Virus record (IMG/VR): IMGVR_UViG_3300027906_000009
Span: 27,315 to 91,314 of that record
Length of the DNA stretch: 64,000 nucleotides
DNA from: a virus
Direction: 5' to 3' (one strand)
Made by a program: the position numbers and the translations under genes
The notes under the pieces: generated by a model
Databases searched by the model: none
What the model was told of the DNA's origin: nothing
The model's input: the letters and a program-made list of their open reading frames with translations, nothing else
Part shown: piece by piece, positions 1-64,000 of the stretch
Numbering within the stretch: position 1 is the first letter of the stretch
How the letters are laid out: every line of letters starts with the position of its first letter

Positions 1-424
1 ATGCTTTGATCTGAGATCCATTAGATAATTGGAATGAAGTCCGGTTGTCGATATCAACGTTTGAAATTCTTAACCAAGGTGGCAGGTTTTTGATTATTGC
101 TTTTACTTTTTTTACTAAATTTGCTGCAGTGTTAAATTTAGTAGCTATAACCAAAACGTTCTTTTCCCTGTGAAACATCATCATCCAAGCTACATAGGCT
201 GCTGTGATAGTGGATATCCCTAACTGGCGCGCTTTTAATATAACGTTAAACCTATGATCTTCGAAGTCTTCTAATAATTTTTCTTGAAAGTCATATAAAT
301 GAAAAGGTATTAAGCCTTTTTGAGGGTGTGTTATTTTTGCGTATGTGTGAATGAAATAGTCGGGCTTTTTGCCACAACGGACAATCTCTTTCATTATTTC
401 TCTTTTTGTGAGTTTTATTGCCAC
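1..424 (-). CDS. terL: Terminase large subunit, T4 gp17-like (N-terminal part; runs off the window edge)
   Basis: Not in the ORF track. Manual translation from GTG at 424 gives ...KPDYFIHTYAKITHPQKGLIPFHLYDFQEKLLEDFEDHRFNVILKARQLGIST...NVLVIATKFNTA...LPPWL...LSNGSQIKA, with the adenine-binding LYDFQ motif, the RQLG Walker A and the LP.W and NGS motifs of gp17 ATPases. Confidence 0.93.
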   Translation of the reverse strand, partial: MAIKLTKREIMKEIVRCGKKPDYFIHTYAKITHPQKGLIPFHLYDFQEKLLEDFEDHRFNVILKARQLGISTITAAYVAWMMMFHREKNVLVIATKFNTAANLVKKVKAIIKNLPPWLRISNVDIDNRTSFQLSNGSQIKA

Positions 425-432
425 CGAAGTTC

Positions 433-930
433 CTATTTGAGACCACCAAGTTTAAGCATTTTATCATAAGCTGGGTCTGTGGGTCTTTCTTCTACCTCAC
501 TTGAAACATCTTCCGAGGTGCCGCCAATTTTGTAGCACTTGTGCACCTTGACGCTGCAGCGGATTCGAGATATATATTCAACCAAAACATCTACTTCGCT
601 CGGTTCAGATAAGGTAAGCGCGGACTTTTTAACTTTCTTGTATTCTTTTTGAATAAAGGATTTTACCTTTTCCACCATTGACTCCATTTCACCCTCAAAA
701 TCATTAGAGTGAACCTCTTTAAGAGGTATCTCTGCGTGGTATTTAATGTGAAGCCGGTCGCCAGCTATGGAGGCACCAAACCCGTCCATAACCCTCTGAT
801 CAAGGAGAGGGTTACCTTCCTCTCTTCGAAGTCCTATTTTTATTGGCTCCCCGTTCTCGTCGTGGGCGCCGTCATAGGTGTTGGATAGTACCTGTGAAAT
901 ACAGTCTATAATTTCTAAAGTTGTTGCCAT
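433..930 (-). CDS. Hypothetical protein, 165 aa, directly upstream of terL and probably late-expressed
   Basis: Intact ORF with GAGG SD, preceded by two ACTATTTAT motifs. No motif recognised. Confidence 0.75.
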   Translation of the reverse strand: MATTLEIIDCISQVLSNTYDGAHDENGEPIKIGLRREEGNPLLDQRVMDGFGASIAGDRLHIKYHAEIPLKEVHSNDFEGEMESMVEKVKSFIQKEYKKVKKSALTLSEPSEVDVLVEYISRIRCSVKVHKCYKIGGTSEDVSSEVEERPTDPAYDKMLKLGGLK

Positions 931-949
931 TGTGTATATTCCTCTTGCA

Positions 950-976
950 ATAAATAGTTTGCTATTAATAAATAGT
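950..976 (-). promoter_or_regulatory. Tandem putative late-promoter motifs ACTATTTAT (950-958 and 968-976)
   Basis: The same 9-mer occurs twice in the gap upstream of ORF 433-930 and terL, and recurs upstream of other structural genes. Confidence 0.55.
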
Positions 977-1347
977 TAGTCATTTGGCCTCCAGCCAGAT
1001 TTCCACCTTTCTTCCCTGTCTTCGATATACTGAATATAACAATTGAAGCAGCATTGGTATTTTATCATGTATAGATCATCGTACTGGGAAAATGAATAGG
1101 ATGAACAAATGGGACAAATTCTGGGGATTTTTTGTTTCTGGCTTTTGTCCTTTATTGTAAATCCTTCTTTTTCTTCTATTTTTTCATTTTTGTTGCTTTT
1201 AGTGTAAAAATCTTTGAGATCTTGTAGATATTTTTCTTCTTTATCCTTCGTCCAGGATCCTTTTGGGTTTTGTATTGCCTCTGAGCCATACTTGTCTTTT
1301 ATGGCTTTTTCAATTTTTGCTATCTTATTTAAATCTTTTTCTTTCAT
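976..1347 (-). CDS. Hypothetical protein with C-terminal zinc-finger-like motif
   Basis: CPIC-x14-CCFNC near the C-terminus and a basic N-terminal part. Confidence 0.7.
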   Translation of the reverse strand: MKEKDLNKIAKIEKAIKDKYGSEAIQNPKGSWTKDKEEKYLQDLKDFYTKSNKNEKIEEKEGFTIKDKSQKQKIPRICPICSSYSFSQYDDLYMIKYQCCFNCYIQYIEDREERWKSGWRPND

Positions 1348-1351
1348 AGTA

Positions 1352-1849
1352 TCACTTTGCCGCGAATATTATAGCTAAAGTGGTTAATACACCTGCGGCT
1401 ACGCCTCCGGCTGCCCACCAAAGCGAGTTATCGTTTGGTGTCTGCATTGTGACACCTGTGAGTTCACTGATTTGATTGTTTTTTATTTGCAATATTTGTT
1501 CGTGTTCTTTGTTCAAGCTATCAATTTGAATCTGAAGCTGGTCGATCTCAAAAGTATAGCTTGCTCTAATTCTTGCTATATCGTGCTGGCATCTTAGCTG
1601 GCACTTTTCTTTCTCTCTTTCAGCGGAAGAAATCAGTAAAGAGTTAGCTGTACTGTTATAACACCATATGGGATCACCGTCAGGACTAAGATTTAGTTTA
1701 TTAATAATTTCTTCGTCAGTAACATATATCGCTGACGCCGGTGGAGAAAACTCTTTATCTAGTTCCAAATCAGCTAATGCGGAAAATGGGTAACACAATA
1801 TTAATATAATTGCAACTAGTCTAGTTTTTAAATTTAATTCCAAAGTCAT
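1352..1849 (-). CDS. Exported coiled-coil protein with C-terminal TM anchor (putative spanin component)
   Basis: Signal peptide KTRLVAIILILCYPFSALA, Cys-containing coiled coil, C-terminal TM LWWAAGGVAAGVLTTLAIIFA. Overlaps the 3' end of the upstream Rz-like gene. Confidence 0.5.
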   Translation of the reverse strand: MTLELNLKTRLVAIILILCYPFSALADLELDKEFSPPASAIYVTDEEIINKLNLSPDGDPIWCYNSTANSLLISSAEREKEKCQLRCQHDIARIRASYTFEIDQLQIQIDSLNKEHEQILQIKNNQISELTGVTMQTPNDNSLWWAAGGVAAGVLTTLAIIFAAK

Positions 1850-2228
1850 TTTCAATCTTTCTTATAATCTCTTCAGGGTTACCTTTAGATTTTATCACAA
1901 TTTTTCTGACATCTTCAATTTGTTTTTCAGAAAGTTGCTTGTTTTCCTCTTTGAATCTTTCCTCTAACCTTAGAATAGTCTCTTTAAATTGTTTTTGCAA
2001 ATTCCTAAGGTTAATTATTTCTTCATTGTGAATTCGATTTATGGTTTCTATTTCTTCCCTGTGTGCTCTCTTATTAATTTCAATAGTCTTTCTTAAAGCT
2101 TCTGTATTTTTTTTTGAAAAAATATAAATGAATAAAGACCAGCATATCAATAGTGGTATTTTCCAATTATGTTTTAGCCACACCCAGGATTTTTCTAAAC
2201 CCGTTTTAAAAATTAGCCACGTCATCAT
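1821..2228 (-). CDS. Putative i-spanin (Rz-like): N-terminal TM plus coiled coil
   Basis: TM WKIPLLICWSLFIYIF followed by a long heptad-rich helix. Lies between the holin-like gene and the exported protein. Start trimmed to ATGATG at 2228. Confidence 0.5.
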   Translation of the reverse strand: MMTWLIFKTGLEKSWVWLKHNWKIPLLICWSLFIYIFSKKNTEALRKTIEINKRAHREEIETINRIHNEEIINLRNLQKQFKETILRLEERFKEENKQLSEKQIEDVRKIVIKSKGNPEEIIRKIENDFGIKFKN

Positions 2229-2427
2229 TACTTGGTCCATGTTTCCATTTAACAGCCATGTCAACTAGTGCTTGAGTACCTATATATGCTAGTGTTATAG
2301 CGGTCCAATTATCACTAGTGACTGTGCCATATGCGCAAAGGCCTGTTGCTGTTAGCCATGCTAAAAATTTTCTTGATATAAATTTTTCTGTATGTTTGTC
2401 TGCGAATGCTTTCAATTCTGCCATCAT
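2206..2427 (-). CDS. Putative holin, 73 aa, two TM helices
   Basis: SRKF motif before TM1 (LAWLTATGLCAYG), then TM2 (WTAITLAYIGTQALV). GGGGG SD. Confidence 0.6.
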   Translation of the reverse strand: MMAELKAFADKHTEKFISRKFLAWLTATGLCAYGTVTSDNWTAITLAYIGTQALVDMAVKWKHGPSNDDVANF

Positions 2428-2435
2428 AAATCCCC

Positions 2436-5400
2436 CTATATGTTTACATGTGCATAACCATCTCTTTTCTCAATGTTTATTTGCATATCCACACAATCTT
2501 TTAGATTATCTAGATGTGAAATAAGAAGAAAAGTTTTAAAATAGCCTTTGACCATATCTAAGATACGTACAAAGCCTTCCATGTTCTCTTCATCAAGAGC
2601 AGTTCCCGGCTCGTCAAGTATAAATAGGTCAGACTTTGGTAAACTGGACACAGTTAAAAAAGCCAAACGTATGGCCATGCTTGCAATAGTCTTCTCAGCG
2701 CCGGATCCCATCTCGAGCGGACGTGGGTCGTGGCTAGGATGCTTAATAAAAATATCTAACTTGTCTTCGTTGTTAGAAATGAACACTTCAAACTCCACAA
2801 TATTAGTCAATATCTTAGATATCTCCTGGTTAATGTAAGGCAGTCTTTCTTTAATAATTTCATATGAAACACCATTAGGATGACAACAGACCATAAAAAG
2901 ATGATAAGCTGCAAAGCTTTGTTCTAGTTCTCTAAACTCTTGCTGTTGGTCTTGTGTATGTGATAACTTTTGTTCGGAAGATCCATGTTTTTTGTGTAGT
3001 TGCATAATCTTTTGTTCACACAAATTGATCTCCTGTTCTTTATTTTCAGATTGCTTTTCTAACTTTTCCTTGTCTGATATTAATTGCTTTAAATTCTCAA
3101 TGGCTTCCTTGTTTTCTTCATATTCTGTGGCTTTATTTTTAAGATCATCGAGTGCAACCTGCTCTTTAAATAAAAGACTGTCAGCCCGTTCAATAATTAG
3201 ATTACTAGTCGTTATTGAATTTGCGAGACAATCTCTTTTCTCAACCAAAGCACTATGTTTCTCTATATATTTATCTACTTTTGTCATCTCATCGTGAGAG
3301 ATTTCGGCGCCTATAATATTAATCTTCCGGGTTGTTATAGACATTTCTGATGCTTTTTGTTTAACCGCTTCTCCAATAAGCGGATGACAACTGGCACATA
3401 CTTTGTCCTGTTCTGTTACTAATAGTCTTTTTTGCTCAGACAAGTTCTTCAAAAGTAAAATCAAATTATTTAATTCGTCGCTAACTTTTGTAAAAGACTC
3501 TTTCTTTTTCTTATAATTTTCAATTTCAAAGTCCTTCAAAAAGTCTTCAATCTTTTCATACTTAAGCTTATTATCATCAATATTTTTTTGCGCATTCGTT
3601 TTCTTAGCGTTTATTTGCAAAATGGCTTTCTCCTTTTCCGTTATCTTCTTGGCAGTAATAACAGGATCAATAATTTCTGCTGGAACTGAGGATATTTTAT
3701 TTTGTAGGAGGCCGGCCTCTTGCATTAATTCTAGCATTTCTTCTTTTAGAGATATACAGATTGCTTTATTTTTCTCGATAGCAAGTTCACTTTTAATAAT
3801 TTCTGTCTTAATATTTTTAATATTTGCATCAAAGTCAATACCCTCTAAACGCCTTAGAGCTACTTTTATTTCAGCAGATGCCTCTTTGGCCATCTTAAAT
3901 TTCTTATCAAAAATTTCTAAATCCAAAAACTTTGCAAGAAACTCTTTCCTTTTAGTTGAGCCTTCGTTGATAAACGAAAGGGAATCTAATTGAGAAGCCA
4001 TTGAGGTTGCTAGGAAGTCTGGTAGTGTGCCAAAATACTTTCTTACATTCTTATCAGTGTCTTGTCTGGAAGTACCGTTGAGGCCTGTATGGTTTCCAAT
4101 AGCGTCTTGTGAATAAAACTCCAAGTCAGTTGTTGCCTCTTGAGTTTCAACTCCTTTTGAGCGTTTTGTATATTTGTTGGACTTGCGCTCAATAATATAA
4201 TCTGTTCCATCTACTTTGATTGTTGCTGTTGCGACGCATTCATCTTTATTTTGATTGATAATATTTAGATTCTTACGAATAGATTTGGAAGTAGAGTTGT
4301 ACATAGAATAAAGTAACGTATCAACAATAGAAGACTTGCCAGAGTAATTTTTACCAAATATACCAACAATACCTTCTAGTTTTGTAAAGTCGATGATATT
4401 ACCTTCGCTATAGTTAAATAGATTGTCCCACTCCAAACTCTGAAGTGACCAATTAACATTTCGCATGACATCTTCATTTTCTTCTATCTGCTTATTAAAC
4501 TGTTTATTTAGTTCATATACTTTTTCCAAAACTTCTTGCGTTGCTTCATATTCTTTTAGATACTCAGCCATTAGAGACTCTTGAGTATTCAAATCTCGCA
4601 GGTCTTGTTTTTCCAACCCTTCGGGGGCGGCAACCTTGATTTGTTTACCGGCTGCCCTATTGAGGTAAGTTACTGATTCTGGATTGTATTTATATTTCGC
4701 AATGTCTACAGCCTTGCGAACCTTATCTAAAGATACGTTATTCTCAGAAACTATTCTAAGTCTCGCTCCTTCCGGTGGTTTCTGTCTTGGCAGGTTGCCC
4801 TTTTCTGTCAGAGAAAGAGTAACGAAAGGTCTTGGGTTATTGAAGGTAATGAGTCTATTGGTAAAATCATCTTTACTTTCAATGTCCCAAAGTAAATAAC
4901 CTTTGTCCAGTGACTCACCAAAATTTTGTTGTACTGTGGATCCAGCATACCAGATGCGACCTTCCTTATCTAGCTTCTGTGTTTTGTGGATATCTCCAAG
5001 AAAGGCAAAGTCAAACTCTTCAAAGATTTCGATACTGTGGTCGCCGCCTAGTGTCCAGTTACTGTCTGTTTTGGATTTATCAATAGCACCGTGATATAAT
5101 GCTATGTTAACTAGGTTGTAGTCTGTTGGTTCAGTCCAGTTTTCCTCATCAAATACAGATAAAACATTTAGACAAAACTTATCATTGATTTTAGTCTCTC
5201 CGGCGTTTTTTAACAGGATGAGATTTGGGTCATTGATAGCCTTTGCGATTGGTGAAAGAGCGTCTTGTCTGGAGCCATTTCGAAGGTTACCGTCGTGATT
5301 GCCTAAAATCACATAGGTTGGCGCGATTGCCGCAAGGTTCTGGAAGAAATCTCTACACATATCTACAAACTCTGGTGAGATTTGTGTCTTAGTATGGGCA

Positions 5401-5534
5401 ATATCTCCGCAATGGATAATGCAGTCCACTTTCTCTTCTTTTAGCGATTTGTAAAGTTGTTGAAATATTTCTTTGTATTCAAAATGATATTTTAGGTTTC
5501 GGATATGGGTATCCGCGATATGAGCAAATCTCAT
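2436..5534 (-). CDS. Fused Mre11/SbcD nuclease and Rad50/SbcC ATPase (T4 gp47-gp46-like) in one polypeptide
   Basis: Metallophosphoesterase motifs HIADTH, GDIAH, GNHD and GDIH; Walker A GKNYSGKSS; coiled coil with CASC zinc hook; signature GSGAEK; Walker B ILDEP; H-loop LISH. Confidence 0.93.
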   Translation of the reverse strand: MRFAHIADTHIRNLKYHFEYKEIFQQLYKSLKEEKVDCIIHCGDIAHTKTQISPEFVDMCRDFFQNLAAIAPTYVILGNHDGNLRNGSRQDALSPIAKAINDPNLILLKNAGETKINDKFCLNVLSVFDEENWTEPTDYNLVNIALYHGAIDKSKTDSNWTLGGDHSIEIFEEFDFAFLGDIHKTQKLDKEGRIWYAGSTVQQNFGESLDKGYLLWDIESKDDFTNRLITFNNPRPFVTLSLTEKGNLPRQKPPEGARLRIVSENNVSLDKVRKAVDIAKYKYNPESVTYLNRAAGKQIKVAAPEGLEKQDLRDLNTQESLMAEYLKEYEATQEVLEKVYELNKQFNKQIEENEDVMRNVNWSLQSLEWDNLFNYSEGNIIDFTKLEGIVGIFGKNYSGKSSIVDTLLYSMYNSTSKSIRKNLNIINQNKDECVATATIKVDGTDYIIERKSNKYTKRSKGVETQEATTDLEFYSQDAIGNHTGLNGTSRQDTDKNVRKYFGTLPDFLATSMASQLDSLSFINEGSTKRKEFLAKFLDLEIFDKKFKMAKEASAEIKVALRRLEGIDFDANIKNIKTEIIKSELAIEKNKAICISLKEEMLELMQEAGLLQNKISSVPAEIIDPVITAKKITEKEKAILQINAKKTNAQKNIDDNKLKYEKIEDFLKDFEIENYKKKKESFTKVSDELNNLILLLKNLSEQKRLLVTEQDKVCASCHPLIGEAVKQKASEMSITTRKINIIGAEISHDEMTKVDKYIEKHSALVEKRDCLANSITTSNLIIERADSLLFKEQVALDDLKNKATEYEENKEAIENLKQLISDKEKLEKQSENKEQEINLCEQKIMQLHKKHGSSEQKLSHTQDQQQEFRELEQSFAAYHLFMVCCHPNGVSYEIIKERLPYINQEISKILTNIVEFEVFISNNEDKLDIFIKHPSHDPRPLEMGSGAEKTIASMAIRLAFLTVSSLPKSDLFILDEPGTALDEENMEGFVRILDMVKGYFKTFLLISHLDNLKDCVDMQINIEKRDGYAHVNI

Positions 5535-5564
5535 TTATTCTCCATGAATAATTGTTATGTTCTA

Positions 5565-5593
5565 AGTATAACAGGGATTGGTGTGGGTGTCAA
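5565..5593 (-). promoter_or_regulatory. Sigma70-type promoter of the Mre11-Rad50 gene
   Basis: TTGACA (5588-5593), 17 nt, TATACT (5565-5570) with extended -10 TG. GGAG SD downstream. Confidence 0.8.
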
Positions 5594-5764
5594 CTAAATT
5601 CTTTTGAGACCAAGCTCTTCTAGCTGATTTGGTGTAAGTTTCTCAAGAATGATAGCGAATGCTTTCTTTTCTGATTCGGTGATCATATTGAGGTCACCTG
5701 TTTCTGCTAAGTGATTCATCTCTTCTGCGATGATTTCTTTTAGTCTTCTTTTTGTAAGTTCCAT
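5594..5764 (-). CDS. Small protein, 56 aa, with MELTKRRLKEIIAEE leader (putative internal head protein)
   Basis: Not in the ORF track. Manual translation MELTKRRLKEIIAEEMNHLAETGDLNMITESEKKAFAIILEKLTPNQLEELGLKRI*. ATG is coupled to the upstream stop (TAATG) with AGGAG SD. Confidence 0.75.
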   Translation of the reverse strand: MELTKRRLKEIIAEEMNHLAETGDLNMITESEKKAFAIILEKLTPNQLEELGLKRI

Positions 5765-5973
5765 TATTGTGCTCCTTGTTGGTCTTCTGCGTGTTGAACT
5801 AGTGCTTTTACTGCCGTGTACAGATCAATTATCCTGTGCTGATCTGTATAATTTTGCCCAGCTTTGCTCGATTCCATTTTTTGGATCATTTTCCGTGCTA
5901 CAGGCAAACCTCGACCTTGAATAACTTCATTTATCTCTTCTTTTATTATCTTAATGAGTTCTGATTTTTTCAT
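5764..5973 (-). CDS. Small protein, 69 aa, with MKKSELIKIIKEE leader (putative internal head protein)
   Basis: ATG at 5973 with GAGG SD. Leader resembles that of the next gene. ACTATTTAC lies about 30 nt upstream (6004-6012). Confidence 0.7.
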   Translation of the reverse strand: MKKSELIKIIKEEINEVIQGRGLPVARKMIQKMESSKAGQNYTDQHRIIDLYTAVKALVQHAEDQQGAQ

Positions 5974-5983
5974 TGTTGTTCCT

Positions 5984-6901
5984 CTAGAAGTCAAGTTTAT
6001 AATGTAAATAGTCTAAATCGGACACAATATCCGCATTTTGTTTTCGCTGTTCTACCACTTTTTGTGGCATCTCTCCGATGTCTGAATAACCGCTGACATC
6101 AATAGACATAACTTTAATACCATATTCTCTTAGTTTCTTTGCTATCCCAAACTCTTTTTCTTTAACATCTTCGTCCAAAGCCAGATATACATCTGGTTTT
6201 CTTTCGCATATCTTTTGGAACAGTCTTGAACCCTCTCTCAAGGTTGAGCCAAGTAAGGGTACAGCGTTCTTGCATTTCATTGCGTCAAATACACCCTCAG
6301 TTAAAACAACATTGTTGTCCCAATCAATATTTAAATCGTTAAAAATAATATCTTTGCTAATTTTTGGATTCTTATATTTCATCCAGTTTCCCGTATATGA
6401 TCTTGCTACAAAAAAATTAACATTACCGTCTTTGTCGAAGCCCGGAACAATAACTCTGTCTTGATATTCGCCGTAGTTACAAAAGCCGATCTTCCATATC
6501 AATATATCTTTGTCTGAAAAGCCTCGAGAGTAAAGATAATTTAGGGCCCGTTTCTTAATCTTGGTCTTTCTACCAGTCAGAGTTTGAAAATTATCTGGTA
6601 GATCTACAATTTGAGATTGTTCTACTAAGCGCTCTTGGAAGATCTCTTCATATTTTGCAAGATTTACTTCACCCGCAAGGTTGCGCCAGTCGGCGTAATA
6701 GACTGGTGAATGCCTTCGAATGAGTGAAGATATCTTTGTACCGGAGTAGTCGCAAATCCAACACTTGAACACATTTTTTTCTATGTTGACCGATAATTTT
6801 AGTTTATGGTGATTACACTTTGGGCAACGAAATTGATGTTCATTGTCGTTAGTCCAGCAACGACCAAGGGCTCTCTTAAGTAATTTCAGCTTCTCTGACA
6901 A
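5984..6901 (-). CDS. DNA primase (zinc-binding domain plus TOPRIM)
   Basis: CPKC...CWIC zinc finger, YLYSRG, KYKNP, TOPRIM VLTEGVFDA and ALDED. Confidence 0.9.
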   Translation of the reverse strand: MSEKLKLLKRALGRCWTNDNEHQFRCPKCNHHKLKLSVNIEKNVFKCWICDYSGTKISSLIRRHSPVYYADWRNLAGEVNLAKYEEIFQERLVEQSQIVDLPDNFQTLTGRKTKIKKRALNYLYSRGFSDKDILIWKIGFCNYGEYQDRVIVPGFDKDGNVNFFVARSYTGNWMKYKNPKISKDIIFNDLNIDWDNNVVLTEGVFDAMKCKNAVPLLGSTLREGSRLFQKICERKPDVYLALDEDVKEKEFGIAKKLREYGIKVMSIDVSGYSDIGEMPQKVVEQRKQNADIVSDLDYLHYKLDF

Positions 6902-7409
6902 GCTTATCTCCTGCTAATGCGATTATAATACTATCACACATGTCTAGTGTACCAGGTTTTGGGTTTCCGTGTTTTGTATATTGTACCGCAATATGTGAGT
7001 ACTTGTCAAGAATAAATTCAAGAACCTTCTCTTTTGAATTTTCACCCCTTTTAATTTTAAGTCCAGCTAACTTACGGGCGGAGGATGCGGCGAGCATTTG
7101 AGGGTGATTTCCGAAAATATCATAACAGAACCACGATATAATCCCATTAAACCTAGATAAAGTTGACAATGTTTGTGCTGATGAGAAGCCTGATCGGAAC
7201 GTATGTAGAGATTGTTCTATGAACACTTTACTAATATTATGCTTCCTTTTTAAGAGCATTAATTTAATTCTTATATGGTGAGCTTTCTCATATAAAGATG
7301 GAAACTTATTTTTATTTCTAGTATCCCAATAAGTACTTTCCACAATCTTATTATTTTTAATTATTGTGGCTCCTGTAATGGAAGTTGATATATCTAATCC
7401 TAATATCAC
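6876..7409 (-). CDS. RuvC-like Holliday junction resolvase
   Basis: MILGLDISTSITG RNase H-fold start, FIEQ, KEKV, and C-terminal D..DS..IA. Confidence 0.85.
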   Translation of the reverse strand: MILGLDISTSITGATIIKNNKIVESTYWDTRNKNKFPSLYEKAHHIRIKLMLLKRKHNISKVFIEQSLHTFRSGFSSAQTLSTLSRFNGIISWFCYDIFGNHPQMLAASSARKLAGLKIKRGENSKEKVLEFILDKYSHIAVQYTKHGNPKPGTLDMCDSIIIALAGDKLVREAEIT

Positions 7410-8020
7410 TATTTTTGCCTTTCATCCAAAAAAGAAAAAATTTTACTTAATATCTTTTCTTTCTCCTGTTCGTCTTCTGTGGCGAACCACTTCCAGACTA
7501 GTTTAGATTCTATATCATTAAGCTGTTTTTTTATATCACTTATTTCTTTTTCAGTTTTTTTAATTTCAATTTTAGAAATATTTGGCAGTTCGATTTCTAA
7601 ATTTATAGCTATATCAGAAAGAATAATTATGTCGTTTTCTAATAGTGCTTTCTGGGCCATTAAGAACATATCTATCTTAATCTGTTTCTCGTTTTTTGAT
7701 AACTCTGATCCTAACTTATCAGGGTGGATTTTTAATGCTATTTTTCGAAATAATTTCTTAACTAAAGTATCTGGTTTGTTATTTTTTAATTTTTGTTCTA
7801 AGGGGCTTTGGGGCGATGCAGTCTTCTGTTGTATATCTTTATTTGTAGGTTCTTCTATTTTTTGTTCTTCTGAAAGAATATTTCTCTCTTTCCTGTAAAT
7901 TTCTTCTATTTTTGATGATGCAAGATGTATTATTTCTTTAGAGATTTGCAACTCTTCTCGAAGTGACTTTAACTTGTTAGCTAAAAAGATAATTTTTTTT
8001 TGCAAAAAGTTGTTTTTCAT
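7409..8020 (-). CDS. J-domain (DnaJ-like) protein
   Basis: VKKLFRKIALKIHPDK (helix II plus HPD motif) flanked by coiled coils. Confidence 0.75.
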   Translation of the reverse strand: MKNNFLQKKIIFLANKLKSLREELQISKEIIHLASSKIEEIYRKERNILSEEQKIEEPTNKDIQQKTASPQSPLEQKLKNNKPDTLVKKLFRKIALKIHPDKLGSELSKNEKQIKIDMFLMAQKALLENDIIILSDIAINLEIELPNISKIEIKKTEKEISDIKKQLNDIESKLVWKWFATEDEQEKEKILSKIFSFLDERQK

Positions 8021-8023
8021 TAT

Positions 8024-9208
8024 TCAAAGATCTATGCTCATTTTAATCATAAAATCTTTTTTTTCAACTTTTTTTATAGGATTTGCCAAAGAAACAACTG
8101 CTATCAAATTTTTGTTTTTATCATATATTCCTACTTTGGAAATATAGGTTTCTCCATCATATTCTTCTTCATACTCTTTATACAGTGATTTGTTTATTTT
8201 TTTTATATTCCTCCTTCTTTCTACATAATGAGAACCAGAAAAGGAATAATTTGATGATGATAGATATTCTAAATAAGTTGGGTTCAAAGAATAGTTCTCT
8301 TCGCTTTTTTCTGCGTATGCATACATTGTAAGAGAAGGTATTTTATTTACACCATTTGCGGTGATTGTATATGATGAAGAAGCAATATTTTTGTGAGCAA
8401 TGGCTGTACCCACCTGCCTCACTCCTGTCCCAAAATTATTCCAACTTGGAGAAGATAAGGAAGAATTAGAATAAAAATAATCAGTATAACTAGAATGCAA
8501 AGAAGAGCTAGAATGCAACATTATTATTCCCTGATTGTACAAAATAGTTCCCACTGTCTGGCCAGAAGTAGAACCAGAAGTCTGTATTAATCTACCATCC
8601 TTTTTTATATCAGCAGCCTCTGCTAGCAGCGCGCCTGTCAAGTGATATTTTAAATTAATAGTACCTCTCTCTAATTTAGAACCATATACAATACCGGGAA
8701 TACAAATTAAGTTCAGTTCAGATTGTTTAATTTGATCGTAATTATTGTGATAGTTAAAAGGTACCTGGGTTTTCAAGGGATTATTAAGAGCCACTATATA
8801 TTTTTTATTGGAATGGGGTAAGCCCAATGAGGAACTAAAAATGGGCCCGCTTGGTATATATATTCTAGACAAAGAAGAAGTTACAGGATAGGACTGGGTC
8901 ATCGTTGAGCCATATGCAAACATTGATAGGTCGTCGAACTGACTTGTACTAACGGTTCGATAAGCGTGACGCGTACTGGTCTTTTCTATAAAACCATGAA
9001 CCATTGAGCCTGATGGTCGATTTATATTTAATTCATGAAGGCTAACTTCTCCCTGAGATATATGCTTAATAGTATTAGAAAAATCACCTTGTAAATTTTT
9101 TTCTTCTTGATAATATACTGAACCGCTGTGAACTATATAATTAATCTCTGGTTTCGTCAAGACAGTATTATAAACTAGGTCTTTCTTTTCGAAACTTTTA
9201 AAAGACAT
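8024..9208 (-). CDS. Virion structural protein (baseplate/tail-collar-like C-terminus)
   Basis: C-terminal TYISKVGIYDKNKNLIAVVSLANPIKK. Paralogous to 9210-10655 (shared VG.I.Y.QG/AG and NYS.NPTYL). Confidence 0.65.
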   Translation of the reverse strand: MSFKSFEKKDLVYNTVLTKPEINYIVHSGSVYYQEEKNLQGDFSNTIKHISQGEVSLHELNINRPSGSMVHGFIEKTSTRHAYRTVSTSQFDDLSMFAYGSTMTQSYPVTSSLSRIYIPSGPIFSSSLGLPHSNKKYIVALNNPLKTQVPFNYHNNYDQIKQSELNLICIPGIVYGSKLERGTINLKYHLTGALLAEAADIKKDGRLIQTSGSTSGQTVGTILYNQGIIMLHSSSSLHSSYTDYFYSNSSLSSPSWNNFGTGVRQVGTAIAHKNIASSSYTITANGVNKIPSLTMYAYAEKSEENYSLNPTYLEYLSSSNYSFSGSHYVERRRNIKKINKSLYKEYEEEYDGETYISKVGIYDKNKNLIAVVSLANPIKKVEKKDFMIKMSIDL

Positions 9209-9209
9209 T

Positions 9210-10655
9210 TTAAAAGTCCAAGCGAACGCGGAGGGTCAATTCATTAGTTGGATCTTTTCTGAGGGGTTCTGACAACTTAGCAACGGCTAATAACTCATTA
9301 TCTGCTGAATATAGCCCAACTGTTGTGACATAGGATCTTGGGAGATTAAGAATCTCATTTGTGCCCGGATTAGTTTTAACCCTAATTTTACTTCCTGTTA
9401 AGTATGTTGGGTTGGAACTATAATTAAATTCTGCGTTGTTTGCTCTACAAAAATAAATTGTAGAATTCAATTCAGTTGTGTTGTTAAAAGATATATTTTG
9501 GACCCTTCTCCTTATTCCATCTGCAAAGTTATCAATAGTTGCTTTCTTTAAAACATCGGAAGCAGAAGATGTAGCATTATTCATTATTTGTGCTGCACTT
9601 GGAAAAACTGATGGGTTCAATACTGCGACTCCGGCTTGATAGTAGATCAAACCAACACTTCCAGCGTCAACGCCGCCTATAAATGCTCCATCTGCATCAT
9701 TGGCTCCGCCATTGATACTCATACCTGAGAGTCCATTAGCGATCGCGGTGTTACCGGCGGCACCGGAGTGTTTCTGGGTGATTGTCATCTCGTATGGGCC
9801 CGAGGATCCTCCGGGTCGAGTCACAGCGCTGACTGTTACCAAGTCTTTAATAGTGGCATTTGCTTCTATTCTAGCCTTCAAGTTCGACAGGCCTGCGTCA
9901 GTGCCTCCGCGGGCGAAAGTATTACCAGTATTGGAGGAGTTGTGAGTAGTGAAGACCTCGGCTGCTTGCAGCGTCCCATCTGCTTTGAGTACAATGAAAG
10001 AAATTGTCTGGCCGGCGCCTGAGTCATTTTGAGAAGATAATGTTGCCGACGCGGCCTGAGCGGTGGCTTTTAAAATGCCATATTCGCCGGCAGGGGAGTT
10101 AATTTTATATGAATTAACTGCGTCTGAGTCTGAAATAGTAGAGATTGAATTGAAAGGAGATGCATAAGTTGTGTTCGTTCCAACTTTCATAGAAAAGCTA
10201 CCCTTTTTAATCTCATCTTTTACAAGCAGTCTTGAAAAATTTAAAAATATAACATCATCATGTTTAGTGCCGCCTGTACCAGAAAAGTCTCCATCAGCGT
10301 CAAATCTTCTAATTTTAGAATCAGTATCAAAACCGACTAAAACTTGCGCCATTTGATTATATATATTTACTTTTTTTGATACTTGAGAATTTGCTGAGCT
10401 AGAAACAGATGCTGCATTTGTACTGAATCCTGCTGAAATATCAAAAATATGGTTTGCGGAAGAGCTTTGGTATGGGTAATCATATACTGACTGGAACATT
10501 CCATGAGAAAAACTTTTTATATTGATCTCTCTGCCGGATGATGCTGCTGCATATGTTCCTGCTAGTAACGTTCCTGTAATTGGTATGCTTTCATGCAAAA
10601 GCGTTCTTGATGTTGTTTTGTCTCTTTGTGTTAGTGGTTTAAACGAAACTGCCAT
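9210..10655 (-). CDS. Virion structural protein (baseplate/tail-collar-like C-terminus) carrying an inserted module
   Basis: C-terminal YVTTVGLYSADNELLAVAKLSEPLRKD, FNYSSNPTY, AGGAG SD. Inserted module at 9672-10067. Confidence 0.7.
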   Translation of the reverse strand: MAVSFKPLTQRDKTTSRTLLHESIPITGTLLAGTYAAASSGREINIKSFSHGMFQSVYDYPYQSSSANHIFDISAGFSTNAASVSSSANSQVSKKVNIYNQMAQVLVGFDTDSKIRRFDADGDFSGTGGTKHDDVIFLNFSRLLVKDEIKKGSFSMKVGTNTTYASPFNSISTISDSDAVNSYKINSPAGEYGILKATAQAASATLSSQNDSGAGQTISFIVLKADGTLQAAEVFTTHNSSNTGNTFARGGTDAGLSNLKARIEANATIKDLVTVSAVTRPGGSSGPYEMTITQKHSGAAGNTAIANGLSGMSINGGANDADGAFIGGVDAGSVGLIYYQAGVAVLNPSVFPSAAQIMNNATSSASDVLKKATIDNFADGIRRRVQNISFNNTTELNSTIYFCRANNAEFNYSSNPTYLTGSKIRVKTNPGTNEILNLPRSYVTTVGLYSADNELLAVAKLSEPLRKDPTNELTLRVRLDF

Positions 10656-10680
10656 TTTTTTCTCCTAAAATTAACTATTA

Positions 10681-11703
10681 TTACGTTGAAAAGGTTTTGC
10701 CCTTTATTATTCTTATTGGTATATCTACAGAATTTCCGGTTGTAGCACCAGTGACTGTGATATTCGTGTCTATGTATTTATAAGTTGCCAGTTTGGCGCC
10801 GCGGAAGCTTAAATTGACCCCAGATGATCCGAATTCATCAAAAAGACTATCTCCCTGGTGTATCAAATCTGAAACCCTTGGCGTAACTCTTAGTATACTG
10901 CCGAGAGGACCGTCAAACATCTCCCGTGATTTGAATTTCTTTATTGCATCAGGCTCAGCGCCTGATGTTATTTTATGACGCATTCTACCTTTTATGTTTT
11001 CTCTTGTTCCGACAATGGCGGATGACTGTTGTGAATCTACAATATAATATGTAGCTATTGAATCGTCATCGATAAATTGCTCTGTCATGGTAATTACGGA
11101 ATCCGTAGCGTTTTTGCCTCCAATAAATCCCTGTAGTCTCAACAATCTATGATCCATTTTCACTATGTAGGATGTTTCCAGAAGGGATCCATCTATGTCT
11201 TGAGTTATAGACATTCCATTTTCGCTCGAATCGATTCCCTGGTCGACGCATATATGTGTGGTTTCCGAAGAGAACTCTCCCGGTAGGCCGTGGAGAAAGC
11301 CTGTTGCCGCGGTTGTTGTTGCATTATTGTCCACTTCAAAGGTCTTTGAGTCTGCAAGCAGATAATATCCACCAGTAGCCGCAATTGGCTTACAATCATC
11401 ATAAGTATTATTGATCTTCAATATTGGCATAAACAAAACATTGTCCGCGGACAATGTTAGCAATCTAGATTTCATAATCGACTGGTCGCTGGTAAAAGCC
11501 TCTAATACTGGGGATTGTAAAATTTCCAGGTCATAAAAGGCACTGCCTCTTGCATCAGATGAATTCCACAGTTCGTAGTTTATCTCTTCATCACCTAACG
11601 CGAATTTTGCAATATTAAATTTACCCGATGCAAGTCTCTTTCTGCCTAAATCTGTTAAGACAGCGTCCAGAATAATATCGCCCGAGTTGTCTAAAAATGC
11701 CAT
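10681..11703 (-). CDS. Virion structural protein (baseplate wedge/tail-collar-like N-terminus)
   Basis: N-terminal ILDAVLTDLGRKRLA...IAKFALGDEEINY resembles the LT..G...LA...A.GD start of phage tail-collar domains. AAGGAG SD. Confidence 0.65.
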   Translation of the reverse strand: MAFLDNSGDIILDAVLTDLGRKRLASGKFNIAKFALGDEEINYELWNSSDARGSAFYDLEILQSPVLEAFTSDQSIMKSRLLTLSADNVLFMPILKINNTYDDCKPIAATGGYYLLADSKTFEVDNNATTTAATGFLHGLPGEFSSETTHICVDQGIDSSENGMSITQDIDGSLLETSYIVKMDHRLLRLQGFIGGKNATDSVITMTEQFIDDDSIATYYIVDSQQSSAIVGTRENIKGRMRHKITSGAEPDAIKKFKSREMFDGPLGSILRVTPRVSDLIHQGDSLFDEFGSSGVNLSFRGAKLATYKYIDTNITVTGATTGNSVDIPIRIIKGKTFST

Positions 11704-11793
11704 TATAATACTCCTTTTAAATACAAAATCATTAGTAATTAGTATTTTATATGTAATAATTCTTTTTTATTTGCGTCTCATTTCCTATATTTT

Positions 11794-14700
11794 TTAATAT
11801 TCCCCAGGATGTCCAGGACCGAATGGTGGCTTCTTACGTTTGCCCGCGCGTCCAGAGGGAGTTTGTTGTTTTTCGCCTTGTCCAGTTCCACCAACGCCGG
11901 AATATATTTTACTTGGAATTCTACCCTGGCCAGAGCCACCAGGGCCGGCGCCGAAGGGCATTTGTCGGTTTCCTTGACCAGAGCCACCAGGGCCTGCGCC
12001 GAAGGGCATTTGTCGGCTTCCTTGACCAGAGCCACCAGGGCCTGCGCCGAAGGGCATTTGTCGGCTTCCTTGACCAGAGCCACCAGGGCCTGCGCCTGGT
12101 GGTGAACCACCCTGATCTTGGGGAATTTCCCCCATTGCTACGCCGAGCCAATATAAGTTACCTAACAGAATATTCGTGTTGTCGCCAAATACGCCCTGCC
12201 TGAATAATGATAGCTGTCTCATAATATTTTCTTTCTCTATTTTTTTATTAACACACGAGTTTACAAACTCCGTTACTATTAAATCATCCCACAGACTACG
12301 TGTAAGATCGCGATAGCCCGCAAATAAGCCAGGATTATTTCTAAGATTAATATGAGAATAGGAGGTTCTGATATCCATTGATTCACCTGTTTCTGTTGAC
12401 GTTACCCTAAATACAAAATCCCTATTCCAAACTGAATCTTCTTGATTAGCCGAGCCCAAAGAAACCCCATCGGTACCCCTAGAGGTTTCAGTCAGACCCT
12501 CTGGGTCGTCTTCGTTTGGATACTCTGAAGATGCACTTAAGTCTATGTAAGTTTGAATATCTGCCAAGTCCACTTCTAAATATCTATCAAATTCTAGACT
12601 ATCTTCTTCAATATTAGGAAAGTTATATATGTCTAACTCCCAATAACCATCTGTGTCTATCATAACCTTCACAACTTTTGATGGATTTGATATACCTGCA
12701 TAATCTCGAGTACGGAATGTCAAATAATATGTTTTATTTTTTCTAAAATACACTGAGAAGTAGGGATACCGCGCAGTTGTCTCCTCGAATCTGCCTTGTG
12801 AAAAGTCTTCATAATCCTGTGGAGGTTCAGATAAAACCAACATCTGATAGTGAGTTGGGTTTGAATCTGAACCATATTGTATATCAGTTTCACCTTCTTC
12901 GATATTTTGCACTCTCGTCATTCTTTCAATTATCTGCCTATCGCCCTCTATAATGGAAATTGGTGTCTCGGTGTATCTGCCGTGATTTTGATCAAAAACT
13001 ATTAAAGACTGCACAAGGTCAATTCCGACATCTCCTCTATAAAATTTTACCTCTGGTGATAATGGAGGGAGATCTGCGACCAAAACATCTTGCGAGAAAT
13101 AAGGTGCTTCGATAATTGAAAAATATGTATTTGTTACGACGGGAATTTTAAGTGAAAAACTCGGGCCATGGACCACATTGTTACCTTCGTCATCGATTGA
13201 GCCCACTGGGTTGCGGACTGTTCCAAGCTTATAGCCCAAATCTCTAGTATACTTATATTTTGACCCTACAACAAAATTTATAGTATATATATTATAAGTG
13301 TATTCTTGACCATATAATATTTGAGTATCTAAAAACTCAAACTGTGACATACCCGGATCATTAAAGAAATAAAATTGTTGTATTACCTCATTAGTTGCTT
13401 TGTTAATTTTCTCTATACGATAAGCCATTACTTCTGAATATGAAAGATTTCCTTTCAAAATCCTATCAAATGTCCTAGTTTTATCTGCTATGAAAGTTAA
13501 CAATTGTTCTCCAAAATCAGCGAGGTTGGAAACCATATTAGCTTTCCAAACACCGCGGGAATCTGGGTTTAAAAAAGTGGCTGTACCGGGGTCCGTTGAA
13601 AAACCTAATGGATAATCATCCGGGTCCATAGCTTCTGCCAAGGATCTAGAATTAAGTGTACCCTCAGTCGAAGTTAAATAAGCTTCAATAAGATTTAATA
13701 TATCTTCCTGTGCGCGGGGTTTGTAATATTTTGATACTTTCTCTCCAGTATTTATATTGGGATAAATAGGAAAATCCACTTTTGTTTCTAGGATTTGTGC
13801 GTAAACCTTTTCCGTTGATATGCTCTCTGGATCCAAAATTCCTATCATCAGAGAGTCTAAATCATGATCTCTCAATAATTTAGTTATCTCCCCCTTATCT
13901 TGATCCGGTGTTGGGAAGGCAATTCTGGTATGGATCTGCGCTAGTGGTTGTGCTATATTAAAAAAGCTTGCAAAATCTGTGTTGGCTGCCGGGTCCATCG
14001 CGGACTCATTTATATTTAACATTTTCACTGTTTCTTCTGCCGGAAACTTTTGCACCATTTCGTCTTCAGCACAAGGAAATGGGACACTGTCAGTCCCTTC
14101 ACCATGTCCATATTCATAAGAAAATCTCCTATAAATACTTTGCTTTGTTAGTTCTGGCGGAATGGCCATTTCTGGTCTTCTTGATGCATAATCATATTCT
14201 CCTCCTAGCCAGGTAGGAACTTCATCTTCATATATGAGTTGATTTGGTATCCTAACTTGTATATCTACCAAGTGTGGGAAAACTTCAGATCTTTGATCTG
14301 CTTCTTGTGCAAAATAAGCAGCAGGTGCTTTGAAGGAATTATCACTAAATTGTCTCTGTTTATCTGGCACCATACTCTCCATGAGTGCTCTTGCGTCGTC
14401 AGAATCGAAGTTTGCTATTTGAGAAATAACTGTATGGTCCAAATTCAATGAAACGAGTTCTCTATTTCTTATATTTATCTGACTCGCTATTGGATTAGGA
14501 TCGTCCGGATCTTGTATTAAAGCTTCGGGACCGTTATTTTCAGTATTATTAATATGAAAGGGTACCCCCATTATCATTTCTGCAGATTCAAAGCCTAAAT
14601 ATTGATTAAAGTTACCTGAAGCCTCATAGAATTCACTGTAAACTCTCCCTGTGCAAAACCGAAATTCGTCTACTAAATCATCCGATAACAATCGTAGATC

Positions 14701-15018
14701 CGATGCTTGGCTTCCCTGTAGTGCCTGGGATGCGTCGTTAACGGCAAAAATTGGACTTCGAGGTAACCAGGTGAATATGTATGGCGCATAATAAAACTGC
14801 CTAGGGACTATAATGGAATATCTATAGTTTGGAGGCTCTGGAATATCATTTTGCGCAGATGGAAATTGTGGTAAGGTACTTGAAAGATCGTAATCTCTAG
14901 CTGGACCTGGCGGGTCCGAGGAGGGGGAGGGGGATGATCCGTCACCCGAGGAGGCCCCGGGGGTACTAGAACCTTCTTCAATTTCTAACTCTCGACACGG
15001 GTCTTCAAATTCTGACAT
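11794..15018 (-). CDS. Large acidic virion protein, 1074 aa, with FN3-like segments and a Gly/Pro-rich tail
   Basis: FLDTQILYGQEYTYNIY and KTYYLTFRTRDYAGISNPS resemble FN3/Ig strands. Located in the structural block. Confidence 0.6.
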   Translation of the reverse strand: MSEFEDPCRELEIEEGSSTPGASSGDGSSPSPSSDPPGPARDYDLSSTLPQFPSAQNDIPEPPNYRYSIIVPRQFYYAPYIFTWLPRSPIFAVNDASQALQGSQASDLRLLSDDLVDEFRFCTGRVYSEFYEASGNFNQYLGFESAEMIMGVPFHINNTENNGPEALIQDPDDPNPIASQINIRNRELVSLNLDHTVISQIANFDSDDARALMESMVPDKQRQFSDNSFKAPAAYFAQEADQRSEVFPHLVDIQVRIPNQLIYEDEVPTWLGGEYDYASRRPEMAIPPELTKQSIYRRFSYEYGHGEGTDSVPFPCAEDEMVQKFPAEETVKMLNINESAMDPAANTDFASFFNIAQPLAQIHTRIAFPTPDQDKGEITKLLRDHDLDSLMIGILDPESISTEKVYAQILETKVDFPIYPNINTGEKVSKYYKPRAQEDILNLIEAYLTSTEGTLNSRSLAEAMDPDDYPLGFSTDPGTATFLNPDSRGVWKANMVSNLADFGEQLLTFIADKTRTFDRILKGNLSYSEVMAYRIEKINKATNEVIQQFYFFNDPGMSQFEFLDTQILYGQEYTYNIYTINFVVGSKYKYTRDLGYKLGTVRNPVGSIDDEGNNVVHGPSFSLKIPVVTNTYFSIIEAPYFSQDVLVADLPPLSPEVKFYRGDVGIDLVQSLIVFDQNHGRYTETPISIIEGDRQIIERMTRVQNIEEGETDIQYGSDSNPTHYQMLVLSEPPQDYEDFSQGRFEETTARYPYFSVYFRKNKTYYLTFRTRDYAGISNPSKVVKVMIDTDGYWELDIYNFPNIEEDSLEFDRYLEVDLADIQTYIDLSASSEYPNEDDPEGLTETSRGTDGVSLGSANQEDSVWNRDFVFRVTSTETGESMDIRTSYSHINLRNNPGLFAGYRDLTRSLWDDLIVTEFVNSCVNKKIEKENIMRQLSLFRQGVFGDNTNILLGNLYWLGVAMGEIPQDQGGSPPGAGPGGSGQGSRQMPFGAGPGGSGQGSRQMPFGAGPGGSGQGNRQMPFGAGPGGSGQGRIPSKIYSGVGGTGQGEKQQTPSGRAGKRKKPPFGPGHPGEY
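11924..12096. repeat. 48-bp in-frame tandem repeat, 3.6 copies, encoding GAGPGGSGQGSRQMPF
   Basis: Units start at 11924, 11972, 12020 and 12068 (ccttgaccagagccaccagggcctgcgccgaagggcatttgtcggctt) and are nearly identical. Confidence 0.95.
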
Positions 15019-15023
15019 TTTCT

Positions 15024-18000
15024 TTATATCTCCAAAAATATTGAGTTGTTTACTGCTATGGCCTGACCCTCGTCAACCATGGGATCAAGTTTTACAAAAA
15101 TAATACCAGGGGATAACATAGGTTGGTTTTCTATCTCTATATCACTAATATCAATTGGCTGCGGGTCTAAACCCGGAGTATAAATTTTAAGCTGTCTGCC
15201 ATGGTCCTCAAATGGATTATTTTCCAGCGACACGCCTGGGCGAGGTTGGTCAAATATTTTTTTTGTTTTTCCTTCATTCAAAAAATTAGTCTTATAGCTT
15301 TTATTATTGATAATATCATCAGATAATACCCTGTAATTGCTAAACATCTTTAATAACATATCATAAATGCTTGATACCTTTTCTTTTGTTAGGGATAAAT
15401 CTTTATAACTTTTTTCAACTTCGTCTAAGAAAAAGTTCTTTTTGTCCCCCCTATACGCGGCTCTACAGATTGCTTCTCTGAAGCCGGCTGATGTGTCAGG
15501 TAATATAAAGTTAAAAAGCTCATTGTCTCGAAAGTTTGGCAAATTAGAAAACAATTCTGTCCCCCCTTTGGATAATCCGAATGATATGCCTTTATAAAAT
15601 TTCTTAAGAGCAGAAGAATAAAAACTAAACTCTGGCTTTTCCGAGAAACCCAGATCTCTAAGAGAAGGATCCTGAAGTAAAATTATTTTCTTGTCAATTT
15701 GAGATTTCTTTTCTTTTTTTGCAGATCGATATTCTTCTGAACTAATAACAGTCTTTACCGACCCATGTGTTTTGTTATCTGGGTGGATATGTTTTGTACT
15801 CTTTCCTCGCGAGGAGGCAGATTTCTGATTGTTGGTGCTTTCTTTTGAAAGTTTCTTTTCCTTTGTATCATTTCTCGTTTTTTTAACTAAACAAAATCTA
15901 TATGGAGAGACCATAGTGGATCCTGATTTCGTTTTTTTTAAAAATTTCGTAGTGTCCCTTTTTGTCAACTCTTTTTTATAATTTTCAAATTTTTTAGATG
16001 GCTGATAGTTTGTCTCCTCTTTTGAGAAGTCTGCTAATAAAGAGGTTGGTTTAAAGGATTCTATAACTATGCCCGTTTTAGTACTTACAGATATTATTTT
16101 AGCAGGGTATCGGGAGGACATACTAGGAATTGTATATTCAGTATTTGCAATACCATAATCTATAATTTTTTCCTCTCCTGAGAGGATGACATTTTTTAAA
16201 GATTTATAAGAGTTATCCAGTATAATCAACAACTCCCTTAGTCTATTTATTTTTATAAATGACAAATTAAACGCAGATTGTAAATTTACAGTGCTTTCCG
16301 CTACTAAGTCTTGCCTTGTCTTTCCAGATAATAATGATTGTGTATTATATAAATAATTAATTGCTTGGGTTACTATACTTTGGTTACTTGCGTCTTCTAG
16401 AAAAGAAGAAGTGAATTGTTGCTTGTTATAATTGTAACTTCCAGAATGGCCATCAAGGGACAAGACATTATGTGGTACAGATGCTTTATTTATAAATGAT
16501 TCAAACTGTTTTAAAAATTCCTTTAATTGTTTGGTTTCTTGTTCTAAAACCATACTTATTCCATCACAAACTTCTAGTTCAATTTTGTAGGTATATTTTC
16601 CTGTATCAATATTATTAAATATGTCGTAATCTCTTATAATAAATTGTCTGGAATGTGGACTTCCAGGTACAAAAATATAGGTATTTTTTTTTGTTCTATT
16701 TAGAGTATGAATTCGCGATTCGAAAATAGAGCCGCGGTTGTTTCTTGTTTTATATAGATTATCTTTTAACATATCATCTGTTATTAAAAAAGCCGGTTTC
16801 TTAGTATTTTTTTTATCGCTGGATGATATAATTTCAAAACTTGGCTCATTCTTGTCGTATTCTACGTATTTTAAAGAAGATTGTTTATTAGGTTGAGATG
16901 CTTTATTTTCTAATCTTTTTCTAAAAACTCTTAGATTTAAAATGTTGCTATAATATAACATTTTTCTTATCATCTGTTGATTATCATACTTTTCATATAG
17001 AGAAATTAAAAATCCAAATCTCGAAAAATATTTTGCTAATCTTTTAAAGTTTACACTTGCGATGAACCCATAGTGGCTATCACTCAGGGCGCCCGATTCA
17101 GAAGAGGGATCATAGACCATATTTATATGAGAAGTTAGGTTTGTGCCATAGTCCAGTATATTAATATTATTAACTGACTCTATATTTTTATATTTTTCGA
17201 ATGATTTTTCTGCATCTCTCAATGTGTTTGACATATCGAAGAAAGAGTGTATCTGTTGTGTTATTTCTTGATCATAACTGGGGTCGAAACCGTCTAAAGA
17301 AAACGCCATGTTTGGGTTTTGTCTTTGTTTCGTAGAAGTAGCGGCGAGAGGAAGATCTGATGTTATCTTATAATTTAATACTTCTCTAACTTCTAGCTTT
17401 TCACCCATCAGTCCTTTTTCGTGGCCGGCCATCCAACCAATATAGCCATTGGGGCCAGGGTTTGTTTCTCCGTGATAGTGTGCTGCTCCGTAATATGGCT
17501 GCAAGTGATTTGACTTTCCAGGGTTCGTTATATAAAAAACATCTCTAAATTCAGGGACCCTCAATATGCCGGTTTGGGTTTTAGATAATAAGAGATCATA
17601 CGACGCGCTGGTTCCGAAACTAATTTTTGTTGATTTTAGTGAATCATCAATCTCATTATTGATGAAGCACAATAGATGCAATTTTTCTAAATTTCTATTT
17701 TCTTGGATCTTGGAGATCCTATTGTGACTTATGCTGGTTTCATACATTATCTCAAAGTTATTCCTACCTTGTATATCTGATTGGTTAAATTCTATAGAAT
17801 TATGATTTTGTAAAACTTCAGTCATTGGTATCTTTGTATATATTATATTTCCTTTATCTTTTCTATTAATGGAGTCCCACTTATTTAACAGACCCAATCT
17901 TGTATGTGCATTTAGAAATTGTGGTAAATATTTTTCTGCTTCAGAATCCACAAGTACCATATATAAAAAAGATTTATCCACAAAAGAACTTTGAGAAAAA

Positions 18001-18125
18001 GAATTAAATGATATTTGATCCCCCTGGTTATATAATAAAATTGTAATGTCAACTTTATTAGTGTCTGACGAGACATGTACTCTTTTAGTTTGTACAGCCG
18101 GGAAAAGATTAGAGTTGTATTTCAT
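15024..18125 (-). CDS. Large Lys-rich hypothetical virion protein, 1033 aa
   Basis: Intact ORF coupled by ATGA to the upstream gene. Has a GKYTYKIELEV beta-strand and a YYGAAHYH...WMAGH motif. Confidence 0.6.
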   Translation of the reverse strand: MKYNSNLFPAVQTKRVHVSSDTNKVDITILLYNQGDQISFNSFSQSSFVDKSFLYMVLVDSEAEKYLPQFLNAHTRLGLLNKWDSINRKDKGNIIYTKIPMTEVLQNHNSIEFNQSDIQGRNNFEIMYETSISHNRISKIQENRNLEKLHLLCFINNEIDDSLKSTKISFGTSASYDLLLSKTQTGILRVPEFRDVFYITNPGKSNHLQPYYGAAHYHGETNPGPNGYIGWMAGHEKGLMGEKLEVREVLNYKITSDLPLAATSTKQRQNPNMAFSLDGFDPSYDQEITQQIHSFFDMSNTLRDAEKSFEKYKNIESVNNINILDYGTNLTSHINMVYDPSSESGALSDSHYGFIASVNFKRLAKYFSRFGFLISLYEKYDNQQMIRKMLYYSNILNLRVFRKRLENKASQPNKQSSLKYVEYDKNEPSFEIISSSDKKNTKKPAFLITDDMLKDNLYKTRNNRGSIFESRIHTLNRTKKNTYIFVPGSPHSRQFIIRDYDIFNNIDTGKYTYKIELEVCDGISMVLEQETKQLKEFLKQFESFINKASVPHNVLSLDGHSGSYNYNKQQFTSSFLEDASNQSIVTQAINYLYNTQSLLSGKTRQDLVAESTVNLQSAFNLSFIKINRLRELLIILDNSYKSLKNVILSGEEKIIDYGIANTEYTIPSMSSRYPAKIISVSTKTGIVIESFKPTSLLADFSKEETNYQPSKKFENYKKELTKRDTTKFLKKTKSGSTMVSPYRFCLVKKTRNDTKEKKLSKESTNNQKSASSRGKSTKHIHPDNKTHGSVKTVISSEEYRSAKKEKKSQIDKKIILLQDPSLRDLGFSEKPEFSFYSSALKKFYKGISFGLSKGGTELFSNLPNFRDNELFNFILPDTSAGFREAICRAAYRGDKKNFFLDEVEKSYKDLSLTKEKVSSIYDMLLKMFSNYRVLSDDIINNKSYKTNFLNEGKTKKIFDQPRPGVSLENNPFEDHGRQLKIYTPGLDPQPIDISDIEIENQPMLSPGIIFVKLDPMVDEGQAIAVNNSIFLEI

Positions 18126-18961
18126 ACATCTTCTCCCCTCTTGTAGTATCCGTTCTGCTTTTCTGTTTCTTCTTTCATTATCACATCTTTGTCAGTTTTT
18201 ATTTTAAATAATTTATTAATCTCTTTTAGTTTTTTAATTTTTCGCAGCACATCGTCGCCAGAATCGGTCTTTTCTACTTCAAAGACCTCTATCTTAAAAT
18301 TCTTAAAAGCTGAGTCTGCATTAAGTTGTTGTAAATCTAGCACTATTTTTTCTCTTAAAAGTTTAATTTTTGAGTTGTCCCTGAAGATTATTTCGTCTGA
18401 GGCTAAGTCCACAAACTTTTCTGCGGAATACATGCTGGGATTCTCTATGTCTCCTCTCTCTTCCTTTAGGTTAAATTCTGGTATTATATGGATTGTTGGC
18501 CTTTTTCTTGGCACACCTGAGCCTGTGATCTCTGAAAAGGTTATTTTTTCAAATTCTTTACCAAAATTGCGAAGATCAAATCGTGGTGCTTGTTGCACTC
18601 CTATATTCTTATTATTTAAAGGGTATAATAATATTTTTTCTTGTATTTTTTCTGCCACCTCTTTTATGATTGGTTCAAAAATATCTCTTTCTTTGCTTTC
18701 TATTTTCCTAGACTCCAAATCAAAACGTTCTTCTACGGGGCTTGTTAAATATTGTGTCTTTAATTTTGGAGTATTTTTCAAGATCCTGTCTTTGACATCG
18801 TTCTGGTGCTCGACAAAACCTGCACACTGAGAATTATATAATATATCATCATCAAAAAATTGATAAAACTGCGGCTTAAAAGACCCTATTGAATATAAAT
18901 ATTTGCCATATTGAGTAAGCTGTATATCCATAACTTCTTGTTGTTTGTCAAAAAATACCAT
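18122..18961 (-). CDS. Virion structural protein, N-terminus paralogous to 10681-11703
   Basis: MVFFDKQQEVMDIQLTQYGKYLYSIGSFKPQFYQFFDDDILY aligns by eye with MAFLDNSGDIILDAVLTDLGRKRLASGKFNIAKFALGDEEINY. Confidence 0.6.
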   Translation of the reverse strand: MVFFDKQQEVMDIQLTQYGKYLYSIGSFKPQFYQFFDDDILYNSQCAGFVEHQNDVKDRILKNTPKLKTQYLTSPVEERFDLESRKIESKERDIFEPIIKEVAEKIQEKILLYPLNNKNIGVQQAPRFDLRNFGKEFEKITFSEITGSGVPRKRPTIHIIPEFNLKEERGDIENPSMYSAEKFVDLASDEIIFRDNSKIKLLREKIVLDLQQLNADSAFKNFKIEVFEVEKTDSGDDVLRKIKKLKEINKLFKIKTDKDVIMKEETEKQNGYYKRGEDV

Positions 18962-18973
18962 TTACTTGTCCTT

Positions 18974-21900
18974 TTAACTTTCTTTCTCTTTAATATATGT
19001 AACGCTTATTGCGTCGCTGGTGCCGATCGAATCCACAAAAGTCACAGTGTTTCCGGAAATGGTATAATCGTTTCCGGTACCTGAGGTTTGTAAAACTCCG
19101 TTAAGATAAATAGATTCTGTTCCACTTTTTATTCTAAAACCGGTTCCAGGGTTGACTGTGATTGCATTGCCAGATGGTGCTGCGGCGCCGGATGCCTTCA
19201 TTTGATGTCTAAATATCATATTGTCGAGTGCTAAAAATTTAGTCGCATCAACTTCAGATTGACCAGTTTGGATATTATCAAGAGCTTTGGGCGATAATTT
19301 GATTTTATTCTGTATGTCGTCTAATAAACTTAACTCAAATTGTGGCGCTATAGGCTCAGGCGCCTCCTGAATATCTCTTGAGAAATAATCAACTTTAGAG
19401 TCTATCTTTATCATCTCAATTATAGAGAAGAAATCATAAGGCCAATTGTATGAATATTTCGAAAATATCTCTCTATCTCTTCTGATTGTTGACTGTACAG
19501 TTTTACCTCCAAGTTCTTGGGCCCCCGAAAGGTCAAGTATATCTTCCCTATTTTTTGAAATAGAATCTTTTATAACATTGACGTAATCCGACTCTGCCCT
19601 ATATTTAACTTTAAAGACTAACCATCTTACTTCTTTTTCTAGAAAAAGTTCGGGATTTTTATATATTGAACCTTTTCCTTTGAACAGATTATCAACATCT
19701 GGCAATACTATGCTAGAAATATATTCTACATCTGTATCTATTTCACTCTGGAGAACTCTAGAATGTTGTGCAACTGAAATACTCTTTCCACTTTCTGGGT
19801 AGAGATTCTGCCACAAGTGGGAAAGATCTTCTTGTCCTATTTCAGCTTTAAATTGAAAAATATATGATACAAAAGGATCTACATCATCGTTTTTTATAAA
19901 GTCAAATTGTGGCGGAAACACATATTTGTCCATCATTCTTAACTGATAGGCTATATTTTCTTGTGCTAAAATTCCAGGATTTTCATAAAATGATTCATAC
20001 GATTCTTCTACTAATTCTGTTTCTTGGTCATTTGATGACAATCTTAAAGCATCAAGAAATTGCTGCTTTTTAAATGAGTTGTAATTTCTAGATTCTGCTA
20101 AAGATGACGGATCCATATCGAAAAACCTCAGTTCACATTCGTCTTCAAGGTAATACGGTATTGCCACTACGGCCTCACAAACTCTTTTCTTAGATGCTAG
20201 TCTTCCTAATTTATATTTTCTAGAAGGGTTTGCCTCCTGTGGGACTGAATATGCATAATTGTAAGTGTCTCTAACAAAACCAACTGCTGAAGCTAAGTCT
20301 CCCACACTAGTCTTTCCGTCGTCTCTGGCGCCTAAAATAGTTAGATAGTAACCTTTTCCTTCGTTTGTGGGCAGCTTTTCGCCATATTGGTGCCACATTC
20401 CCCTTGATGCTGTTAAATAAGGAGTACTTGAACTGTTGAATTCTTGATAATAGTTTGTTTGGTTTCGGGTTTTCCATGGGGACCCTGAAACTTGATCTAC
20501 CTGGTTGGTGGTTAAATTTAACGCGGAGACCTTATTATTTGAAAAATCCATAACTGGCGTTTCCCATCTTGGGTGTATTACCCATCTGTAATTAGCCGGG
20601 CCGTCTTGTTGGGAGGAGGTAGTTTTGCCCGGGGATCCTTGAAAATTATAATTATCTGCCGCTAGGCTTACATATCTTGTTAGATTTAGACTGGCTGAAA
20701 CCACCATCGATTCTTTAAAATTAGTATTAGTTGAGGCATTATTTGGTGATTGCATATTTGTATATGTAACACTCATTCCGTTAATAATTTCTGGTATTGT
20801 ATACCTTCTTGTTTCCGAAGGAGTAAAAGAAATCTCCGCATATGGATCTGTGTTTGGGTCTAAATATGGTGGCACATATGGCAAAAATCCATGTGAGCCC
20901 GACGTTGCGGCCTTTGTCTCCGTTAAAAAATCGACCTTTGATGGCAATACTGAGGCGCCGCCTGCAAAACCTGTTTTTCGGTTGGTCGAGTCCGTGGTGC
21001 CAAACTGACCACCAGTGCCTGATATTGTAGTATTTCCCGCATCTCCTGATTCAACTTGTGTTAAAGTTATTATATCTGTAGAGGTTGAGTAATTAGCTGT
21101 AATTAAGTTTTGGTGGCCATTTGCATGCCCTATGGCTGTTGCAAGTGAAGTACCTATTTGGTCAGGCGTATTACCAGAGGAATAGGATCCTAATGCCACT
21201 AAAATGTTACCTGAACTATCTGTGTTTCCTGTTCCGAAAGTTGTACCTGATGTGCCATTTGAAAATCCTGCGATACTTAAACCTGCTGAAAAATTTGTTG
21301 CTATAGCATTGTTGCCTGCTGTGCCGGCTGTTGCCTGGGTTAGTGTCAACTTTCTGGATCCATCATTTGAAACATTAATTGTGTTGTTATGGCCATTTGT
21401 ACTCTCTATTACAGTTTCAGCTTGGGCAATGACTGAATGCATTCCAGTTGACATACCAAAAACTTGTATTTTAACCCTGCCGCTGCTGTCTGTTTGTCCA
21501 CTGGTACTAAAGGTGTCATGTACAAAAATATATGTTTTTTCAGTTGGAGAAGACTGTGCGTCCTTCAAAGTAAAGGTTGCGCCGTTTAGATCACTAGCTT
21601 TACTTACTGCGGTTGCTATTTCTATAGTAGCAGTGGCAGCGACTGCTGCGGTGTCTAAGACAAACTTATAAGTTTTTGTTTGACTGTTTGTTGACTGTAG
21701 AGTTACTGTATTATTGTTAAGCGCGTTTCGCCAGTCTGGGTCATTTCCAGAAAGAGATGATGGTACAGACATGTCGAGCGAGCCTGATGCTGGAGTCCCA
21801 GGAACAGTTGTTGTTTCTGGTGTATATGTAGCTATTTCCGGGGTGCTTTCATCCACCGGTGGCCCGAAAGCAGAGTGCCTGTCATACATCACTACATCAT

Positions 21901-24900
21901 TATTAGTAATATAAACCCTCATTTTGTAGACAACTCCATTGTTTAATAGTGGACTAACTGGTTGTGATATAGCAGTCTGTAATTTTTCATCTTCTAAGAA
22001 AAATTTAACTGTTTCCGAAGCAAAATTACCAATTGCGCTCTTATACGGTAACATTGAGTTTACAAAACCTTGATATGTACTAGAAAAATTTATTGCGTTA
22101 TTTGTGATAGTTTTTTGCCTATTCAAGGTGCCAAATGTAGGAGGATACTCATTAACCTTTAAATATTCCCTTGTGCCATAAAAAATACTGGCGCTTGGGT
22201 GTGGTTCATTATCAGGAACTATCTGGTTGTATAGCCTCTCGGGATATAAAAGATCATCAAAATTTACTCTCCTGGATGTTTCCCCTTTTAATCTTGGTAT
22301 ACCTGAATCAACAGTATTATTTATCAGAGAGCCCGTATAGCAAACACTTGATCCCAAACTCGCTCCATCAAAATTTCCAATAGGTATATAAACTTTACTG
22401 TTGACCAAATAATTTTCAAAAGCTCCGTCAGTCGAGGAAAATAGAGGATAATCAACTGCAAGGCCAGATTTAATAGAATTAAATAAAACACCTGGTGCTA
22501 GGAGCGGCTTTGAAACTTTAGATTTTGTATTCTCTATCTTCAAATCTAACAGAGCCAGTGCAGTACCCTCTGTTATTTGTGTGTTAGATATATAACTGGC
22601 GTTATAAGAGCCTGATTTTAAATAATTTCTGTGGAAAATTTCTGATACTTGGACTGCACGTTCTGCAGGATACATTCCCCTATATGGCAAAAATCTTTTT
22701 GCTGCAGAGCATTTTAGTGTTAATTTGCCAGCGAATAAATCTACATTTTGATTATCTAAATTTTCCTGAAATGGTTGAAAATATTTCATAAAATCAGAAG
22801 TAGAATATGTTTTAAAAAATTGAGTCCCTATCGATATATCACCCGATGATGAGTGATAAATCGCTCCTGTCAAATGTAAAAAGTCGTCTGTAATGGTAGG
22901 ATTATCCAAATCCGAAGAAGCATATATATCTTCTATATATTTACTTATTGTAAATTCTGGTATTATAGAATAGTTTTGACCTACAAGTCTAATTTCTTCT
23001 GCATATTTGTCGTAAGAATCGTAAAACGGTCCGATTTTGTTGCTTGAGGTTGCTTCCCACAATGATTCTCCTGCCAAGAATTCGTCGGATCCGAAAATTT
23101 GCGGGATTCTTCTGTTATAGATAGGTGCAAATGGGGGGGCGCCTCGCAAGAAATTATTTCCAAGTGGAAAAATACTATAATCATTTTGTAAAATTCCTTC
23201 GTTTCTTGTAGCCTGATCTCGATTGTTCGAGAATTGGGTCCCATCATTAAAGAAAGATGATGTAATGCTGATTGGTTTAGTAGAGAAATCACTTCTAGAA
23301 TCCAAAACCCATTTACTTGTTTTAATCATGGACCTACTATTTTCAGAAGCAAACGGATTATAAGTCATCTTATGGCTCATGAGGTCGACCATTTCATAGG
23401 TTCCAAAATAATCTTTTTGAAACTCTTTGTGGTTAATTATTTGGGTTGGCTGTAAAAATAACTTTTGATCATAAGCTGATTGGCTTACTAAATAATCTGA
23501 ATAATTTAAATTTCCTGTTAAAGCTAGAGATCTGTTTGCAAGTTTAGAGTCCCATCCAAAAAACTTAAATTTTTCTCTAGTTCTTGCATTTTTTGTATAT
23601 GTATTTATTTCTCTTGGATATATCGTTTCTAAATAATTTAGTTCTGTTTTGTTATATTGTCCCCTGATTAGGTCTAATCTACCTATCGTGTTATTTAGTA
23701 TTTTTAAATTTTCGTGATCTAAAAATGGCTCTTCTTCAAACCTTATCAGGTCTGACATCTCTTGATTTGCGAATCCTGTAATGTTATTTTGTAATGGCAA
23801 ACTAAGTGTGAAACTTGGCATTAATTGTATATTTTCTCGAGATGAAGCCCTGTACGCTTCTAGTACAATCTCATGAAAAAACTGGTCGAAATTCCACATC
23901 GACTCAAGTTGACGCTGGTTTAAGTTCCTAGCTTGATTGTCTCCTAGAAACCCAAACAACTGGCCGGATTCATAAGTATGTATACTTAAACTAAGCGGCT
24001 TGTATTTTGAAGTGGCCATAACTTCTTTAAAGTTAGTAATGCTCCTAGGCTTTGCAAAAGTTCGATTGTCTTCTTCTGTCCTGGAGTAATCAAATTGATA
24101 CCCCTGCCTGTGTGATGTAAATGGCACCTTTGATGTGAACACCGCTGAAAATATATTGTTTTTCTTGTGAGCCCTGGATATGGCGTGCTGGGATCCTCTT
24201 ATTTGTTTCCACGATGGCCAGCCGTATGGGCCTTGGCGGTTTAATATTATAGAATTTAATGTTGATGCATCCCCAAAGAAACCAGATGCTGTTCGAATTG
24301 AATTTTCCGGGTTACCGCGGTGCATAGTATCAGGATTAATAAGGTTATTTACAAAATCTTGTTTGGTACCAGTAAAAATCTGATCCGTGCCGAGTGTGTT
24401 TGTATTTATAGACAAGGGTTCCAAAACAATTGTATTTAAATTCACAAAGTCAACAGGCGTGAACGTGCCGGCTGTGAATGAAGCATCCTCTGCGCCGTAA
24501 ATTTGTGTTGCACCTCCGAAGGTGCCGGCGCCGAGTTCACTAGATGCCAAAAAAGTTATACTTGACTCTGATTTTATACCGGCAGCATGCTCATAGGTGT
24601 GTTGATGTCCTGAATTGCCATTAAGTCTTGTAAAGTTCAACGGCAGGAGCGCAGAAGCGGTGATCCACAGGTATCCAATATCAGTTTGAGGTATCTCATG
24701 TTGTACGAATAAATTATCTGGCTTGTAATAAATATCTCCCGTCATGCTCGGACTCAATGGGCCGGACATAAACCTTCTATAATTTCTATTAGTTTTATGT
24801 ATTGACGCTTGAGTTGTAGAACCCGAACGGTACCCAAACCGTTCAGAATATTCTGAAGATAAATTATTAAGAACCCCTCTAACCAGAGTGTTTCTGTAAT

Positions 24901-27900
24901 TTATTGTACTGTATACTGAAAATTCCTCTGCTTCTCTATCCAAACCATACTTTCCGGATGTTTCGGGGCCGCCCGGTGGGGAAAATCTATTTACGAAAAC
25001 ATGTTCTCTTCTTGTTCTATCTGGTACGAAATGGTTTACTGTGCCTATTATATATTCTGATTTATTAAGAGATCCTGTTAAATTTTTACCTTCTTGTTCT
25101 ACTAAATAATTATTATTATTTGTTCTGCCGGCTGTTTGCACTATTTCATAATCTTTGTGATAATTTCCTTGCTTAATTGGGTCTGTGGAAGCTTTTATGT
25201 TGGCCATGCTATAAAGTCTACTAGATTCTATAGGACTATGAAACATGGTACTATACCTATCTGAAGTTTCGATAGTAAGTGAACTGGTAGTTTCTGATAT
25301 TTTATATGCTTCGATTCTTTCTAAAGTTTGCCCTATTTTGTTTTTTCTGTGAGGGGGCCTAACATCAAGAAAATCAGGCTTATTTATTTTTAGCGAATCT
25401 CCCATAAAGTGGTTATTCGTTATTTTTAATTGTGTTTTAAACTTGCTAAAGTCTGTGCCGACTGAAGAACTGTATAAAGAAAAAGGTAATACAAAGTCTG
25501 CATCTGCATTATTATAATCCTGAATGCCAGAAACATTAGTTTTTGATGTATATCTTTCTTTTTGAATTGGTCTCGTGATGTCATCGCATTGTTTAAACTC
25601 ATATATATCATCTGATGATATTGTTATATTTGTGTTATTTTGATATATTATCTTGTAGAGATCTTCAACTTTATTGGTGTCTTTATTATGCCCTATATTT
25701 AAAATCTTCTGCTTTGTAATTGTGTGTTTGTAGGGCCTAACTAGGTTTCTTAAAGCGTACTTTCTAAAATTGTTTCCTGGGTATGAATTTGAGATTTTAG
25801 TGGTCAATGTATCTTTAATCTCTTTTCTCCCTGTGCTGGTGGGTACCTCTTTTCTATCCTTTTGCCATAAACAATTTTTATTTTCCTGTTGGTCGTGATG
25901 GCCATGCTCCCAATCATATAGCAGTTCATTTATTGACAACATATTAGTTTCAAGTTTTGGTGGCTTAGTATCTATTATCGCGTATTTATGGTGATATTTA
26001 TTTCTTTCAAGTGCATGACTTTCAACTACATTGTGCATGCCTGTGTTGTAAATTGTCGATGCGGCCAGTGTATGCTCCACAAGATTTCCAAACGAGGCGC
26101 CTATCCATTTATAATAATTAACAAATTTTTCAAAACTAATCTCATTCTGTACATTTTCAAAATATTTTTCTTTCAAATATTGCAATAATTTATAATTTGC
26201 TCGATATCTGTTAACTGGTTCACCTATAGCGTTATTAAGCAATTCAACTCCAGAAAAGAAACTTATCATATCTTTAGAAATCACCTCATACATGCTTTTT
26301 TCAAAAGATAGAATATTTGTTTCTGGAGTTAAAGAAAAATCAAATTTATCTACTGGGTTTTCTTTTAACTGTACTTGGTCTAAACCCTTAATGCTTGCTA
26401 ATGGAGTATTTTTAATTTGGTTTATGTAATCCACATACACTATATCTGTCAACTTATTGTCAAAACCATGAGATTTAAAATCATAATTGGTCGACAGGTC
26501 AGAATCATATATTGGAGATGTAATATCTTGTCCGGATGTTTCATCCTCAATAGTGAAATTTGCCGTGTTATTATTAGAAACTTTACTAAAATTTATTCTA
26601 AAAAGTTTTGTGTTTTCTGATTTTATAGTTTGATCTGTGTTAATTTGTTTTGGTCTTAATTTTTGTCTTCCCCTGTGAGTGAAAGTCTTACTTCTTAATT
26701 GCAATTCTTCGTCTGTTAATTGATCCTTCCAAGCACTAAAATTGAGTATTCTTATATCGGTCTTATCTATAACTGAACCTGTAATGTTAGTCTTATTTGC
26801 TCCAATAAAAATAGTTTTATTCGCAGAGTTAAACAGATTGTAATTTGCCCTAGACAATTCTGATGTCAATGAAAAACTATCCATCAATTTATCATCAATA
26901 TAGTTGTATCCTGAAAATATAATTTCATATTTTTCAGTTCCGTGATCAATGAGTGGGCTGCTTGTCTTCTTTCTTATTCTTAGTGATACGTTCCACCTTG
27001 AATCATCGTAGACCTTTTTCAGAAATGGTGTCTTCAAATCTTGTGATAAAAATTTACTAGATTTTAAGACAAAACGCGCTTTGGGATCTACAAGATTTTG
27101 CTTCTCAACAATCACAGTAAAATTGGCATTGTCCGGCGAAGGTGTTACAAAATTATTTTGTACCCCAGATACCTGTTTTATACCGAAAACACTAGATGTA
27201 GATATTTCGTGCTGAGCTTCGACTCTTTTTGCAAAAATAAATGAGCCTTCAAAAGTATACTCGTTTGGCACAGTTGAAGTCGGTATAAAACTTGAGTCGC
27301 CGGCTGATGTGTAGAATTGGTGTAAATTTGCGGAGCTATTATCTCGAAAATTTATTATTTGAACTCTTTCTGCCTTTTTTTCAGTCTTATTGTCTTTAAA
27401 CGGGATTTCACCGCCCACTAGAGAATAAACATCACTAATAACGTCAGTTGAGACGCCGGCTAATTTATATATTGCAGCATACCCAGCTTCAGTGCCTTTT
27501 TTATTGAATATCGCCCTTCGATAATTTTTAATATTTTGATGTATAGTCCTTGCACTGACTTGCGTTGGTTTAGTATATCTAAGGTGGCCGGAAATTTGCT
27601 CCATCTGGTCTAGTAAGGGCTCCTCTTCCTGCAAAATCATTGATGTCATATCTGTGTCAATACCTTCATCCTCTGCTTGTTCTAGCGGTAGCCTTCCAGT
27701 ATTCTGGTTTGATAATCCTGTTTGTATATACTCATCAACACAACCTACAAAGTATTTGTCCCCGTAATCTAAATAATTTTCGTCATAGGATCCTGTAGTG
27801 TTTGTTCCCGCTTGAATCACACCGTCCCAATTGGGGCCTCTAGAGCGAAGAGTAGCATCGAGTTTATTTCTTACTTCATCAAATTGCACTGCCATCATTT

Positions 27901-29332
27901 GCAGGAGTATTTGAAATTCTCGCTTACTTTCACTGTCTTGTTCAACAAAATCCTGGCGCGCCCATTCCGGTATAAATCTTTCTAAATTATTATTGTTCAA
28001 CCTATCGTAAGCTTCTCCAATCTTTCTGGTTTTTGATATTAGTTTTTGAACTGTCTGATCTGAATTTTCTAATATCGGAGTCTGGACTTCTGTATTTTTT
28101 GTTGCTTGTGATTGATTGATCGCTGATTCTGGTATTAGAGTATTTTCATCATATTCTCTTATTCTTCCTGTTATTTCGTTTCCAGAATAATCAAAAACCA
28201 AACTATCTTTTTTTGTCTTGCCAATTGGTGGCTTATTGAAATTGTAATATAGGCCCATTCTAGACGTATATTCCTTATTAGAAAAATCATTTGCAAACAC
28301 TTTTTTATCAAAGTAGCGGCCGATTTCTCTATTGTTCCTAAGTCCCTTCCAATATTTGAAGTCGTCCAAAGAACCCGAAAACGAACCGGGTGATGAGGTT
28401 GCAGTATTATCTTTTCCTATTTTTCCACAAATATAGGATTTTACTTCTGGCATTTCTCCTATTCCAGACTGCGTTACAGTCTGGTTTATCTGGCCATCTA
28501 CATAAAGTTTAAATTTTAAATTATTATTTATTTTAATAGCAGAGACAGCATAATGGTGCCACTTGCCATCACCGACACTAGCAGTAGTAATTGGCTGTAC
28601 TGGGTCTGCAGGGTCTCCTATTTGAATGTCTGTAGAGCCGGTTGTTGCCGTTGTATATGTGACGCGGAATGGTGAGCCGGCGGAGGCCGACAAATGAAGC
28701 TTAAACTTAGCTTGATTTTCTGGTTGAGTACTTCCTGGTAATGTACCAATATCAAAGACAACTTCTTGTTGTTTTGAAGCATTAAACCCATCCTTTTTCA
28801 TCCAAAACTCTACAGTATTTCCCTTTGAAGGACTTAATAAAACCCCTGGTTCGTCATTGCTAAGTTGTCCCAAGAATTCAATTTGGGGTATTTTTCCCGC
28901 TCCTCCATTAAATTCTATGTACTGTTTGTAATTAAATCTAACGCTGCCGACTGCGCCTGGCCATTTTTGATTGAAAAGAGCAGTATCTAGACTTGGTGAG
29001 GTCATATACCAATCATAGTGTTCCTCTTGGGTGCCATCAAAGGGATAGTAATTAATTATGTTGTATATTGCATCTACATAATATTGTTGCGCGCTGCCAT
29101 AAAACGCAAAAGTAGAAGGATCAAAAGAATTGATTGGTGGTCGAAAAGCATCCATAAAAGATTGTTGCTTTGATATCAGCGAATCTGATTCTGCCTCATT
29201 TGATAATTTATTATTTTTCTGATTTAGGTGGGCCCTATTTGATCTTTTAAAATACTCTTCTTTTCTTTTATCCGCGGCAGTAGCTATAGTAATTTCCTGG
29301 CTATTTCCGTCTTTGCTGCTAAAATCTGTCAT
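18974..29332 (-). CDS. Giant baseplate/tail protein, 3452 aa, with LamG (ConA-like) domains
   Basis: LamG motifs TVEFWMK, DGKWHHYAV, LYVDG and GSLDDFKYW, plus a second LamG-like region. KKGT wedge-protein motif. C-terminal IYLNGVLQ..G..NDYTISGNTVTF virion domain. Follows the gp25 and gp6 genes. Confidence 0.75.
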   Translation of the reverse strand: MTDFSSKDGNSQEITIATAADKRKEEYFKRSNRAHLNQKNNKLSNEAESDSLISKQQSFMDAFRPPINSFDPSTFAFYGSAQQYYVDAIYNIINYYPFDGTQEEHYDWYMTSPSLDTALFNQKWPGAVGSVRFNYKQYIEFNGGAGKIPQIEFLGQLSNDEPGVLLSPSKGNTVEFWMKKDGFNASKQQEVVFDIGTLPGSTQPENQAKFKLHLSASAGSPFRVTYTTATTGSTDIQIGDPADPVQPITTASVGDGKWHHYAVSAIKINNNLKFKLYVDGQINQTVTQSGIGEMPEVKSYICGKIGKDNTATSSPGSFSGSLDDFKYWKGLRNNREIGRYFDKKVFANDFSNKEYTSRMGLYYNFNKPPIGKTKKDSLVFDYSGNEITGRIREYDENTLIPESAINQSQATKNTEVQTPILENSDQTVQKLISKTRKIGEAYDRLNNNNLERFIPEWARQDFVEQDSESKREFQILLQMMAVQFDEVRNKLDATLRSRGPNWDGVIQAGTNTTGSYDENYLDYGDKYFVGCVDEYIQTGLSNQNTGRLPLEQAEDEGIDTDMTSMILQEEEPLLDQMEQISGHLRYTKPTQVSARTIHQNIKNYRRAIFNKKGTEAGYAAIYKLAGVSTDVISDVYSLVGGEIPFKDNKTEKKAERVQIINFRDNSSANLHQFYTSAGDSSFIPTSTVPNEYTFEGSFIFAKRVEAQHEISTSSVFGIKQVSGVQNNFVTPSPDNANFTVIVEKQNLVDPKARFVLKSSKFLSQDLKTPFLKKVYDDSRWNVSLRIRKKTSSPLIDHGTEKYEIIFSGYNYIDDKLMDSFSLTSELSRANYNLFNSANKTIFIGANKTNITGSVIDKTDIRILNFSAWKDQLTDEELQLRSKTFTHRGRQKLRPKQINTDQTIKSENTKLFRINFSKVSNNNTANFTIEDETSGQDITSPIYDSDLSTNYDFKSHGFDNKLTDIVYVDYINQIKNTPLASIKGLDQVQLKENPVDKFDFSLTPETNILSFEKSMYEVISKDMISFFSGVELLNNAIGEPVNRYRANYKLLQYLKEKYFENVQNEISFEKFVNYYKWIGASFGNLVEHTLAASTIYNTGMHNVVESHALERNKYHHKYAIIDTKPPKLETNMLSINELLYDWEHGHHDQQENKNCLWQKDRKEVPTSTGRKEIKDTLTTKISNSYPGNNFRKYALRNLVRPYKHTITKQKILNIGHNKDTNKVEDLYKIIYQNNTNITISSDDIYEFKQCDDITRPIQKERYTSKTNVSGIQDYNNADADFVLPFSLYSSSVGTDFSKFKTQLKITNNHFMGDSLKINKPDFLDVRPPHRKNKIGQTLERIEAYKISETTSSLTIETSDRYSTMFHSPIESSRLYSMANIKASTDPIKQGNYHKDYEIVQTAGRTNNNNYLVEQEGKNLTGSLNKSEYIIGTVNHFVPDRTRREHVFVNRFSPPGGPETSGKYGLDREAEEFSVYSTINYRNTLVRGVLNNLSSEYSERFGYRSGSTTQASIHKTNRNYRRFMSGPLSPSMTGDIYYKPDNLFVQHEIPQTDIGYLWITASALLPLNFTRLNGNSGHQHTYEHAAGIKSESSITFLASSELGAGTFGGATQIYGAEDASFTAGTFTPVDFVNLNTIVLEPLSINTNTLGTDQIFTGTKQDFVNNLINPDTMHRGNPENSIRTASGFFGDASTLNSIILNRQGPYGWPSWKQIRGSQHAISRAHKKNNIFSAVFTSKVPFTSHRQGYQFDYSRTEEDNRTFAKPRSITNFKEVMATSKYKPLSLSIHTYESGQLFGFLGDNQARNLNQRQLESMWNFDQFFHEIVLEAYRASSRENIQLMPSFTLSLPLQNNITGFANQEMSDLIRFEEEPFLDHENLKILNNTIGRLDLIRGQYNKTELNYLETIYPREINTYTKNARTREKFKFFGWDSKLANRSLALTGNLNYSDYLVSQSAYDQKLFLQPTQIINHKEFQKDYFGTYEMVDLMSHKMTYNPFASENSRSMIKTSKWVLDSRSDFSTKPISITSSFFNDGTQFSNNRDQATRNEGILQNDYSIFPLGNNFLRGAPPFAPIYNRRIPQIFGSDEFLAGESLWEATSSNKIGPFYDSYDKYAEEIRLVGQNYSIIPEFTISKYIEDIYASSDLDNPTITDDFLHLTGAIYHSSSGDISIGTQFFKTYSTSDFMKYFQPFQENLDNQNVDLFAGKLTLKCSAAKRFLPYRGMYPAERAVQVSEIFHRNYLKSGSYNASYISNTQITEGTALALLDLKIENTKSKVSKPLLAPGVLFNSIKSGLAVDYPLFSSTDGAFENYLVNSKVYIPIGNFDGASLGSSVCYTGSLINNTVDSGIPRLKGETSRRVNFDDLLYPERLYNQIVPDNEPHPSASIFYGTREYLKVNEYPPTFGTLNRQKTITNNAINFSSTYQGFVNSMLPYKSAIGNFASETVKFFLEDEKLQTAISQPVSPLLNNGVVYKMRVYITNNDVVMYDRHSAFGPPVDESTPEIATYTPETTTVPGTPASGSLDMSVPSSLSGNDPDWRNALNNNTVTLQSTNSQTKTYKFVLDTAAVAATATIEIATAVSKASDLNGATFTLKDAQSSPTEKTYIFVHDTFSTSGQTDSSGRVKIQVFGMSTGMHSVIAQAETVIESTNGHNNTINVSNDGSRKLTLTQATAGTAGNNAIATNFSAGLSIAGFSNGTSGTTFGTGNTDSSGNILVALGSYSSGNTPDQIGTSLATAIGHANGHQNLITANYSTSTDIITLTQVESGDAGNTTISGTGGQFGTTDSTNRKTGFAGGASVLPSKVDFLTETKAATSGSHGFLPYVPPYLDPNTDPYAEISFTPSETRRYTIPEIINGMSVTYTNMQSPNNASTNTNFKESMVVSASLNLTRYVSLAADNYNFQGSPGKTTSSQQDGPANYRWVIHPRWETPVMDFSNNKVSALNLTTNQVDQVSGSPWKTRNQTNYYQEFNSSSTPYLTASRGMWHQYGEKLPTNEGKGYYLTILGARDDGKTSVGDLASAVGFVRDTYNYAYSVPQEANPSRKYKLGRLASKKRVCEAVVAIPYYLEDECELRFFDMDPSSLAESRNYNSFKKQQFLDALRLSSNDQETELVEESYESFYENPGILAQENIAYQLRMMDKYVFPPQFDFIKNDDVDPFVSYIFQFKAEIGQEDLSHLWQNLYPESGKSISVAQHSRVLQSEIDTDVEYISSIVLPDVDNLFKGKGSIYKNPELFLEKEVRWLVFKVKYRAESDYVNVIKDSISKNREDILDLSGAQELGGKTVQSTIRRDREIFSKYSYNWPYDFFSIIEMIKIDSKVDYFSRDIQEAPEPIAPQFELSLLDDIQNKIKLSPKALDNIQTGQSEVDATKFLALDNMIFRHQMKASGAAAPSGNAITVNPGTGFRIKSGTESIYLNGVLQTSGTGNDYTISGNTVTFVDSIGTSDAISVTYIKEKES

Positions 29333-31926
29333 TATTCCACTCTAAACCTAAATTTTTCATTTAAAATTGATTTTTGATCGCCATGAATACAACAAAAAGA
29401 GATTTCATAAAGGTACCTTTGTTGTAAATAACTAGTGTCTAAAAGAAAGTTACAACCCCGTTCGTTATACCCAAGTCCAGAAAAATTTACTGCACTCCCG
29501 GTTGAAAATGGCACAATCACTAAATCATCTGCAACTCTTTTTATTTGGTAATATACGTTATCGAAATAATCAGGTGATGCATATCCTGTTACTTTTGAAT
29601 ATACATTAGGATTACTTAGTTTATTTTTTATAGTTACATTTAATTGAGACTTTTCTCCTGATTTGTAGCTTGGTTTCAAATTTTGTATAGATGCAATCTT
29701 GTCTATATTCACGCTTTCGCCAGAATATATATCTCTATATGATTTAACCTTAACAGGAGAATTACCACCAAAACCTCTTATATTGCCGGTATTCGAATCT
29801 AATGCTTTGGAATTACTTCCTGTTGGTATAGTCCATTTCTCATACAATGTGTCTTGAGCTATATTGTTTGATATGATGAAAGATGCTTTATAGACTCCCG
29901 TCGATTGTTTAACGCAAGTGACGTCAACTCCTGAAACTGCTTCTGAAGAGTTTCCTCTAAAATTTCTTTTTATTATTTGCAAGTCTAAGGCCGCTTTAGG
30001 AAGAGGCCATTTTACGTCAGGATCCGAATCAAATACTGATCCACTTAGTGGTAAAGATTTTAAATAAGTTATAATGTCACCACCATTAGTGGGATCTGTT
30101 TTAGTGGTTAATGTGTCGTGTGTGTTCGATGCATTGAAAGATCCAAAATCGCCAAAGAATTTTGGAGGCTGCAGTGATGTAGTTATGGGATTTCCCGATG
30201 CATCTGCAGTTCGGTGTAACGTAACAGAAGAATTCCAGCCATGATTGTTACCCCCTACAACTCGAGTATAAATTCTGATTTTATTGAAGCCATAATTGAT
30301 TGCCCGGAAAAGATTCGAGAACCCTGGATGTCTGTTCATTGTCTCAACTAAACTTTCCGCCGTCTTAACAATATTTTCCATACCATCAGGAGAATATGCC
30401 GGATATGCCTGGGGGTGTCGTTGGATATGCCTCATTGCTCTTGCTCTACTTGCAAAGTTACGCTGTTTCAAGCCGATGGGATAAAAATAAAAAGAAGTAG
30501 TTTCCAGCGTTAAGGGATTATAGTAAGATACTATGACTATACCAGAACCAGTATTTTGACTATTACCTCCAGTTGCCTGATCGTATGCTGATGTCTCTAA
30601 AAGAGTTAGCATCTCGAATTCAGCATAAGCATTTTTTAAATCATCAGCCTCACTGTTGGATGTTGTATATACCGTATTATCTAGTACTATTGAGACGTGT
30701 TCTGACAAGCCTTTATCTGTCGTCAATGCAAATTTTGGAATTGATGGTAGGTCCACTAGTTTCCCATTTATATAATTGTGATAGTAAAGGTTGTTTGTGT
30801 TTTGTGCATTTGTAAGCTTAGGGTCAGCAGTAACAAGTTTTCCTCTATCATCAGTAATCCTAGAATCCCACTGTGCCTCTATTACGGGCCTCTGGAAATA
30901 ATATTCCGATTCTCTTGCCGAAAACTTCTTTGTGAAATATGATTTTTTTAAACTTCCGTCTTCGAAAGATCCAGAAAGCTTAATTAAAAAGCCATTGTTT
31001 TGAATCCCTGCGCCGCCTGAAAAGTTAACAACAACAGATGCCATATTTTTTGTTATTGTCGTGTTTCCGTAATACCCTTTATGCTTCTGGGTTATATTTA
31101 CCTTTAATGGGTCGCTTCCATCAATTGCTCCGGAAAATATAGTGTTGAATGCTGAACTATCGAATAAACCTTTAAATTTTCCCACCACTGTTGATATATT
31201 GTTACTACTAACATCTAACAAATGTGTTTTGTCAGTTGATCCAGAAGTGTTAGCAGTTTGTACTATTCTGTAGTCGCCATTAGTGGCGCGGAATTTCAGT
31301 GTTTCACCAACGGGTGGCACGGTACCAAATTTTACAGATCCGGATGCTGCAGAAAAATAAGAGCTTTCTTGTGATTTGATATACTCTTCAATTATTGGCG
31401 TCACATTGATGCTCAAATCTTCTAAACCGGTATCGAAAGTTTGATTAAATTCTACTGGAATTGTAGCGCTATTCATCTCTTGTTTTATAGGTATCGATGC
31501 GCCTTCGGTCGCCCAAGAGAGGCCGGTATCTCTATATTGCCAGTTACAAGTGTCCAAGTCCGAAAACTCTTCCATATCTAAGCCTAATCCCTCCCTCCAA
31601 GATTCAAGAATCGGAATGGCTGAAATGGTAAAATTTTTAGGTATTGTATTCCCATGTTTTACATTAAACAAATTTAAATTAAATTGAACTGAAGATGATG
31701 CTGGTATCAAGTTTGAGGTTCTATTTGCGGTTATTTCAGTTATAGGAAATTGTACTAAAATTCTGGTTTTTTCTATTGATGAAGTAGTGGCTTGACCATA
31801 GACAGAATAAATTTCTAGAACGTCAGATGCGCCCATGTTCGATAATTTACCAGTCTGGGACATACCGCTTTTGAATGCTGTTGTGATAGTGTTATCTTTA
31901 TTTGCTGTGTATCTTTTTATGGCCAT
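29332..31926 (-). CDS. Virion/baseplate protein, 864 aa, with DNRLRE-like N-terminus and inserted modules
   Basis: MAIKRYTANKDNTIT...RILVQF...W.EG.G...NNGFLIK...F.ARE....RP.IE..WD pattern of phage DNRLRE-like beta-sandwiches. Confidence 0.6.
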   Translation of the reverse strand: MAIKRYTANKDNTITTAFKSGMSQTGKLSNMGASDVLEIYSVYGQATTSSIEKTRILVQFPITEITANRTSNLIPASSSVQFNLNLFNVKHGNTIPKNFTISAIPILESWREGLGLDMEEFSDLDTCNWQYRDTGLSWATEGASIPIKQEMNSATIPVEFNQTFDTGLEDLSINVTPIIEEYIKSQESSYFSAASGSVKFGTVPPVGETLKFRATNGDYRIVQTANTSGSTDKTHLLDVSSNNISTVVGKFKGLFDSSAFNTIFSGAIDGSDPLKVNITQKHKGYYGNTTITKNMASVVVNFSGGAGIQNNGFLIKLSGSFEDGSLKKSYFTKKFSARESEYYFQRPVIEAQWDSRITDDRGKLVTADPKLTNAQNTNNLYYHNYINGKLVDLPSIPKFALTTDKGLSEHVSIVLDNTVYTTSNSEADDLKNAYAEFEMLTLLETSAYDQATGGNSQNTGSGIVIVSYYNPLTLETTSFYFYPIGLKQRNFASRARAMRHIQRHPQAYPAYSPDGMENIVKTAESLVETMNRHPGFSNLFRAINYGFNKIRIYTRVVGGNNHGWNSSVTLHRTADASGNPITTSLQPPKFFGDFGSFNASNTHDTLTTKTDPTNGGDIITYLKSLPLSGSVFDSDPDVKWPLPKAALDLQIIKRNFRGNSSEAVSGVDVTCVKQSTGVYKASFIISNNIAQDTLYEKWTIPTGSNSKALDSNTGNIRGFGGNSPVKVKSYRDIYSGESVNIDKIASIQNLKPSYKSGEKSQLNVTIKNKLSNPNVYSKVTGYASPDYFDNVYYQIKRVADDLVIVPFSTGSAVNFSGLGYNERGCNFLLDTSYLQQRYLYEISFCCIHGDQKSILNEKFRFRVE

Positions 31927-33752
31927 TAGAATATTTTCCCTGTAATGTCTTGTATATTTTTAACTTCCCAAATATAATTTTCAGGCATGAAAATTTCTGA
32001 TCCATCTGGCAAGGTATTTCCAGGGATGTCCCAAGATGTGTCTGAATAACCTTCTCCTGTTTTTACAATAATTTTTATTCTATTGATATTTTCAATTTTA
32101 GGAGATGTTATTTCATTTAGTTTTTGTGTTATCCTACCTATTGAAAATGGAGTTCCTATTGTGGGAGGATCTAATTGTAATTTTTCGTAAAGCTTTTCTT
32201 TTATTATGGACAAAGCTGTGTTTTTATTCTCTAAGCGAGACAACTTTAAATCAAGCTCAATCCCTAAATTTAAGATGCTGGCATCATATATATCATATTC
32301 ATCATGAATCATTTTAACCCTGTTTAAATATGTTCGGACATTCGATCTGAGTGCGGAGCCTGCAGGAGCTAGTGTACCATCTGAAGTTTCCGAAACTAAA
32401 TAAATATTTATTCTCTTTCTCAGCCCAGCGAGATTTTGTGTAACATTTACTTTCTTTATCTTACCATATTTTTCAGGCATTCTATATATTTGCGCTTTTA
32501 AGTCACGGTGAGTGACCGCTCTACCTTGAGAGCCTCTCGAAGCTCTTAGGATTTGCGAGATCTCTTGAGTTGAACCAAAAGATACATGGCCGCTAAAAGG
32601 CTCCGGATTATTACAAGATATATTGTTTTTAATTTCACTCATCAAAGAATCTGATAATGTATTTTTATCAAATTCTACTATTGCTGCAGTTACAGTATTT
32701 ATAGTCCCTGCTGAAGCTCCAGTATTCACCCCATCGTTTGACCTATAAGTTATTGTAAGAGTTGTATCTTGAGGCGCTATACCAAAAGATTCGGAATCTG
32801 AAAACATTTCCGGTATAGTATCAACTTCCTCTGCAGCTATATTCCCCCTTGATTGTACAACGTTTGCTGAGGGTTCTGCTGGGATATCTGAGTTGTCCTG
32901 CCCTACCATCAATTGTTTATCTGAACCCTTGCCAAATAACATGTAGAATCTGCCACTCTCTTTTATTATCTGAAATCTTCTTGGGACCTGTTTTGTTGTA
33001 TATGTTGACATGCCTTGAGAATATTCTTGTGCATTTCGTGGTTTGGTCTCTACCTCTATTGTGTCTAGCAGTAAATTTGCTACTTGAAAATATTCGCGGC
33101 CGCGGCTGTCGATACAACTAATGATTTCAGAAAAAGATTGGTCCGATATTAATATTTTTGAAAAGTGTGGCGTCTCTTGTTTTCCCACATCTACTGAAAA
33201 ACTTCTTCTTTGGCCAAGTTTTGCAAGTTTTGTAATCTTTGCCAACTTCATCGCGGATGTGGATCCATCTACACTATACTGTGAATTTATAATTTCCATT
33301 GTATTTGGGTGAAAATATGCTGATTCCGCCAACTCCACTACTTGACCTTCTGCGCCGGAAAAAAGACTTTCAGCCTCAATTTCAAAAGCGGCATCTATAT
33401 CGGGGGCACCTAATGCATCTTGTGGGTATGGTGCAATTATATCTAAAAACCCATATAAAACTGGTTGGGCTCCGAGGATCCAGCCGTCGTTAAGAGCTAG
33501 TTGGTCTAGAGAATCTTGGCCTCTTGCTGTATTGACATGGCACTCATTGGCCACAAAATGAGCATAAAAGTTTAATTGCTCGCCCATCATGGCCATTAAG
33601 TCAAACATCAATGCGCCAAAACTAGAGTCACTAAAATCCCTATAAGTATCAGGATATCTTGTTTTTGCTCTGTTTATTAAATCCGACCTTATCTCATCAA
33701 AAGTAACATTTGTGTAATCAGTCGTGTTACCACTTCTTCTATTTTCTGACAT
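31926..33752 (-). CDS. Baseplate wedge protein (T4 gp6 / P2 gpJ-like)
   Basis: DYT..FDEIRSDLI..K..YPDTYRDFS.SS.G...DLMA..G.QL.FY N-terminus, FG.G motif and SQGRAVT..D. Confidence 0.85.
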   Translation of the reverse strand: MSENRRSGNTTDYTNVTFDEIRSDLINRAKTRYPDTYRDFSDSSFGALMFDLMAMMGEQLNFYAHFVANECHVNTARGQDSLDQLALNDGWILGAQPVLYGFLDIIAPYPQDALGAPDIDAAFEIEAESLFSGAEGQVVELAESAYFHPNTMEIINSQYSVDGSTSAMKLAKITKLAKLGQRRSFSVDVGKQETPHFSKILISDQSFSEIISCIDSRGREYFQVANLLLDTIEVETKPRNAQEYSQGMSTYTTKQVPRRFQIIKESGRFYMLFGKGSDKQLMVGQDNSDIPAEPSANVVQSRGNIAAEEVDTIPEMFSDSESFGIAPQDTTLTITYRSNDGVNTGASAGTINTVTAAIVEFDKNTLSDSLMSEIKNNISCNNPEPFSGHVSFGSTQEISQILRASRGSQGRAVTHRDLKAQIYRMPEKYGKIKKVNVTQNLAGLRKRINIYLVSETSDGTLAPAGSALRSNVRTYLNRVKMIHDEYDIYDASILNLGIELDLKLSRLENKNTALSIIKEKLYEKLQLDPPTIGTPFSIGRITQKLNEITSPKIENINRIKIIVKTGEGYSDTSWDIPGNTLPDGSEIFMPENYIWEVKNIQDITGKIF

Positions 33753-34279
33753 TATAATTCCCTCTCGTCGCTTGTATAAGAGATCCCCTTTCTGAAAAAT
33801 TCTGGCTTTTCTGATTCAAATTTATCTAACTCTTCTATAAATATTTGGTTTTGCGAGTTTAATGAAAAAGAAGATGCAAAAACAACAGTATTGCGGATGG
33901 CGTAGATTAAAACAATTTTCATCCTATTGTTATCTATATCGTTGCTTTCTGAATTGAATTTAAGATCCATTAATTTTATCTGTGGCAAATATCTTTGAAG
34001 TTGCCCTACTATTTTTGATCTTAATCCCATAAATTGCTCAGATGTTGAAAAATCGAAAAGACATCTTCGCAGACCAATTCCAAGATTTGGTTTCATTGGC
34101 CACTCTCCGGGGTTTGTCAATAATAAATTTATAAAATTTCTTTGATACGATTTTTCTTTTGATGTTATCGGCCTATATGGACCATAAATATGATCATAGA
34201 CCAACGGAAAATCAGGTTGCTGTTGCTTTTCTATAAAAGAGTTTCTTACTCTTGATTTTGTATCACTTATAAACGACAT
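33752..34279 (-). CDS. Baseplate wedge/sheath initiator (T4 gp25 / P2 gpW-like)
   Basis: NLLLTNPGEWPMKPNLGIGL...LF...I...L.RYLPQI, adjacent to gp6. Confidence 0.85.
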   Translation of the reverse strand: MSFISDTKSRVRNSFIEKQQQPDFPLVYDHIYGPYRPITSKEKSYQRNFINLLLTNPGEWPMKPNLGIGLRRCLFDFSTSEQFMGLRSKIVGQLQRYLPQIKLMDLKFNSESNDIDNNRMKIVLIYAIRNTVVFASSFSLNSQNQIFIEELDKFESEKPEFFRKGISYTSDEREL

Positions 34280-34296
34280 AATTTTTGTTCCACTTA

Positions 34297-34305
34297 TTAA
34301 ATAGT
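34297..34305 (-). promoter_or_regulatory. Putative late-promoter motif ACTATTTAA upstream of the gp25-gp6 operon
   Basis: Intergenic copy of the recurring motif. Confidence 0.5.
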
Positions 34306-34311
34306 TTTAAT

Positions 34312-37300
34312 CTAATAATCTTCGCATTCTTCAGAAGGTATTTCTTCGTTATTAATTACTCTGCAGTTTGCCTTTTTTAGTATCATATCTGATTTAAGTG
34401 CAGGAGTCGAAAGCGCTAAGGCAGTCCAAAGCGACAGGGCATGCCCGTATCTGCCGTATTTTCCAACATCATATTTGTTGCCTTTCTTCCAATCATCAGC
34501 ATCTTCAGGATTTAAACAAGGTATATTAAAACCCCTGGACATATCTAAAAATGGAAGATTACCACCGTAAATATACGCGAGGGTCTTTAGTGTAGTTTTC
34601 CCAAGGCGCGCCGGTAATTTTCGCCATGAAGAAGTAACGGCGTATACAACATCCAGCGCGGCTATCGGTGTTATCGGTGCATAGGCCCCTTTTTCTTTGT
34701 TTCGTTGATCAGGCGTATCTCCCCTTGGCAAGAGAAGGCCGGCAGTCGTTGTGTCATCCATGGTACCCTCCCACGCAATCGATTTCCAACCAAAATCTCC
34801 GTATGGGTTGTCCTCGTGTGCGGATTCTATCCTTCTTAAATCACAATTCAAATAATGTTCTCTCATTTCTTGATAAGCAGGATCTAACACTCGAGCAATC
34901 CCTCTAAATATTATAGATGGAAATTGCAGCGCTAATTTTGCAAGGTCTTCAAGCATTTGCAAAAAGAATTCCCCGCCGGGGAAACCAAAACAAGAAGCTT
35001 TTGTTGGGTCTGCTGGAAACTGATCCGTTAAAGTCTTTTGATATTGGTCTGGCTTTAAGGGTATCAAACCCCATTGTTCTCGGGCTGAGGTTGAACAAAG
35101 TTTCATCAAAAAACTTATTGATTGTTTGCAAGATTCAAAAGTTGTAGGTAACTTATTATATCCTCCTAAAATTGATGAAGACATAATAGAGTACATGCCC
35201 ATATATCTTTTTATGGGAAAAATTGTTTCGAACAGATCTCTATATTCTTGCTTTTCTTTTAGTTTCTGAACAATAAAATTTCTAGAAATTTCTCTGTCCA
35301 TGCCATCCTTTAGGATTGATTCGCACGATTCTAGGTCTATTACTCTTTCATGCTTTACCAAAGGTATAGACAGTGCTAGATTATCCTCTAGATAGCCGGT
35401 AGACCGCACCCAGACCCTATATGCTCTTTGGGTTCTAGATATATCACCGCTGCGTATATCTTCAATATTGCATATTTCCCTCATAGCATTATCACTAAAA
35501 ACATCATTTGGCCAGGGCCCAGAAATATTAAAAGTCCCAGATTGATCTTCCCCAGTTGGAATTAGACTTGAATCAAAATTAGATACCGCTAACAGATTTA
35601 GTCTACTGCCATGTTTTATAGTTGAATTTTCAAAAATATCGCGAAGTACTTCTGTGTCAAAAACGTTATTTATTCTTTCTATTAGCATGTTGAAACTTGC
35701 AGTACTTACAATCATTTCACCAGTTTCTTCAGAATTTTGATTAAACTTATCACTAAGTCGTAATCCTAAACCATTAGTATTAGTATTGGCTCGAATATTT
35801 GGGTCTTCTATAATCTCCTTCGTTATAATTTTACCTGATAGTGAAACGTATGTTTCTATGATAAAGTTAGAAGTATTTTTTTCATATACCTTTGATTGGG
35901 TCCTTCCAGGGCCGATAACTTCTTGTGCGGCAGAATATAACAATCCTGGGGCCCCCTGAATCGTCGTAGGGCCGAGAAAGGAAGAGGGTTCGCAAACTGG
36001 TATGTAATTTTTAGTATACCAATCAATACCATCTTCATCTGAAGTGTTGGGGTTAAATACTTGTTTTGAATAATCCGGGAGCTTTATAAGTTCCTCTTCT
36101 ATTAGAGATTTTAAAGCCAAGTCTGTATTTGTTATACCTGTGGTTCTCTCTAAAATATCTCTCCACAAATGTTTACAATTTCGGTTTCGATCCAACTCTA
36201 ATTTTACATGATATATTATATAATCTTTATATAAAGGTTCAGTTATAACCGGTTCTATATCCCAATCTGAAAATGCCAAACCTCCTTTTAGCAGCGTATC
36301 GATAAGACACACTCTAACGAAAGCAACTAACGCTAAATTTTGCAGTGATTTTTCTAGGGGACCTACTGAATCTATTGTCTGATTAAATGCTGAGTTTTCC
36401 GGCTTGCTAGCTTCTTTATAATATTCTTTTTTTGCATCTGATAATATAATTTTATTAAAATCTAAAACGGAATCACTAGTAAGTCCATATCTATTTCTGA
36501 TACATTTATTCTCTTCGTCGATGTTTACTTCCGCTGCGAGTCTATTATGAAGTTGCCCTGCATACTCCTCATCAAAAAGAGGCGACTCTCTAAAACTATT
36601 TCCCATATTTTGAAAAACAGTTTCTGTCACATCTTTGTAAACATCAGTATATAAACCAGAATGTGCGGCTGAAGTAAGAGTATCCGTGGAAATCCCGTTG
36701 TTTTTTAAACTATTGGTTACTATCTTAGAAAAAGCTTCATTTTTGGAAAAATATTTATCTTCACCTCTTTCATTAAATTTTGTTATTCTATCTGGGATGG
36801 ACTCACAGTATTTAAATTGTTTAAAATATCTAGAATTAATCTTTCCTGCAGGGTTTTTTCTTGATTGTAAAATGTGAAAATCACTCTCTACTGAAATATC
36901 AAACCTATCTTGATTTTTTTTCGCGGGTTTCTGGGTAAATACAATGCTTGGAGAATACGAATCCGTAACATTAAATTCTAATTTAATTTTTAAATCGCTT
37001 GGTCTAGGGACATGATCTCTTATTTGCAAACCGGAAAGCTCAGGGGCTATAAATTTTTCTGTTCTTATAAACTTTTGCATCATTAGCAAATGCTTCTCTG
37101 ATATTTGACTTGGCCTATTTTCTAGCGCTGTCTCCAAATCGCCGGATAAAAGGCGTACGCGGTCTGAAATTGCCTTTAATAGGTCTGGGTTATTAATCGC
37201 TGTCTTTTCTACAAAGCCGTGCATTCGATCATAAATGTTCTCTCCACCATAATGCATCCCGATAGCTTTGGTTAAGTCCGCTCTCTGCTCGGCTGTTATT

Positions 37301-40300
37301 AATCCCTGTAGGTATGCTATTTCTTTTACCACCTCTTCTGTCATAGCAGTAAATGGTCCCCCCGCGTAGTCGGTCGTGGCTATTGGCCAATCGATCTCTG
37401 CTGTCGAGTTCAAACCTAAAACATGTGGATGCCAAGGGTAAGAGGATCGAGACCCCGGGTCCTGCGCGGGCCCGATTCCGTCTGGATCGTTGGCGCATGC
37501 AATCGTACTCAGAACAAACATATCTTCATTCTCCGGGTCATTAACTTTTCTCACATACTCTTCGTAACTTAATTTCCTTGGGTGATATTGATCTCCTTCA
37601 GAAGTTTTAGAAAAGACACTATAAGTTAATTTTGTTATACCTTGACTGTCTGTGATATTGAAATAGTTACTCTCTCGACCAGCTTGTGAATGCTGAGCGC
37701 ATATGAAAGGAATATATTTTTCTCCTGTTTGAGGGTCTGTCGTTGGAGTAACTGCATATTTTACATGTACTTTTCTTTTTTGTACACCTCCGGTGTCTGG
37801 GTCTACATATTCAATTTCCTCTGTTTCAAACATTGTATATAACATCTTTGCTTGAAAGGCGGTAATCTCTATTTTTCCATATTCTTTAAGTTTTTCTATC
37901 CGAGTAGATGCATCTTCACGCATCTTTTCCCATGTCTTTTTTAAACTACCCAATGGCTTTGTTTCATTTATAACAATTCCATCAGCGACGCCAAAATCCT
38001 CTGACTGATTAAGTAAAACTTTTATATTCTGGTCTGTGATAATTTTTTGCTGCAATCCTGACTCTGTTGGGTTTTTAATGCCTTCAAGCGCTGAGCGTTT
38101 ATTTCTATATGGCCGCCAGTGCGCAGTGCCCAAATATACTGCGTATTGTTCCCTTATAAGCTTTATATAGTTATTTACCATATGGAGGTTTAAATTTACA
38201 ATAAAACTGCTATGTCGTTTATTTTTATGATCAAGATCAAAATACTCTTCATCACTGTATGTGTGCATTCGGTTGGATTCTCTACCAAAATTAAATTGCT
38301 CAGTTGTGTATGGCTCATCACGAATTTCGTAGGCGAAGTGGCCATTGTGTTCCCTTGGGTCGATTGAAGGGTCACCGATTCGGTCTTCTTCAAGTCTCGA
38401 ACTGATGAGTACTCCTTCTTTGGTTCGTGCTTCATACTGCCATTTTTCTTCTTGGTTACCGTACAACATCGCGCCGACCCTACGCCATGGACCGGTCCAT
38501 GGTTCCGGATAAAGCAATTGAAATATTTTCCCATCGTCATCTTGTTTAAACGTATTCATCCATTTTTTAAATCTTTCTACATTATATCTTATTTTAAATT
38601 TCTCTATATCTCTTAAAATACTTCCTTCTGCGGATAATTTAACAAGATCTGGCACATCACTATCATAAAGGTTTATATATCTATCAGATATTGTTAAACC
38701 GTCCAGATCTAGATCGGATATATAAAATTCAGGCCGATATATGTCGAGAGTATAGTCTCTCTGAAGTGTCTTAATACTGGCGTCACGTGGTCGGCCGGCG
38801 ATGCCGTAAATTTCTTCTCTCTGTTCATATGGAAGAAAAAGTTCTAGGGCGAGATCCGCAGAAGTGTCAAATATAATTGATGGATCTGATTTGGCATTCG
38901 TGACAAATGAATTGCGTTGTGCCTGTGTTACATCCAAATTCAGTACGCCGGCGTTTTGATACATCTGATCATCCGACTCAAGAATTTCTTTATAGTTTTC
39001 TATTTCCAAGATTCCGATATCAATATCTTCTTTAAGTTTTTCGTCTCTAAGAATAAATTGTTGAACTTCTTGAGGTGTCAGCATATATTCCTCGTAGTCA
39101 GATGCACTCCCTATCAAATCATCGTACTCTTGTTTAGTTAGTTCTTGTTTTAATACCTCTGCCTTGGACATAAAGGATGATTGTTCTAAAGCTGTTCCAT
39201 ACAGGGCCAGACGCGTTGAATTAGCTTCCATTATTAGTTCGTTATCTGTAAAATATGTAGCTTCCTTGGTAGCGTCAGGGTGGTCCGCGGTTGAGATTGA
39301 CATGTAAGGCACATAGGTGGATAAAGTTCCTTGGTATGCCAATTTGGCGGACATAAAGACATTTTCTGCAGTGGTCTGTAATTCTCTTTCTAAGAAGTCT
39401 GGAAGGGTATTGATGATCGCATTTGGGTTACCAATTCCGAATCCTGGTGGGACCATGCTACCTATCTCCATTCCTGAAAACTCTCTTAAGGAATTTTCAG
39501 TATTTTTCAGGTCTCTTTCGGCCTTATCTAACACTCTTTGTAACTCTTCTGAAGTTACGCAGTCCCCATCTCCAGCCTGTAGTCTGTTCCTTATTGACTG
39601 TAGCTCTGATGCGATATCTGAACAATCTGGTGCCTGAGATGTTTCAAAGGCTGTAATCTGAGAAATTTGTTCGCAAAGATTGTCTGGAACATATGAGCCC
39701 AAAACTTGGAAAAAGTTAGCGACTTCATCGTCGGTCATCTCTGTCTGCATTCCTTCAGATGTCACTCTTCTTACCATAGACATCCCGGCCGCGTCCAAAG
39801 TTTGGCCGGCCATGAGGCCGCACAATTCATTTCCGGTTACAATTTTTGCTACGTCTCCGAAAGCCTTTTTAGCACTCTCTGCCTTATCTTTTTCCACTGC
39901 GTCGCCTAAATTAGTCAAGGATTGCGCTAACGCTTGGTCAAATATTGGGCCGCCGGCGGAGGATCCTGCGGCGATAAACTCTCTCAATTGTTCTTCACAA
40001 AAAGGAGATACCAAACTATCAATCAATGTAGATATAAAGTTCAATAATAATTGATACAATAATTTCGCTAGCTGTTCTTTAAGAAATTTCCACTGATTAG
40101 GGTATTGGCCCCAAATTGGAACTTTCGGGAATGGCGGCAAATAAAGATCTGGAAGCTTTAGATTGACAGTTGGCATCTTTATACATTTCAAGTAATCACA
40201 AAGAAGTGATGCTAAATCTATTTTATCCAAAAATTGATCATACAAATCCCCGACGGTCTGTACTTTACCAGCCAATTTAAAGGCGTCATTCTCATTACCT

Positions 40301-43300
40301 TCAAAAGTTTGTCCATCCTTGTGGAGGCCGGTAGACTGTTTCCACCACTGGCTTGCAGGGTCTTCAAAATTTCTTTGCCACCAATTTTTTTTGTAAGAAT
40401 TCCCTTCAGATTTGCCTTTTTTGGTTACTGGCTTTAGCCCTGAAGTGTACTTTGATAAGTATTTAGAGGACAAATGCTTGTCCATATTAATGCCTATATC
40501 TTTACAGGCGCCGCGGCCGTCGTCAAGTAAACTGCCAAAAGCTTGAGTCCATGGTCCGTCGCCAATTGGAAGCCGGTCTCCTGATTTGTTAGTCATCTTT
40601 AGAATATTACTTATGTAATTAACAGTTCTTGGCCTAGTGAATGTTTTTGAAATTCTTCCGTTGTTCCGGATCTGTGCTTCGTCAATAAACATTTTTGCCG
40701 TTATGGCGGCGGGCGCGCTGGCGCCGGGGGCGTTGGCGGTGCCTTTGAATGGTGCTTCGACTACTAGTTTTGTAATTTTTTTTCCTATTAGGGGTCCAAA
40801 TCCAGCGCTGGACTCATCATAAACAAATTGAAATGAAAAATTTAACATAATATCATTTGGTCTGTTTTCAAGTGCGCCGGCGATGAATTTTTGCATCCCG
40901 CCGCGTTTAGTTTTTATCAGAGTTTCAACATCAGAGACAAATTCACTAAGCAAAGATCCTTCGTTGTTTGGTTCAAAATTACTTCGAGGGTCTATATCTA
41001 ACCCTTCTGAAAGGGCTATATCATATGATTCTGATAAGTCTTTTTTTACTATTTTTATACGTTCTTTTAAATTTACAAGAGGAATCTTTAGGGTGTTACT
41101 TTGTTGTAATTCTCTATATTTTTTCTTATCCTTATCACTCAAGGTGCCTGATATAGTTCCATCATCAAATGCGGCCATCTGCTTAAACTGTTCATCGGTT
41201 GCAGAAGTTATATCATTCATATCTCCCATAGTGGCACCTAGGACAGAATCGACGCCCAAACCAGGCAGAGACATCACAGCTTTAGTATATGTATAATCAT
41301 CTCCGCCTAAAGTATTCACACCTAAAAATTCCGAACCTGCAGAAGAGGCCGCGGCGTTCATATCAAATGGCCCTAAGGAGCCTAAATTCACCTCGCCCGG
41401 GCCAGTGCCCATATCTTGCTCTTTATATCCGTCCTTTAGGCGCCTGACAATCTCTCTTCTTCTTTTCCTTGCATGCATACGCCAGTCGTCAAGAGTACGC
41501 TGAGAATCCCCCGAAAGGTCTGCGCAAAAGAGATCTGCAGGAGACGGGGAATCTCCTGCGGGATCTCCTTCTCCAGATTCCTCTCTGATAACTTCCCCGT
41601 CTAATATAAAATTTAATTTTTCTGCATTTATGTGAAAAAGGGCCCTATATGTTTGCCCTGTTCTTAAGGACGGCGTCCTATATTCTATAAATTTTATTAA
41701 AGGATCAGTTCGACCAATATTACTTATGTCCCTCCATGATTGATAATTGTTTTTATCTTCATCAGAACTGCTTTGTAATATATCATCTGTGGTGAGTACC
41801 CAAAAGTTTCTGGACTTTTCAGATTGAGTTGGCTCTTTCTCAAACTCTTGTTTTAAGTATTTTATTTGTTCTTTAAGTGTTTCATATTTTTCTAAACACG
41901 CCACTTCCTCGTTGTTAAGCTGTAGATGTTCTGACCCTTTGATATCCACTGTTGGTAAAAGCATCTGAACAGACTGATCATTGATGTTTTCCTCGTAATA
42001 TACTCCGTCGTATGATACCGTGCGACCCTTTATTCTACCTTCGTCATCATAGTCTATATACTTTTTTATATATTCTATATCACAACCATTTGGCATTTCG
42101 TCTGAAAGTCCCCAATTAAATAATTGATCGACTTGTGGATTGCGATCGCCGCCTGAAAAGTCATTATTAAGCTGTATTTGCTTAATTTCAATATCTTGCT
42201 GTATTTTTACGAATCTTGGTATAGCCATCTTCATGGCTTTGTTGGTAGATGATGGATATATTCCTGAATGTTCTGGTTCCGGTGTTGGTCTGACATTGCC
42301 AAACTGGGCTGATTGAAATGATGATAAGTATTGTTCGTTTGCAGGAATACACCAAATGTCTGGTTTTTCATAAAAGTCTAAAACTTGTCTTAGGGCCCTG
42401 TTTTCCAGATTAACAATTGTCTGCTCATCATACTGTGGGAATGGACCGCATTGCTCTAAAACAAAATCAGTTTCCGTGAAATGTCCAGTTGTAAATTTAT
42501 CGATATAAAATGGTTCTGGATTTGTAAACGGATCTGGGTAAAAGAAGCGTTTTAATGATTGTTCTCTTTGGTCCGAGGTTGGCATCAAAGAGTCCAATAA
42601 TTCTGAATTATTTAATACTTTAATTGCAGATGAATATAAAATACTCTTTTGGTCGTAAATCACATTATATTCTAAAGATGCATACCTGTAATCGAAATTA
42701 GTCGCGGAGTCGTCAGCACGTACCCAATTTCTACGTTCATCGACATGAGCCTTATATCTAGCCAAATCATATTCATTATTATATTCTAATGCATATCGCT
42801 CTAACTGGTCGGCATGCTGCGGATCGGTCGCTAAATATCCAGATGTTTTTAAATCATCAATAGTTTGACCGTAGGAGCCTCTTTGGGCTTCTTTTGCTAG
42901 AACTTCGGGGATTATATCTACGACCGGGCCGTTTTTATGAACTGCTGGTATATGATTATACCCTTGAAGACCGATAATGGTATGGGGCCTCCAGCCATGC
43001 ATAACCGCCAAAGTGGCTTCGAATAAGTTACCAACCTCTTGGTTGAAAAGATCTAACATTGCTGTCAAAACGCGGAGTATGACGCGGTCGTATCTTTCTC
43101 CATCGCGCATTTCAGGAAAATATTCCTGCTGATCATATTCTTCTCCTAAGGGGTCCGGCTCGTACCACGCCGCGTCTTGTCTCTCATCCAATCGCTGACC
43201 CTCGTATGTAGTATCCTTACCTTCCGGCGCATAAGCAATGTCCTTCCAAGTGCCGCGGCTTGCTGGGTCTTTTTCTACGTCTTCTGCAGTTTTTCTTCTA

Positions 43301-43665
43301 TTTGCTAATATTCCTCCTATACCATATTTCTCGAACAAATAACAAGTTATTAAAAACTGATTTTTAATTTGAAAGGCTAGTAGTGCTGATTTAAGTGAAT
43401 CATCAAAAGTAGCAGCCTGCATTAAAGAAATTGGGCGCCCTGTATTACAATCAAACCAACGCTGTGAATCTAACGGGATTGAAGGGTCAAGAGGAGTATT
43501 CATAGGATCCAAATCTGGCCTTGAGGCCTCTAAACCATCAAGATCTTTTATTATATTTAAAGCTATTTTTATAGCTATTATATCTTTGCCGACTTGTCCA
43601 AATACTCTCGGCCCGAATGGTAAAGTTCCGTTCTCATTTATTATTTCTATTCTATATGGTCCCAT
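34312..43665 (-). CDS. Giant acidic virion protein, 3117 aa, with N-terminal peptidoglycan-binding-like motif
   Basis: Intact 9.35-kb ORF between the spike-like and gp25 genes. N-terminal GQVGKDIIAIKIAL...FDDSLKSALLAFQIKN. Confidence 0.6.
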   Translation of the reverse strand: MGPYRIEIINENGTLPFGPRVFGQVGKDIIAIKIALNIIKDLDGLEASRPDLDPMNTPLDPSIPLDSQRWFDCNTGRPISLMQAATFDDSLKSALLAFQIKNQFLITCYLFEKYGIGGILANRRKTAEDVEKDPASRGTWKDIAYAPEGKDTTYEGQRLDERQDAAWYEPDPLGEEYDQQEYFPEMRDGERYDRVILRVLTAMLDLFNQEVGNLFEATLAVMHGWRPHTIIGLQGYNHIPAVHKNGPVVDIIPEVLAKEAQRGSYGQTIDDLKTSGYLATDPQHADQLERYALEYNNEYDLARYKAHVDERRNWVRADDSATNFDYRYASLEYNVIYDQKSILYSSAIKVLNNSELLDSLMPTSDQREQSLKRFFYPDPFTNPEPFYIDKFTTGHFTETDFVLEQCGPFPQYDEQTIVNLENRALRQVLDFYEKPDIWCIPANEQYLSSFQSAQFGNVRPTPEPEHSGIYPSSTNKAMKMAIPRFVKIQQDIEIKQIQLNNDFSGGDRNPQVDQLFNWGLSDEMPNGCDIEYIKKYIDYDDEGRIKGRTVSYDGVYYEENINDQSVQMLLPTVDIKGSEHLQLNNEEVACLEKYETLKEQIKYLKQEFEKEPTQSEKSRNFWVLTTDDILQSSSDEDKNNYQSWRDISNIGRTDPLIKFIEYRTPSLRTGQTYRALFHINAEKLNFILDGEVIREESGEGDPAGDSPSPADLFCADLSGDSQRTLDDWRMHARKRRREIVRRLKDGYKEQDMGTGPGEVNLGSLGPFDMNAAASSAGSEFLGVNTLGGDDYTYTKAVMSLPGLGVDSVLGATMGDMNDITSATDEQFKQMAAFDDGTISGTLSDKDKKKYRELQQSNTLKIPLVNLKERIKIVKKDLSESYDIALSEGLDIDPRSNFEPNNEGSLLSEFVSDVETLIKTKRGGMQKFIAGALENRPNDIMLNFSFQFVYDESSAGFGPLIGKKITKLVVEAPFKGTANAPGASAPAAITAKMFIDEAQIRNNGRISKTFTRPRTVNYISNILKMTNKSGDRLPIGDGPWTQAFGSLLDDGRGACKDIGINMDKHLSSKYLSKYTSGLKPVTKKGKSEGNSYKKNWWQRNFEDPASQWWKQSTGLHKDGQTFEGNENDAFKLAGKVQTVGDLYDQFLDKIDLASLLCDYLKCIKMPTVNLKLPDLYLPPFPKVPIWGQYPNQWKFLKEQLAKLLYQLLLNFISTLIDSLVSPFCEEQLREFIAAGSSAGGPIFDQALAQSLTNLGDAVEKDKAESAKKAFGDVAKIVTGNELCGLMAGQTLDAAGMSMVRRVTSEGMQTEMTDDEVANFFQVLGSYVPDNLCEQISQITAFETSQAPDCSDIASELQSIRNRLQAGDGDCVTSEELQRVLDKAERDLKNTENSLREFSGMEIGSMVPPGFGIGNPNAIINTLPDFLERELQTTAENVFMSAKLAYQGTLSTYVPYMSISTADHPDATKEATYFTDNELIMEANSTRLALYGTALEQSSFMSKAEVLKQELTKQEYDDLIGSASDYEEYMLTPQEVQQFILRDEKLKEDIDIGILEIENYKEILESDDQMYQNAGVLNLDVTQAQRNSFVTNAKSDPSIIFDTSADLALELFLPYEQREEIYGIAGRPRDASIKTLQRDYTLDIYRPEFYISDLDLDGLTISDRYINLYDSDVPDLVKLSAEGSILRDIEKFKIRYNVERFKKWMNTFKQDDDGKIFQLLYPEPWTGPWRRVGAMLYGNQEEKWQYEARTKEGVLISSRLEEDRIGDPSIDPREHNGHFAYEIRDEPYTTEQFNFGRESNRMHTYSDEEYFDLDHKNKRHSSFIVNLNLHMVNNYIKLIREQYAVYLGTAHWRPYRNKRSALEGIKNPTESGLQQKIITDQNIKVLLNQSEDFGVADGIVINETKPLGSLKKTWEKMREDASTRIEKLKEYGKIEITAFQAKMLYTMFETEEIEYVDPDTGGVQKRKVHVKYAVTPTTDPQTGEKYIPFICAQHSQAGRESNYFNITDSQGITKLTYSVFSKTSEGDQYHPRKLSYEEYVRKVNDPENEDMFVLSTIACANDPDGIGPAQDPGSRSSYPWHPHVLGLNSTAEIDWPIATTDYAGGPFTAMTEEVVKEIAYLQGLITAEQRADLTKAIGMHYGGENIYDRMHGFVEKTAINNPDLLKAISDRVRLLSGDLETALENRPSQISEKHLLMMQKFIRTEKFIAPELSGLQIRDHVPRPSDLKIKLEFNVTDSYSPSIVFTQKPAKKNQDRFDISVESDFHILQSRKNPAGKINSRYFKQFKYCESIPDRITKFNERGEDKYFSKNEAFSKIVTNSLKNNGISTDTLTSAAHSGLYTDVYKDVTETVFQNMGNSFRESPLFDEEYAGQLHNRLAAEVNIDEENKCIRNRYGLTSDSVLDFNKIILSDAKKEYYKEASKPENSAFNQTIDSVGPLEKSLQNLALVAFVRVCLIDTLLKGGLAFSDWDIEPVITEPLYKDYIIYHVKLELDRNRNCKHLWRDILERTTGITNTDLALKSLIEEELIKLPDYSKQVFNPNTSDEDGIDWYTKNYIPVCEPSSFLGPTTIQGAPGLLYSAAQEVIGPGRTQSKVYEKNTSNFIIETYVSLSGKIITKEIIEDPNIRANTNTNGLGLRLSDKFNQNSEETGEMIVSTASFNMLIERINNVFDTEVLRDIFENSTIKHGSRLNLLAVSNFDSSLIPTGEDQSGTFNISGPWPNDVFSDNAMREICNIEDIRSGDISRTQRAYRVWVRSTGYLEDNLALSIPLVKHERVIDLESCESILKDGMDREISRNFIVQKLKEKQEYRDLFETIFPIKRYMGMYSIMSSSILGGYNKLPTTFESCKQSISFLMKLCSTSAREQWGLIPLKPDQYQKTLTDQFPADPTKASCFGFPGGEFFLQMLEDLAKLALQFPSIIFRGIARVLDPAYQEMREHYLNCDLRRIESAHEDNPYGDFGWKSIAWEGTMDDTTTAGLLLPRGDTPDQRNKEKGAYAPITPIAALDVVYAVTSSWRKLPARLGKTTLKTLAYIYGGNLPFLDMSRGFNIPCLNPEDADDWKKGNKYDVGKYGRYGHALSLWTALALSTPALKSDMILKKANCRVINNEEIPSEECEDY

Positions 43666-43693
43666 TTTTTGTCACCTATGTCTATATTAATAA

Positions 43694-44743
43694 TTATGTT
43701 ATAGTAACATATTTGCTAAATATACAATCCTGATGGTATTGATTTAAGTAAGTTGTTTCCAAAGTTGGTACATTATATACTTTGGAAGCGTTGACTAGAA
43801 TTAATTTAGCCATGTCTTGTATCTGTTTTATTTGATTCGCTGCTTGATTAATCGGGTTACATGTAGATGCGCCAAAGGGGCCGACATATATCTCGTTTGC
43901 AAACATATGATTTATAGCTTTTTGTTCAGTAATATAACTATTCATCAATTGGAGTATATCTTGAATATATTGGACCACATCTTGCATCATCTTTGAAACC
44001 TTGTCTCCGCGGAGAGCATAAGTTTGCCCTCTGGTTCCTACTCCATTTTTAGCTACAAGGTGTATCTTCCCAGAATCATTGATTGGATATCCATTTGAAT
44101 CTAATCTAGTTTCAACATCCCCTCCGGCCACAAGATAAATATCTCTTCTGGAGTGTGCTCTGATCCTGTCTGCTTTTAATACGATTGCGCTGCAAGGGTT
44201 TTTATCATCCATAAAGCCAGAAAATTGTTTTTTTATTTTAAAATAATCATCTACTTTGCACATTTGTGAAATATAGATTCTGGCCGCGTCCATCACAAAC
44301 CCAAGATGTGGATGATCATGAGTAAGTGTGACATTGCTTTTTAAATTTTGGTCGTGTCTCGTAGTGTAATGAGGCATGAGCTTTTCTGGAAATTTATCAT
44401 ATATTCTCTTGTCAATTGCGTATGGAGCGCCTCGGCCGACTATAATGTCGATGGCGCCGGCGCCCATGTGTGTTGAGTAGCCCGATTCTTCTGAATCTGA
44501 AAAATCTTGATTTGGATCTTCTTTCGAATTCGGACCGAAGGGGTACCTATCTCTACCCATTACAATTATTGTATTATTATTAACTTCTCCTGTTCCAAGC
44601 GACGCGTCGGGTTCGATTATTTTATCACCCGCTCTTTTCGCGAATATTGGTACAGGCTCTGATAATGATGATTTACCCAGCCCATTCCAACCTTTCATGT
44701 ACCTTTCATCTTCTATGTGATATTTAATCTTTTCTTTTTTCAC
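43694..44743 (-). CDS. Putative baseplate spike/hub protein (gp5 C-terminal-like)
   Basis: GTG start with AGGAG SD. R.GD...N..IVMGRD, DAARIYISQ and AIVLKADRIR beta-repeats, then ALRGD and a helical C-terminus. Position before gp25. Confidence 0.5.
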   Translation of the reverse strand: MKKEKIKYHIEDERYMKGWNGLGKSSLSEPVPIFAKRAGDKIIEPDASLGTGEVNNNTIIVMGRDRYPFGPNSKEDPNQDFSDSEESGYSTHMGAGAIDIIVGRGAPYAIDKRIYDKFPEKLMPHYTTRHDQNLKSNVTLTHDHPHLGFVMDAARIYISQMCKVDDYFKIKKQFSGFMDDKNPCSAIVLKADRIRAHSRRDIYLVAGGDVETRLDSNGYPINDSGKIHLVAKNGVGTRGQTYALRGDKVSKMMQDVVQYIQDILQLMNSYITEQKAINHMFANEIYVGPFGASTCNPINQAANQIKQIQDMAKLILVNASKVYNVPTLETTYLNQYHQDCIFSKYVTIT

Positions 44744-44760
44744 TTTTTCTCCTGTCTATT

Positions 44761-45429
44761 TCAACCTGACTTTGGTTTTGAGGCTGCTTGAGAATATATC
44801 TTGTCAATTCTTGCTATAAATTTAGTTACCGAATTTTTTTGAACTGAAATTTTTACAACATCGTTAAATCTCGGTTCAGTATTTGCCGATGCAAAGAAGG
44901 CAACTGGATGCATAGAGATTTTTGCTGCTTCTAACCGTGCTGCATCAATGTTTTTTTGATCTGTAGACTTCTTCTCCGCGGCTTTGTCTCTTTCTGGCTT
45001 GGGCGTATTTGCTGAAGTTTCTGATGCTGCTTTTGTTAAGGCTGAGGTGAAATCTTGTAATTTATTAATATCAATATCTGGCAGTATTGAACTAAACTCT
45101 TCCACCCAGACATGACATTCATAATATGTAATGCCGGACCGGCTGGTTTGACCCGCCTTGACACCCTGAACTTCTTGATTAATTGTTTTATGAAGCCACG
45201 TTTCTGAATGTATTCTGTCGAAAGCTGTTGAGTCCATTGGGCGGACGGAAAGGATCACTCCCAGTAAACGATCTTCTACCGCGTTACCATCTAAGTCCTT
45301 CTTCACCGTTTTTAACATATGCTGGAGTTTCAACGATGGTGAAGTATATACTGGTGGGGTAGTAGCGGCGTTTGGTCCCGGGGCATGAGTTACTGATGTT
45401 GGGGTTTTTGAACTGTCTCCGTTTGCCAT
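44761..45429 (-). CDS. Hypothetical baseplate-associated protein (possible OB-fold)
   Basis: Intact ORF with AGGAG SD. GVILSV...ECHVWVEE...P..NDVVKIS pattern. Upstream of the spike-like gene. Confidence 0.45.
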   Translation of the reverse strand: MANGDSSKTPTSVTHAPGPNAATTPPVYTSPSLKLQHMLKTVKKDLDGNAVEDRLLGVILSVRPMDSTAFDRIHSETWLHKTINQEVQGVKAGQTSRSGITYYECHVWVEEFSSILPDIDINKLQDFTSALTKAASETSANTPKPERDKAAEKKSTDQKNIDAARLEAAKISMHPVAFFASANTEPRFNDVVKISVQKNSVTKFIARIDKIYSQAASKPKSG

Positions 45430-45431
45430 GA

Positions 45432-45728
45432 TTATTTCTCCTTTTCGTTGATTAGATCAAAAAGGTCTTGCCTCTCTTCCTCTGAGATTTTTTCATCTTT
45501 TGAGTTTCTTTTTTGCATCAATGAGGCTAATTTAACCAATTGTTCATTGGATCTTTGCAAGGTCTCAAGGTACTTTGCAGCTATTATTCCAAATTCCCTA
45601 TGTCGATCCTCTCCGACTTGCATGTGTTTCATCAAACTCATTAACAAAGTTTTTGTAGCCGCTCGGTCATCAACAATATTTTGTGTCGCATCATCGATAA
45701 ACGACTCTAATGATTTTTTACCACTCAT
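45432..45728 (-). CDS. Hypothetical helical protein, 98 aa
   Basis: Intact ORF packed tightly after the sigma gene. Confidence 0.7.
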   Translation of the reverse strand: MSGKKSLESFIDDATQNIVDDRAATKTLLMSLMKHMQVGEDRHREFGIIAAKYLETLQRSNEQLVKLASLMQKRNSKDEKISEEERQDLFDLINEKEK

Positions 45729-45737
45729 AATAATATA

Positions 45738-46421
45738 CTACCTGTTCCACTTTGTTTTAAATGTTCTATATTTTTCTCTGAGTTTATTCAAATTATTAAC
45801 CACTTGCTTTGTATTTAAACCTGTCAACTCTCTTAAATATAGATAGACTGCTTTTTTATTAAATATTTCTATATCTTCAATATTATGAAGAAGTACTTTG
45901 ACGGCCTCTAATACTGCTTTTTCATTTTCTTTTAAATTTCCCGTATCCCATTTATCAACTTGTTTCAAAAGACAAAGCCAAAATTCAGCCTCTGCTCTGT
46001 CACTTAAATAATCTTGAGCTTTTCCCGCGGCGCCTAGGGCATCTGGGCCTCCAGTTTGTACTATATTTTCGTAAGAAACTTCTTTTCTAATTTTTTTTGA
46101 ATTTTGCTTTACTTTGTGAATAAACCAATTTTTAGTTACAACTGAAAAGTAAGAGAATGCTTTTGATCCTTTGTTCGGGTCGTATTTATCTAATATTGTT
46201 GTTAACCATATTTTACAATCATCTCTTAAATAGTCTATATTTGGTAAATTATTGAATTTATAAGTGAAGATTATTTTGTTTACCATTTCATCAAAAGCAG
46301 GTTGAATAAGTGTCATATAAAGTTTTGATTTTTCCTGTCTGCTTGAGGAAAGTGCGTATCTCACGATTGCATCTTCATGAACTTTTGTAAAATAATTATT
46401 TTTTGTTCTCTTTTTCCTCAT
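45738..46421 (-). CDS. Phage RNA polymerase sigma factor (T4 gp55-like late sigma)
   Basis: NNYFT...AIVRY, I.PAF.EMV..I and KYDPNKGSKAFSYFSVVTKN (region 2, compare gp55 FDP.K..NPFAYFT). Confidence 0.8.
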   Translation of the reverse strand: MRKKRTKNNYFTKVHEDAIVRYALSSSRQEKSKLYMTLIQPAFDEMVNKIIFTYKFNNLPNIDYLRDDCKIWLTTILDKYDPNKGSKAFSYFSVVTKNWFIHKVKQNSKKIRKEVSYENIVQTGGPDALGAAGKAQDYLSDRAEAEFWLCLLKQVDKWDTGNLKENEKAVLEAVKVLLHNIEDIEIFNKKAVYLYLRELTGLNTKQVVNNLNKLREKYRTFKTKWNR

Positions 46422-46710
46422 CTATTCCTATATTATCTTTCAACTCCTCATTTAAAACGAGGTCTAAATTTTCTAACTTATCGATAAGCTCTGAAGTGTG
46501 TTGTAGTAGAGCCCTAAGTGTCTCATCTCCATAAAATGTTTCTAAACCATAAATTGTCTCAAGGTGTGCACGAAATTCTTCTATTAAATCACTAACTGAA
46601 AATATGTCTTCGTTTATCACTTTTATTGTTTTTAAAAGCCACCTAACATAAAATAAAGATAAACCACTAAAAATTAATGAAAACAAAAATAAATAAAACC
46701 ATATACTCAT
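46396..46710 (-). CDS. Membrane-anchored hypothetical protein
   Basis: N-terminal TM WFYLFLFSLIFSGLSLFYV followed by a helical region. Confidence 0.7.
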   Translation of the reverse strand: MSIWFYLFLFSLIFSGLSLFYVRWLLKTIKVINEDIFSVSDLIEEFRAHLETIYGLETFYGDETLRALLQHTSELIDKLENLDLVLNEELKDNIGIDEEKENKK

Positions 46711-46712
46711 AT

Positions 46713-46964
46713 CTAAAACTCTTTTTCTTTCAATAAAATCTTTTCTTTTTTCATTTCTTCTTTTGCATCATTTATATATTTATTTACTATTGACCCGGGC
46801 TTGGGAACACCAAAGGAAGGAGTTTTATCGACAATTGATAATGAAGGAACTTTAAAAATATTATCAGAATCACAAAATAAGCATGTTTGTTCTTCAAAGG
46901 ACATAGGGTGTTTTATTTCGAACTCTTCACAACAATCATTGCATTTGTAGCAATAAATAGGCAT
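46713..46964 (-). CDS. FmdB-family zinc-ribbon protein
   Basis: MPIY.YKC.DC...FE...C..C.S pattern. Confidence 0.8.
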   Translation of the reverse strand: MPIYCYKCNDCCEEFEIKHPMSFEEQTCLFCDSDNIFKVPSLSIVDKTPSFGVPKPGSIVNKYINDAKEEMKKEKILLKEKEF

Positions 46965-47170
46965 CAATCAGTATCCAAATTTTCCGATATTTCAGGGTTG
47001 AAAGATTGATTTCCTACCTTAAAAGTTGGCGGGTTTTGAACCGTGAGTTCTTCATTTTCATTCTGTTTAAACACAAAATCCTTCAATGTTGGCACTATAT
47101 CACTTTGTTCTAGCAATGATTTTTGCAATGCCATCATGATGGCCCCCATTGCCTGATTAGATAATTTCAT
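46964..47170 (-). CDS. Hypothetical protein, 68 aa
   Basis: AAGGAG SD. Stop overlaps the next start (TGATG). Confidence 0.7.
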   Translation of the reverse strand: MKLSNQAMGAIMMALQKSLLEQSDIVPTLKDFVFKQNENEELTVQNPPTFKVGNQSFNPEISENLDTD

Positions 47171-47223
47171 TATAACTTCTCCTTTTTAAATAATTGTATC
47201 ACAATAAGTTCTTAATTTAAACA

Positions 47224-48138
47224 TTATTTAAAGTTAATAGCTTTACCGAAGATAGGTTCCAATTGTTGCAAATACATTGGTAACCATTTTTTTCTAATAT
47301 CTATAATATTTTTTGAGTTTTCAGCGCAATTAAATTTTTCAAAAATATCATATAATTCGTCATGTGTGCACACAACGGACCCAAATTTTGAAGCGGTTGA
47401 GGCCCGGGCATCGTGTGCTATTGTTATACTTGGGATTCCGAAGGTGGCTGCCCAGCCTGAGCCGTGGATTCTAGTTCCCACAACTAAATCAAAATTCTTA
47501 TAAAACTCAAAATAGTCATTCATATCGGATGAATATAAAACATCCCAACCATTGTTTATTGCCTCTGCATAATCCACATAACTATGGCATATAACTGTAG
47601 GGTTATATTTATTTATAAACTCCTTACTTATTCTATTAACTTGTTCTGCCGGCGAACAGATATACCTAGAGTTTGCCTGGTAGCAGAAAGCTATTTTTTC
47701 TTTTTTTGTTACAATACTGGGGTCCATTTCAGTAACTGCATATATAGAAGGGCAAGGCGCTACGATCGAATTGGGAATCATACCAGCAGCGTTGTCTCTT
47801 GCAAATGCGATTGTGGCTGAAGAGTAAGGCCGGTCGCTTCGATATGGAAGGCCTCCGACACCTATATAAGAAAAAGGGACCCCATGAGATGATATAAGTC
47901 TGTATAAGTCGTCGTTAGGGCTTTCATAATATTCTGGTGAGCCTGCAAATACTATATGATCGATAATTTCATCTCCCACACCAAAGGTGTAACTGTTGTC
48001 TCCTTTCCTGTCCGGTTTAAAGTGTGGGTGTCTATTAAACATAATAAAGGTATGTGCTCCTAATAAGTTTCTGACCCCTTTTAGTATTAATTCGTCTCCC
48101 GGGTTCCACTGTTTTGTCGTTGAGAATGCTATTTTCAT
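47224..48138 (-). CDS. Polysaccharide pyruvyltransferase family protein
   Basis: WNPGDELI, GVG, ARD, PCP and VVGTRIHG...A..FGIPSI. Confidence 0.8.
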   Translation of the reverse strand: MKIAFSTTKQWNPGDELILKGVRNLLGAHTFIMFNRHPHFKPDRKGDNSYTFGVGDEIIDHIVFAGSPEYYESPNDDLYRLISSHGVPFSYIGVGGLPYRSDRPYSSATIAFARDNAAGMIPNSIVAPCPSIYAVTEMDPSIVTKKEKIAFCYQANSRYICSPAEQVNRISKEFINKYNPTVICHSYVDYAEAINNGWDVLYSSDMNDYFEFYKNFDLVVGTRIHGSGWAATFGIPSITIAHDARASTASKFGSVVCTHDELYDIFEKFNCAENSKNIIDIRKKWLPMYLQQLEPIFGKAINFK

Positions 48139-48155
48139 GTTATATTACTCCTCTC

Positions 48156-48914
48156 TTAGCTTCCAGTATACCATAAATTTCCATATAATTGTGTTCTTTG
48201 TAATTTGTAGTGATCATAATAAATTTTAGCTGCATGTAATGTTCTGTCATTCGGAGAAAAAATTACAATGCTGTTATTTTCATTAATAGATTTTTCTTCT
48301 TTGCACCAATCCCAAGGAACCCACTCTCTTTGGGTGTTGGGATTTTTTTCCCACTCTTCATATTTCCATTCATATTCTTTTTTGAAGGACATTATTTTTG
48401 TATGTATATCCAAAAGCTCTGCTCCGGGCTTGTTGATATTCAATAAATATGTCATAGCTTTTTCTCTCATATCCGGATGTGGACTTATTTGATATCTAGA
48501 TAAATACTTTCTAATATCCGTATGTAACCTTGTTGGGCGCGAAAGATTAAACTTGCTTTTCAAACAATTATGAAATTTATCACTTCTAAAAAAATTCAAC
48601 AAATTTATAAGAATCGGGTTTTCTGGCTTATCTAGTCTGAATCCCATCCCTAGAATACCTTTTTTATCTTTCACCATTTCGAGATATTCATTTAAATTAG
48701 TGGTCACACCTGCGCCGGCGAAGGGGGTATATTGCTTTTGTATAAGGTTTTGAAATAACTCCAAGTCGTTCTCACACTCATCAAAGTGGAGTTGCTTGTC
48801 CTGCAAAAGATTACTAAGGTGTTCTTCTTTTAATAAATCTTTTATTTCTAAGTGTTTGTATGGTTTTTCTATTATTTTTTCATTATTTATTTTTTCTAAA
48901 ATATATTCAAACAT
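48156..48914 (-). CDS. 2OG-Fe(II) oxygenase (prolyl-hydroxylase-like)
   Basis: PYKH N-terminal motif, ISPHPD (HxD), K..TYLL, N..VIF...TLHA and distal R. Confidence 0.8.
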   Translation of the reverse strand: MFEYILEKINNEKIIEKPYKHLEIKDLLKEEHLSNLLQDKQLHFDECENDLELFQNLIQKQYTPFAGAGVTTNLNEYLEMVKDKKGILGMGFRLDKPENPILINLLNFFRSDKFHNCLKSKFNLSRPTRLHTDIRKYLSRYQISPHPDMREKAMTYLLNINKPGAELLDIHTKIMSFKKEYEWKYEEWEKNPNTQREWVPWDWCKEEKSINENNSIVIFSPNDRTLHAAKIYYDHYKLQRTQLYGNLWYTGS

Positions 48915-48917
48915 TTT

Positions 48918-49289
48918 TTAATCTCCTTTAATTATGCGATATGAATCTTCATCCATGTGTGTGGTCGAAAATTCAAATAGTTCTGTATCTTCTATAGCTA
49001 TCATTTGATGTCTAAGGCCTCGATAAACATGAAAATTATCCCCACGAGTGAGGATTTTCTCCTTTGCGTTCAATATATCATCTGAATCTGAATATTTGAC
49101 CAGGATTCTTCCAGACTGTATATAAAACACTTCATCCTTTAATATGTGATAATGCCAAGAACACCTCTTCCCCTTTACAAAATAAAGAAGTTTTCCACAA
49201 TACTCTTCATTATTTACTATCCATTTCTCAAAACCCCAGCCTTTTGGGACAAACTTCATCTGTATATTTATACTGTTTTCAGATTTCAT
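48918..49289 (-). CDS. Cupin sugar isomerase-like protein (mannose-6-P or lyxose isomerase type)
   Basis: VPKGWG.E...YCGK.L...CSWHYH..KDE.FY...G...H...EFST.H...DSYR. Confidence 0.8.
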   Translation of the reverse strand: MKSENSINIQMKFVPKGWGFEKWIVNNEEYCGKLLYFVKGKRCSWHYHILKDEVFYIQSGRILVKYSDSDDILNAKEKILTRGDNFHVYRGLRHQMIAIEDTELFEFSTTHMDEDSYRIIKGD

Positions 49290-49620
49290 TACTTATCTCG
49301 GAAGTAAAAAATAGAATGTCTTGACACCCTTTGTCATCCACATAAATGTCGCCTTGTGGCTTTCCTAAAAACAATCTATGATATTTCAGGCCCCACAGAT
49401 CAAGTTGATTCTTAGTCAATTCATAAAATTCTTTATTTGCGGCGGAGGCGTCATTGTTGTGGCGACCCATACCTCTCGCAGTTAAGAAAAAGATTTGATT
49501 TCCTGACTCGAAAAGGCTGTTAATTAATGCTATTCTTTCTGGAAAAGGTTCCGCTTTTTCATACTCTCCATTTGTAATTGTACAAATTGTACCATCTATA
49601 TCAAATACATAATTTTTCAA
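49279..49620 (-). CDS. HAD-superfamily phosphatase (capsule-biosynthesis type)
   Basis: FDIDGTIC, TARG and GKP..DIYVDDK. Confidence 0.85.
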   Translation of the reverse strand: MKNYVFDIDGTICTITNGEYEKAEPFPERIALINSLFESGNQIFFLTARGMGRHNNDASAANKEFYELTKNQLDLWGLKYHRLFLGKPQGDIYVDDKGCQDILFFTSEISNEI

Positions 49621-50407
49621 TATCTTTCTCCGTTAAAGAATATGTGCCACTTTTTTGTACAACATAAGAAGCTGCTTTATTTGCCTTAATTATTGCTTCT
49701 TCTAATTGTCTGTTGTTTTTCACATAATTAATAGCAAGCACAGACAAAAAAGTATCTCCGGCTCCAGATACATCGAAAACGTCAACGCGGGTTACAGGGT
49801 ATGTTTTCTTTTCCCACTTTGCACCTGCTGGGCCGAGGGTTACAACTAAATGCTGTGAAGGGAAATTGCACTCTAATTCTTTCTCTTCTCTCTCATTTAA
49901 CTTTACTATTGCGCCTTCATAACAACTAATATCTCTTTTTTTAGAGTCAACAAAGACGGGAATATCACACAATAAACAAAATTTACATATTACTTTTGCT
50001 GCCTGCTCTGTGATGAAGCCTTTTTCATAATCAGAAATTATCACTAAATCATAAGAAGATATTGAATTTATTTCTGAGCAATTTAAATTTACTTGATTTA
50101 ATTTCGAACTCTCTCCTGTATCAAGCCTCATTATGTGCTGGCCTGAGTCTAAGTCTACAAACCTTTCTTTAGTTATCTGTTCTTCGTTTGTAACTATATC
50201 AACGTCTACGACACTATTATAAGCTAATAAATTATTGTATATGTTCAAAGCCATTCCGCCCATAGTATCTGTATATTTATGAGACAAGACTGGAACTGGA
50301 GCTTCTGGGGATATCCTGTTGCAATGTCCATAGTGGAATTTATCTCTGCAAGAATCACCTATTAGTAATACTTTCAATCGTTTTTGTTGTTGAATATCCG
50401 TTAACAT
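49601..50407 (-). CDS. hldA: D-glycero-D-manno-heptose-7-phosphate kinase (HldE/RfaE domain I, PfkB fold)
   Basis: IGD..RD...G...RISPEAPVPV, GG.A.N, ISDY.KG, VDSK and DVSGAGDTF. Confidence 0.9.
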   Translation of the reverse strand: MLTDIQQQKRLKVLLIGDSCRDKFHYGHCNRISPEAPVPVLSHKYTDTMGGMALNIYNNLLAYNSVVDVDIVTNEEQITKERFVDLDSGQHIMRLDTGESSKLNQVNLNCSEINSISSYDLVIISDYEKGFITEQAAKVICKFCLLCDIPVFVDSKKRDISCYEGAIVKLNEREEKELECNFPSQHLVVTLGPAGAKWEKKTYPVTRVDVFDVSGAGDTFLSVLAINYVKNNRQLEEAIIKANKAASYVVQKSGTYSLTEKDIEKLCI

Positions 50408-50753
50408 AATTAAAAATTTTCACCTTTGCATGATTTCGGCCGGCCACCTCTTCTTCATTATAGTCCCCTCCCTTAACGATAAAGTCTGGTTTTAAAGATT
50501 CTATTAATTTAAGCGGCTCTAGTTCGTTAAATATAACCACTTTATCCACATATTTTAAACTTTCTAATAAAAATTTTCTATCACTTTGTTTATTTATCGG
50601 ACGTGACGATCCTTTTAACTTTAGAACTGATTCATCAGAGTTTAGACCTACAACCACTTGGCCTTCGCCGGCTAAATCTCTGCAGTATTGCAAAAGCAAA
50701 ACATGGGCAGAATGTAGTATATCAAAACATCCATTTGTGAAAACTACATTCAT
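50355..50753 (-). CDS. hldC: Heptose-1-phosphate nucleotidyltransferase (HldE/RfaE domain II)
   Basis: VFTNGCFDILHSAH, VVGLNSD.SV..LKG..RPIN, VKGGDY and GYSTT. Confidence 0.9.
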   Translation of the reverse strand: MNVVFTNGCFDILHSAHVLLLQYCRDLAGEGQVVVGLNSDESVLKLKGSSRPINKQSDRKFLLESLKYVDKVVIFNELEPLKLIESLKPDFIVKGGDYNEEEVAGRNHAKVKIFNYVNGYSTTKTIESITNR

Positions 50754-51616
50754 AATATTTTTTTTATTACTTCCTCATAACCCATAGGTGTCGGGTTCAA
50801 TGATTCATCAATCCAATTATTCTGCAATATATTTCTCATATATCCGCTATAGTGACTTTCTTCTGACCCTAAATATATTTTTTTCTTATTTTGTAAAGAT
50901 GGAATTACTTCTATAAAATTACATAAACTAGAATCTACACAAGATATTGATTCTGATTCGTGTAGAACTTTAAACCAATCATATATTTGATAGTCTGCAA
51001 TCGGCTCGAATACAATTGGGTTCTCAACAGCATTAATGTGACCAGCTAGTGGATGGTTCTTATAAATATGAACGATACTATATTTATCAGAATTATATTT
51101 TTTAATTGCTCTTTCTTTTATTATGGACAATAGCTCATCTTCTTTTTTTTCGTTTCTGTTCCAATTGAAATTCCATCTTTTCTCTAGGGGGACTTCAGCT
51201 AAAGTATATCTCATATCTATCCAATTTCGGTCTTTTTTTCGAAAGCTTTCTATTTTAGATAAATTGGATTTCAAATTGCCGGGAAAACCCCAAGAAATAT
51301 CAAGCAATTTTGCATCGACTAATTGAGCGTACCTTCTAGCGTGCAAATATAGCTTAGCGCTTTTCTGAGCGTTTTCTAAATTCTCAGCATAAGGGTTCCT
51401 CCTATTATATGGATCCTGTAAATAAGAATTTTGTGATAATGATAATCCTGAAAATGTAATACATTTGCTATATGGTATTTCTCTAAAAAAATCTTCAAAT
51501 TCGGAATATACTACCCACTCAACTTCATAGCCTAGGTCCGCATAATATTCTGCTATTGGAGAACATATAATTAGATCTCCGAGTTTTCCGGGCTGCAGCA
51601 AGACAAGTTTTTTCAT
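50750..51616 (-). CDS. GT9-like (heptosyltransferase-like) glycosyltransferase
   Basis: QPGKLGDLIICSP N-terminal motif and C-terminal SCVDSS (compare GT9 xDSG). Coupled to hldC. Confidence 0.6.
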   Translation of the reverse strand: MKKLVLLQPGKLGDLIICSPIAEYYADLGYEVEWVVYSEFEDFFREIPYSKCITFSGLSLSQNSYLQDPYNRRNPYAENLENAQKSAKLYLHARRYAQLVDAKLLDISWGFPGNLKSNLSKIESFRKKDRNWIDMRYTLAEVPLEKRWNFNWNRNEKKEDELLSIIKERAIKKYNSDKYSIVHIYKNHPLAGHINAVENPIVFEPIADYQIYDWFKVLHESESISCVDSSLCNFIEVIPSLQNKKKIYLGSEESHYSGYMRNILQNNWIDESLNPTPMGYEEVIKKIL

Positions 51617-52920
51617 GATATTTTAAATCCAGTTTTTGCTTTGAATTCTTCTAATATAGCTGGTTTATCTTCTGTTGTTGAGCGGAAATGCAAATAATCT
51701 TCTATTACCTCTTTTCTGAAAAGGTTCATAACTTTATCCTCTGTAAAATGTCGTAGGACATGTTCTTGTAATTTTTTTGCTTTCTTTTTATATAAGCCAT
51801 AGTTGCTGTAAACCTTTCTTATTTGATCCTTGAATGAGGACTCTTTTGGATATGCCCATTGAGAATTTTCTTCAATTATATCTTCCCATGCTACGTGATC
51901 TGGTATTTTTGCCAGACTATAATCAACTTCTGCGAAAAAACTCTTTTTTGAAAAAACGTTATCTCTCGGGTCGGAAATCGTCAAAAAATCTAAATGGCCT
52001 GACCAATTAGTCGCGACAACTGGGAGTTGGTTATAAGCTGCTTCAAAGATGGGTAGGCCAAAACCCTCACCGTGCGATGCAGAAACTAAACACTTTACTT
52101 TTTCTAAAGAATATAAAGAGTGTATTTGTTCTTCGGACATATCGCCATGGACCAAATAGATACTACACTTGTAAGTACCCACAGTAGATTCTATAATATT
52201 TTTAATATAATTCTCTGTTTTTTCGAAATCAATAATACTATTTGAGGCACTGCCTGTTTTTAAAATTAGACCAACGTTCTCTTCTTCTCTGAACTCCTCT
52301 ACAAACCATTTGATAGTGTTTTCCAAATTCTTCCTGGGGCCTAGCATGGCTACAGATAAAAAATTAAAATCTGTTTTTAAATTTAAATTGATTTTTTTAT
52401 TTTTAACATCTTTTACCGGATATGGGATTACTGACACTGGGCAGCCACAATCTAATATGTAAGTATCTTTAGAGTGAGGATTCATCATCTTATAACTTGT
52501 ATTGTTAAAACCGAATTTGGCGTGCTCTGAAGGTACTATAATTTTATCTATTTGTGCTGTTGTCTTTTCTAGCCATTTTGGATGGACCCGATCAGTTTCT
52601 ATTCCTGCTGTGATGCAAACTGCGTATGGGGCCTTTTTTACAAATTCATTTGGCAGACCAACTAAAACATGCAAATCACAATGAAACGGTTCGTTAGCCA
52701 ATCTATGAATTTCAAGAGAATCTGAAAAATTTTCTATATCTCTATCTATTTCTGATCTTTCTCTATTCATCTCCCAAGACCATGAAGTTTGTCCCCAGTT
52801 TAAAGGATTCACTAGTAAATCGACTTCTTTACATTCTTTTAATGCGCGATATACAAGTCGCGCATGCTCTCCATATCCAGAATTTGTTAAAATTGGAGCC
52901 TCTAATAAAACTTTTATCAT
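51613..52920 (-). CDS. Glycosyltransferase family 4 (GT-B)
   Basis: SGYG, RKN, EGFGLPIFEA and PVVATNWSGHLDF. Confidence 0.9.
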   Translation of the reverse strand: MIKVLLEAPILTNSGYGEHARLVYRALKECKEVDLLVNPLNWGQTSWSWEMNRERSEIDRDIENFSDSLEIHRLANEPFHCDLHVLVGLPNEFVKKAPYAVCITAGIETDRVHPKWLEKTTAQIDKIIVPSEHAKFGFNNTSYKMMNPHSKDTYILDCGCPVSVIPYPVKDVKNKKINLNLKTDFNFLSVAMLGPRKNLENTIKWFVEEFREEENVGLILKTGSASNSIIDFEKTENYIKNIIESTVGTYKCSIYLVHGDMSEEQIHSLYSLEKVKCLVSASHGEGFGLPIFEAAYNQLPVVATNWSGHLDFLTISDPRDNVFSKKSFFAEVDYSLAKIPDHVAWEDIIEENSQWAYPKESSFKDQIRKVYSNYGLYKKKAKKLQEHVLRHFTEDKVMNLFRKEVIEDYLHFRSTTEDKPAILEEFKAKTGFKIS

Positions 52921-54176
52921 ATTTTTTTAAACCTCCAGTTTTTATATCCCTCTCTTGAAGACCAAGAGCCATATTTTTCCTCAACATGTTGCATGGCTTT
53001 TATCCACAAATCTTTGTATTGTTCAAATCCATAATTTTCCATTACATGTTTTCTGCCTAGTGAGCCTATTTCTTGTCTTTTGGCACTTGATAAATTATGA
53101 ATTTTTTTTAATGCTGCTATGAAATCTTGTTTATTTATCCTATCCTCTCTTATGTATGGCACCTCTTGAGACCCTATGATTGCTTTTGAGCTAGGCTCAA
53201 TACCAATTCCAAACCAATCTGTACCGTTAGTCACTTGTTCCTGTAATCCTCCTGTCATGTTTACAATAATTGGGACCTCGCAAGCTAAAGATTCTAATGT
53301 AGAGAGTCCAAACCCTTCTGCGTCTGAAATGTTGATAGTACAGTCGCATGCGGAATAGATGTTAGATAATGCTTCTGGTGGGAATTTTTCAGTAGAAAAA
53401 AGAACCTGATTGTGACTGGAAAGGTTCAATCGTTCTGCGATGGCATACAAATCTTGACCGTGTGGGTCTTTAGGATCTGTGTGCATCAATAAAGTAGCCT
53501 TGTCGTGCCCCACTTCATCTAAGAATTCTTTAAACCACCATATTAAGGTTCCGGATTGTTTTCTTCTTGCATTTCGGTTATTCCAAAAGAAGACAGTTTT
53601 TTCTTTGTTATCTCCGACAATATTTTTTCTATATTCTAAAACGTCTTTGGAATTTTTATTGTTTTTGAATATATCAGTATTTACAGTATGGGGTATTCTC
53701 ATACAATCAACAGAGGGAGATACATTCCTTACAATATCATCTGTAACTTTACTGATTGTACATACTAGGTCGTTTGAATCATAGAATGATTTATTAAAAT
53801 TGGGGTAAGGATAATTATCCCAGACATGGTAATATACCATGGGGACATTGACTCTAATCTCGTTCTCCATCTCCCATAGCCATATATAAAATCTAGGATC
53901 TGTCATAAACCATAAAATGTCTGGCTTGTAATCTTTCAGAGTTTGCCTTATTATATCTTTATTCCCGTAACCGTCTACTGGCTTGATTACCCAGTCTTCC
54001 AAATAACCCTCCACCATGAATGGTTCATAATTTTCATGCTTTATAGCTCCGGCTAAACACAAAAATTTATACTTTTTGGTAGACAATAAAGCCTCTATCA
54101 TATATTTTGTTTGTGTTCCAACACCAGAAGGCACCAAGGGTGAATCTGATATTACTAATATTTTCTTCTTTTTCAT
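52917..54176 (-). CDS. Glycosyltransferase family 4 (GT-B)
   Basis: SDSP..PSGVG, NRN..RK, EGFGLSTLESLAC..P and TGGL.EQ. Confidence 0.9.
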   Translation of the reverse strand: MKKKKILVISDSPLVPSGVGTQTKYMIEALLSTKKYKFLCLAGAIKHENYEPFMVEGYLEDWVIKPVDGYGNKDIIRQTLKDYKPDILWFMTDPRFYIWLWEMENEIRVNVPMVYYHVWDNYPYPNFNKSFYDSNDLVCTISKVTDDIVRNVSPSVDCMRIPHTVNTDIFKNNKNSKDVLEYRKNIVGDNKEKTVFFWNNRNARRKQSGTLIWWFKEFLDEVGHDKATLLMHTDPKDPHGQDLYAIAERLNLSSHNQVLFSTEKFPPEALSNIYSACDCTINISDAEGFGLSTLESLACEVPIIVNMTGGLQEQVTNGTDWFGIGIEPSSKAIIGSQEVPYIREDRINKQDFIAALKKIHNLSSAKRQEIGSLGRKHVMENYGFEQYKDLWIKAMQHVEEKYGSWSSREGYKNWRFKKI

Positions 54177-55006
54177 GTGCAGTGCTCTGTTTTGTAAAAT
54201 TTACAATACTTACAATTAAGTTTATTTTTAATTGCAGTTTCTCTTTCTATATTTATAACAGCATTTTCTAAAACTTTTAATGCATTTGATGTTTTTTTGG
54301 GGCCCGAAGTTGTTCTCACAACTTCTACCACATTTTTTTTTGCTGTTCTTTTGAGTAATACAAAGTAGGTCTCAATATTCTTGGGCGTGATATTGTGTTT
54401 TTTAGCGAAAAAATTCTTGTAATATGTTAATTGATAATTAATGATCGGGTCGCTTTTTTTATCTCTCGACCATCCCCAAGAACATGTTTTCCAATCTACT
54501 ATATGATATTTGTCATCCGGCGTTTTTAAAACTAAATCTATAAATCCTTTAAATTTTTTATCATATGAATCAAATTCAGTTATTTCTTCCAACAACGGCT
54601 CTTCAATTGCATGTATTTTAAAATCTCCAAAATGTTCTCTCATCTTAGGTAACACATGATCACAAATTGGTTTAGCTTGCTCTACCATCTCTAATACAAG
54701 TTTTTTATTAGTTTTGTGACCGTTTAAAGCAAGAGATTTTATTTCTTCTATAAATTTTTTTTTGAAAATGCTGTATATATTTCCAGTGGATAAAGACTCG
54801 CAAGCTTCGTGAATTGCTGTTCCAAATATAGAATATTCATTACTAGAATAATAAGGTAGCTTATCGACATAAATCAATTTATGTCGATATGAACACTCCT
54901 TCCAATTCTTTAGTTCTGAAAAACTAATCCTCTTTATTTGCTTTTCTTGTTCTTCTAGTTCTTGTCTGTTTTGGCTTTGTTGTTTTTGTTGTTTTTTTAA
55001 TTTCAT
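54173..55006 (-). CDS. PD-(D/E)XK nuclease, AddB/Cas4-like, with four conserved Cys
   Basis: ISFS.L..W..C, FGTAIH, GFIDLV, IVDWKT, QL..Y and CKYC...C. Start uncertain; the nearest ATG is at 55006. Confidence 0.85.
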   Translation of the reverse strand: MKLKKQQKQQSQNRQELEEQEKQIKRISFSELKNWKECSYRHKLIYVDKLPYYSSNEYSIFGTAIHEACESLSTGNIYSIFKKKFIEEIKSLALNGHKTNKKLVLEMVEQAKPICDHVLPKMREHFGDFKIHAIEEPLLEEITEFDSYDKKFKGFIDLVLKTPDDKYHIVDWKTCSWGWSRDKKSDPIINYQLTYYKNFFAKKHNITPKNIETYFVLLKRTAKKNVVEVVRTTSGPKKTSNALKVLENAVINIERETAIKNKLNCKYCKFYKTEHCT

Positions 55007-55229
55007 AGACCCAAGTTCCGGTAGTGGTATAGTTAGAATCACCAACTATATTAGATACAATCTTATCAGGTTTTGAAACTAAAGTCAAGTTATTTTTATA
55101 TTCTTCTGGAATGAGTAATAGAGGATCCAGGCACCATCTTAATCGTTCTTCCGTTGCATATTCTCTCTTTTTGCAAGATATCCTCACTGTTATCTTGTCC
55201 TCTTGTATATCTATTTCTTCTTTAAACAC
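54924..55229 (-). CDS. Hypothetical protein with basic C-terminal tail
   Basis: GTG start with AGGAGG SD. Confidence 0.65.
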   Translation of the reverse strand: MFKEEIDIQEDKITVRISCKKREYATEERLRWCLDPLLLIPEEYKNNLTLVSKPDKIVSNIVGDSNYTTTGTWVYEIKKTTKTTKPKQTRTRRTRKANKED

Positions 55230-55926
55230 TGCTTTCCTCCTGGTTTTTTAATGTGTGTTTTTCTTTTAAAGACAATATTCTCTTTAAAATTTTAAATAAT
55301 AATGGTGAAACCTTTTTTAATCGGCCGATGTCTTCTTTCATAAAAAATGCTTCAAAACCATTTGCAAAATATTCTCTAATTGAAGTTGCGCCGTATGGAG
55401 AATAAAATAAATCAGAGGTGATCATCCTTAGAGAATCGTAACCCACATAGTCATACAAAAACTTATCGAAAGTTTCGTCAAAATTTAAATTAGTGAAGTG
55501 CTTTTTATCTAAATCTAAATCCCTATTCCTACTCAACCTATTATATAATTCAACTCTTTTAGAATAAAATTCTTTTCTTAAAAGTTTGTCTCCATAAATT
55601 TCATTATGAAATATTTCTTCGACAGAATGCGCAAATTCATGAATCACATCATCCACTATATCTTCTTCGTTTTTATGTGTGTTCGAAAGAAAAATGTTTC
55701 CATTTTCATACATAGCCTCATAATCTCTCTCTTTCAGTCTATCAAAATCTCCAATAAAAATATTTTTTACATTCCTTCTTAAATGTTTGGGTAATAGCAG
55801 TAGGGCTCTTCTTATTGCATTTTTTATTGAAATGTTGTTTATTGGTTGATCTCGGACGCTTACTGCAATTCCAAAAATTGAAAAATGATCTTTTGTTTTT
55901 TGAAAGTGTTCTTCTCTGTATTTCAT
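55222..55926 (-). CDS. Zincin-like metalloprotease domain protein
   Basis: VIHEFAHSV (HExxH), then Y...S.REYFA.GF supplying the third ligand (lethal-factor-like arrangement). Confidence 0.7.
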   Translation of the reverse strand: MKYREEHFQKTKDHFSIFGIAVSVRDQPINNISIKNAIRRALLLLPKHLRRNVKNIFIGDFDRLKERDYEAMYENGNIFLSNTHKNEEDIVDDVIHEFAHSVEEIFHNEIYGDKLLRKEFYSKRVELYNRLSRNRDLDLDKKHFTNLNFDETFDKFLYDYVGYDSLRMITSDLFYSPYGATSIREYFANGFEAFFMKEDIGRLKKVSPLLFKILKRILSLKEKHTLKNQEESSV

Positions 55927-57239
55927 AATTTTAAAGCTGCCATTGATGCAACCTTAGATCTTTCTCCTTTTAAGAGAGTTATATGGCCGGTAATTGATTC
56001 TTCTTTTAATCTCTCTACCACGTAGGAAAGGCCGTTGTTGGTAGCATCTATATAGACATTATCTATTTGGTCTATATCTCCTGTTAATATTATCTTAGTG
56101 CCCTCACCCACTCTTGTTAGTACTGTTTTTATTTCATGTTGTGTCATATTCTGAACCTCATCGATAATGATAAATGCATTTGATATCGATCTACCTCTGA
56201 TAAAAGTCATAGCTTCTATTTCTATTTGTCCCTGGTCTATATACATTTCCAAAGTAGCGCGGTCGTCGCCCATCAAATATTGCAAATTATCTTGTATTGG
56301 GGCTAGCCATGGCAACATCTTCTCTTGCATTGTGCCCGGTAAAAAACCTATATCTTTACCTACTGGTTCGACTGGTTTTGTTACTACTATTTTTCTATAG
56401 CTTGATTCCGAAGAGAATGTTTGTTCGAGGCCCGATGCTAGGGCCAACAGAGTCTTTCCAGAGCCGGCTTTACCCACCAGGGTTACTACCGGTACCATAG
56501 GGTCCATAAGAAGCTCTAGAGCGAACTGTTGCTCCTTATTGCGCGGCGCAGTATTCCAGACCTTCTTCGTTGCGCTGATAATTTTTTTCAGTGGAACATT
56601 GTAATTTACAAATCTAGCTAGGGCGGTCTTTTTTTCGTTACTGTTTGATATTAACATAATAAATTGATTTGGAGATAATTGATAGGTGTTTTGGTCTATC
56701 CATATATCCTCGCCTTTATAAAACTTATCTATGTCTTGTTCATCTACTAATATTTCAGCGCGGCCGGTAAAGAGACCTTCTGAATTTTCTACTACCTGCT
56801 CTGCCTGATAATCTTCTGTTAAGAGGCCTAAGGCGTCACATTTTACTCTCATATTTATGTCACGAGAGACAACAACTACTTTTCTGCTTTTTGGCGCTAT
56901 GTCCTGTTCAGATAAGGCAGTAGCAATAATCTGGTTGTCGGAGTCCTCCGTGTCCAAATCATCCGGGAGGCATAGTGGATTATAAGAGCTAACCCTAACT
57001 ATGCCTAAACCCTTTTCTATCCTGACCCCTTTCGATAAACTTCCTTTATCTCTAAGATTATCTAACTTTCTTATTGTTGAGCGCGCTTGTGATCCTACTG
57101 AATCTTGTCTTTTCTTATGTTTATCTATTTCTTCCAACACCTTCAGGGGTATAACAATATCATTATTAGTAAATGAATTTATACAATTAGAGTCTGTTAA
57201 ATAGACACTCGTATCTAAGACATATGTTTTCTTAGCCAA
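55923..57239 (-). CDS. phoH: PIN-PhoH fusion protein (PhoH2/YlaK-like)
   Basis: PIN motifs YVLDTSV, LEEID, DNQII and SRDIN; PhoH motifs RNKEQ, GKAGSGKT, GFLPG, RGRS, IIDEVQN, TRVGE and GD..QID. Confidence 0.92.
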   Translation of the reverse strand: MAKKTYVLDTSVYLTDSNCINSFTNNDIVIPLKVLEEIDKHKKRQDSVGSQARSTIRKLDNLRDKGSLSKGVRIEKGLGIVRVSSYNPLCLPDDLDTEDSDNQIIATALSEQDIAPKSRKVVVVSRDINMRVKCDALGLLTEDYQAEQVVENSEGLFTGRAEILVDEQDIDKFYKGEDIWIDQNTYQLSPNQFIMLISNSNEKKTALARFVNYNVPLKKIISATKKVWNTAPRNKEQQFALELLMDPMVPVVTLVGKAGSGKTLLALASGLEQTFSSESSYRKIVVTKPVEPVGKDIGFLPGTMQEKMLPWLAPIQDNLQYLMGDDRATLEMYIDQGQIEIEAMTFIRGRSISNAFIIIDEVQNMTQHEIKTVLTRVGEGTKIILTGDIDQIDNVYIDATNNGLSYVVERLKEESITGHITLLKGERSKVASMAALKL

Positions 57240-57269
57240 AATATTTCCTTTTTTATAATTATATCTAAA

Positions 57270-57455
57270 TTAATTAGAAATTTTAGTCTTTTTTATTGCT
57301 TTGGTCGGAATCTTATTGAAAAATACTGGCCTATTTGCACTAAGTGTCTGTTTTATTTGCACTCTATTTAAATTTTGAAAGTATTTATTTTTTTCGTTTT
57401 CTACTTCACAAGCAGGTGAATAAGATAAAAATATACTAAAAAACACTTGTAACAT
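57270..57455 (-). CDS. Small hypothetical protein, 61 aa
   Basis: AGGAG SD before ATG at 57455 and a hydrophobic N-terminus. Confidence 0.5.
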   Translation of the reverse strand: MLQVFFSIFLSYSPACEVENEKNKYFQNLNRVQIKQTLSANRPVFFNKIPTKAIKKTKISN

Positions 57456-57502
57456 TATTTTCTCCTGTAAATAAATATATTTTACAGTATATTTATAATA
57501 GA

Positions 57503-58249
57503 ATGACAATAAAAGCCAACATTTTATTAGGATTTTTAATTTTATTATTATCTGGGTGCTCTGTTAGTACTTCTTATGGGCATATAAGGAACCCCCCTAC
57601 TAAAAGTTTTGTAAAAATACTGCACACCATAGAAGTTAAATCTTGTTCTGACCCGAAAGATAAAAATTGTCCTCTTGGTGTGCATGCCAGATCTGGGAGT
57701 GGTATGGCTATAAAACTAATTAATGGACATATGACAGTTTTAACTGCTGGTCATGTTTGTGATGCTGGGCCCACGAAAGCTTTGAAAGAATACAATCAAA
57801 CAGTGATGGTTGTTGATCACAACTCCGATATACATCAAGCTTGGCCAATCCTAATATCTCAAAACAATAGCAAGGGCGCCCCAGATGCATGCATTCTTTA
57901 TGTTCCAACCTTGAATGTTAAACAAGTAATCTTTAGCCGAAAGAAACCCAATATAGGTGAAGAGCTTTATTATATTGGCGCGCCATTGGGCATTTACCAT
58001 CCGCCAAACGCTTTGATATTCAAAGGAATTTATAGTGGAAAAGCAAATGCTTCTACTGCATTAATTACTGCTCCAGCTATTGGAGGATCTAGCGGCTCTG
58101 CAGTAATTAATATGAAAAACGAAATTGTTGGCCTGATTTGGGGTTCAAATCTTAGGTTTCCGCATGCTAGTGTGATGACTAATCATAGGGCTTTTATATT
58201 GTTTTTAGATGCAGCCAAGAAGAAGTTACTAAAAGATTTGAAAAAATAA
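57503..58249 (+). CDS. Trypsin-like serine protease, predicted lipoprotein
   Basis: Lipobox LLSGC. Catalytic triad motifs LTAGHVC, DACIL and GGSSGS. Only credible plus-strand gene. Confidence 0.85.
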   Translation: MTIKANILLGFLILLLSGCSVSTSYGHIRNPPTKSFVKILHTIEVKSCSDPKDKNCPLGVHARSGSGMAIKLINGHMTVLTAGHVCDAGPTKALKEYNQTVMVVDHNSDIHQAWPILISQNNSKGAPDACILYVPTLNVKQVIFSRKKPNIGEELYYIGAPLGIYHPPNALIFKGIYSGKANASTALITAPAIGGSSGSAVINMKNEIVGLIWGSNLRFPHASVMTNHRAFILFLDAAKKKLLKDLKK

Positions 58250-58251
58250 TA

Positions 58252-58578
58252 TTAATTATATTCGATGTATATCTTGTATCTCATAGAAATACTGTCGAGG
58301 GCCCCACCGGGTGGGGGTGATGATGGACTAAAAAGCACATTTTTAACTCTCTTGTCTTTCGCTAATTTACTTAAAAATTCTAATGATATTATTTTTAAAG
58401 TAAATCTATATGTATTTGGTCGGTTCAATCCATTAAAAAGTTTATGATTTTTAAAATCAACAACATCTTTATAATCCTTTAAATATCCTTCGATTAAATT
58501 AAAAGAGTCTTTTCGTGTCCTAATTTTATCCTCTTCTTTGAGGTTTGTAGATAATCCAATACTTTCTAAAAAACTCAT
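58252..58578 (-). CDS. Hypothetical protein, 108 aa
   Basis: Intact ORF abutting the clpP stop. Confidence 0.65.
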   Translation of the reverse strand: MSFLESIGLSTNLKEEDKIRTRKDSFNLIEGYLKDYKDVVDFKNHKLFNGLNRPNTYRFTLKIISLEFLSKLAKDKRVKNVLFSPSSPPPGGALDSISMRYKIYIEYN

Positions 58579-59217
58579 CTATATAATCTCATCAACTAAT
58601 CCATATTGCAGGCACTTTTCAGCTTCCCACCAAAGATCATGTTTCAAAAGTTTATCCATTTCTCTTTTTGGTATCTTTGTGTGTTCACTATAAATGGATT
58701 TTATTTTTTGCATCAACATTTTAGAATTTTCAAAGTCATCTTCCATTTCTTGAAACTTGCCCCACATAGCCCCAGATAGCTGGTGGACGAGCATGCACGA
58801 GTTTCTATGTATTTGTCGATGGGCGCCGACGCAAGACATAAGTGTGGCCGCAGAAGCGGCACATCCATCAATTATTGTGTGCACTGGTATTTTTGAATTT
58901 CTTATATAGTCTAAAGCTGCTAAACCTGCAAATACGGATCCTCCATAACTATTGATATGCAATTTAATTGGTGGGGGCTCATATTCTAAGGGGCCTGTTT
59001 TAGACAACATGCTTATATTTAAATTAAATAAATATTTATTTAATTTTAAGATCTTAGGTCGGGTCACTCCAGAATAAAAATATATTCTGTTGTGACTTGT
59101 ATCAACCACATTGAAATCGGTAGAGGCATGACCTCTAGACTCTGTACTAAAATCGTGAATTGTAATTGGATTCTCTATTTGAGAATCTTCTATTGAGCCC
59201 CAAAATTGATCTTTCAT
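58579..59217 (-). CDS. clpP: ClpP-family protease proteolytic subunit
   Basis: HINSYGGSV, G.AASAA (Ser), MLVHQ (His) and D.W..AE.CL.YGLVD. Confidence 0.9.
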   Translation of the reverse strand: MKDQFWGSIEDSQIENPITIHDFSTESRGHASTDFNVVDTSHNRIYFYSGVTRPKILKLNKYLFNLNISMLSKTGPLEYEPPPIKLHINSYGGSVFAGLAALDYIRNSKIPVHTIIDGCAASAATLMSCVGAHRQIHRNSCMLVHQLSGAMWGKFQEMEDDFENSKMLMQKIKSIYSEHTKIPKREMDKLLKHDLWWEAEKCLQYGLVDEII

Positions 59218-59390
59218 TTTTTAAGAATCTCCAATATTAAAGATCTTAACTCCTTAAGATCTTTTGTCGCTTCCATACAAGTCTTTCTAGCTCTTCTTCC
59301 TGCTGATGCGTTGCCACTTTGGCATTTGATAACATCATCTTCTGCTGCGCACAAATTTTGTACTATTTGTTTTAATTTTTCCTCTAACAT
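59214..59390 (-). CDS. Histone H1-like (Hc1-family) small DNA-binding protein
   Basis: D..K...GN.SAG.RARK..ME....LKELR. AAAGGAG SD before ATG at 59390. Confidence 0.75.
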   Translation of the reverse strand: MLEEKLKQIVQNLCAAEDDVIKCQSGNASAGRRARKTCMEATKDLKELRSLILEILKK

Positions 59391-59414
59391 ATTTTCTCCT
59401 TTTAAAGCAAAATT

Positions 59415-59491
59415 TGGTGGGCCCACCTGGACTTGAACCAGGAACCACCGGTTTATGAGACCGACGCTCTAACCAATTGAGCTATGAGCCC
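59415..59491 (-). tRNA. tRNA-Ile2 (anticodon CAT, lysidine substrate), CCA encoded
   Basis: GGGCTCATAGCTCAATTGGTTAGAGCGTCGGT-CTCATAA-ACCGGTGGTTCCTGGTTCAAGTCCAGGTGGGCCC-ACCA forms a full cloverleaf with a paired 1-72 and no initiator features. Lies directly downstream of tilS. Confidence 0.9.
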
Positions 59492-59516
59492 GTTAATATT
59501 TATTTTATAACATATT

Positions 59517-60119
59517 TCATAAGTAAGTTTCAACTATTTTTTTTCTAATAGTAGTTCTAATGCCTGGATTGATTTTCAAAATCCCGGGCATGAGATTGTG
59601 CCTAACATGGTTTCTAATGTATTCTGTTTTTAAATTAGTGGGATCCTCTACCCATTTGACACTCTTCCTTTCTGCATATTTTTTAATTGTATTTCTAGAT
59701 GTCATTAAAAAAGGACGATAAATGTTCTCACCTCTTCTGTATGGTATGAGTTTAGAGTTTCCGTGCATGGAGGACATTACCCAAGTTTCCACAACATCAT
59801 CAAGGTGATGACACGTTATTAGGAAGTTTGTTTTTATTCTTCCAAAGAAAGAATATCTTTCATTCCGCCAGAATTCCTCCATAGACCTCTTACCTTTAAT
59901 TCCTTTAATTTTGCCAATAAATAGATCTAAGTTATTATTATTAGCATAATCCTCAACAAACTGTTGGGATTTGTGGGAGTGAATAGTGTCATGATTAAAG
60001 TATGCTAATCTCACTTTTCTTCTACCCTGCAGCAGAAAATGAGCAATCACCATACTATCAACACCGCCCGAGCAAGCTATCATCACGTTATGAGGAATTT
60101 TTCCTATAATTCTAATCAT
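59517..60119 (-). CDS. tilS: tRNA(Ile)-lysidine synthetase, minimal catalytic domain only
   Basis: PP-loop ACSGGVDS, R..RY, T.HHLDD..ET, RPFL, EDPTN and RN.VRH. Confidence 0.92.
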   Translation of the reverse strand: MIRIIGKIPHNVMIACSGGVDSMVIAHFLLQGRRKVRLAYFNHDTIHSHKSQQFVEDYANNNNLDLFIGKIKGIKGKRSMEEFWRNERYSFFGRIKTNFLITCHHLDDVVETWVMSSMHGNSKLIPYRRGENIYRPFLMTSRNTIKKYAERKSVKWVEDPTNLKTEYIRNHVRHNLMPGILKINPGIRTTIRKKIVETYL

Positions 60120-60125
60120 ACTTAT

Positions 60126-60153
60126 ATATTACCAAAAAATTTAGATTTGTCAA
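60126..60153 (-). promoter_or_regulatory. Sigma70-type promoter of tilS (probably leaderless)
   Basis: TTGACA (60148-60153), 16 nt ending TGG, TAATAT (60126-60131). ATG is 6 nt downstream with no SD. Confidence 0.65.
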
Positions 60154-60155
60154 GT

Positions 60156-61025
60156 TTATTTATATAAAGACATATATCTTTCGCCGCGGTCGCATAATAT
60201 AGTAACAACTATACCACTTGGATTCATTTGCTCACAATATCTTTCTGATGCCAACAAATTTGCGCCCGATGAGATTCCGACCAAGATACCTGTGTTTTTT
60301 GTGAACTCTTGGGCTCTGGAGATTGCTTCGTCTGTTTTTATTTCTATAATTCTATCTGCCTTATTTGGATTAAAAAGAAAGTCTGCTCCGTCGCCGATGC
60401 CTTGTATACCATGATTTTTCTCATGGGGTCGCACTAGACACATCTTGGTCCTAAGATTGTTGCTCTCCTTATATCTCCTTATTCCCTCCATTGTGCCGCC
60501 GGTGCCGGCGCCGTGCACAAATGCTGACCATTGGTGTTTTGTATCTATAACCTGTTTGTGAATTTCTGGTGCTATATTTGCCTGATGGCATATTATATTG
60601 TAATTGTTTGTAAATTGCTTTGGAGACCAAGCGTTTTCATTTGCTAGTAAGTATTGATCACGCATTGCGATCGCGCCTTGGAAATCATTATCTGGAGCTT
60701 CAATGATCTTTGCTCCGTAAGCCAACATCATATCCCTTCTTTCTTGGGACATATTTTTTGGCATAAATATTAAACACTCGAGACCCAGTGCTGCGGAAAT
60801 GGACGCGAGTGCAATCCCAGTATTACCAGAAGTTGCCTCGCAAAGAACAGTATCTTTTCGGATTCTTCCGAACATTTTCTCTCTCTCCACAATATAAAAT
60901 ATTACTCGATCTTTTATAGAACCAGTTGGATTGTAGGTCTCCAGCTTAGCGTATATATGTGATGTGATTTTTATAAGAGGTGTGTTTCCTATAAGTTGTT
61001 TTATTGTATTTAAATTATTTATCAT
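60156..61025 (-). CDS. cysK: Cysteine synthase (PLP-dependent, CysK/CysM family)
   Basis: IGNTPL, AKLE..NPTGSIKDR, EATSGNTG, GAGTGGT, HGIQGIG, GISSGAN and CDRGERY.S. Confidence 0.92.
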   Translation of the reverse strand: MINNLNTIKQLIGNTPLIKITSHIYAKLETYNPTGSIKDRVIFYIVEREKMFGRIRKDTVLCEATSGNTGIALASISAALGLECLIFMPKNMSQERRDMMLAYGAKIIEAPDNDFQGAIAMRDQYLLANENAWSPKQFTNNYNIICHQANIAPEIHKQVIDTKHQWSAFVHGAGTGGTMEGIRRYKESNNLRTKMCLVRPHEKNHGIQGIGDGADFLFNPNKADRIIEIKTDEAISRAQEFTKNTGILVGISSGANLLASERYCEQMNPSGIVVTILCDRGERYMSLYK

Positions 61026-61701
61026 CTCTTATTGTCATTAAATTGCGGTCTGTTGCTTTTTGAATTGTCCACATTTTATTTGGAGCATGCACAAAATCTA
61101 GGCCTGGTACTATATAATTTCCGTATTCCTCTAATACGTCTTTTATTGTATTTCCTTGTAAACCCCAATTGTTATTTAGCCAAGGGATTAGTATATCATA
61201 ATATTGTCTTGATTTTGACAACATAGATATTTTTTTTGTTTGGTTTTTTATTGATTTTTGTCTAACCATGGAAATTTCGCTTGGAGATTCTATAACCCAA
61301 ACTAAAGGAAAATTCCTAATTCCTTCATCATTTACATCTTGTTCTACCAATCCATCCTCAAGGCCTTGGTGAATGACATCTATATCTAAGCGAGAGAAAA
61401 TATTATTTTTTCTATCTTTTCGAAATGTATTAGAAATTTCTTTTGCTTTTTTTATTGCTTTAGATTCCCATTCTGAATCTTCTTCTCTTTTACTTTTCAA
61501 ATATTGCGCTATATCTGGGTCTGTAGGAGTGGTTTTTTTTAAAATCTCTTTTTCTATACTTGATAATTGATTGTATTTTTGCTTTCCTGATTGTGGTGTA
61601 TAATTTTTTTTAACCTTAAGATGATTTGGCCAATAATTTTGTTCTTCTATAAAATTATTCCATCTTTCAAAGATTAATTTTATATTGTTTTTCTTGTCCA
61701 T
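61015..61701 (-). CDS. Hypothetical protein, 228 aa
   Basis: Intact ORF starting KLIFERWNNFIEE, preceded by TCTAATTAA. Confidence 0.65.
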   Translation of the reverse strand: MDKKNNIKLIFERWNNFIEEQNYWPNHLKVKKNYTPQSGKQKYNQLSSIEKEILKKTTPTDPDIAQYLKSKREEDSEWESKAIKKAKEISNTFRKDRKNNIFSRLDIDVIHQGLEDGLVEQDVNDEGIRNFPLVWVIESPSEISMVRQKSIKNQTKKISMLSKSRQYYDILIPWLNNNWGLQGNTIKDVLEEYGNYIVPGLDFVHAPNKMWTIQKATDRNLMTIRDDK

Positions 61702-61744
61702 GTATTAATTAGATGAATTTAGATGAATTGTTGGCTAAATTTGC

Positions 61745-62473
61745 CTATTTTTTAATATTACCAGGATTCGCAGGGTCATCAGATAATTCTATAGGATCCG
61801 GCATAGAACTATCTAAAGATATCTTATTCATGGTCATCCATTGTTTTAGCTTTTCTTGGTCCCCTGACATATTAAGGAAAATATTATTCTTTAATATTAC
61901 CCCTTTAGGATTTTCAGGAGTCAAAAGAAGCAATATCGGTATAGATTTTATAGGGCCCTGTAACTTTTCAATCATTTTAATATATTTTCTGTTCTGGTTT
62001 ATTTGTGATTGAGAATCCAGATCTACATAAATCCATTGTTTTGCTGAGACTCCTGCAAGAGTAAACATTTTTTTTATTTCTTTGCAGGGCGGGCACCAAG
62101 AGGTACTAAGTTGTACTAAAATTGCCTGTTTGGATTCACTTTCCGTCAACTGTCGGCGCGTGAAAATTCGGGATATTGATGTATCTATTTCTTCCCTTAT
62201 TATCGATTTTAACTTTTCTTTTGTTATTTTCATAATATTTATATTTCCCTTATTAAGTATTACTTGTTCTTTTAGATTTATTGTTTGTTTCTTGGTTTCA
62301 GGGGGCCCAAAAGTTATGCATGGGTCTTGTCCGCAGCCGCAATTATTATTCTTCGCTATTTTTATTTTGATCATTTCTTCTTCTGGTTCTGTGTTTATTT
62401 CATCATCAGAACTAGGATCACACATCTTGTGAGTCTTGAACTCTGATTCTTTTATTAAGATTTTTATACTCAT
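61745..62473 (-). CDS. Thioredoxin-fold protein with long N-terminal extension
   Basis: STSWCPPCK active site, YVDLD and cis-Pro motif IKSIP. Extension contains CGCGQDPC and an internal MKITKEKLKSIIREE (ATG at 62233). Confidence 0.75.
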   Translation of the reverse strand: MSIKILIKESEFKTHKMCDPSSDDEINTEPEEEMIKIKIAKNNNCGCGQDPCITFGPPETKKQTINLKEQVILNKGNINIMKITKEKLKSIIREEIDTSISRIFTRRQLTESESKQAILVQLSTSWCPPCKEIKKMFTLAGVSAKQWIYVDLDSQSQINQNRKYIKMIEKLQGPIKSIPILLLLTPENPKGVILKNNIFLNMSGDQEKLKQWMTMNKISLDSSMPDPIELSDDPANPGNIKK

Positions 62474-62476
62474 ATT

Positions 62477-62485
62477 TTAAATAGT
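62477..62485 (-). promoter_or_regulatory. Putative late-promoter motif ACTATTTAA just upstream of the thioredoxin-like gene
   Basis: ACTATTTAA-AAT-ATG, the same spacing as TCTAATTAA-TAC-ATG at 61705-61713. Confidence 0.5.
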
Positions 62486-62529
62486 ATCTTTCTACTTAAA
62501 ATGATAAATCTTAATTTTGTATAATAAAT

Positions 62530-63216
62530 CTATTTGCTGTTTTTTTGGTAGGAACTGACAGTTACCGGAAAAAGTTCGTTTGCAATCGACAAACATGCCC
62601 GGGCAACTTGTTGTATTTCCCACTGGGCTCCTGAGTGGATTCTGAGGTTAATAAACTTTAATAAATTACCTAGGTTACAAGTGCCATAATATTCGGTATA
62701 TAAATTTTGTGGCAAAACGCCTCTTGCCTGCTCTCTGCAGACGCCAGACTTTATCAAAGAATTGTATAGGTATAAACTAGATCGATTATGAGCAACAACA
62801 GCGTCAGATGCTGACAAAGTGGTTGAATCTAATTCGGGATTCACCAATTCATCATTACTAGCTTGCCTATTAGATTTATGTTGTGTTCTGAATACATCTG
62901 GAGAATAAAATTTCATATCTACATCTGTATATCTTCTACTTATCTCATTGTATGACCAAGTTCTGTGTCTATGATGTTGAGATCTTATGAATAGGGGAAC
63001 TGTAAACTTGAATGTAATTACATTATGTTCTAATGTTGAGGTATGTTTATGTTTGATGAGGTAATTTATGAGTTTTTTATCTCTGTCATCTAAATTGTCC
63101 TTGTTAATACCGAATGAAACGCGAGCGGAATTAACGACAGTTAGATCGCTACCCATGTGGTCAACATATTCAACTGCTCCAATATTATCATGAAATATTT
63201 CTATTCTTTTGTTCAT
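62530..63216 (-). CDS. thyX: Flavin-dependent thymidylate synthase
   Basis: VVNSARVSF, H.S.LEH, RHR..SYNE.SRRY, EQARGVLP and AQWEI. Confidence 0.96.
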   Translation of the reverse strand: MNKRIEIFHDNIGAVEYVDHMGSDLTVVNSARVSFGINKDNLDDRDKKLINYLIKHKHTSTLEHNVITFKFTVPLFIRSQHHRHRTWSYNEISRRYTDVDMKFYSPDVFRTQHKSNRQASNDELVNPELDSTTLSASDAVVAHNRSSLYLYNSLIKSGVCREQARGVLPQNLYTEYYGTCNLGNLLKFINLRIHSGAQWEIQQVARACLSIANELFPVTVSSYQKNSK

Positions 63217-63222
63217 GGACTT

Positions 63223-63251
63223 ATTATATCAAAAAGTAAATAATATTTCAA
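63223..63251 (-). promoter_or_regulatory. Sigma70-type promoter of thyX (probably leaderless)
   Basis: TTGAAA (63246-63251), 17 nt ending TGA, TATAAT (63223-63228). ATG is 6 nt downstream with no SD. Confidence 0.75.
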
Positions 63252-63252
63252 A

Positions 63253-63567
63253 CTAAATTGAAAAACTTTCTCCGCAGCCGCACGTCCTTTTTGCATTTGG
63301 GTTTACGAATTTGAAGCCAGATTGGTTTAATTCATCGATGAAGTCTATCTGTGTGCCCATTAGATATAAATAACTCTTTGGGTCTACATAGATTTTCACT
63401 CCATGGCTCTCCAAGACTTTGTCTTTTTCTTTTTCAGTATCGAATTTCAACTGGTAAGTAAAACCGGAGCAACCTCCTCCTTGAACGGCAGCCCTTATTC
63501 CAGTTTCTTTTTTTTCTGCTAGGAGTGTTTTAATTTTGTTTGCAGCAAATTCAGTTAACGTAACCAT
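63253..63567 (-). CDS. iscA: A-type Fe-S cluster carrier (IscA/HesB family)
   Basis: LT..AA, GGGCSG..Y, VD.KS..YL.G..IDF and NPN...CGCGESF. Confidence 0.95.
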   Translation of the reverse strand: MVTLTEFAANKIKTLLAEKKETGIRAAVQGGGCSGFTYQLKFDTEKEKDKVLESHGVKIYVDPKSYLYLMGTQIDFIDELNQSGFKFVNPNAKRTCGCGESFSI

Positions 63568-63568
63568 A

Positions 63569-64000
63569 TTAGAAAGGCTGCAATTCAAAAACAACTGTTA
63601 TATTTACTCTGCCATGATTGTTTGTCGGATTAACAGATATCCCAATTACGTCATTAGCACTGAATGTGGCAGAATTTGAAAATGTTGCCTTAACCACTGT
63701 ATTAGCTGTAGACAGATCTATAGTCTGAGTCTCTGTTGCTGTTGAATTTAACTGTTCTGTGCCGTCAGAGGACTTGTGAAAACCAACCTCCGTGCTTCCC
63801 GGTGTTGAGTCAGACCTAATCAATACATATTTTAATGTTCCATTTGAGGGCACAATAAATTTATTATTAACGCCTGGTGATGAGGTTGATCCAGTATCAA
63901 CGGGTCTGATAAATACTTTATCACTGCTGCTGTTTGCAGTGTATTTTGCATTAAAAAAATGTTTCAGCACCAATGTGCTTTCATCTATATCATCGCCGGT
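63569..64000 (-). CDS. C-terminal beta-sandwich of a probable virion/fibre protein (partial)
   Basis: Open frame to the stop at 63569. Ser/Thr-rich beta strands (TFSANDVIGISVNP). The start is probably beyond the window. Confidence 0.5.
   Translation of the reverse strand, partial: TGDDIDESTLVLKHFFNAKYTANSSSDKVFIRPVDTGSTSSPGVNNKFIVPSNGTLKYVLIRSDSTPGSTEVGFHKSSDGTEQLNSTATETQTIDLSTANTVVKATFSNSATFSANDVIGISVNPTNNHGRVNITVVFELQPF

What the first reader, a model, noticed from the sequence alone, without database searches (positions are those of the whole stretch)
20957..21790. Russian-doll insertion: a module nested inside a copy of itself in the 3452-aa protein
Seen: the outer copy begins ASGSLDM...NNTVTLQSTNSQTKTYKFVLD. 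It is then interrupted by a complete inner copy (21254-21652: AATATIEI...NGATFTLKD...EKTYIFVHD-TFSTSGQTDSSGRV...IESTNGHNNTINV...LTLTQATAGTAGNNAI...GFSNG). The outer copy resumes TFGTGNTDSSGNI...AIGHANGHQNLITA...ITLTQVESGDAGNTTI...GFAGG. The break in the outer copy (KTYKFVLD | TFGTGNTDSSG) matches a continuous loop in the inner copy (KTYIFVHD-TFSTSGQTDSSG). Inference: the domain has adjacent N- and C-termini and extends outward by recursive self-insertion, building a stalk of adjustable length, much like outer domains of flagellins and tail sheaths.
Basis: partly seen in the sequence, partly recalled or inferred. Interest (0 to 1): 0.72.

Follow-up and report, generated by a model that had tools for sequence, protein, structure and literature searches.

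The report
Self-nested surface domain in phage baseplate protein
A giant baseplate-region protein of an uncultured marine phage carries a ~140-residue surface domain split open by a second copy of itself, and related phages have 0 to at least 7 such nested copies at the same spot, so nesting depth appears to work as a length dial for a protruding arm.

Summary

- **The nest in the window.** In the 3452-aa ORF (window 18974-29332, minus strand), residues 2515-2792 read A1-A2-B2-B1. The rejoined outer halves align with the contiguous inner copy at z = 11.4 and 38% identity.
- **Structure prediction.** AlphaFold2 with structural alignment shows the inner copy as one compact domain. The split outer halves form the same fold around it.
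- **Orthologues.** Between the same two conserved anchor motifs, orthologues show A^n B^n with n = 0, 1, 2, 3, 4, 5, about 6 and at least 7, roughly 150 aa per level. For a 5-level orthologue, structural matches fell into the level ranges I had predicted for the four outer levels; the innermost matched only weakly.
- **Fold.** The module has no Pfam, PHROG or PDB sequence match. Its fold resembles the protruding domain of tail sheaths and FliD D3 (Z 8-9).
- **Spread.** The same module sits in this phage's own sheath and in three other proteins (an adaptor-like one, the baseplate neighbour and one unannotated). It occurs in at least 1153 protein clusters, and it is also nested or tandem in some of the 144 new listed carriers.

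Not shown: that the arm is a straight stalk, what it binds, and how levels are added.

The closest published precedents are the Si3 arm of cyanobacterial RNA polymerase and flagellin D4/D5. This scan has noted similar self-nesting in other phage genomes.

The parts
18974..29332 (-). Gene for the 3452-aa giant protein that holds the nest. It is a conserved member of the baseplate gene block.
   Evidence: Single ORF. No Pfam or PHROG hit. It lies downstream of gp25-like and gp6-like wedge genes. The order p3117 - gp25-like - gp6-like - p864 - giant - p279 - p1033 - p1074 is seen in every one of 27 IMG/VR loci as far as the DNA held reaches; a few loci lack a match for one or more neighbours.
21848..21889 (-). 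N-side anchor motif MYDRHSAFGPPVDE (residues 2482-2495) of the conserved core, just before the insertion site.
   Evidence: Invariant columns in alignments A2, A3 and A5. Used to delimit the site in 42 homologues.
21791..21838 (-). Ascending base strand (residues 2499-2514) leading out of the core.
   Evidence: AF2 strands E22-33 and E36-43 of the model. This strand and the descending base strand are about all that remains in the zero-copy orthologue P0042, whose site is 41 aa.
21653..21790 (-). A1: N-terminal half (three strands b0-b1-b2) of the outer module, residues 2515-2560.
   Evidence: A-HMM hit. z = 5.7 against A2. AF2 pLDDT 92-93 over b1-b2.
21515..21652 (-). A2: N-terminal half of the inner module, residues 2561-2606.
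   Evidence: A-HMM hit. Part of the compact domain at model 85-219 that matches sheath and FliD domains.
21242..21514 (-). B2: C-terminal half (b3-alpha-b4-b5-b6) of the inner module, residues 2607-2697.
   Evidence: B-HMM hit. Same compact domain as A2.
20957..21241 (-). B1: C-terminal half of the outer module, residues 2698-2792. It completes the fold begun by A1.
   Evidence: z = 7.8 against B2. pLDDT about 92. VIA rows spanning model 35..317 have only 90-102 aligned residues at 3.0-3.6 A to single-domain templates.
20906..20956 (-). Descending base strand (residues 2793-2809) returning to the core.
   Evidence: AF2 strand E319-332.
20855..20896 (-). C-side anchor motif SHGFLPYVPPYLDP (residues 2813-2826) of the conserved core.
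   Evidence: Invariant columns in A2, A3 and A5.
31000..31350 (-). Single, un-nested copy of the same module in the neighbouring 864-aa protein.
   Evidence: Module HMM E = 9e-7. Motifs checked by eye.
9714..10064 (-). Single copy of the same module in the 481-aa protein.
   Evidence: Module HMM E = 1e-4. Motifs checked by eye.

Best explanation
The segment is a two-level Russian-doll of one autonomous alpha/beta surface module of about 140 aa. The module reads b0-b1-b2 | b3-alpha-b4-b5-b6. Its first and last strands enter and leave together, and its b2/b3 loop tolerates an insert.

The chain leaves the conserved core of a giant baseplate-block protein on one strand. It lays down the first three strands of the outer module, builds the whole inner module, finishes the outer module, and returns to the core. 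Each level therefore places one more folded domain further out on a two-stranded connection. Related phages set the number of levels anywhere from 0 to at least 7, about 150 aa per level, and some place an unrelated 480-800-aa segment at the centre.

Shown here:
- the homology of split and whole copies;
- the nesting in the predicted structures;
- the n-series in orthologues;
- the kinship of fold with tail-sheath and FliD outer domains;
- the presence of the module on other virion proteins of the same phage.

Inferred:
- The nest is an exposed arm whose reach is tuned by depth, for contact with the host surface or for displaying a distal domain.
- Levels are gained and lost by recombination between misaligned copies in the A array and, mirrored, in the B array. 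Selection then keeps the two counts equal.
For: Homology of split and whole copies. z = 11.4.

Orthologue series.
- 31 of 42 homologues with both anchors have equal counts of A and B with all A before all B (counts 1, 2, 3, 4, 7).
- Three have unequal counts, and each leaves a gap that could hold an undetected A. The other eight have only B units or none.
- Site lengths step 41 / 169-193 / 305-326 / 468-471 / 627 / 762-824 / 977 / 1858 aa.

Window model (AF2, mean pLDDT 76.9).
- The inner copy, model 85-219, is one domain.
- The outer copy matches the same templates over 35..317 with about 100 residues aligned.

Five-level orthologue L038.
- Secondary structure is 5 x (b b b) followed by 5 x (b a b b b).
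- Each class has 79-112 residues aligned at 1.7-3.8 A to one sheath or FliD domain, with best Z of 8.6, 8.2, 9.0 and 8.8.

Mirrored history.
- In P0027 the A-copy and B-copy identity matrices correlate 0.87 under nested pairing and 0.27 under parallel pairing. Only 5 of 5040 permutations reach the nested value.
- MAFFT, which knows nothing of nesting, puts the window's inner A on level 3 and its inner B on level 3 of L038.

Surface role.
- The module is found in the sheath just N-terminal to the conserved sheath core, and in adaptor-like and baseplate-neighbour proteins.
- Sheath additional domains lie away from the tube (PMC9230969).
Against: - The structures are predictions from shallow alignments (20 and 15 sequences). 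pTM is 0.59 and 0.34, so the relative placement of levels, stalk or cluster, is not determined. I could not read coordinates.
- Fold matches at Z 8-9 are at the upper edge of what unrelated models reach in this tool's own calibration.
- The innermost level of L038 matched only weakly (Z 4.2).
- The level-by-level best-hit test across proteins agreed with mirroring in 85 of 149 comparisons against about 40% by chance. These comparisons are not independent.
- No binding function, expression or virion location has been shown.
- At the same site some orthologues (P0016, P0026, L041) appear to carry tandem rather than nested copies. Nesting is therefore not the only solution.
Confidence: 0.8

Rival explanations
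1. The architecture is nested, but each level arose by a literal one-step insertion of a complete module copy into the b2/b3 loop of an existing module (copy-and-paste). It did not arise by mirrored expansion of two arrays.
For: - The break in the outer copy sits exactly at the A|B junction of the contiguous copy.
- The module is mobile: it sits as a single insert in five proteins of this phage and in at least 1153 clusters.
- In G. thiophilus flagellin, D5 is described as a duplicate of D4 inserted in one of its loops (PMC11532411).
Against: - P0027 shows a period-2 pattern: A3~A5 66% and A4~A6 86% identity, B3~B5 71% and B2~B4 77%. A single-module insertion cannot give this pattern. It needs a two-level unit duplicated on both sides.
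- P0025 lacks the outermost shell of P0013 on both sides (the global alignment cannot tell which shell). Change is therefore not confined to the innermost loop.
Confidence: 0.3
2. There is no nesting. The A units form a separate beta-rich stem and the B units are an ordinary tandem array of autonomous domains. On this view A-A-B-B reflects two unrelated tandem duplications.
For: - In the wider family some proteins show runs of B without detected A, for example P0102, P0144 and P0167.
- The A HMM is short and weak.
Against: - Single modules always have A directly followed by B, and structural matches to one-domain templates cover both halves (model 85-219).
- Split ranges 35..317 and 44..762, 92..663, 140..574 and 186..482 show that about 100 residues from far-apart segments superpose on one small domain.
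- A and B counts are equal in 31 proteins.
Confidence: 0.05
3. The nest is real but it is not a reach-setting stalk. On this view the modules fold back into a compact cluster that cements or shields the baseplate, as proposed for sheath additional domains. Depth differences would then be nearly neutral.
For: - pTM is low and gives no fixed axis.
- Evseev et al. discuss virion stabilisation as one role of additional sheath domains (PMC9230969).
- The window's protein has no distal cargo.
Against: - Several orthologues carry a 480-800-aa unrelated centre at the tip of 1-7 levels. This looks like display of a distal part, as with the split domains of RTX adhesins (PMC12077191).
- Depth varies widely between otherwise collinear proteins of 35-46% identity.
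Confidence: 0.25
4. The similarity is a compositional artefact of a Ser/Thr/Gly/Asn-rich region, or an assembly chimera.
For: The region is rich in S, T, G and N.
Against: - Composition-preserving shuffles never reach the observed score (0 of 500, z = 11.4).
- Conserved motif positions (KTY, NGH, TLTQ, G..GN) are invariant across 14 modules.
- The same layout occurs in many independent metagenomes.
Confidence: 0.01

Closest known systems
Si3 insertion of cyanobacterial RNA polymerase beta' (RpoC2): recursively inserted HABAS / sandwich-barrel hybrid domains (PMC11515920; PMC13114784, 'six-level nested')
   Same: Copies of one domain family are inserted into one another several levels deep inside a loop of a large conserved protein. 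The split halves close in reverse order.
   Different: - The fold differs: HABAS is an all-beta hybrid motif, while this module is alpha/beta with sheath- and FliD-like matches.
- Si3 is ancient and essentially fixed within a lineage. Here depth varies from 0 to at least 7 among related phages at one site.
- The context is a virion protein, not a polymerase.
Flagellin outer domains D4/D5 of Geovibrio thiophilus (PMC11532411; PDB 9au6)
   Same: [quoted passage not shown] That is the same one-level self-nesting as in the window.
- FliD and flagellin domains are among my fold matches.
   Different: - Only one level is described.
- The match of my models to 9au6 itself is weak (Z 4.4-4.8).
- No sequence relation to flagellin families was detected.
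Additional (protruding) domains of myovirus tail sheath proteins (Evseev et al. 2022, PMC9230969; e.g. PhiTE 9cba, A-1(L) 8kee, Milano 8foy, Mu 9khy)
   Same: - These give the best fold matches: Z 8.1-9.0, 79-104 residues aligned, 1.7-3.1 A, up to 23% identity.
- They are inserted domains formed on an outgoing and a returning chain, placed away from the tube.
- The module occurs in this phage's own sheath.
   Different: - The host here is a 3452-aa baseplate-block protein, not the sheath.
- The same module hosts copies of itself.
- No Pfam sheath model hits the module.
Split domains of RTX adhesins that project ligand-binding domains (PMC12077191)
   Same: A domain is interrupted so that another domain is held out from the main axis. 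This is comparable to orthologues with a large unrelated centre.
   Different: In the adhesins the host and the insert are different folds and usually one level deep. There is no self-nesting.

Membership tests
Recursive self-nested domain architecture (A1-[A2-B2]-B1 and deeper) | The rejoined outer halves are homologous over their full length to a contiguous copy. | tested here: met
   Score 139 against 46 +/- 8, z = 11.4, 38% identity.
Recursive self-nested domain architecture (A1-[A2-B2]-B1 and deeper) | The split halves form one compact domain in three dimensions around the insert. | tested here: met
   Predicted models only. Rows spanning 35..317 have about 100 residues aligned. In the 5-level orthologue the four outer levels give ranges 44..762, 92..663, 140..574 and 186..482.
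Recursive self-nested domain architecture (A1-[A2-B2]-B1 and deeper) | Related proteins differ by whole levels, with matched numbers of opening and closing halves. | tested here: met
   n = 0 to at least 7. Counts are equal in 31 proteins.
HABAS / SBHM domains of RNA polymerase Si3 | [quoted passage not shown] | tested here: not met
   The module has a long helix and five to eight strands. No RNA polymerase or HABAS chain appears among the structural matches. The likeness is in architecture only.
Tail-sheath protruding domain / FliD D3-like fold | Structural superposition covering most of the domain with a score clearly above background. | tested here: inconclusive
   Z 8.1-9.0, 79-104 residues, 1.7-3.1 A, consistently sheath and FliD at the top. 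The tool's own calibration says Z 7-8 is common for unrelated models.
Tail-sheath protruding domain / FliD D3-like fold | Occurrence as an inserted domain in a bona fide sheath protein. | tested here: met
   Module HMM E = 1.5e-11 at residues 614-737 of the 1100-aa sheath, whose core (739-1098) hits PHROG 23 and Pfam sheath models.
Flagellin / FliD sequence families (Pfam) | A significant profile match. | tested here: not met
   No Pfam family at E <= 0.1 for the protein. None is consistent across 14 modules at E <= 10. The PDB profile search finds nothing below E 0.2.
Ig-like phage decoration domains (Big, Hoc-type) | A match to an Ig-like Pfam model, or an all-beta sandwich fold. | tested here: not met
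   Big_3_5 scores only E 0.99. The module contains a 13-16-residue helix.

The most novel reading that the evidence does not exclude
Nesting depth of this module is a fast-evolving, heritable ruler.

- Phages would change the reach of a baseplate arm, or of a distal binding domain, in steps of about 150 aa.
- The change would come through mirrored, register-shifted recombination between the array of opening halves and the array of closing halves.
- The result is 'bracket-balanced' repeats, a mode of protein length variation distinct from ordinary tandem repeats.
- The same unannotated module family would do this across many virion proteins of marine phages.
Probability: 0.35. Interest if true: 0.85.

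Novelty: new variant of a known kind. Interest (0 to 1): 0.68.

Why it matters
Domain insertion is common, but a domain hosting copies of itself several levels deep is published, as far as my searches show, essentially for one case: Si3 of cyanobacterial RNA polymerase. One further single-level case is known in a flagellin.

Here the same principle appears in a different fold, in virion proteins, and as a variable character. One orthologous site holds 0 to at least 7 levels among related phages.

That gives three things:
- a natural series for testing how nested domains fold co-translationally, since the outermost domain cannot close until several hundred, and in the deepest case about 1,700, intervening residues are made;
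- a way to see how such arrays expand while keeping their brackets balanced;
- a test of whether arm length matters for host recognition.

The work also defines a large unannotated module family of at least 1153 clusters. This family links tail-sheath outer domains, FliD-like domains and baseplate decorations.

Tried and rejected
Searches that found nothing:
- Pfam and PHROGs on the whole protein.
- Pfam on 14 modules at E <= 10: only scattered chance hits.
- PDB sequence profile search: nothing below E 0.2.
- PHROGs and Pfam on 20 other carriers of the module.
- Pfam on the central 'cargo' of four orthologues.
- tblastn of the nest and of the conserved core against 50,697 cultured-phage records.
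- Single-protein scan of IMG/VR for the segment: no relative. The alignment-based scan did work.
- ESM Atlas: only hypothetical clusters, plus one lead to the crAss auxiliary capsid protein at 0.90, not followed.

Limits of the tools:
- Foldseek against PDB with the two-domain model gave only weak rows, best E 6e-3. VIA-align was needed to see the domains.
I could therefore not fetch DNA for most orthologues, including the 7-level P0027.
- Model coordinates are not exposed. I could not measure contacts, the distance between termini or the length of the arm.

Weak or failed analyses:
- Aligning a fragment to full-length proteins scattered its ends. This was fixed by including the anchor motifs.
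- The best-hit level-mapping test was only modestly above chance, 57% against about 40%, and its comparisons are not independent.
- My first identity matrix for P0027 contained an overlap artefact. It was redone.
- The 155-aa plus-strand ORF 21204-21671 opposite the nest was not examined and is assumed to be spurious.
Full report
**What is in the window.** Window 18974-29332 on the minus strand is one uninterrupted ORF of 3452 aa. The finding's coordinates 20957-21790 correspond to residues 2515-2792. The segment splits into four pieces:
- A1, residues 2515-2560;
- A2, residues 2561-2606;
- B2, residues 2607-2697;
- B1, residues 2698-2792.

The outer copy breaks after ...KTYKFVLD and resumes at TFGTGNTDSSG. 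The inner copy runs straight through KTYIFVHD-TFSTSGQTDSSG.

**Is it more than chance?** I removed the inner copy in silico and aligned the rejoined outer copy to it.
- The local BLOSUM62 score is 139 against 46.1 +/- 8.1 for 500 shuffles (z = 11.4, none reaching it).
- A1 resembles A2 (z = 5.7) and B1 resembles B2 (z = 7.8).
- A halves do not resemble B halves.
- Identity of outer versus inner is 38%.

The order A-A-B-B is therefore real. It is not a plain tandem repeat, which would read A-B-A-B.

**Context.**
- The contig is 91 kb, with nearly every long ORF of the window on one strand.
- Directly upstream lie a gp25-like wedge protein (Pfam GPW_gp25, PHROG 261), a gp6-like wedge protein and an 864-aa protein.
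- The block p3117 - gp25-like - gp6-like - p864 - giant - p279 - p1033 - p1074 appears in the same order in all 27 related IMG/VR loci, as far as each locus reaches.
- The sheath gene relates the phage distantly to Microcystis phage Mel-JY01, Rhodothermus phage RM378 and Flavobacterium phages.
- Neither the nest nor the conserved core of the giant protein has a tblastn match in cultured phages.
- The protein itself has no Pfam or PHROG match. Some relatives carry a LamG-type domain (PF13385).

**Orthologues.** A word-indexed search found 78 relatives, mostly from marine metagenomes. I built HMMs of the A and B halves, iterated them on these proteins, and delimited the site by two invariant core motifs, YDRHS and HGFLPY.

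| Levels | Site length (aa) | Examples |
|---|---|---|
| 0 | 41 | P0042, hairpin only |
| 1 | 169-193 | P0029, P0030, P0039 |
| 2 | 305-326 | the window, P0003, P0006, the 2.1-kaa family P0004-P0019 |
| 3 | 468-470 | P0017, P0020, P0022-24; the innermost copy is divergent and was first taken for an unrelated 168-aa centre |
| 4 | 627 | P0025 |
| 5 | 762-824 | P0002, P0013 |
| about 6 | 977 | P0021 |
| 7 A + 7 B around an 800-aa centre | 1858 | P0027 |

- With strict thresholds, 31 proteins have equal A and B counts with every A before every B.
- The three unequal cases each leave a gap that could hold an undetected A.
- Some proteins hold a 480-570-aa centre with no Pfam match inside 1-3 levels.
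- P0016, P0026 and L041 seem to carry tandem copies at the same site instead. This shows the module is an autonomous domain that can be arranged either way.

**Predicted structure of the window's segment.** AF2 on residues 2478-2845 with a 20-sequence alignment gave mean pLDDT 76.9 and pTM 0.59.
- Each module reads b0-b1-b2 (A) then b3-alpha-b4-b5-b6 (B).
- The outer copy is the most confident part, with pLDDT about 92.
- An exhaustive structural scan placed nearly all matches on model 85-219, which is exactly the inner copy as one compact domain.
- In the second look the top rows for the inner copy are tail-sheath protruding domains. PhiTE 9cba gives Z 8.9 with 92 residues at 2.4 A, A-1(L) 8kee_C gives 8.8, Milano 8fqc_I1 gives 8.7 at 22% identity, and Mu 9ki1 gives 8.1. 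FliD (6iwy, Z 7.7) follows.
- Flagellin D2, T4 gp11 and the T7 nozzle domain score lower.
- Several chains match instead over model 35..317 with only 90-102 residues aligned at 3.0-3.6 A. These include FliD 103-226 (5h5v_D Z 6.6, 5h5t_D 6.3, 9m6i_A 5.8) and flagellin 175-277 (2zbi_B 5.9). The same template regions also fit the inner copy.
- A span of 283 residues with about 100 aligned to a 120-residue domain means the two outer halves superpose on one domain with the inner copy skipped.

**A deeper orthologue as a test.** A metagenome scan supplied DNA for a 5-level site, L038:1264-3699, 812 aa, near-identical to P0002. AF2 with 15 sequences gave mean pLDDT 73.4 and pTM 0.34. Its secondary structure is five (b b b) units followed by five (b a b b b) units.

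| Level | Predicted range | Observed ranges | Best match |
|---|---|---|---|
| 1 | 43..767 | 44..762, 42..765, 44..763 | FliD 5fhy_A, Z 8.6, 105 aa, 2.7 A |
| 2 | 87..669 | 92..663, 85..669, 88..668 | 8i4m_A, Z 8.2 |
| 3 | 135..580 | 140..574, 137..573, 135..579 | 9cba and 8kee_A, Z 9.0 |
| 4 | 185..489 | 186..482, 187..483, 189..479, 183..486 | 9cb9_A, Z 8.8; 9cuy_A, 79 aa at 1.7 A |
| 5 | 239..400 | 243..397 | Z 4.2 only |

Four levels of split halves each superpose on one small known domain. This is what nesting predicts, and an A-stem plus B-array model does not predict it.

**Mirrored history.**
- In P0027, A3~A5 (66%) and A4~A6 (86%) are recent duplicates, and so are B3~B5 (71%) and B2~B4 (77%).
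- Counted from the outside, both sets occupy depths 3-6.
- The A and B identity matrices correlate 0.87 under nested pairing and 0.27 under parallel pairing. Only 5 of 5040 permutations do as well.
- By the unit sequences, P0025 lacks the outermost shell of P0013 on both sides. The global alignment shows one outer A and one outer B missing but cannot tell which shell.
- MAFFT, blind to nesting, aligns the window's inner A to level 3 and its inner B to level 3 of L038.
- A broader best-hit mapping agreed with mirroring in 85 of 149 comparisons (about 40% expected, not independent). That is supportive but weak.
- The period-2 pattern in P0027 cannot come from inserting one module into one loop. 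It needs a two-level unit duplicated on both sides.
- I therefore favour register-shifted recombination in the A array and, mirrored, in the B array, with selection for balanced counts. This is inference.

**What the module is.**
- A profile of 14 contiguous modules (invariant Tyr of KTY, His of NGH, Leu and Gln of TLTQ, Gly and Asn of G..GN) finds nothing in PDB sequences or Pfam.
- The same profile finds 1153 representative proteins at E <= 1e-3 (488 at 1e-10) among 1.84 billion.
- The 150 listed range from 138 to 3950 aa. None of the 20 I tested has a family match that reaches significance.
- Among them are single AB, tandem ABAB, nested AABB (P0101, P0136, P0150, P0112), AAAABBBB (P0080) and mixed ABAABB (P0091).
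- A 598-aa protein (P0093) has 3-4 levels whose copies look near-identical.
- In this phage's own genome the module also occurs once in each of four proteins: the tail sheath (residues 614-737, just before the PHROG 23 / Pfam sheath core), a 544-aa head-tail-adaptor-like protein, the neighbouring 864-aa protein, and a 481-aa protein.
- It is thus a mobile virion-surface domain with a sheath/FliD-like fold. Only in the giant protein does it host itself.

**Function.** Nothing here shows what the arm binds. Three things argue for an exposed, reach-setting arm:
- sheath additional domains lie on the outside (PMC9230969);
- some orthologues carry distal cargo;
- split domains of RTX adhesins project binding domains in a comparable way (PMC12077191).

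The low pTM and the lack of coordinates leave a compact, cementing cluster possible.

**Comparison with what is known.**
- Recursive insertion of one domain family is described for Si3 of cyanobacterial RNA polymerase beta'. The papers speak of 'HABAS domains ... inserted into other HABAS domains' (PMC11515920) and a 'six-level' architecture (PMC13114784).
- The present case shares the architecture. It differs in fold, in host protein, and in being variable in depth between close relatives.
- Earlier notes of this scan report similar self-nesting in other phage genomes. One of them (e1-5976974) may concern the same module family. I could not test that.

**Verdict.** It is a new variant of a known kind.

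Noticed in passing
genome C1:5081-8380 (locus L028), outside the window: The tail sheath is 1100 aa. The conserved sheath core occupies only residues about 739-1098, and one copy of the nest module sits at 614-737. The remaining roughly 600 N-terminal residues are unexplained additional domains.
   Followed up: partly
genome C1:14356-15987 (locus L029), outside the window: A 544-aa protein with a weak head-tail adaptor (PHROG 211) match also carries one copy of the module, at residues about 193-306.
   Followed up: partly
window 34312-43665 (-): A second giant ORF of 3117 aa lies just upstream of the gp25-like gene. It has no Pfam or PHROG match and is conserved in position in the related loci.
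   Followed up: no
window 2436-5534 (-): A single 1032-aa ORF matches both SbcD-like (residues 1-343) and SbcC-like (285-1027) PHROGs, and Metallophos plus SMC_N in Pfam. It looks like a fused Mre11-Rad50-type nuclease.
   Followed up: no
window 51613-54176 and 55923-57239 (-): Two adjacent glycosyltransferase genes (PHROG 2170) and a PhoH-like gene (PHROG 2765).
   Followed up: no
window 21204-21671 (+): A 155-aa ORF lies on the opposite strand inside the nest region. It is probably spurious and was not examined.
   Followed up: no
P0016, P0026; L041:4028-5440: At the very same insertion site these orthologues appear to hold two or three module copies in tandem (AB-AB) rather than nested. The site length, 471 aa, equals that of the 3-level nests.
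   Followed up: partly
P0093 (598 aa), P0080 (3548 aa): Unrelated carriers of the module also show nests. P0093 has 3-4 levels whose copies look near-identical by eye (identity not computed), which suggests a very recent expansion. P0080 has AAAA-BBBB plus a second nest.
   Followed up: partly
L043:1457-4357, L045:4031-6478; P0027, P0032, P0034, P0035, P0038: Inside 1-7 nest levels some orthologues carry a centre of 480-800 aa with no Pfam match. This may be a displayed distal domain.
   Followed up: partly

Follow-up and report, generated by a model that had tools for sequence, protein, structure and literature searches.

Gene content of the locus

The window (the whole stretch of DNA analysed, 64,000 nucleotides spanning positions 27,315 to 91,314 of IMG/VR record IMGVR_UViG_3300027906_000009) derives from an uncultured marine phage, and carries a run of nine translationally coupled genes on its minus strand, at positions 47224-54176. 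All nine open reading frames reported in an earlier, sequence-only reading of this DNA are present there, and profile and structure searches with each product bore out the family identities given to them (Table 1). Overlaps occur at five of the eight junctions (4 nt in three of them), and the remaining three are gaps of 3-17 nt. The nuclease gene upstream shares 4 nt with the first glycosyltransferase gene (GT4a) and is itself preceded by a 176-nt gap. The gp23-like capsid protein of the phage is nearest to those of Flavobacterium phage immuto and Microcystis phage Mel-JY01. The glycan island is hypervariable, like O-antigen loci, and sits near tail and baseplate genes.

Table 1. Genes of the coupled run and the matches or models that characterize them
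Feature	Length (aa)	Coordinates	Strand	Matches or model
PD-(D/E)XK nuclease, first gene of the coupled run		54173..55045	-	PF12705, E 1.5e-18
GT4 glycosyltransferase a (GT4a)	419	52917..54176	-	PF00534, E 6e-12; phrog_2170, E 1.5e-24
GT4 glycosyltransferase b (GT4b)	435	51613..52920	-	PF00534, E 1.9e-10; phrog_2170, E 1.4e-22
ORF3, short GT-B glycosyltransferase	288	50750..51616	-	AlphaFold model, pLDDT 88
HldC-like heptose-1-phosphate nucleotidyltransferase	132	50355..50753	-	TIGR02199, phrog_7878, PDB 5x9q
HldA-like PfkB kinase, shortened	268	49601..50407	-	TIGR02198, phrog_8133, PDB 4e84
Mini-HAD phosphatase	113	49279..49620	-	TIGR01689 EcbF/BcbF, E 1e-7; PDB 9iqw, 1xpj
Cupin	123	48918..49289	-	PF07883
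ORF8, 2OG-Fe(II) oxygenase	252	48156..48914	-	Model pLDDT 96
Polysaccharide pyruvyltransferase	304	47224..48138	-	PF04230, 47.3 bits vs cut-off 25.3

Judged by profile scores, the kinase and the nucleotidyltransferase fit the HldE domain models far above other families. The kinase matched rfaE_dom_I at E 1.4e-46 (159 bits, under the equivalog cut-off of 345), with ribokinase as the runner-up family at 45 bits, and matched phrog_8133 at E 2.5e-79. Its top PDB match was HldA (E 1e-17), with the HldA-type RISPEAPVPV stretch aligned, and it is about 50 residues short of HldA length. The transferase matched rfaE_dom_II at E 5.9e-43 (146 bits, under the equivalog cut-off of 181.5), and HldC was its top PDB match (E 2.7e-23). 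Its C-terminal motif, YVNGYSTT, has Tyr rather than Arg in the fifth place and keeps the GxSTT of heptose transferases, which predicts use of ATP and not of a broad range of NTPs.

The mini-HAD, whose N-terminus starts with DIDGT, matched PDB entries 9iqw (E 2.5e-9) and 1xpj (E 2.2e-5). The cupin belongs to a family of 4473 clusters at 90% identity, with invariant residues H46, H48, E53 and H94 (a 3His-1Glu metal site) alongside several Lys and Arg residues that are also invariant. Its Pfam matches were weak and consistent, pointing to D-lyxose, mannose and mannose-6-phosphate isomerase cupins, all under curated thresholds; Lyx_isomer was the commonest specific match (22 of 23 members).

Among the glycosyltransferases, GT4a had BshA as its top NCBIfam match and chlorovirus B736L (3oy2, E 5e-8) as its top PDB sequence match, with no predicted TM segment. 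ORF3 retrieved nothing from Pfam, PHROG or NCBIfam. Its model has GT9 enzymes among its top VIA matches (3tov, Z 12.0; WaaF, 11.5; TibC, 10.8; WaaC, 10.5), with near-ties to plant NDH-PSI subunits (Z 11.7 and 11.1) and GT1 enzymes (about 10.5), and it has a GT9-like N-terminal GKLGD...P motif. We take ORF3 as a GT9-resembling candidate heptosyltransferase, its model being nearer to GT9 than to GT1 by a small margin. ORF8 had no Pfam match, and carries an invariant triad (H146, D148, H227); its model is closest to PolD (Z 17.3), PasI (17.0), OGFOD1 (15.7) and P4H (13.7). The pyruvyltransferase matched CsaB at E 2.7e-5.

A four-gene core shared by viral relatives

Examination of 84 cupin-centred viral loci from IMG/VR revealed that the cupin travels with three of its neighbours. 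By de novo clustering, the HAD was found in 70 of the 84 loci, and the kinase and the transferase in 67 each; BLAST with the window proteins gave 69, 66 and 69, respectively. In most of the 70 loci the HAD lies immediately upstream of the cupin. The cupin was without the kinase or the transferase within 10 kb in about 15 loci, five such fragments having neither. BLAST found the nuclease, GT4a and GT4b in 14 loci, and de novo clustering in 15, always as a trio; the ORF3 family occurred in 11 (de novo clustering). Neither the oxygenase nor the pyruvyltransferase was found by BLAST with the window proteins in any of the 84. The nine genes are thus not one conserved unit: the core is four genes, and the oxygenase and pyruvyltransferase are local accessory genes. 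Co-occurrence of the HAD and cupin with hldA/hldC in relatives had been set beforehand as a point on which the replacement idea discussed below could fail, and it held strongly across these loci.

In two of the relatives (L005 and L024), the transferase has as its immediate upstream neighbour an SDR with scores of 287 and 298 bits, over the NCBI equivalog cut-off of 274.6 bits for ADP-glyceromanno-heptose 6-epimerase (HldD), which makes heptose the most likely sugar of the module. P-SSM2 gp313 reaches 210 bits against the HldD model, and a Woesearchaeota kinase adjoining the cupin scores 367 bits, over the HldA cut-off of 345. Of the heptose-containing, pyruvylated glycan put forward in the sequence-only reading, the heptose thus gains support from HldD orthologues in relatives, while pyruvylation does not stand as a conserved trait. 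A pyruvylated heptoglycan can be inferred only locally, given the distribution of the oxygenase, the pyruvyltransferase and the ORF3 family.

The cupin is also found fused to enzymes of heptose activation in cellular genomes. We identified five architectures: cupin-kinase (Peribacteraceae, with a GmhB-type HAD fused to HldC as neighbour), kinase-cupin (L119, P0213), cupin-kinase-HldC (P0220), kinase-HldC-cupin (P0219) and GT9-cupin-kinase (P0214), the GT9 domain of the last sharing the N-terminal motif of ORF3. Among the best 150 matches, about 26 clusters (50% identity) or more are fusion-like, judging from protein length and the part that matched.

The stated absence of GmhA, GmhB and HldD from the window extends to the 91-kb record, itself about 48% complete, in which SIS_2 (GmhA), HAD-IIIA (GmhB-type) and HldD/SDR searches gave no match. 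GmhA was likewise not found in four large relatives (one of them 100% complete) or in P-SSM2; for a phage this is weak evidence, because the host may supply the enzyme. In cellular genomes with a cupin fusion, a Methanosarcinales genome gave no SIS match, and CPR genomes gave partial SIS matches only, in ORFs of about 600 aa that we read as GlmS. In one deltaproteobacterium, by contrast, the genome holds two GmhA-like genes of full length in addition to the cupin.

Proposed pathway

Co-occurrence, fusions and GmhA absence all support the earlier proposal that a capsule-type HAD takes the place of GmhB and that the cupin may act as an isomerase or epimerase. We read the cupin as a putative non-orthologous sedoheptulose-7-phosphate isomerase, a proposed replacement of GmhA, which is itself a metal-dependent isomerase (PMC11056994). 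The mini-HAD is, on our reading, a proposed heptose-1,7-bisphosphate 7-phosphatase in GmhB's stead; a 1xpj-like HAD takes off the terminal phosphate in a phage NDP-arabinose route (PMC13326640). The four-gene core thus probably makes ADP-heptose, with the cupin and mini-HAD replacing both standard bacterial enzymes. The cupin would convert the ketose phosphate to heptose-7-phosphate (the step of GmhA), the PfkB kinase would add the anomeric phosphate, as its homology to HldA suggests, the 113-aa HAD would take off the 7-phosphate (the step of GmhB), and the small nucleotidyltransferase, homologous to HldC, would add AMP. Since this phage is without HldD, the donor would be the D,D-heptose form. 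Transfer of the heptose would fall most likely to the soluble GT-B enzyme ORF3 and addition of further sugars to the two GT4s, with the pyruvyltransferase and oxygenase decorating the product or acceptor, all in the cytoplasm during infection.

Cupins are known both as sugar-nucleotide epimerases and as ketoisomerases. ADP-heptose could be made from heptose-7-phosphate provided by a host GmhA, with a downstream role for the cupin, such as epimerization or other tailoring of heptose phosphate or ADP-heptose. This would suit the deltaproteobacterium that holds both cupin and GmhA-like genes, and also the conservation of the cupin, which is far above that of its partners, a pattern not readily predicted for a simple isomerase. 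We nevertheless consider it rather unlikely: the cupin is fused directly before or after the kinase and, in cupin-kinase-transferase proteins, stands where the isomerase would, full-length GmhA was not found in the fusion-bearing CPR and archaeal genomes, and the weak family matches are to aldose-ketose isomerases and not to RmlC/FdtA. Moreover, 20 loci with the cupin encode no SDR at all, so that it has no need of a 4-keto intermediate.

That the module activates another sugar appears improbable. This could be a pentose, by analogy with the phage NDP-arabinose route, which has the same isomerase-kinase-phosphatase-transferase logic and HAD type (PMC13326640), or mannose in a mutase-free route, where the cupin would be a phosphomannose isomerase, the kinase would make mannose-1,6-bisphosphate, the HAD mannose-1-phosphate and the transferase an NDP-hexose. 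The sub-equivalog scores of kinase and transferase and the weak MannoseP_isomer labels on some cupin clusters would agree with this. It is opposed by the HldD orthologues over the curated cut-off inside the module in relatives, by the retained RISPEAPVPV and GxSTT motifs, and by the fusion partners, namely HldA, HldC, GmhB-type HAD and GT9.

Acceptor of the sugar

As the acceptor we tentatively favour virion structural proteins. A possible though less favoured acceptor is the host envelope (LPS core, O-antigen, capsule or S-layer), whose modification would block superinfection or adsorption of progeny to debris. This is the published reading of the cyanophage and pelagimyophage islands, with their marine myovirus "LPS genes" (PMC7029224; PMC9602691), and the GT9, GT4, GT25, GT11 and pyruvyltransferase families are typical of envelope polysaccharide loci, the hypervariability of the island being like that of O-antigen loci. 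However, the proteins of the island in the window are all predicted to be soluble, with no membrane protein, flippase, polymerase, ligase or polyprenyl-phosphate transferase found among them, and remodelling of the envelope in a lytic cycle requires host export machinery.

Phage DNA is the least likely acceptor, and a very improbable one. We know of no pyruvylated DNA glycan. Searches of the 91-kb record and of the syntenic relative that is 100% complete gave neither a thymidylate-synthase-family hydroxymethylase nor, with a Tet_JBP search run without positive control, a Tet/JBP oxygenase, and their absence from a complete relative disfavours DNA; ORF8, for its part, resembles PolD, PasI and prolyl hydroxylases and not TET. 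Hypermodification in the style of 5hmC glycans, with the PD-(D/E)XK nuclease degrading unmodified host DNA, would fit the coupling of the nuclease gene to GT4a and the BshA match of the latter. It also has a reported precedent, in which a phage cluster of HAD/kinase, cytidylyltransferase and GT-B produces mono- and di-heptosyl-5hmC, and certain DNA glycosyltransferases are BshA/MshA-like (bioRxiv 10.1101/2023.12.21.572611).

Comparison with known systems

The proposed route shares with the standard bacterial ADP-heptose pathway its four-step logic, the kinase and transferase families, the starting compound and end product presumed here (S7P and ADP-heptose) and, in relatives, the epimerase. 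It differs in having a 123-aa cupin for the SIS-fold GmhA, a capless 113-aa EcbF/1xpj-type HAD for the HAD-IIIA GmhB, and a shortened kinase, and this phage is without HldD.

The module has been annotated in cyanophages from 2005 on. The "LPS gene" cluster of P-SSM2 (gp309-313) has the same order of transferase, kinase, HAD and cupin, with 62% identity in the cupin and 41% in the kinase. As here, the cyanophage "LPS gene" clusters and the pelagimyophage host-recognition island are variable glycan islands near tail and baseplate genes, but this phage is only a distant relative of the T4-like cyanophages and pelagimyophages. Database labels in cyanophages are misleading, the "phosphoheptose isomerase" being the HAD and the "cysteine dioxygenase" the cupin.

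ORF3 has the GT-B fold and N-terminal GD...P motif in common with the TibC/AAH autotransporter heptosyltransferases and WaaC/WaaF (GT9), and TibC illustrates that ADP-heptose transfer to proteins in the cytoplasm is possible. Unlike GT9 heptosyltransferases, ORF3 is short (288 aa) and has no Pfam GT9 match, and GT1 is structurally almost as near. The phage NDP-arabinofuranose route (AfhE/AfhF; DLP3 gp81-83; arabinosyl-5-hydroxycytosine DNA) similarly combines an isomerase, an anomeric kinase, a 1xpj-like HAD and a nucleotidyltransferase, but its isomerase is SIS-type, its kinase APH-like, its transferase of another fold, its sugar a pentose and its acceptor DNA.

Viral HldE-type enzymes, the transferase being defined by an (F/L)XXGXSTT motif, are reported to produce ADP-heptose in vitro (Tang et al., Science 2024, as summarized in PMC11461863 and PMC11573728). 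As summarized, that survey found no phosphatase in viruses and sought the isomerase by homology (PMC11461863). The mini-HAD and the cupin would close these phosphatase and isomerase gaps.

Results

Layout of the phage and its glycan island

The window covers the right-hand 64 kb of an IMG/VR virus record of 91 kb. The record has a CheckV completeness of ~48% and represents a myovirus that encodes a gp23-like capsid protein, a portal protein, a terminase and a sheath protein. Among cultured phages it is closest to Flavobacterium phage immuto, Microcystis phage Mel-JY01 and Rhodothermus phage RM378, and it is therefore no close kin of the T4-like cyanophages. The minus strand holds nearly all genes of the window, including an island of ten genes in which neighbours overlap by 4 nt or lie very close together. 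Upstream of the island lie genes for a PIN-PhoH protein and a metallopeptidase, a pair kept in syntenic relatives; the zinc site of the metallopeptidase gave weak M90 and anthrax-lethal-factor-like matches. Downstream are small conserved genes, one of them weakly similar to the gp55 late sigma factor, followed by genes for the baseplate and for giant proteins (3117 and 3452 aa). When the cluster was compared by megablast with 50,697 phage records, no match was returned; its relatives were found through protein searches.

Features of the window, of related loci (L-numbers) and of homologous cellular proteins (P-numbers)
Sequence	Positions	Strand	Length	Feature
Window	59415-59491			Single tRNA, anticodon CAT, adjoining a 200-aa ORF
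Window	55923-57239			PhoH ATPase with N-terminal PIN domain
Window	55222-55926			Small metallopeptidase
Window	55045-47224	-		Island, genes in the order of the rows that follow, nuclease to pyruvyltransferase
Window	54173-55045	-		PD-(D/E)XK nuclease
Window	51613-54176	-		GT4 and GT4
Window	50750-51616	-		ORF3, candidate heptosyltransferase
Window	50355-50753	-		Nucleotidyltransferase, HldC-like (transferase)
Window	49601-50407	-		PfkB kinase, HldA-like (kinase)
Window	49279-49620	-	113 aa	HAD (mini-HAD)
Window	48918-49289	-	123 aa	Cupin
Window	48156-48914	-		ORF8, 2OG-Fe(II) oxygenase
Window		-		Pyruvyltransferase
L126	7875-10264			Cellular cupin-heptose fusions, grouped with P0214, P0219, P0220 and the CPR two-gene form
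P0220			606 aa	cupin-kinase(HldA)-HldC
P0219			587 aa	kinase(HldA)-HldC-cupin
P0214			809 aa	GT9-cupin-kinase(HldA)
L001	8740-9421			P-SSM2 gp311/gp312
L011	4428-5550			Split transketolase-like pair

Family assignments of the glycan genes

Leaving aside the nuclease, Pfam, PHROGs and NCBIfam were concordant for 7/9 genes of the island, the pyruvyltransferase among them (PF04230, 47.3 bits, above the Pfam gathering threshold of 25.3). ORF3 and ORF8 had no family match, and their structures were predicted from alignments of metagenomic homologues. The ORF3 model (pLDDT 88) has a GT-B fold, and Foldseek with VIA-align listed GT9 enzymes among the best-scoring rows (3tov, Z 12.0; WaaF, 11.5; TibC, 10.8; WaaC, 10.5), near-tied with the non-GT9 rows of plant NDH-PSI subunits (Z 11.7 and 11.1) and GT1 enzymes (about 10.5). 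The GD...P motif of GT9 domains is present at the N-terminus of ORF3, and a Pfam search gave no match (Glyco_transf_9). ORF3 is, as modelled, a GT-B enzyme.

ORF8 is a 2OG-Fe(II) oxygenase: its predicted structure (pLDDT 96) is the double-stranded beta-helix of this class, with Z 17.3 to PolD, and the iron triad H146, D148 and H227 is invariant in 42 sequences. PolD and PasI, whose substrates are high-carbon sugar nucleoside phosphates, came first in the structural ranking, followed by ribosomal and EF-Tu prolyl hydroxylases. The nine assignments of the sequence-only reading were thus borne out, seven by profiles and these two by predicted fold, with ORF3 placed as a GT-B enzyme that resembles GT9. 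A role of ORF8 in hydroxylating collagen-like fibres for glycosylation, for which mimivirus L230 is a precedent, was rejected, as no G-X-Y runs occur in the large structural proteins of the window.

A conserved four-gene core in variable surroundings

Kinase homologues occur in many Kyanoviridae, and in P-SSM2 the genes gp309-312 have a transferase-kinase-HAD-cupin order identical to that of the window, adjoined by a short-chain dehydrogenase/reductase (SDR) gene. Among 84 viral loci, 80 of them cupin-centred, BLAST with the window proteins detected the transferase and the HAD in 69 loci each and the kinase in 66, and de novo clustering gave 67 for the transferase, 70 for the HAD and 67 for the kinase; the mini-HAD is usually the immediate upstream neighbour of the cupin. 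The sequence-only reading had named co-occurrence of the HAD and the cupin with hldA/hldC in relatives as a check, and these counts strongly agree with it.

The surroundings of this core differ from locus to locus. None of the 84 viral loci holds ORF8 or the pyruvyltransferase; the ORF3 family is present in 11 of them and the nuclease-GT4-GT4 trio in 14 to 15. Flanking genes in relatives encode HldD, GDP-mannose dehydratase, aminotransferases, FkbM methyltransferases or a carbamoyltransferase, and further variable neighbours are GT25, GT11, NeuB, UDP-glucose dehydrogenase and a split transketolase. The relatives' loci form a picture of a constant four-gene module within a hypervariable glycan island, and published descriptions of the "LPS genes" in the host-recognition islands of cyanomyoviruses and pelagimyoviruses agree with it (PMC7029224). 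An SDR cluster present in 64/84 loci was considered as a fifth core gene and turned out to be a mixture of several SDR paralogues, only some of them HldD.

Two features of these islands were seen in passing. Translational coupling links the nuclease gene to the GT4 pair, and the trio moves together in relatives, at times lying on the opposite side of the heptose module (L040, L042). In about 15 glycan islands the ThDP-binding and pyrimidine-binding halves of a transketolase-like enzyme are separate genes, which suggests branched or higher-carbon sugar chemistry in those islands.

The sugar made by the module

For both the kinase and the transferase of the window, the HldE domain models are best by a wide margin. 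The kinase scores 159 bits on TIGR02198, below the equivalog cut-off of 345, with ribokinase next at 45 bits, and its RISPEAPVPV (N-terminal lid) and SGAGDT (PfkB GAGD ATP site) segments align to HldA 4e84. The transferase scores 146 bits on TIGR02199, below the cut-off of 181.5; it has an HxGH-type core, FDILHSAH, and a C-terminal motif, YVNGYSTT, that fits (F/L)XXGXSTT. According to a commentary on Tang et al. 2024, the GxSTT motif defines heptose nucleotidyltransferases and Arg as the fifth motif residue marks NTP promiscuity (PMC11573728). This residue is Tyr in the window, and Tyr or His across the window and five phage relatives; by the published rule, the absence of Arg predicts the use of ATP and not broad NTP use.

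An SDR encoded directly upstream of the transferase exceeds the cut-off of the HldD model TIGR02197 (274.6) in two related loci (L005, 287 bits; L024, 298 bits), and P-SSM2 gp313 reaches 210 bits on the same model. Since HldD lies inside the module in these two loci, the product of the module would be ADP-D,D-heptose. No HldD (SDR above the TIGR02197 cut-off) was found in the 91-kb record, which is ~48% complete, so that from the available sequence this phage would use the D,D form. The presence of HldD in relatives, the RISPEAPVPV segment and the GxSTT motif point, at the level of sequence, to heptose as the sugar of the module.

The cupin and the mini-HAD as candidate replacements of GmhA and GmhB

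The standard heptose route begins with isomerisation of sedoheptulose-7-phosphate (S7P) by GmhA. We found no SIS-fold GmhA (PF13580, SIS_2) in the 91-kb record, in four large relatives (among them a syntenic one with a completeness of 100%) or in P-SSM2, whose genome is complete. The records searched also gave no HAD-IIIA GmhB, the mini-HAD being the only HAD of the pathway there.

The strongest evidence on what may take their place comes from cellular organisms. Peribacteraceae (CPR) have a cupin-kinase fusion, whose kinase part reaches 330 bits on the HldA model, followed by a gene that joins a GmhB-type HAD to HldC; a GDP-mannose-dehydratase homologue precedes this two-gene form. The reverse order, a kinase-cupin fusion, occurs in a Methanosarcinales MAG, and in Woesearchaeota the cupin, HldA (367 bits, above the cut-off) and HldC are consecutive. 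Searching the CPR fusion against 1.84 billion representatives, with fusions judged by length and matched range, gave about 26 fusion-like clusters (50% identity) among the best 150 matches, P0220, P0219 and P0214 included. In these fusions the cupin domain shares 41-45% identity with the phage cupin. No full-length GmhA was found in the fusion-carrying genomes, which are incomplete MAGs; partial SIS matches in ORFs of ~600 aa are taken to be GlmS.

In the cupin, H46, H48, E53 and H94 (a 3His-1Glu metal site) are invariant, as are several Lys and Arg residues. Its sole recurrent specific families, all sub-threshold, are the D-lyxose/mannose and mannose-6-phosphate isomerase cupins: 22/23 members match Lyx_isomer (best E 2.5e-4, all below the cut-off), and the profile weakly matches 2y0o, 7nzo, 5avp and 7zvm. 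These isomerases convert a ketose to a manno-aldose, which is the chemistry of GmhA. Since the cupin fold differs from the SIS fold, the cupin could be an analogue of GmhA, not a member of its family. The mini-HAD matches HAD-IIIA TIGR01662 at E 7e-5 (22.9 bits, below the cut-off of 44.6), and its best family is TIGR01689 EcbF/BcbF (the EcbF/1xpj family). In a phage NDP-arabinose route, a 1xpj-like HAD takes the terminal phosphate off arabinose-1,5-bisphosphate (PMC13326640), an exact analogue of the GmhB step.

The fusions, the searches for GmhA and GmhB that gave no match, the metal site, the isomerase-cupin matches and the 1xpj-HAD analogue together lead us to read the cupin as an isomerase and the HAD as a 7-phosphatase. 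From this context we infer that the cupin would be a non-orthologous S7P isomerase acting in place of GmhA, and that the mini-HAD would remove the 7-phosphate in place of GmhB. Current database labels are misleading for both proteins and have been carried into many cyanophage records: "phosphoheptose isomerase" (phrog_1238; P-SSM2 gp311) is really the mini-HAD phosphatase, and "cysteine dioxygenase" (phrog_7851; P-SSM2 gp312) is really the cupin.

Several observations do not fit this reading. In about 15/84 viral loci (L066, L067, L071, L025, L051 and about ten more) neither the kinase, the transferase nor the HAD lies within 10 kb of the cupin, which hints that the cupin has another role or context as well. 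Five such cupin-only fragments contained no PF00483 transferase (GDP-heptose route) and no HldA-like kinase, a search that carries little weight because the fragments are 11-22% complete. Cupin identity is 75-88% among phages in which the kinases and transferases share only 35-60% (loci L009-L088), and this higher conservation may reflect much stronger constraint or a more recent spread. One deltaproteobacterium carries the cupin cluster together with GmhA-like genes.

The acceptor of the glycan

All island proteins of the window are predicted to be soluble, and the island holds no flippase, polymerase, ligase or polyprenyl-phosphate transferase; assembly would therefore be cytoplasmic, on a pre-existing acceptor. 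Indirect hints put virion proteins slightly ahead of the host envelope. On the virion side, the island directly precedes the late-gene block, the best solved relative of GT4a is a chlorovirus glycosyltransferase, and TibC is a precedent for cytoplasmic heptosylation of proteins. On the envelope side, the island is made up of gene families typical for envelope polysaccharide loci, and the literature interprets such phage glycan islands as modifying the envelope (PMC7029224). DNA seems an unlikely acceptor: a ThyA-family hydroxymethylase (PF00303) is absent from the 91-kb record and the complete syntenic relative, a search of both for TET/JBP (PF12851), run without a positive control, gave no match, and ORF8 resembles PolD/PasI and prolyl hydroxylases in fold, not TET.

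Discussion

The module as such is not new: annotations of it in P-SSM2 date back to 2005, and pelagimyophages have also been noted to carry it. Commentaries on Tang et al. 2024 state that viral heptose enzymes make ADP-heptose (PMC11461863, PMC11573728), and that cross-kingdom survey, as summarised in one of them, found no phosphatase in viruses (PMC11461863). Our literature search, in which Tang et al. 2024 was covered through its commentaries, retrieved no paper joining the cupin to heptose synthesis or to an S7P isomerase. As tests of the idea that the cupin stands in for GmhA, the evidence from fusions and from HldD and the co-occurrence counts are new here.

If the cupin and the HAD are indeed the missing isomerase and phosphatase, a puzzling set of "LPS genes" becomes a complete, host-independent ADP-heptose pathway, the virus gap of the survey, as summarised, is closed, and a case of non-orthologous displacement reaches CPR bacteria and archaea. 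The cupin is among the most widespread and conserved small genes of marine viral metagenomes (4473 clusters at 90% identity; >545 IMG/VR loci), and the interest of the prediction lies in this abundance and in how easily it can be tested. The rarity of heptose makes it a usable chemical tracer, and the target of such islands is thereby directly testable in cultured carriers such as P-SSM2, S-T4 and S-CAM1.

A bolder combination, which we consider rather improbable as a whole, is that the cupin defines a new, fold-unrelated class of S7P isomerase, spread across abundant marine myoviruses, CPR bacteria, and DPANN and other archaea, and that the phage also O-heptosylates its own virion proteins through a soluble GT9-like enzyme. 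The targets would, for example, be the giant proteins of baseplate and fibres whose genes lie downstream, and, were this combination true, hypervariable glycan coats would be a general trait of ocean phage particles. Such O-heptosylation of the virion would be akin to that carried out by TibC/AAH, which heptosylate autotransporters.
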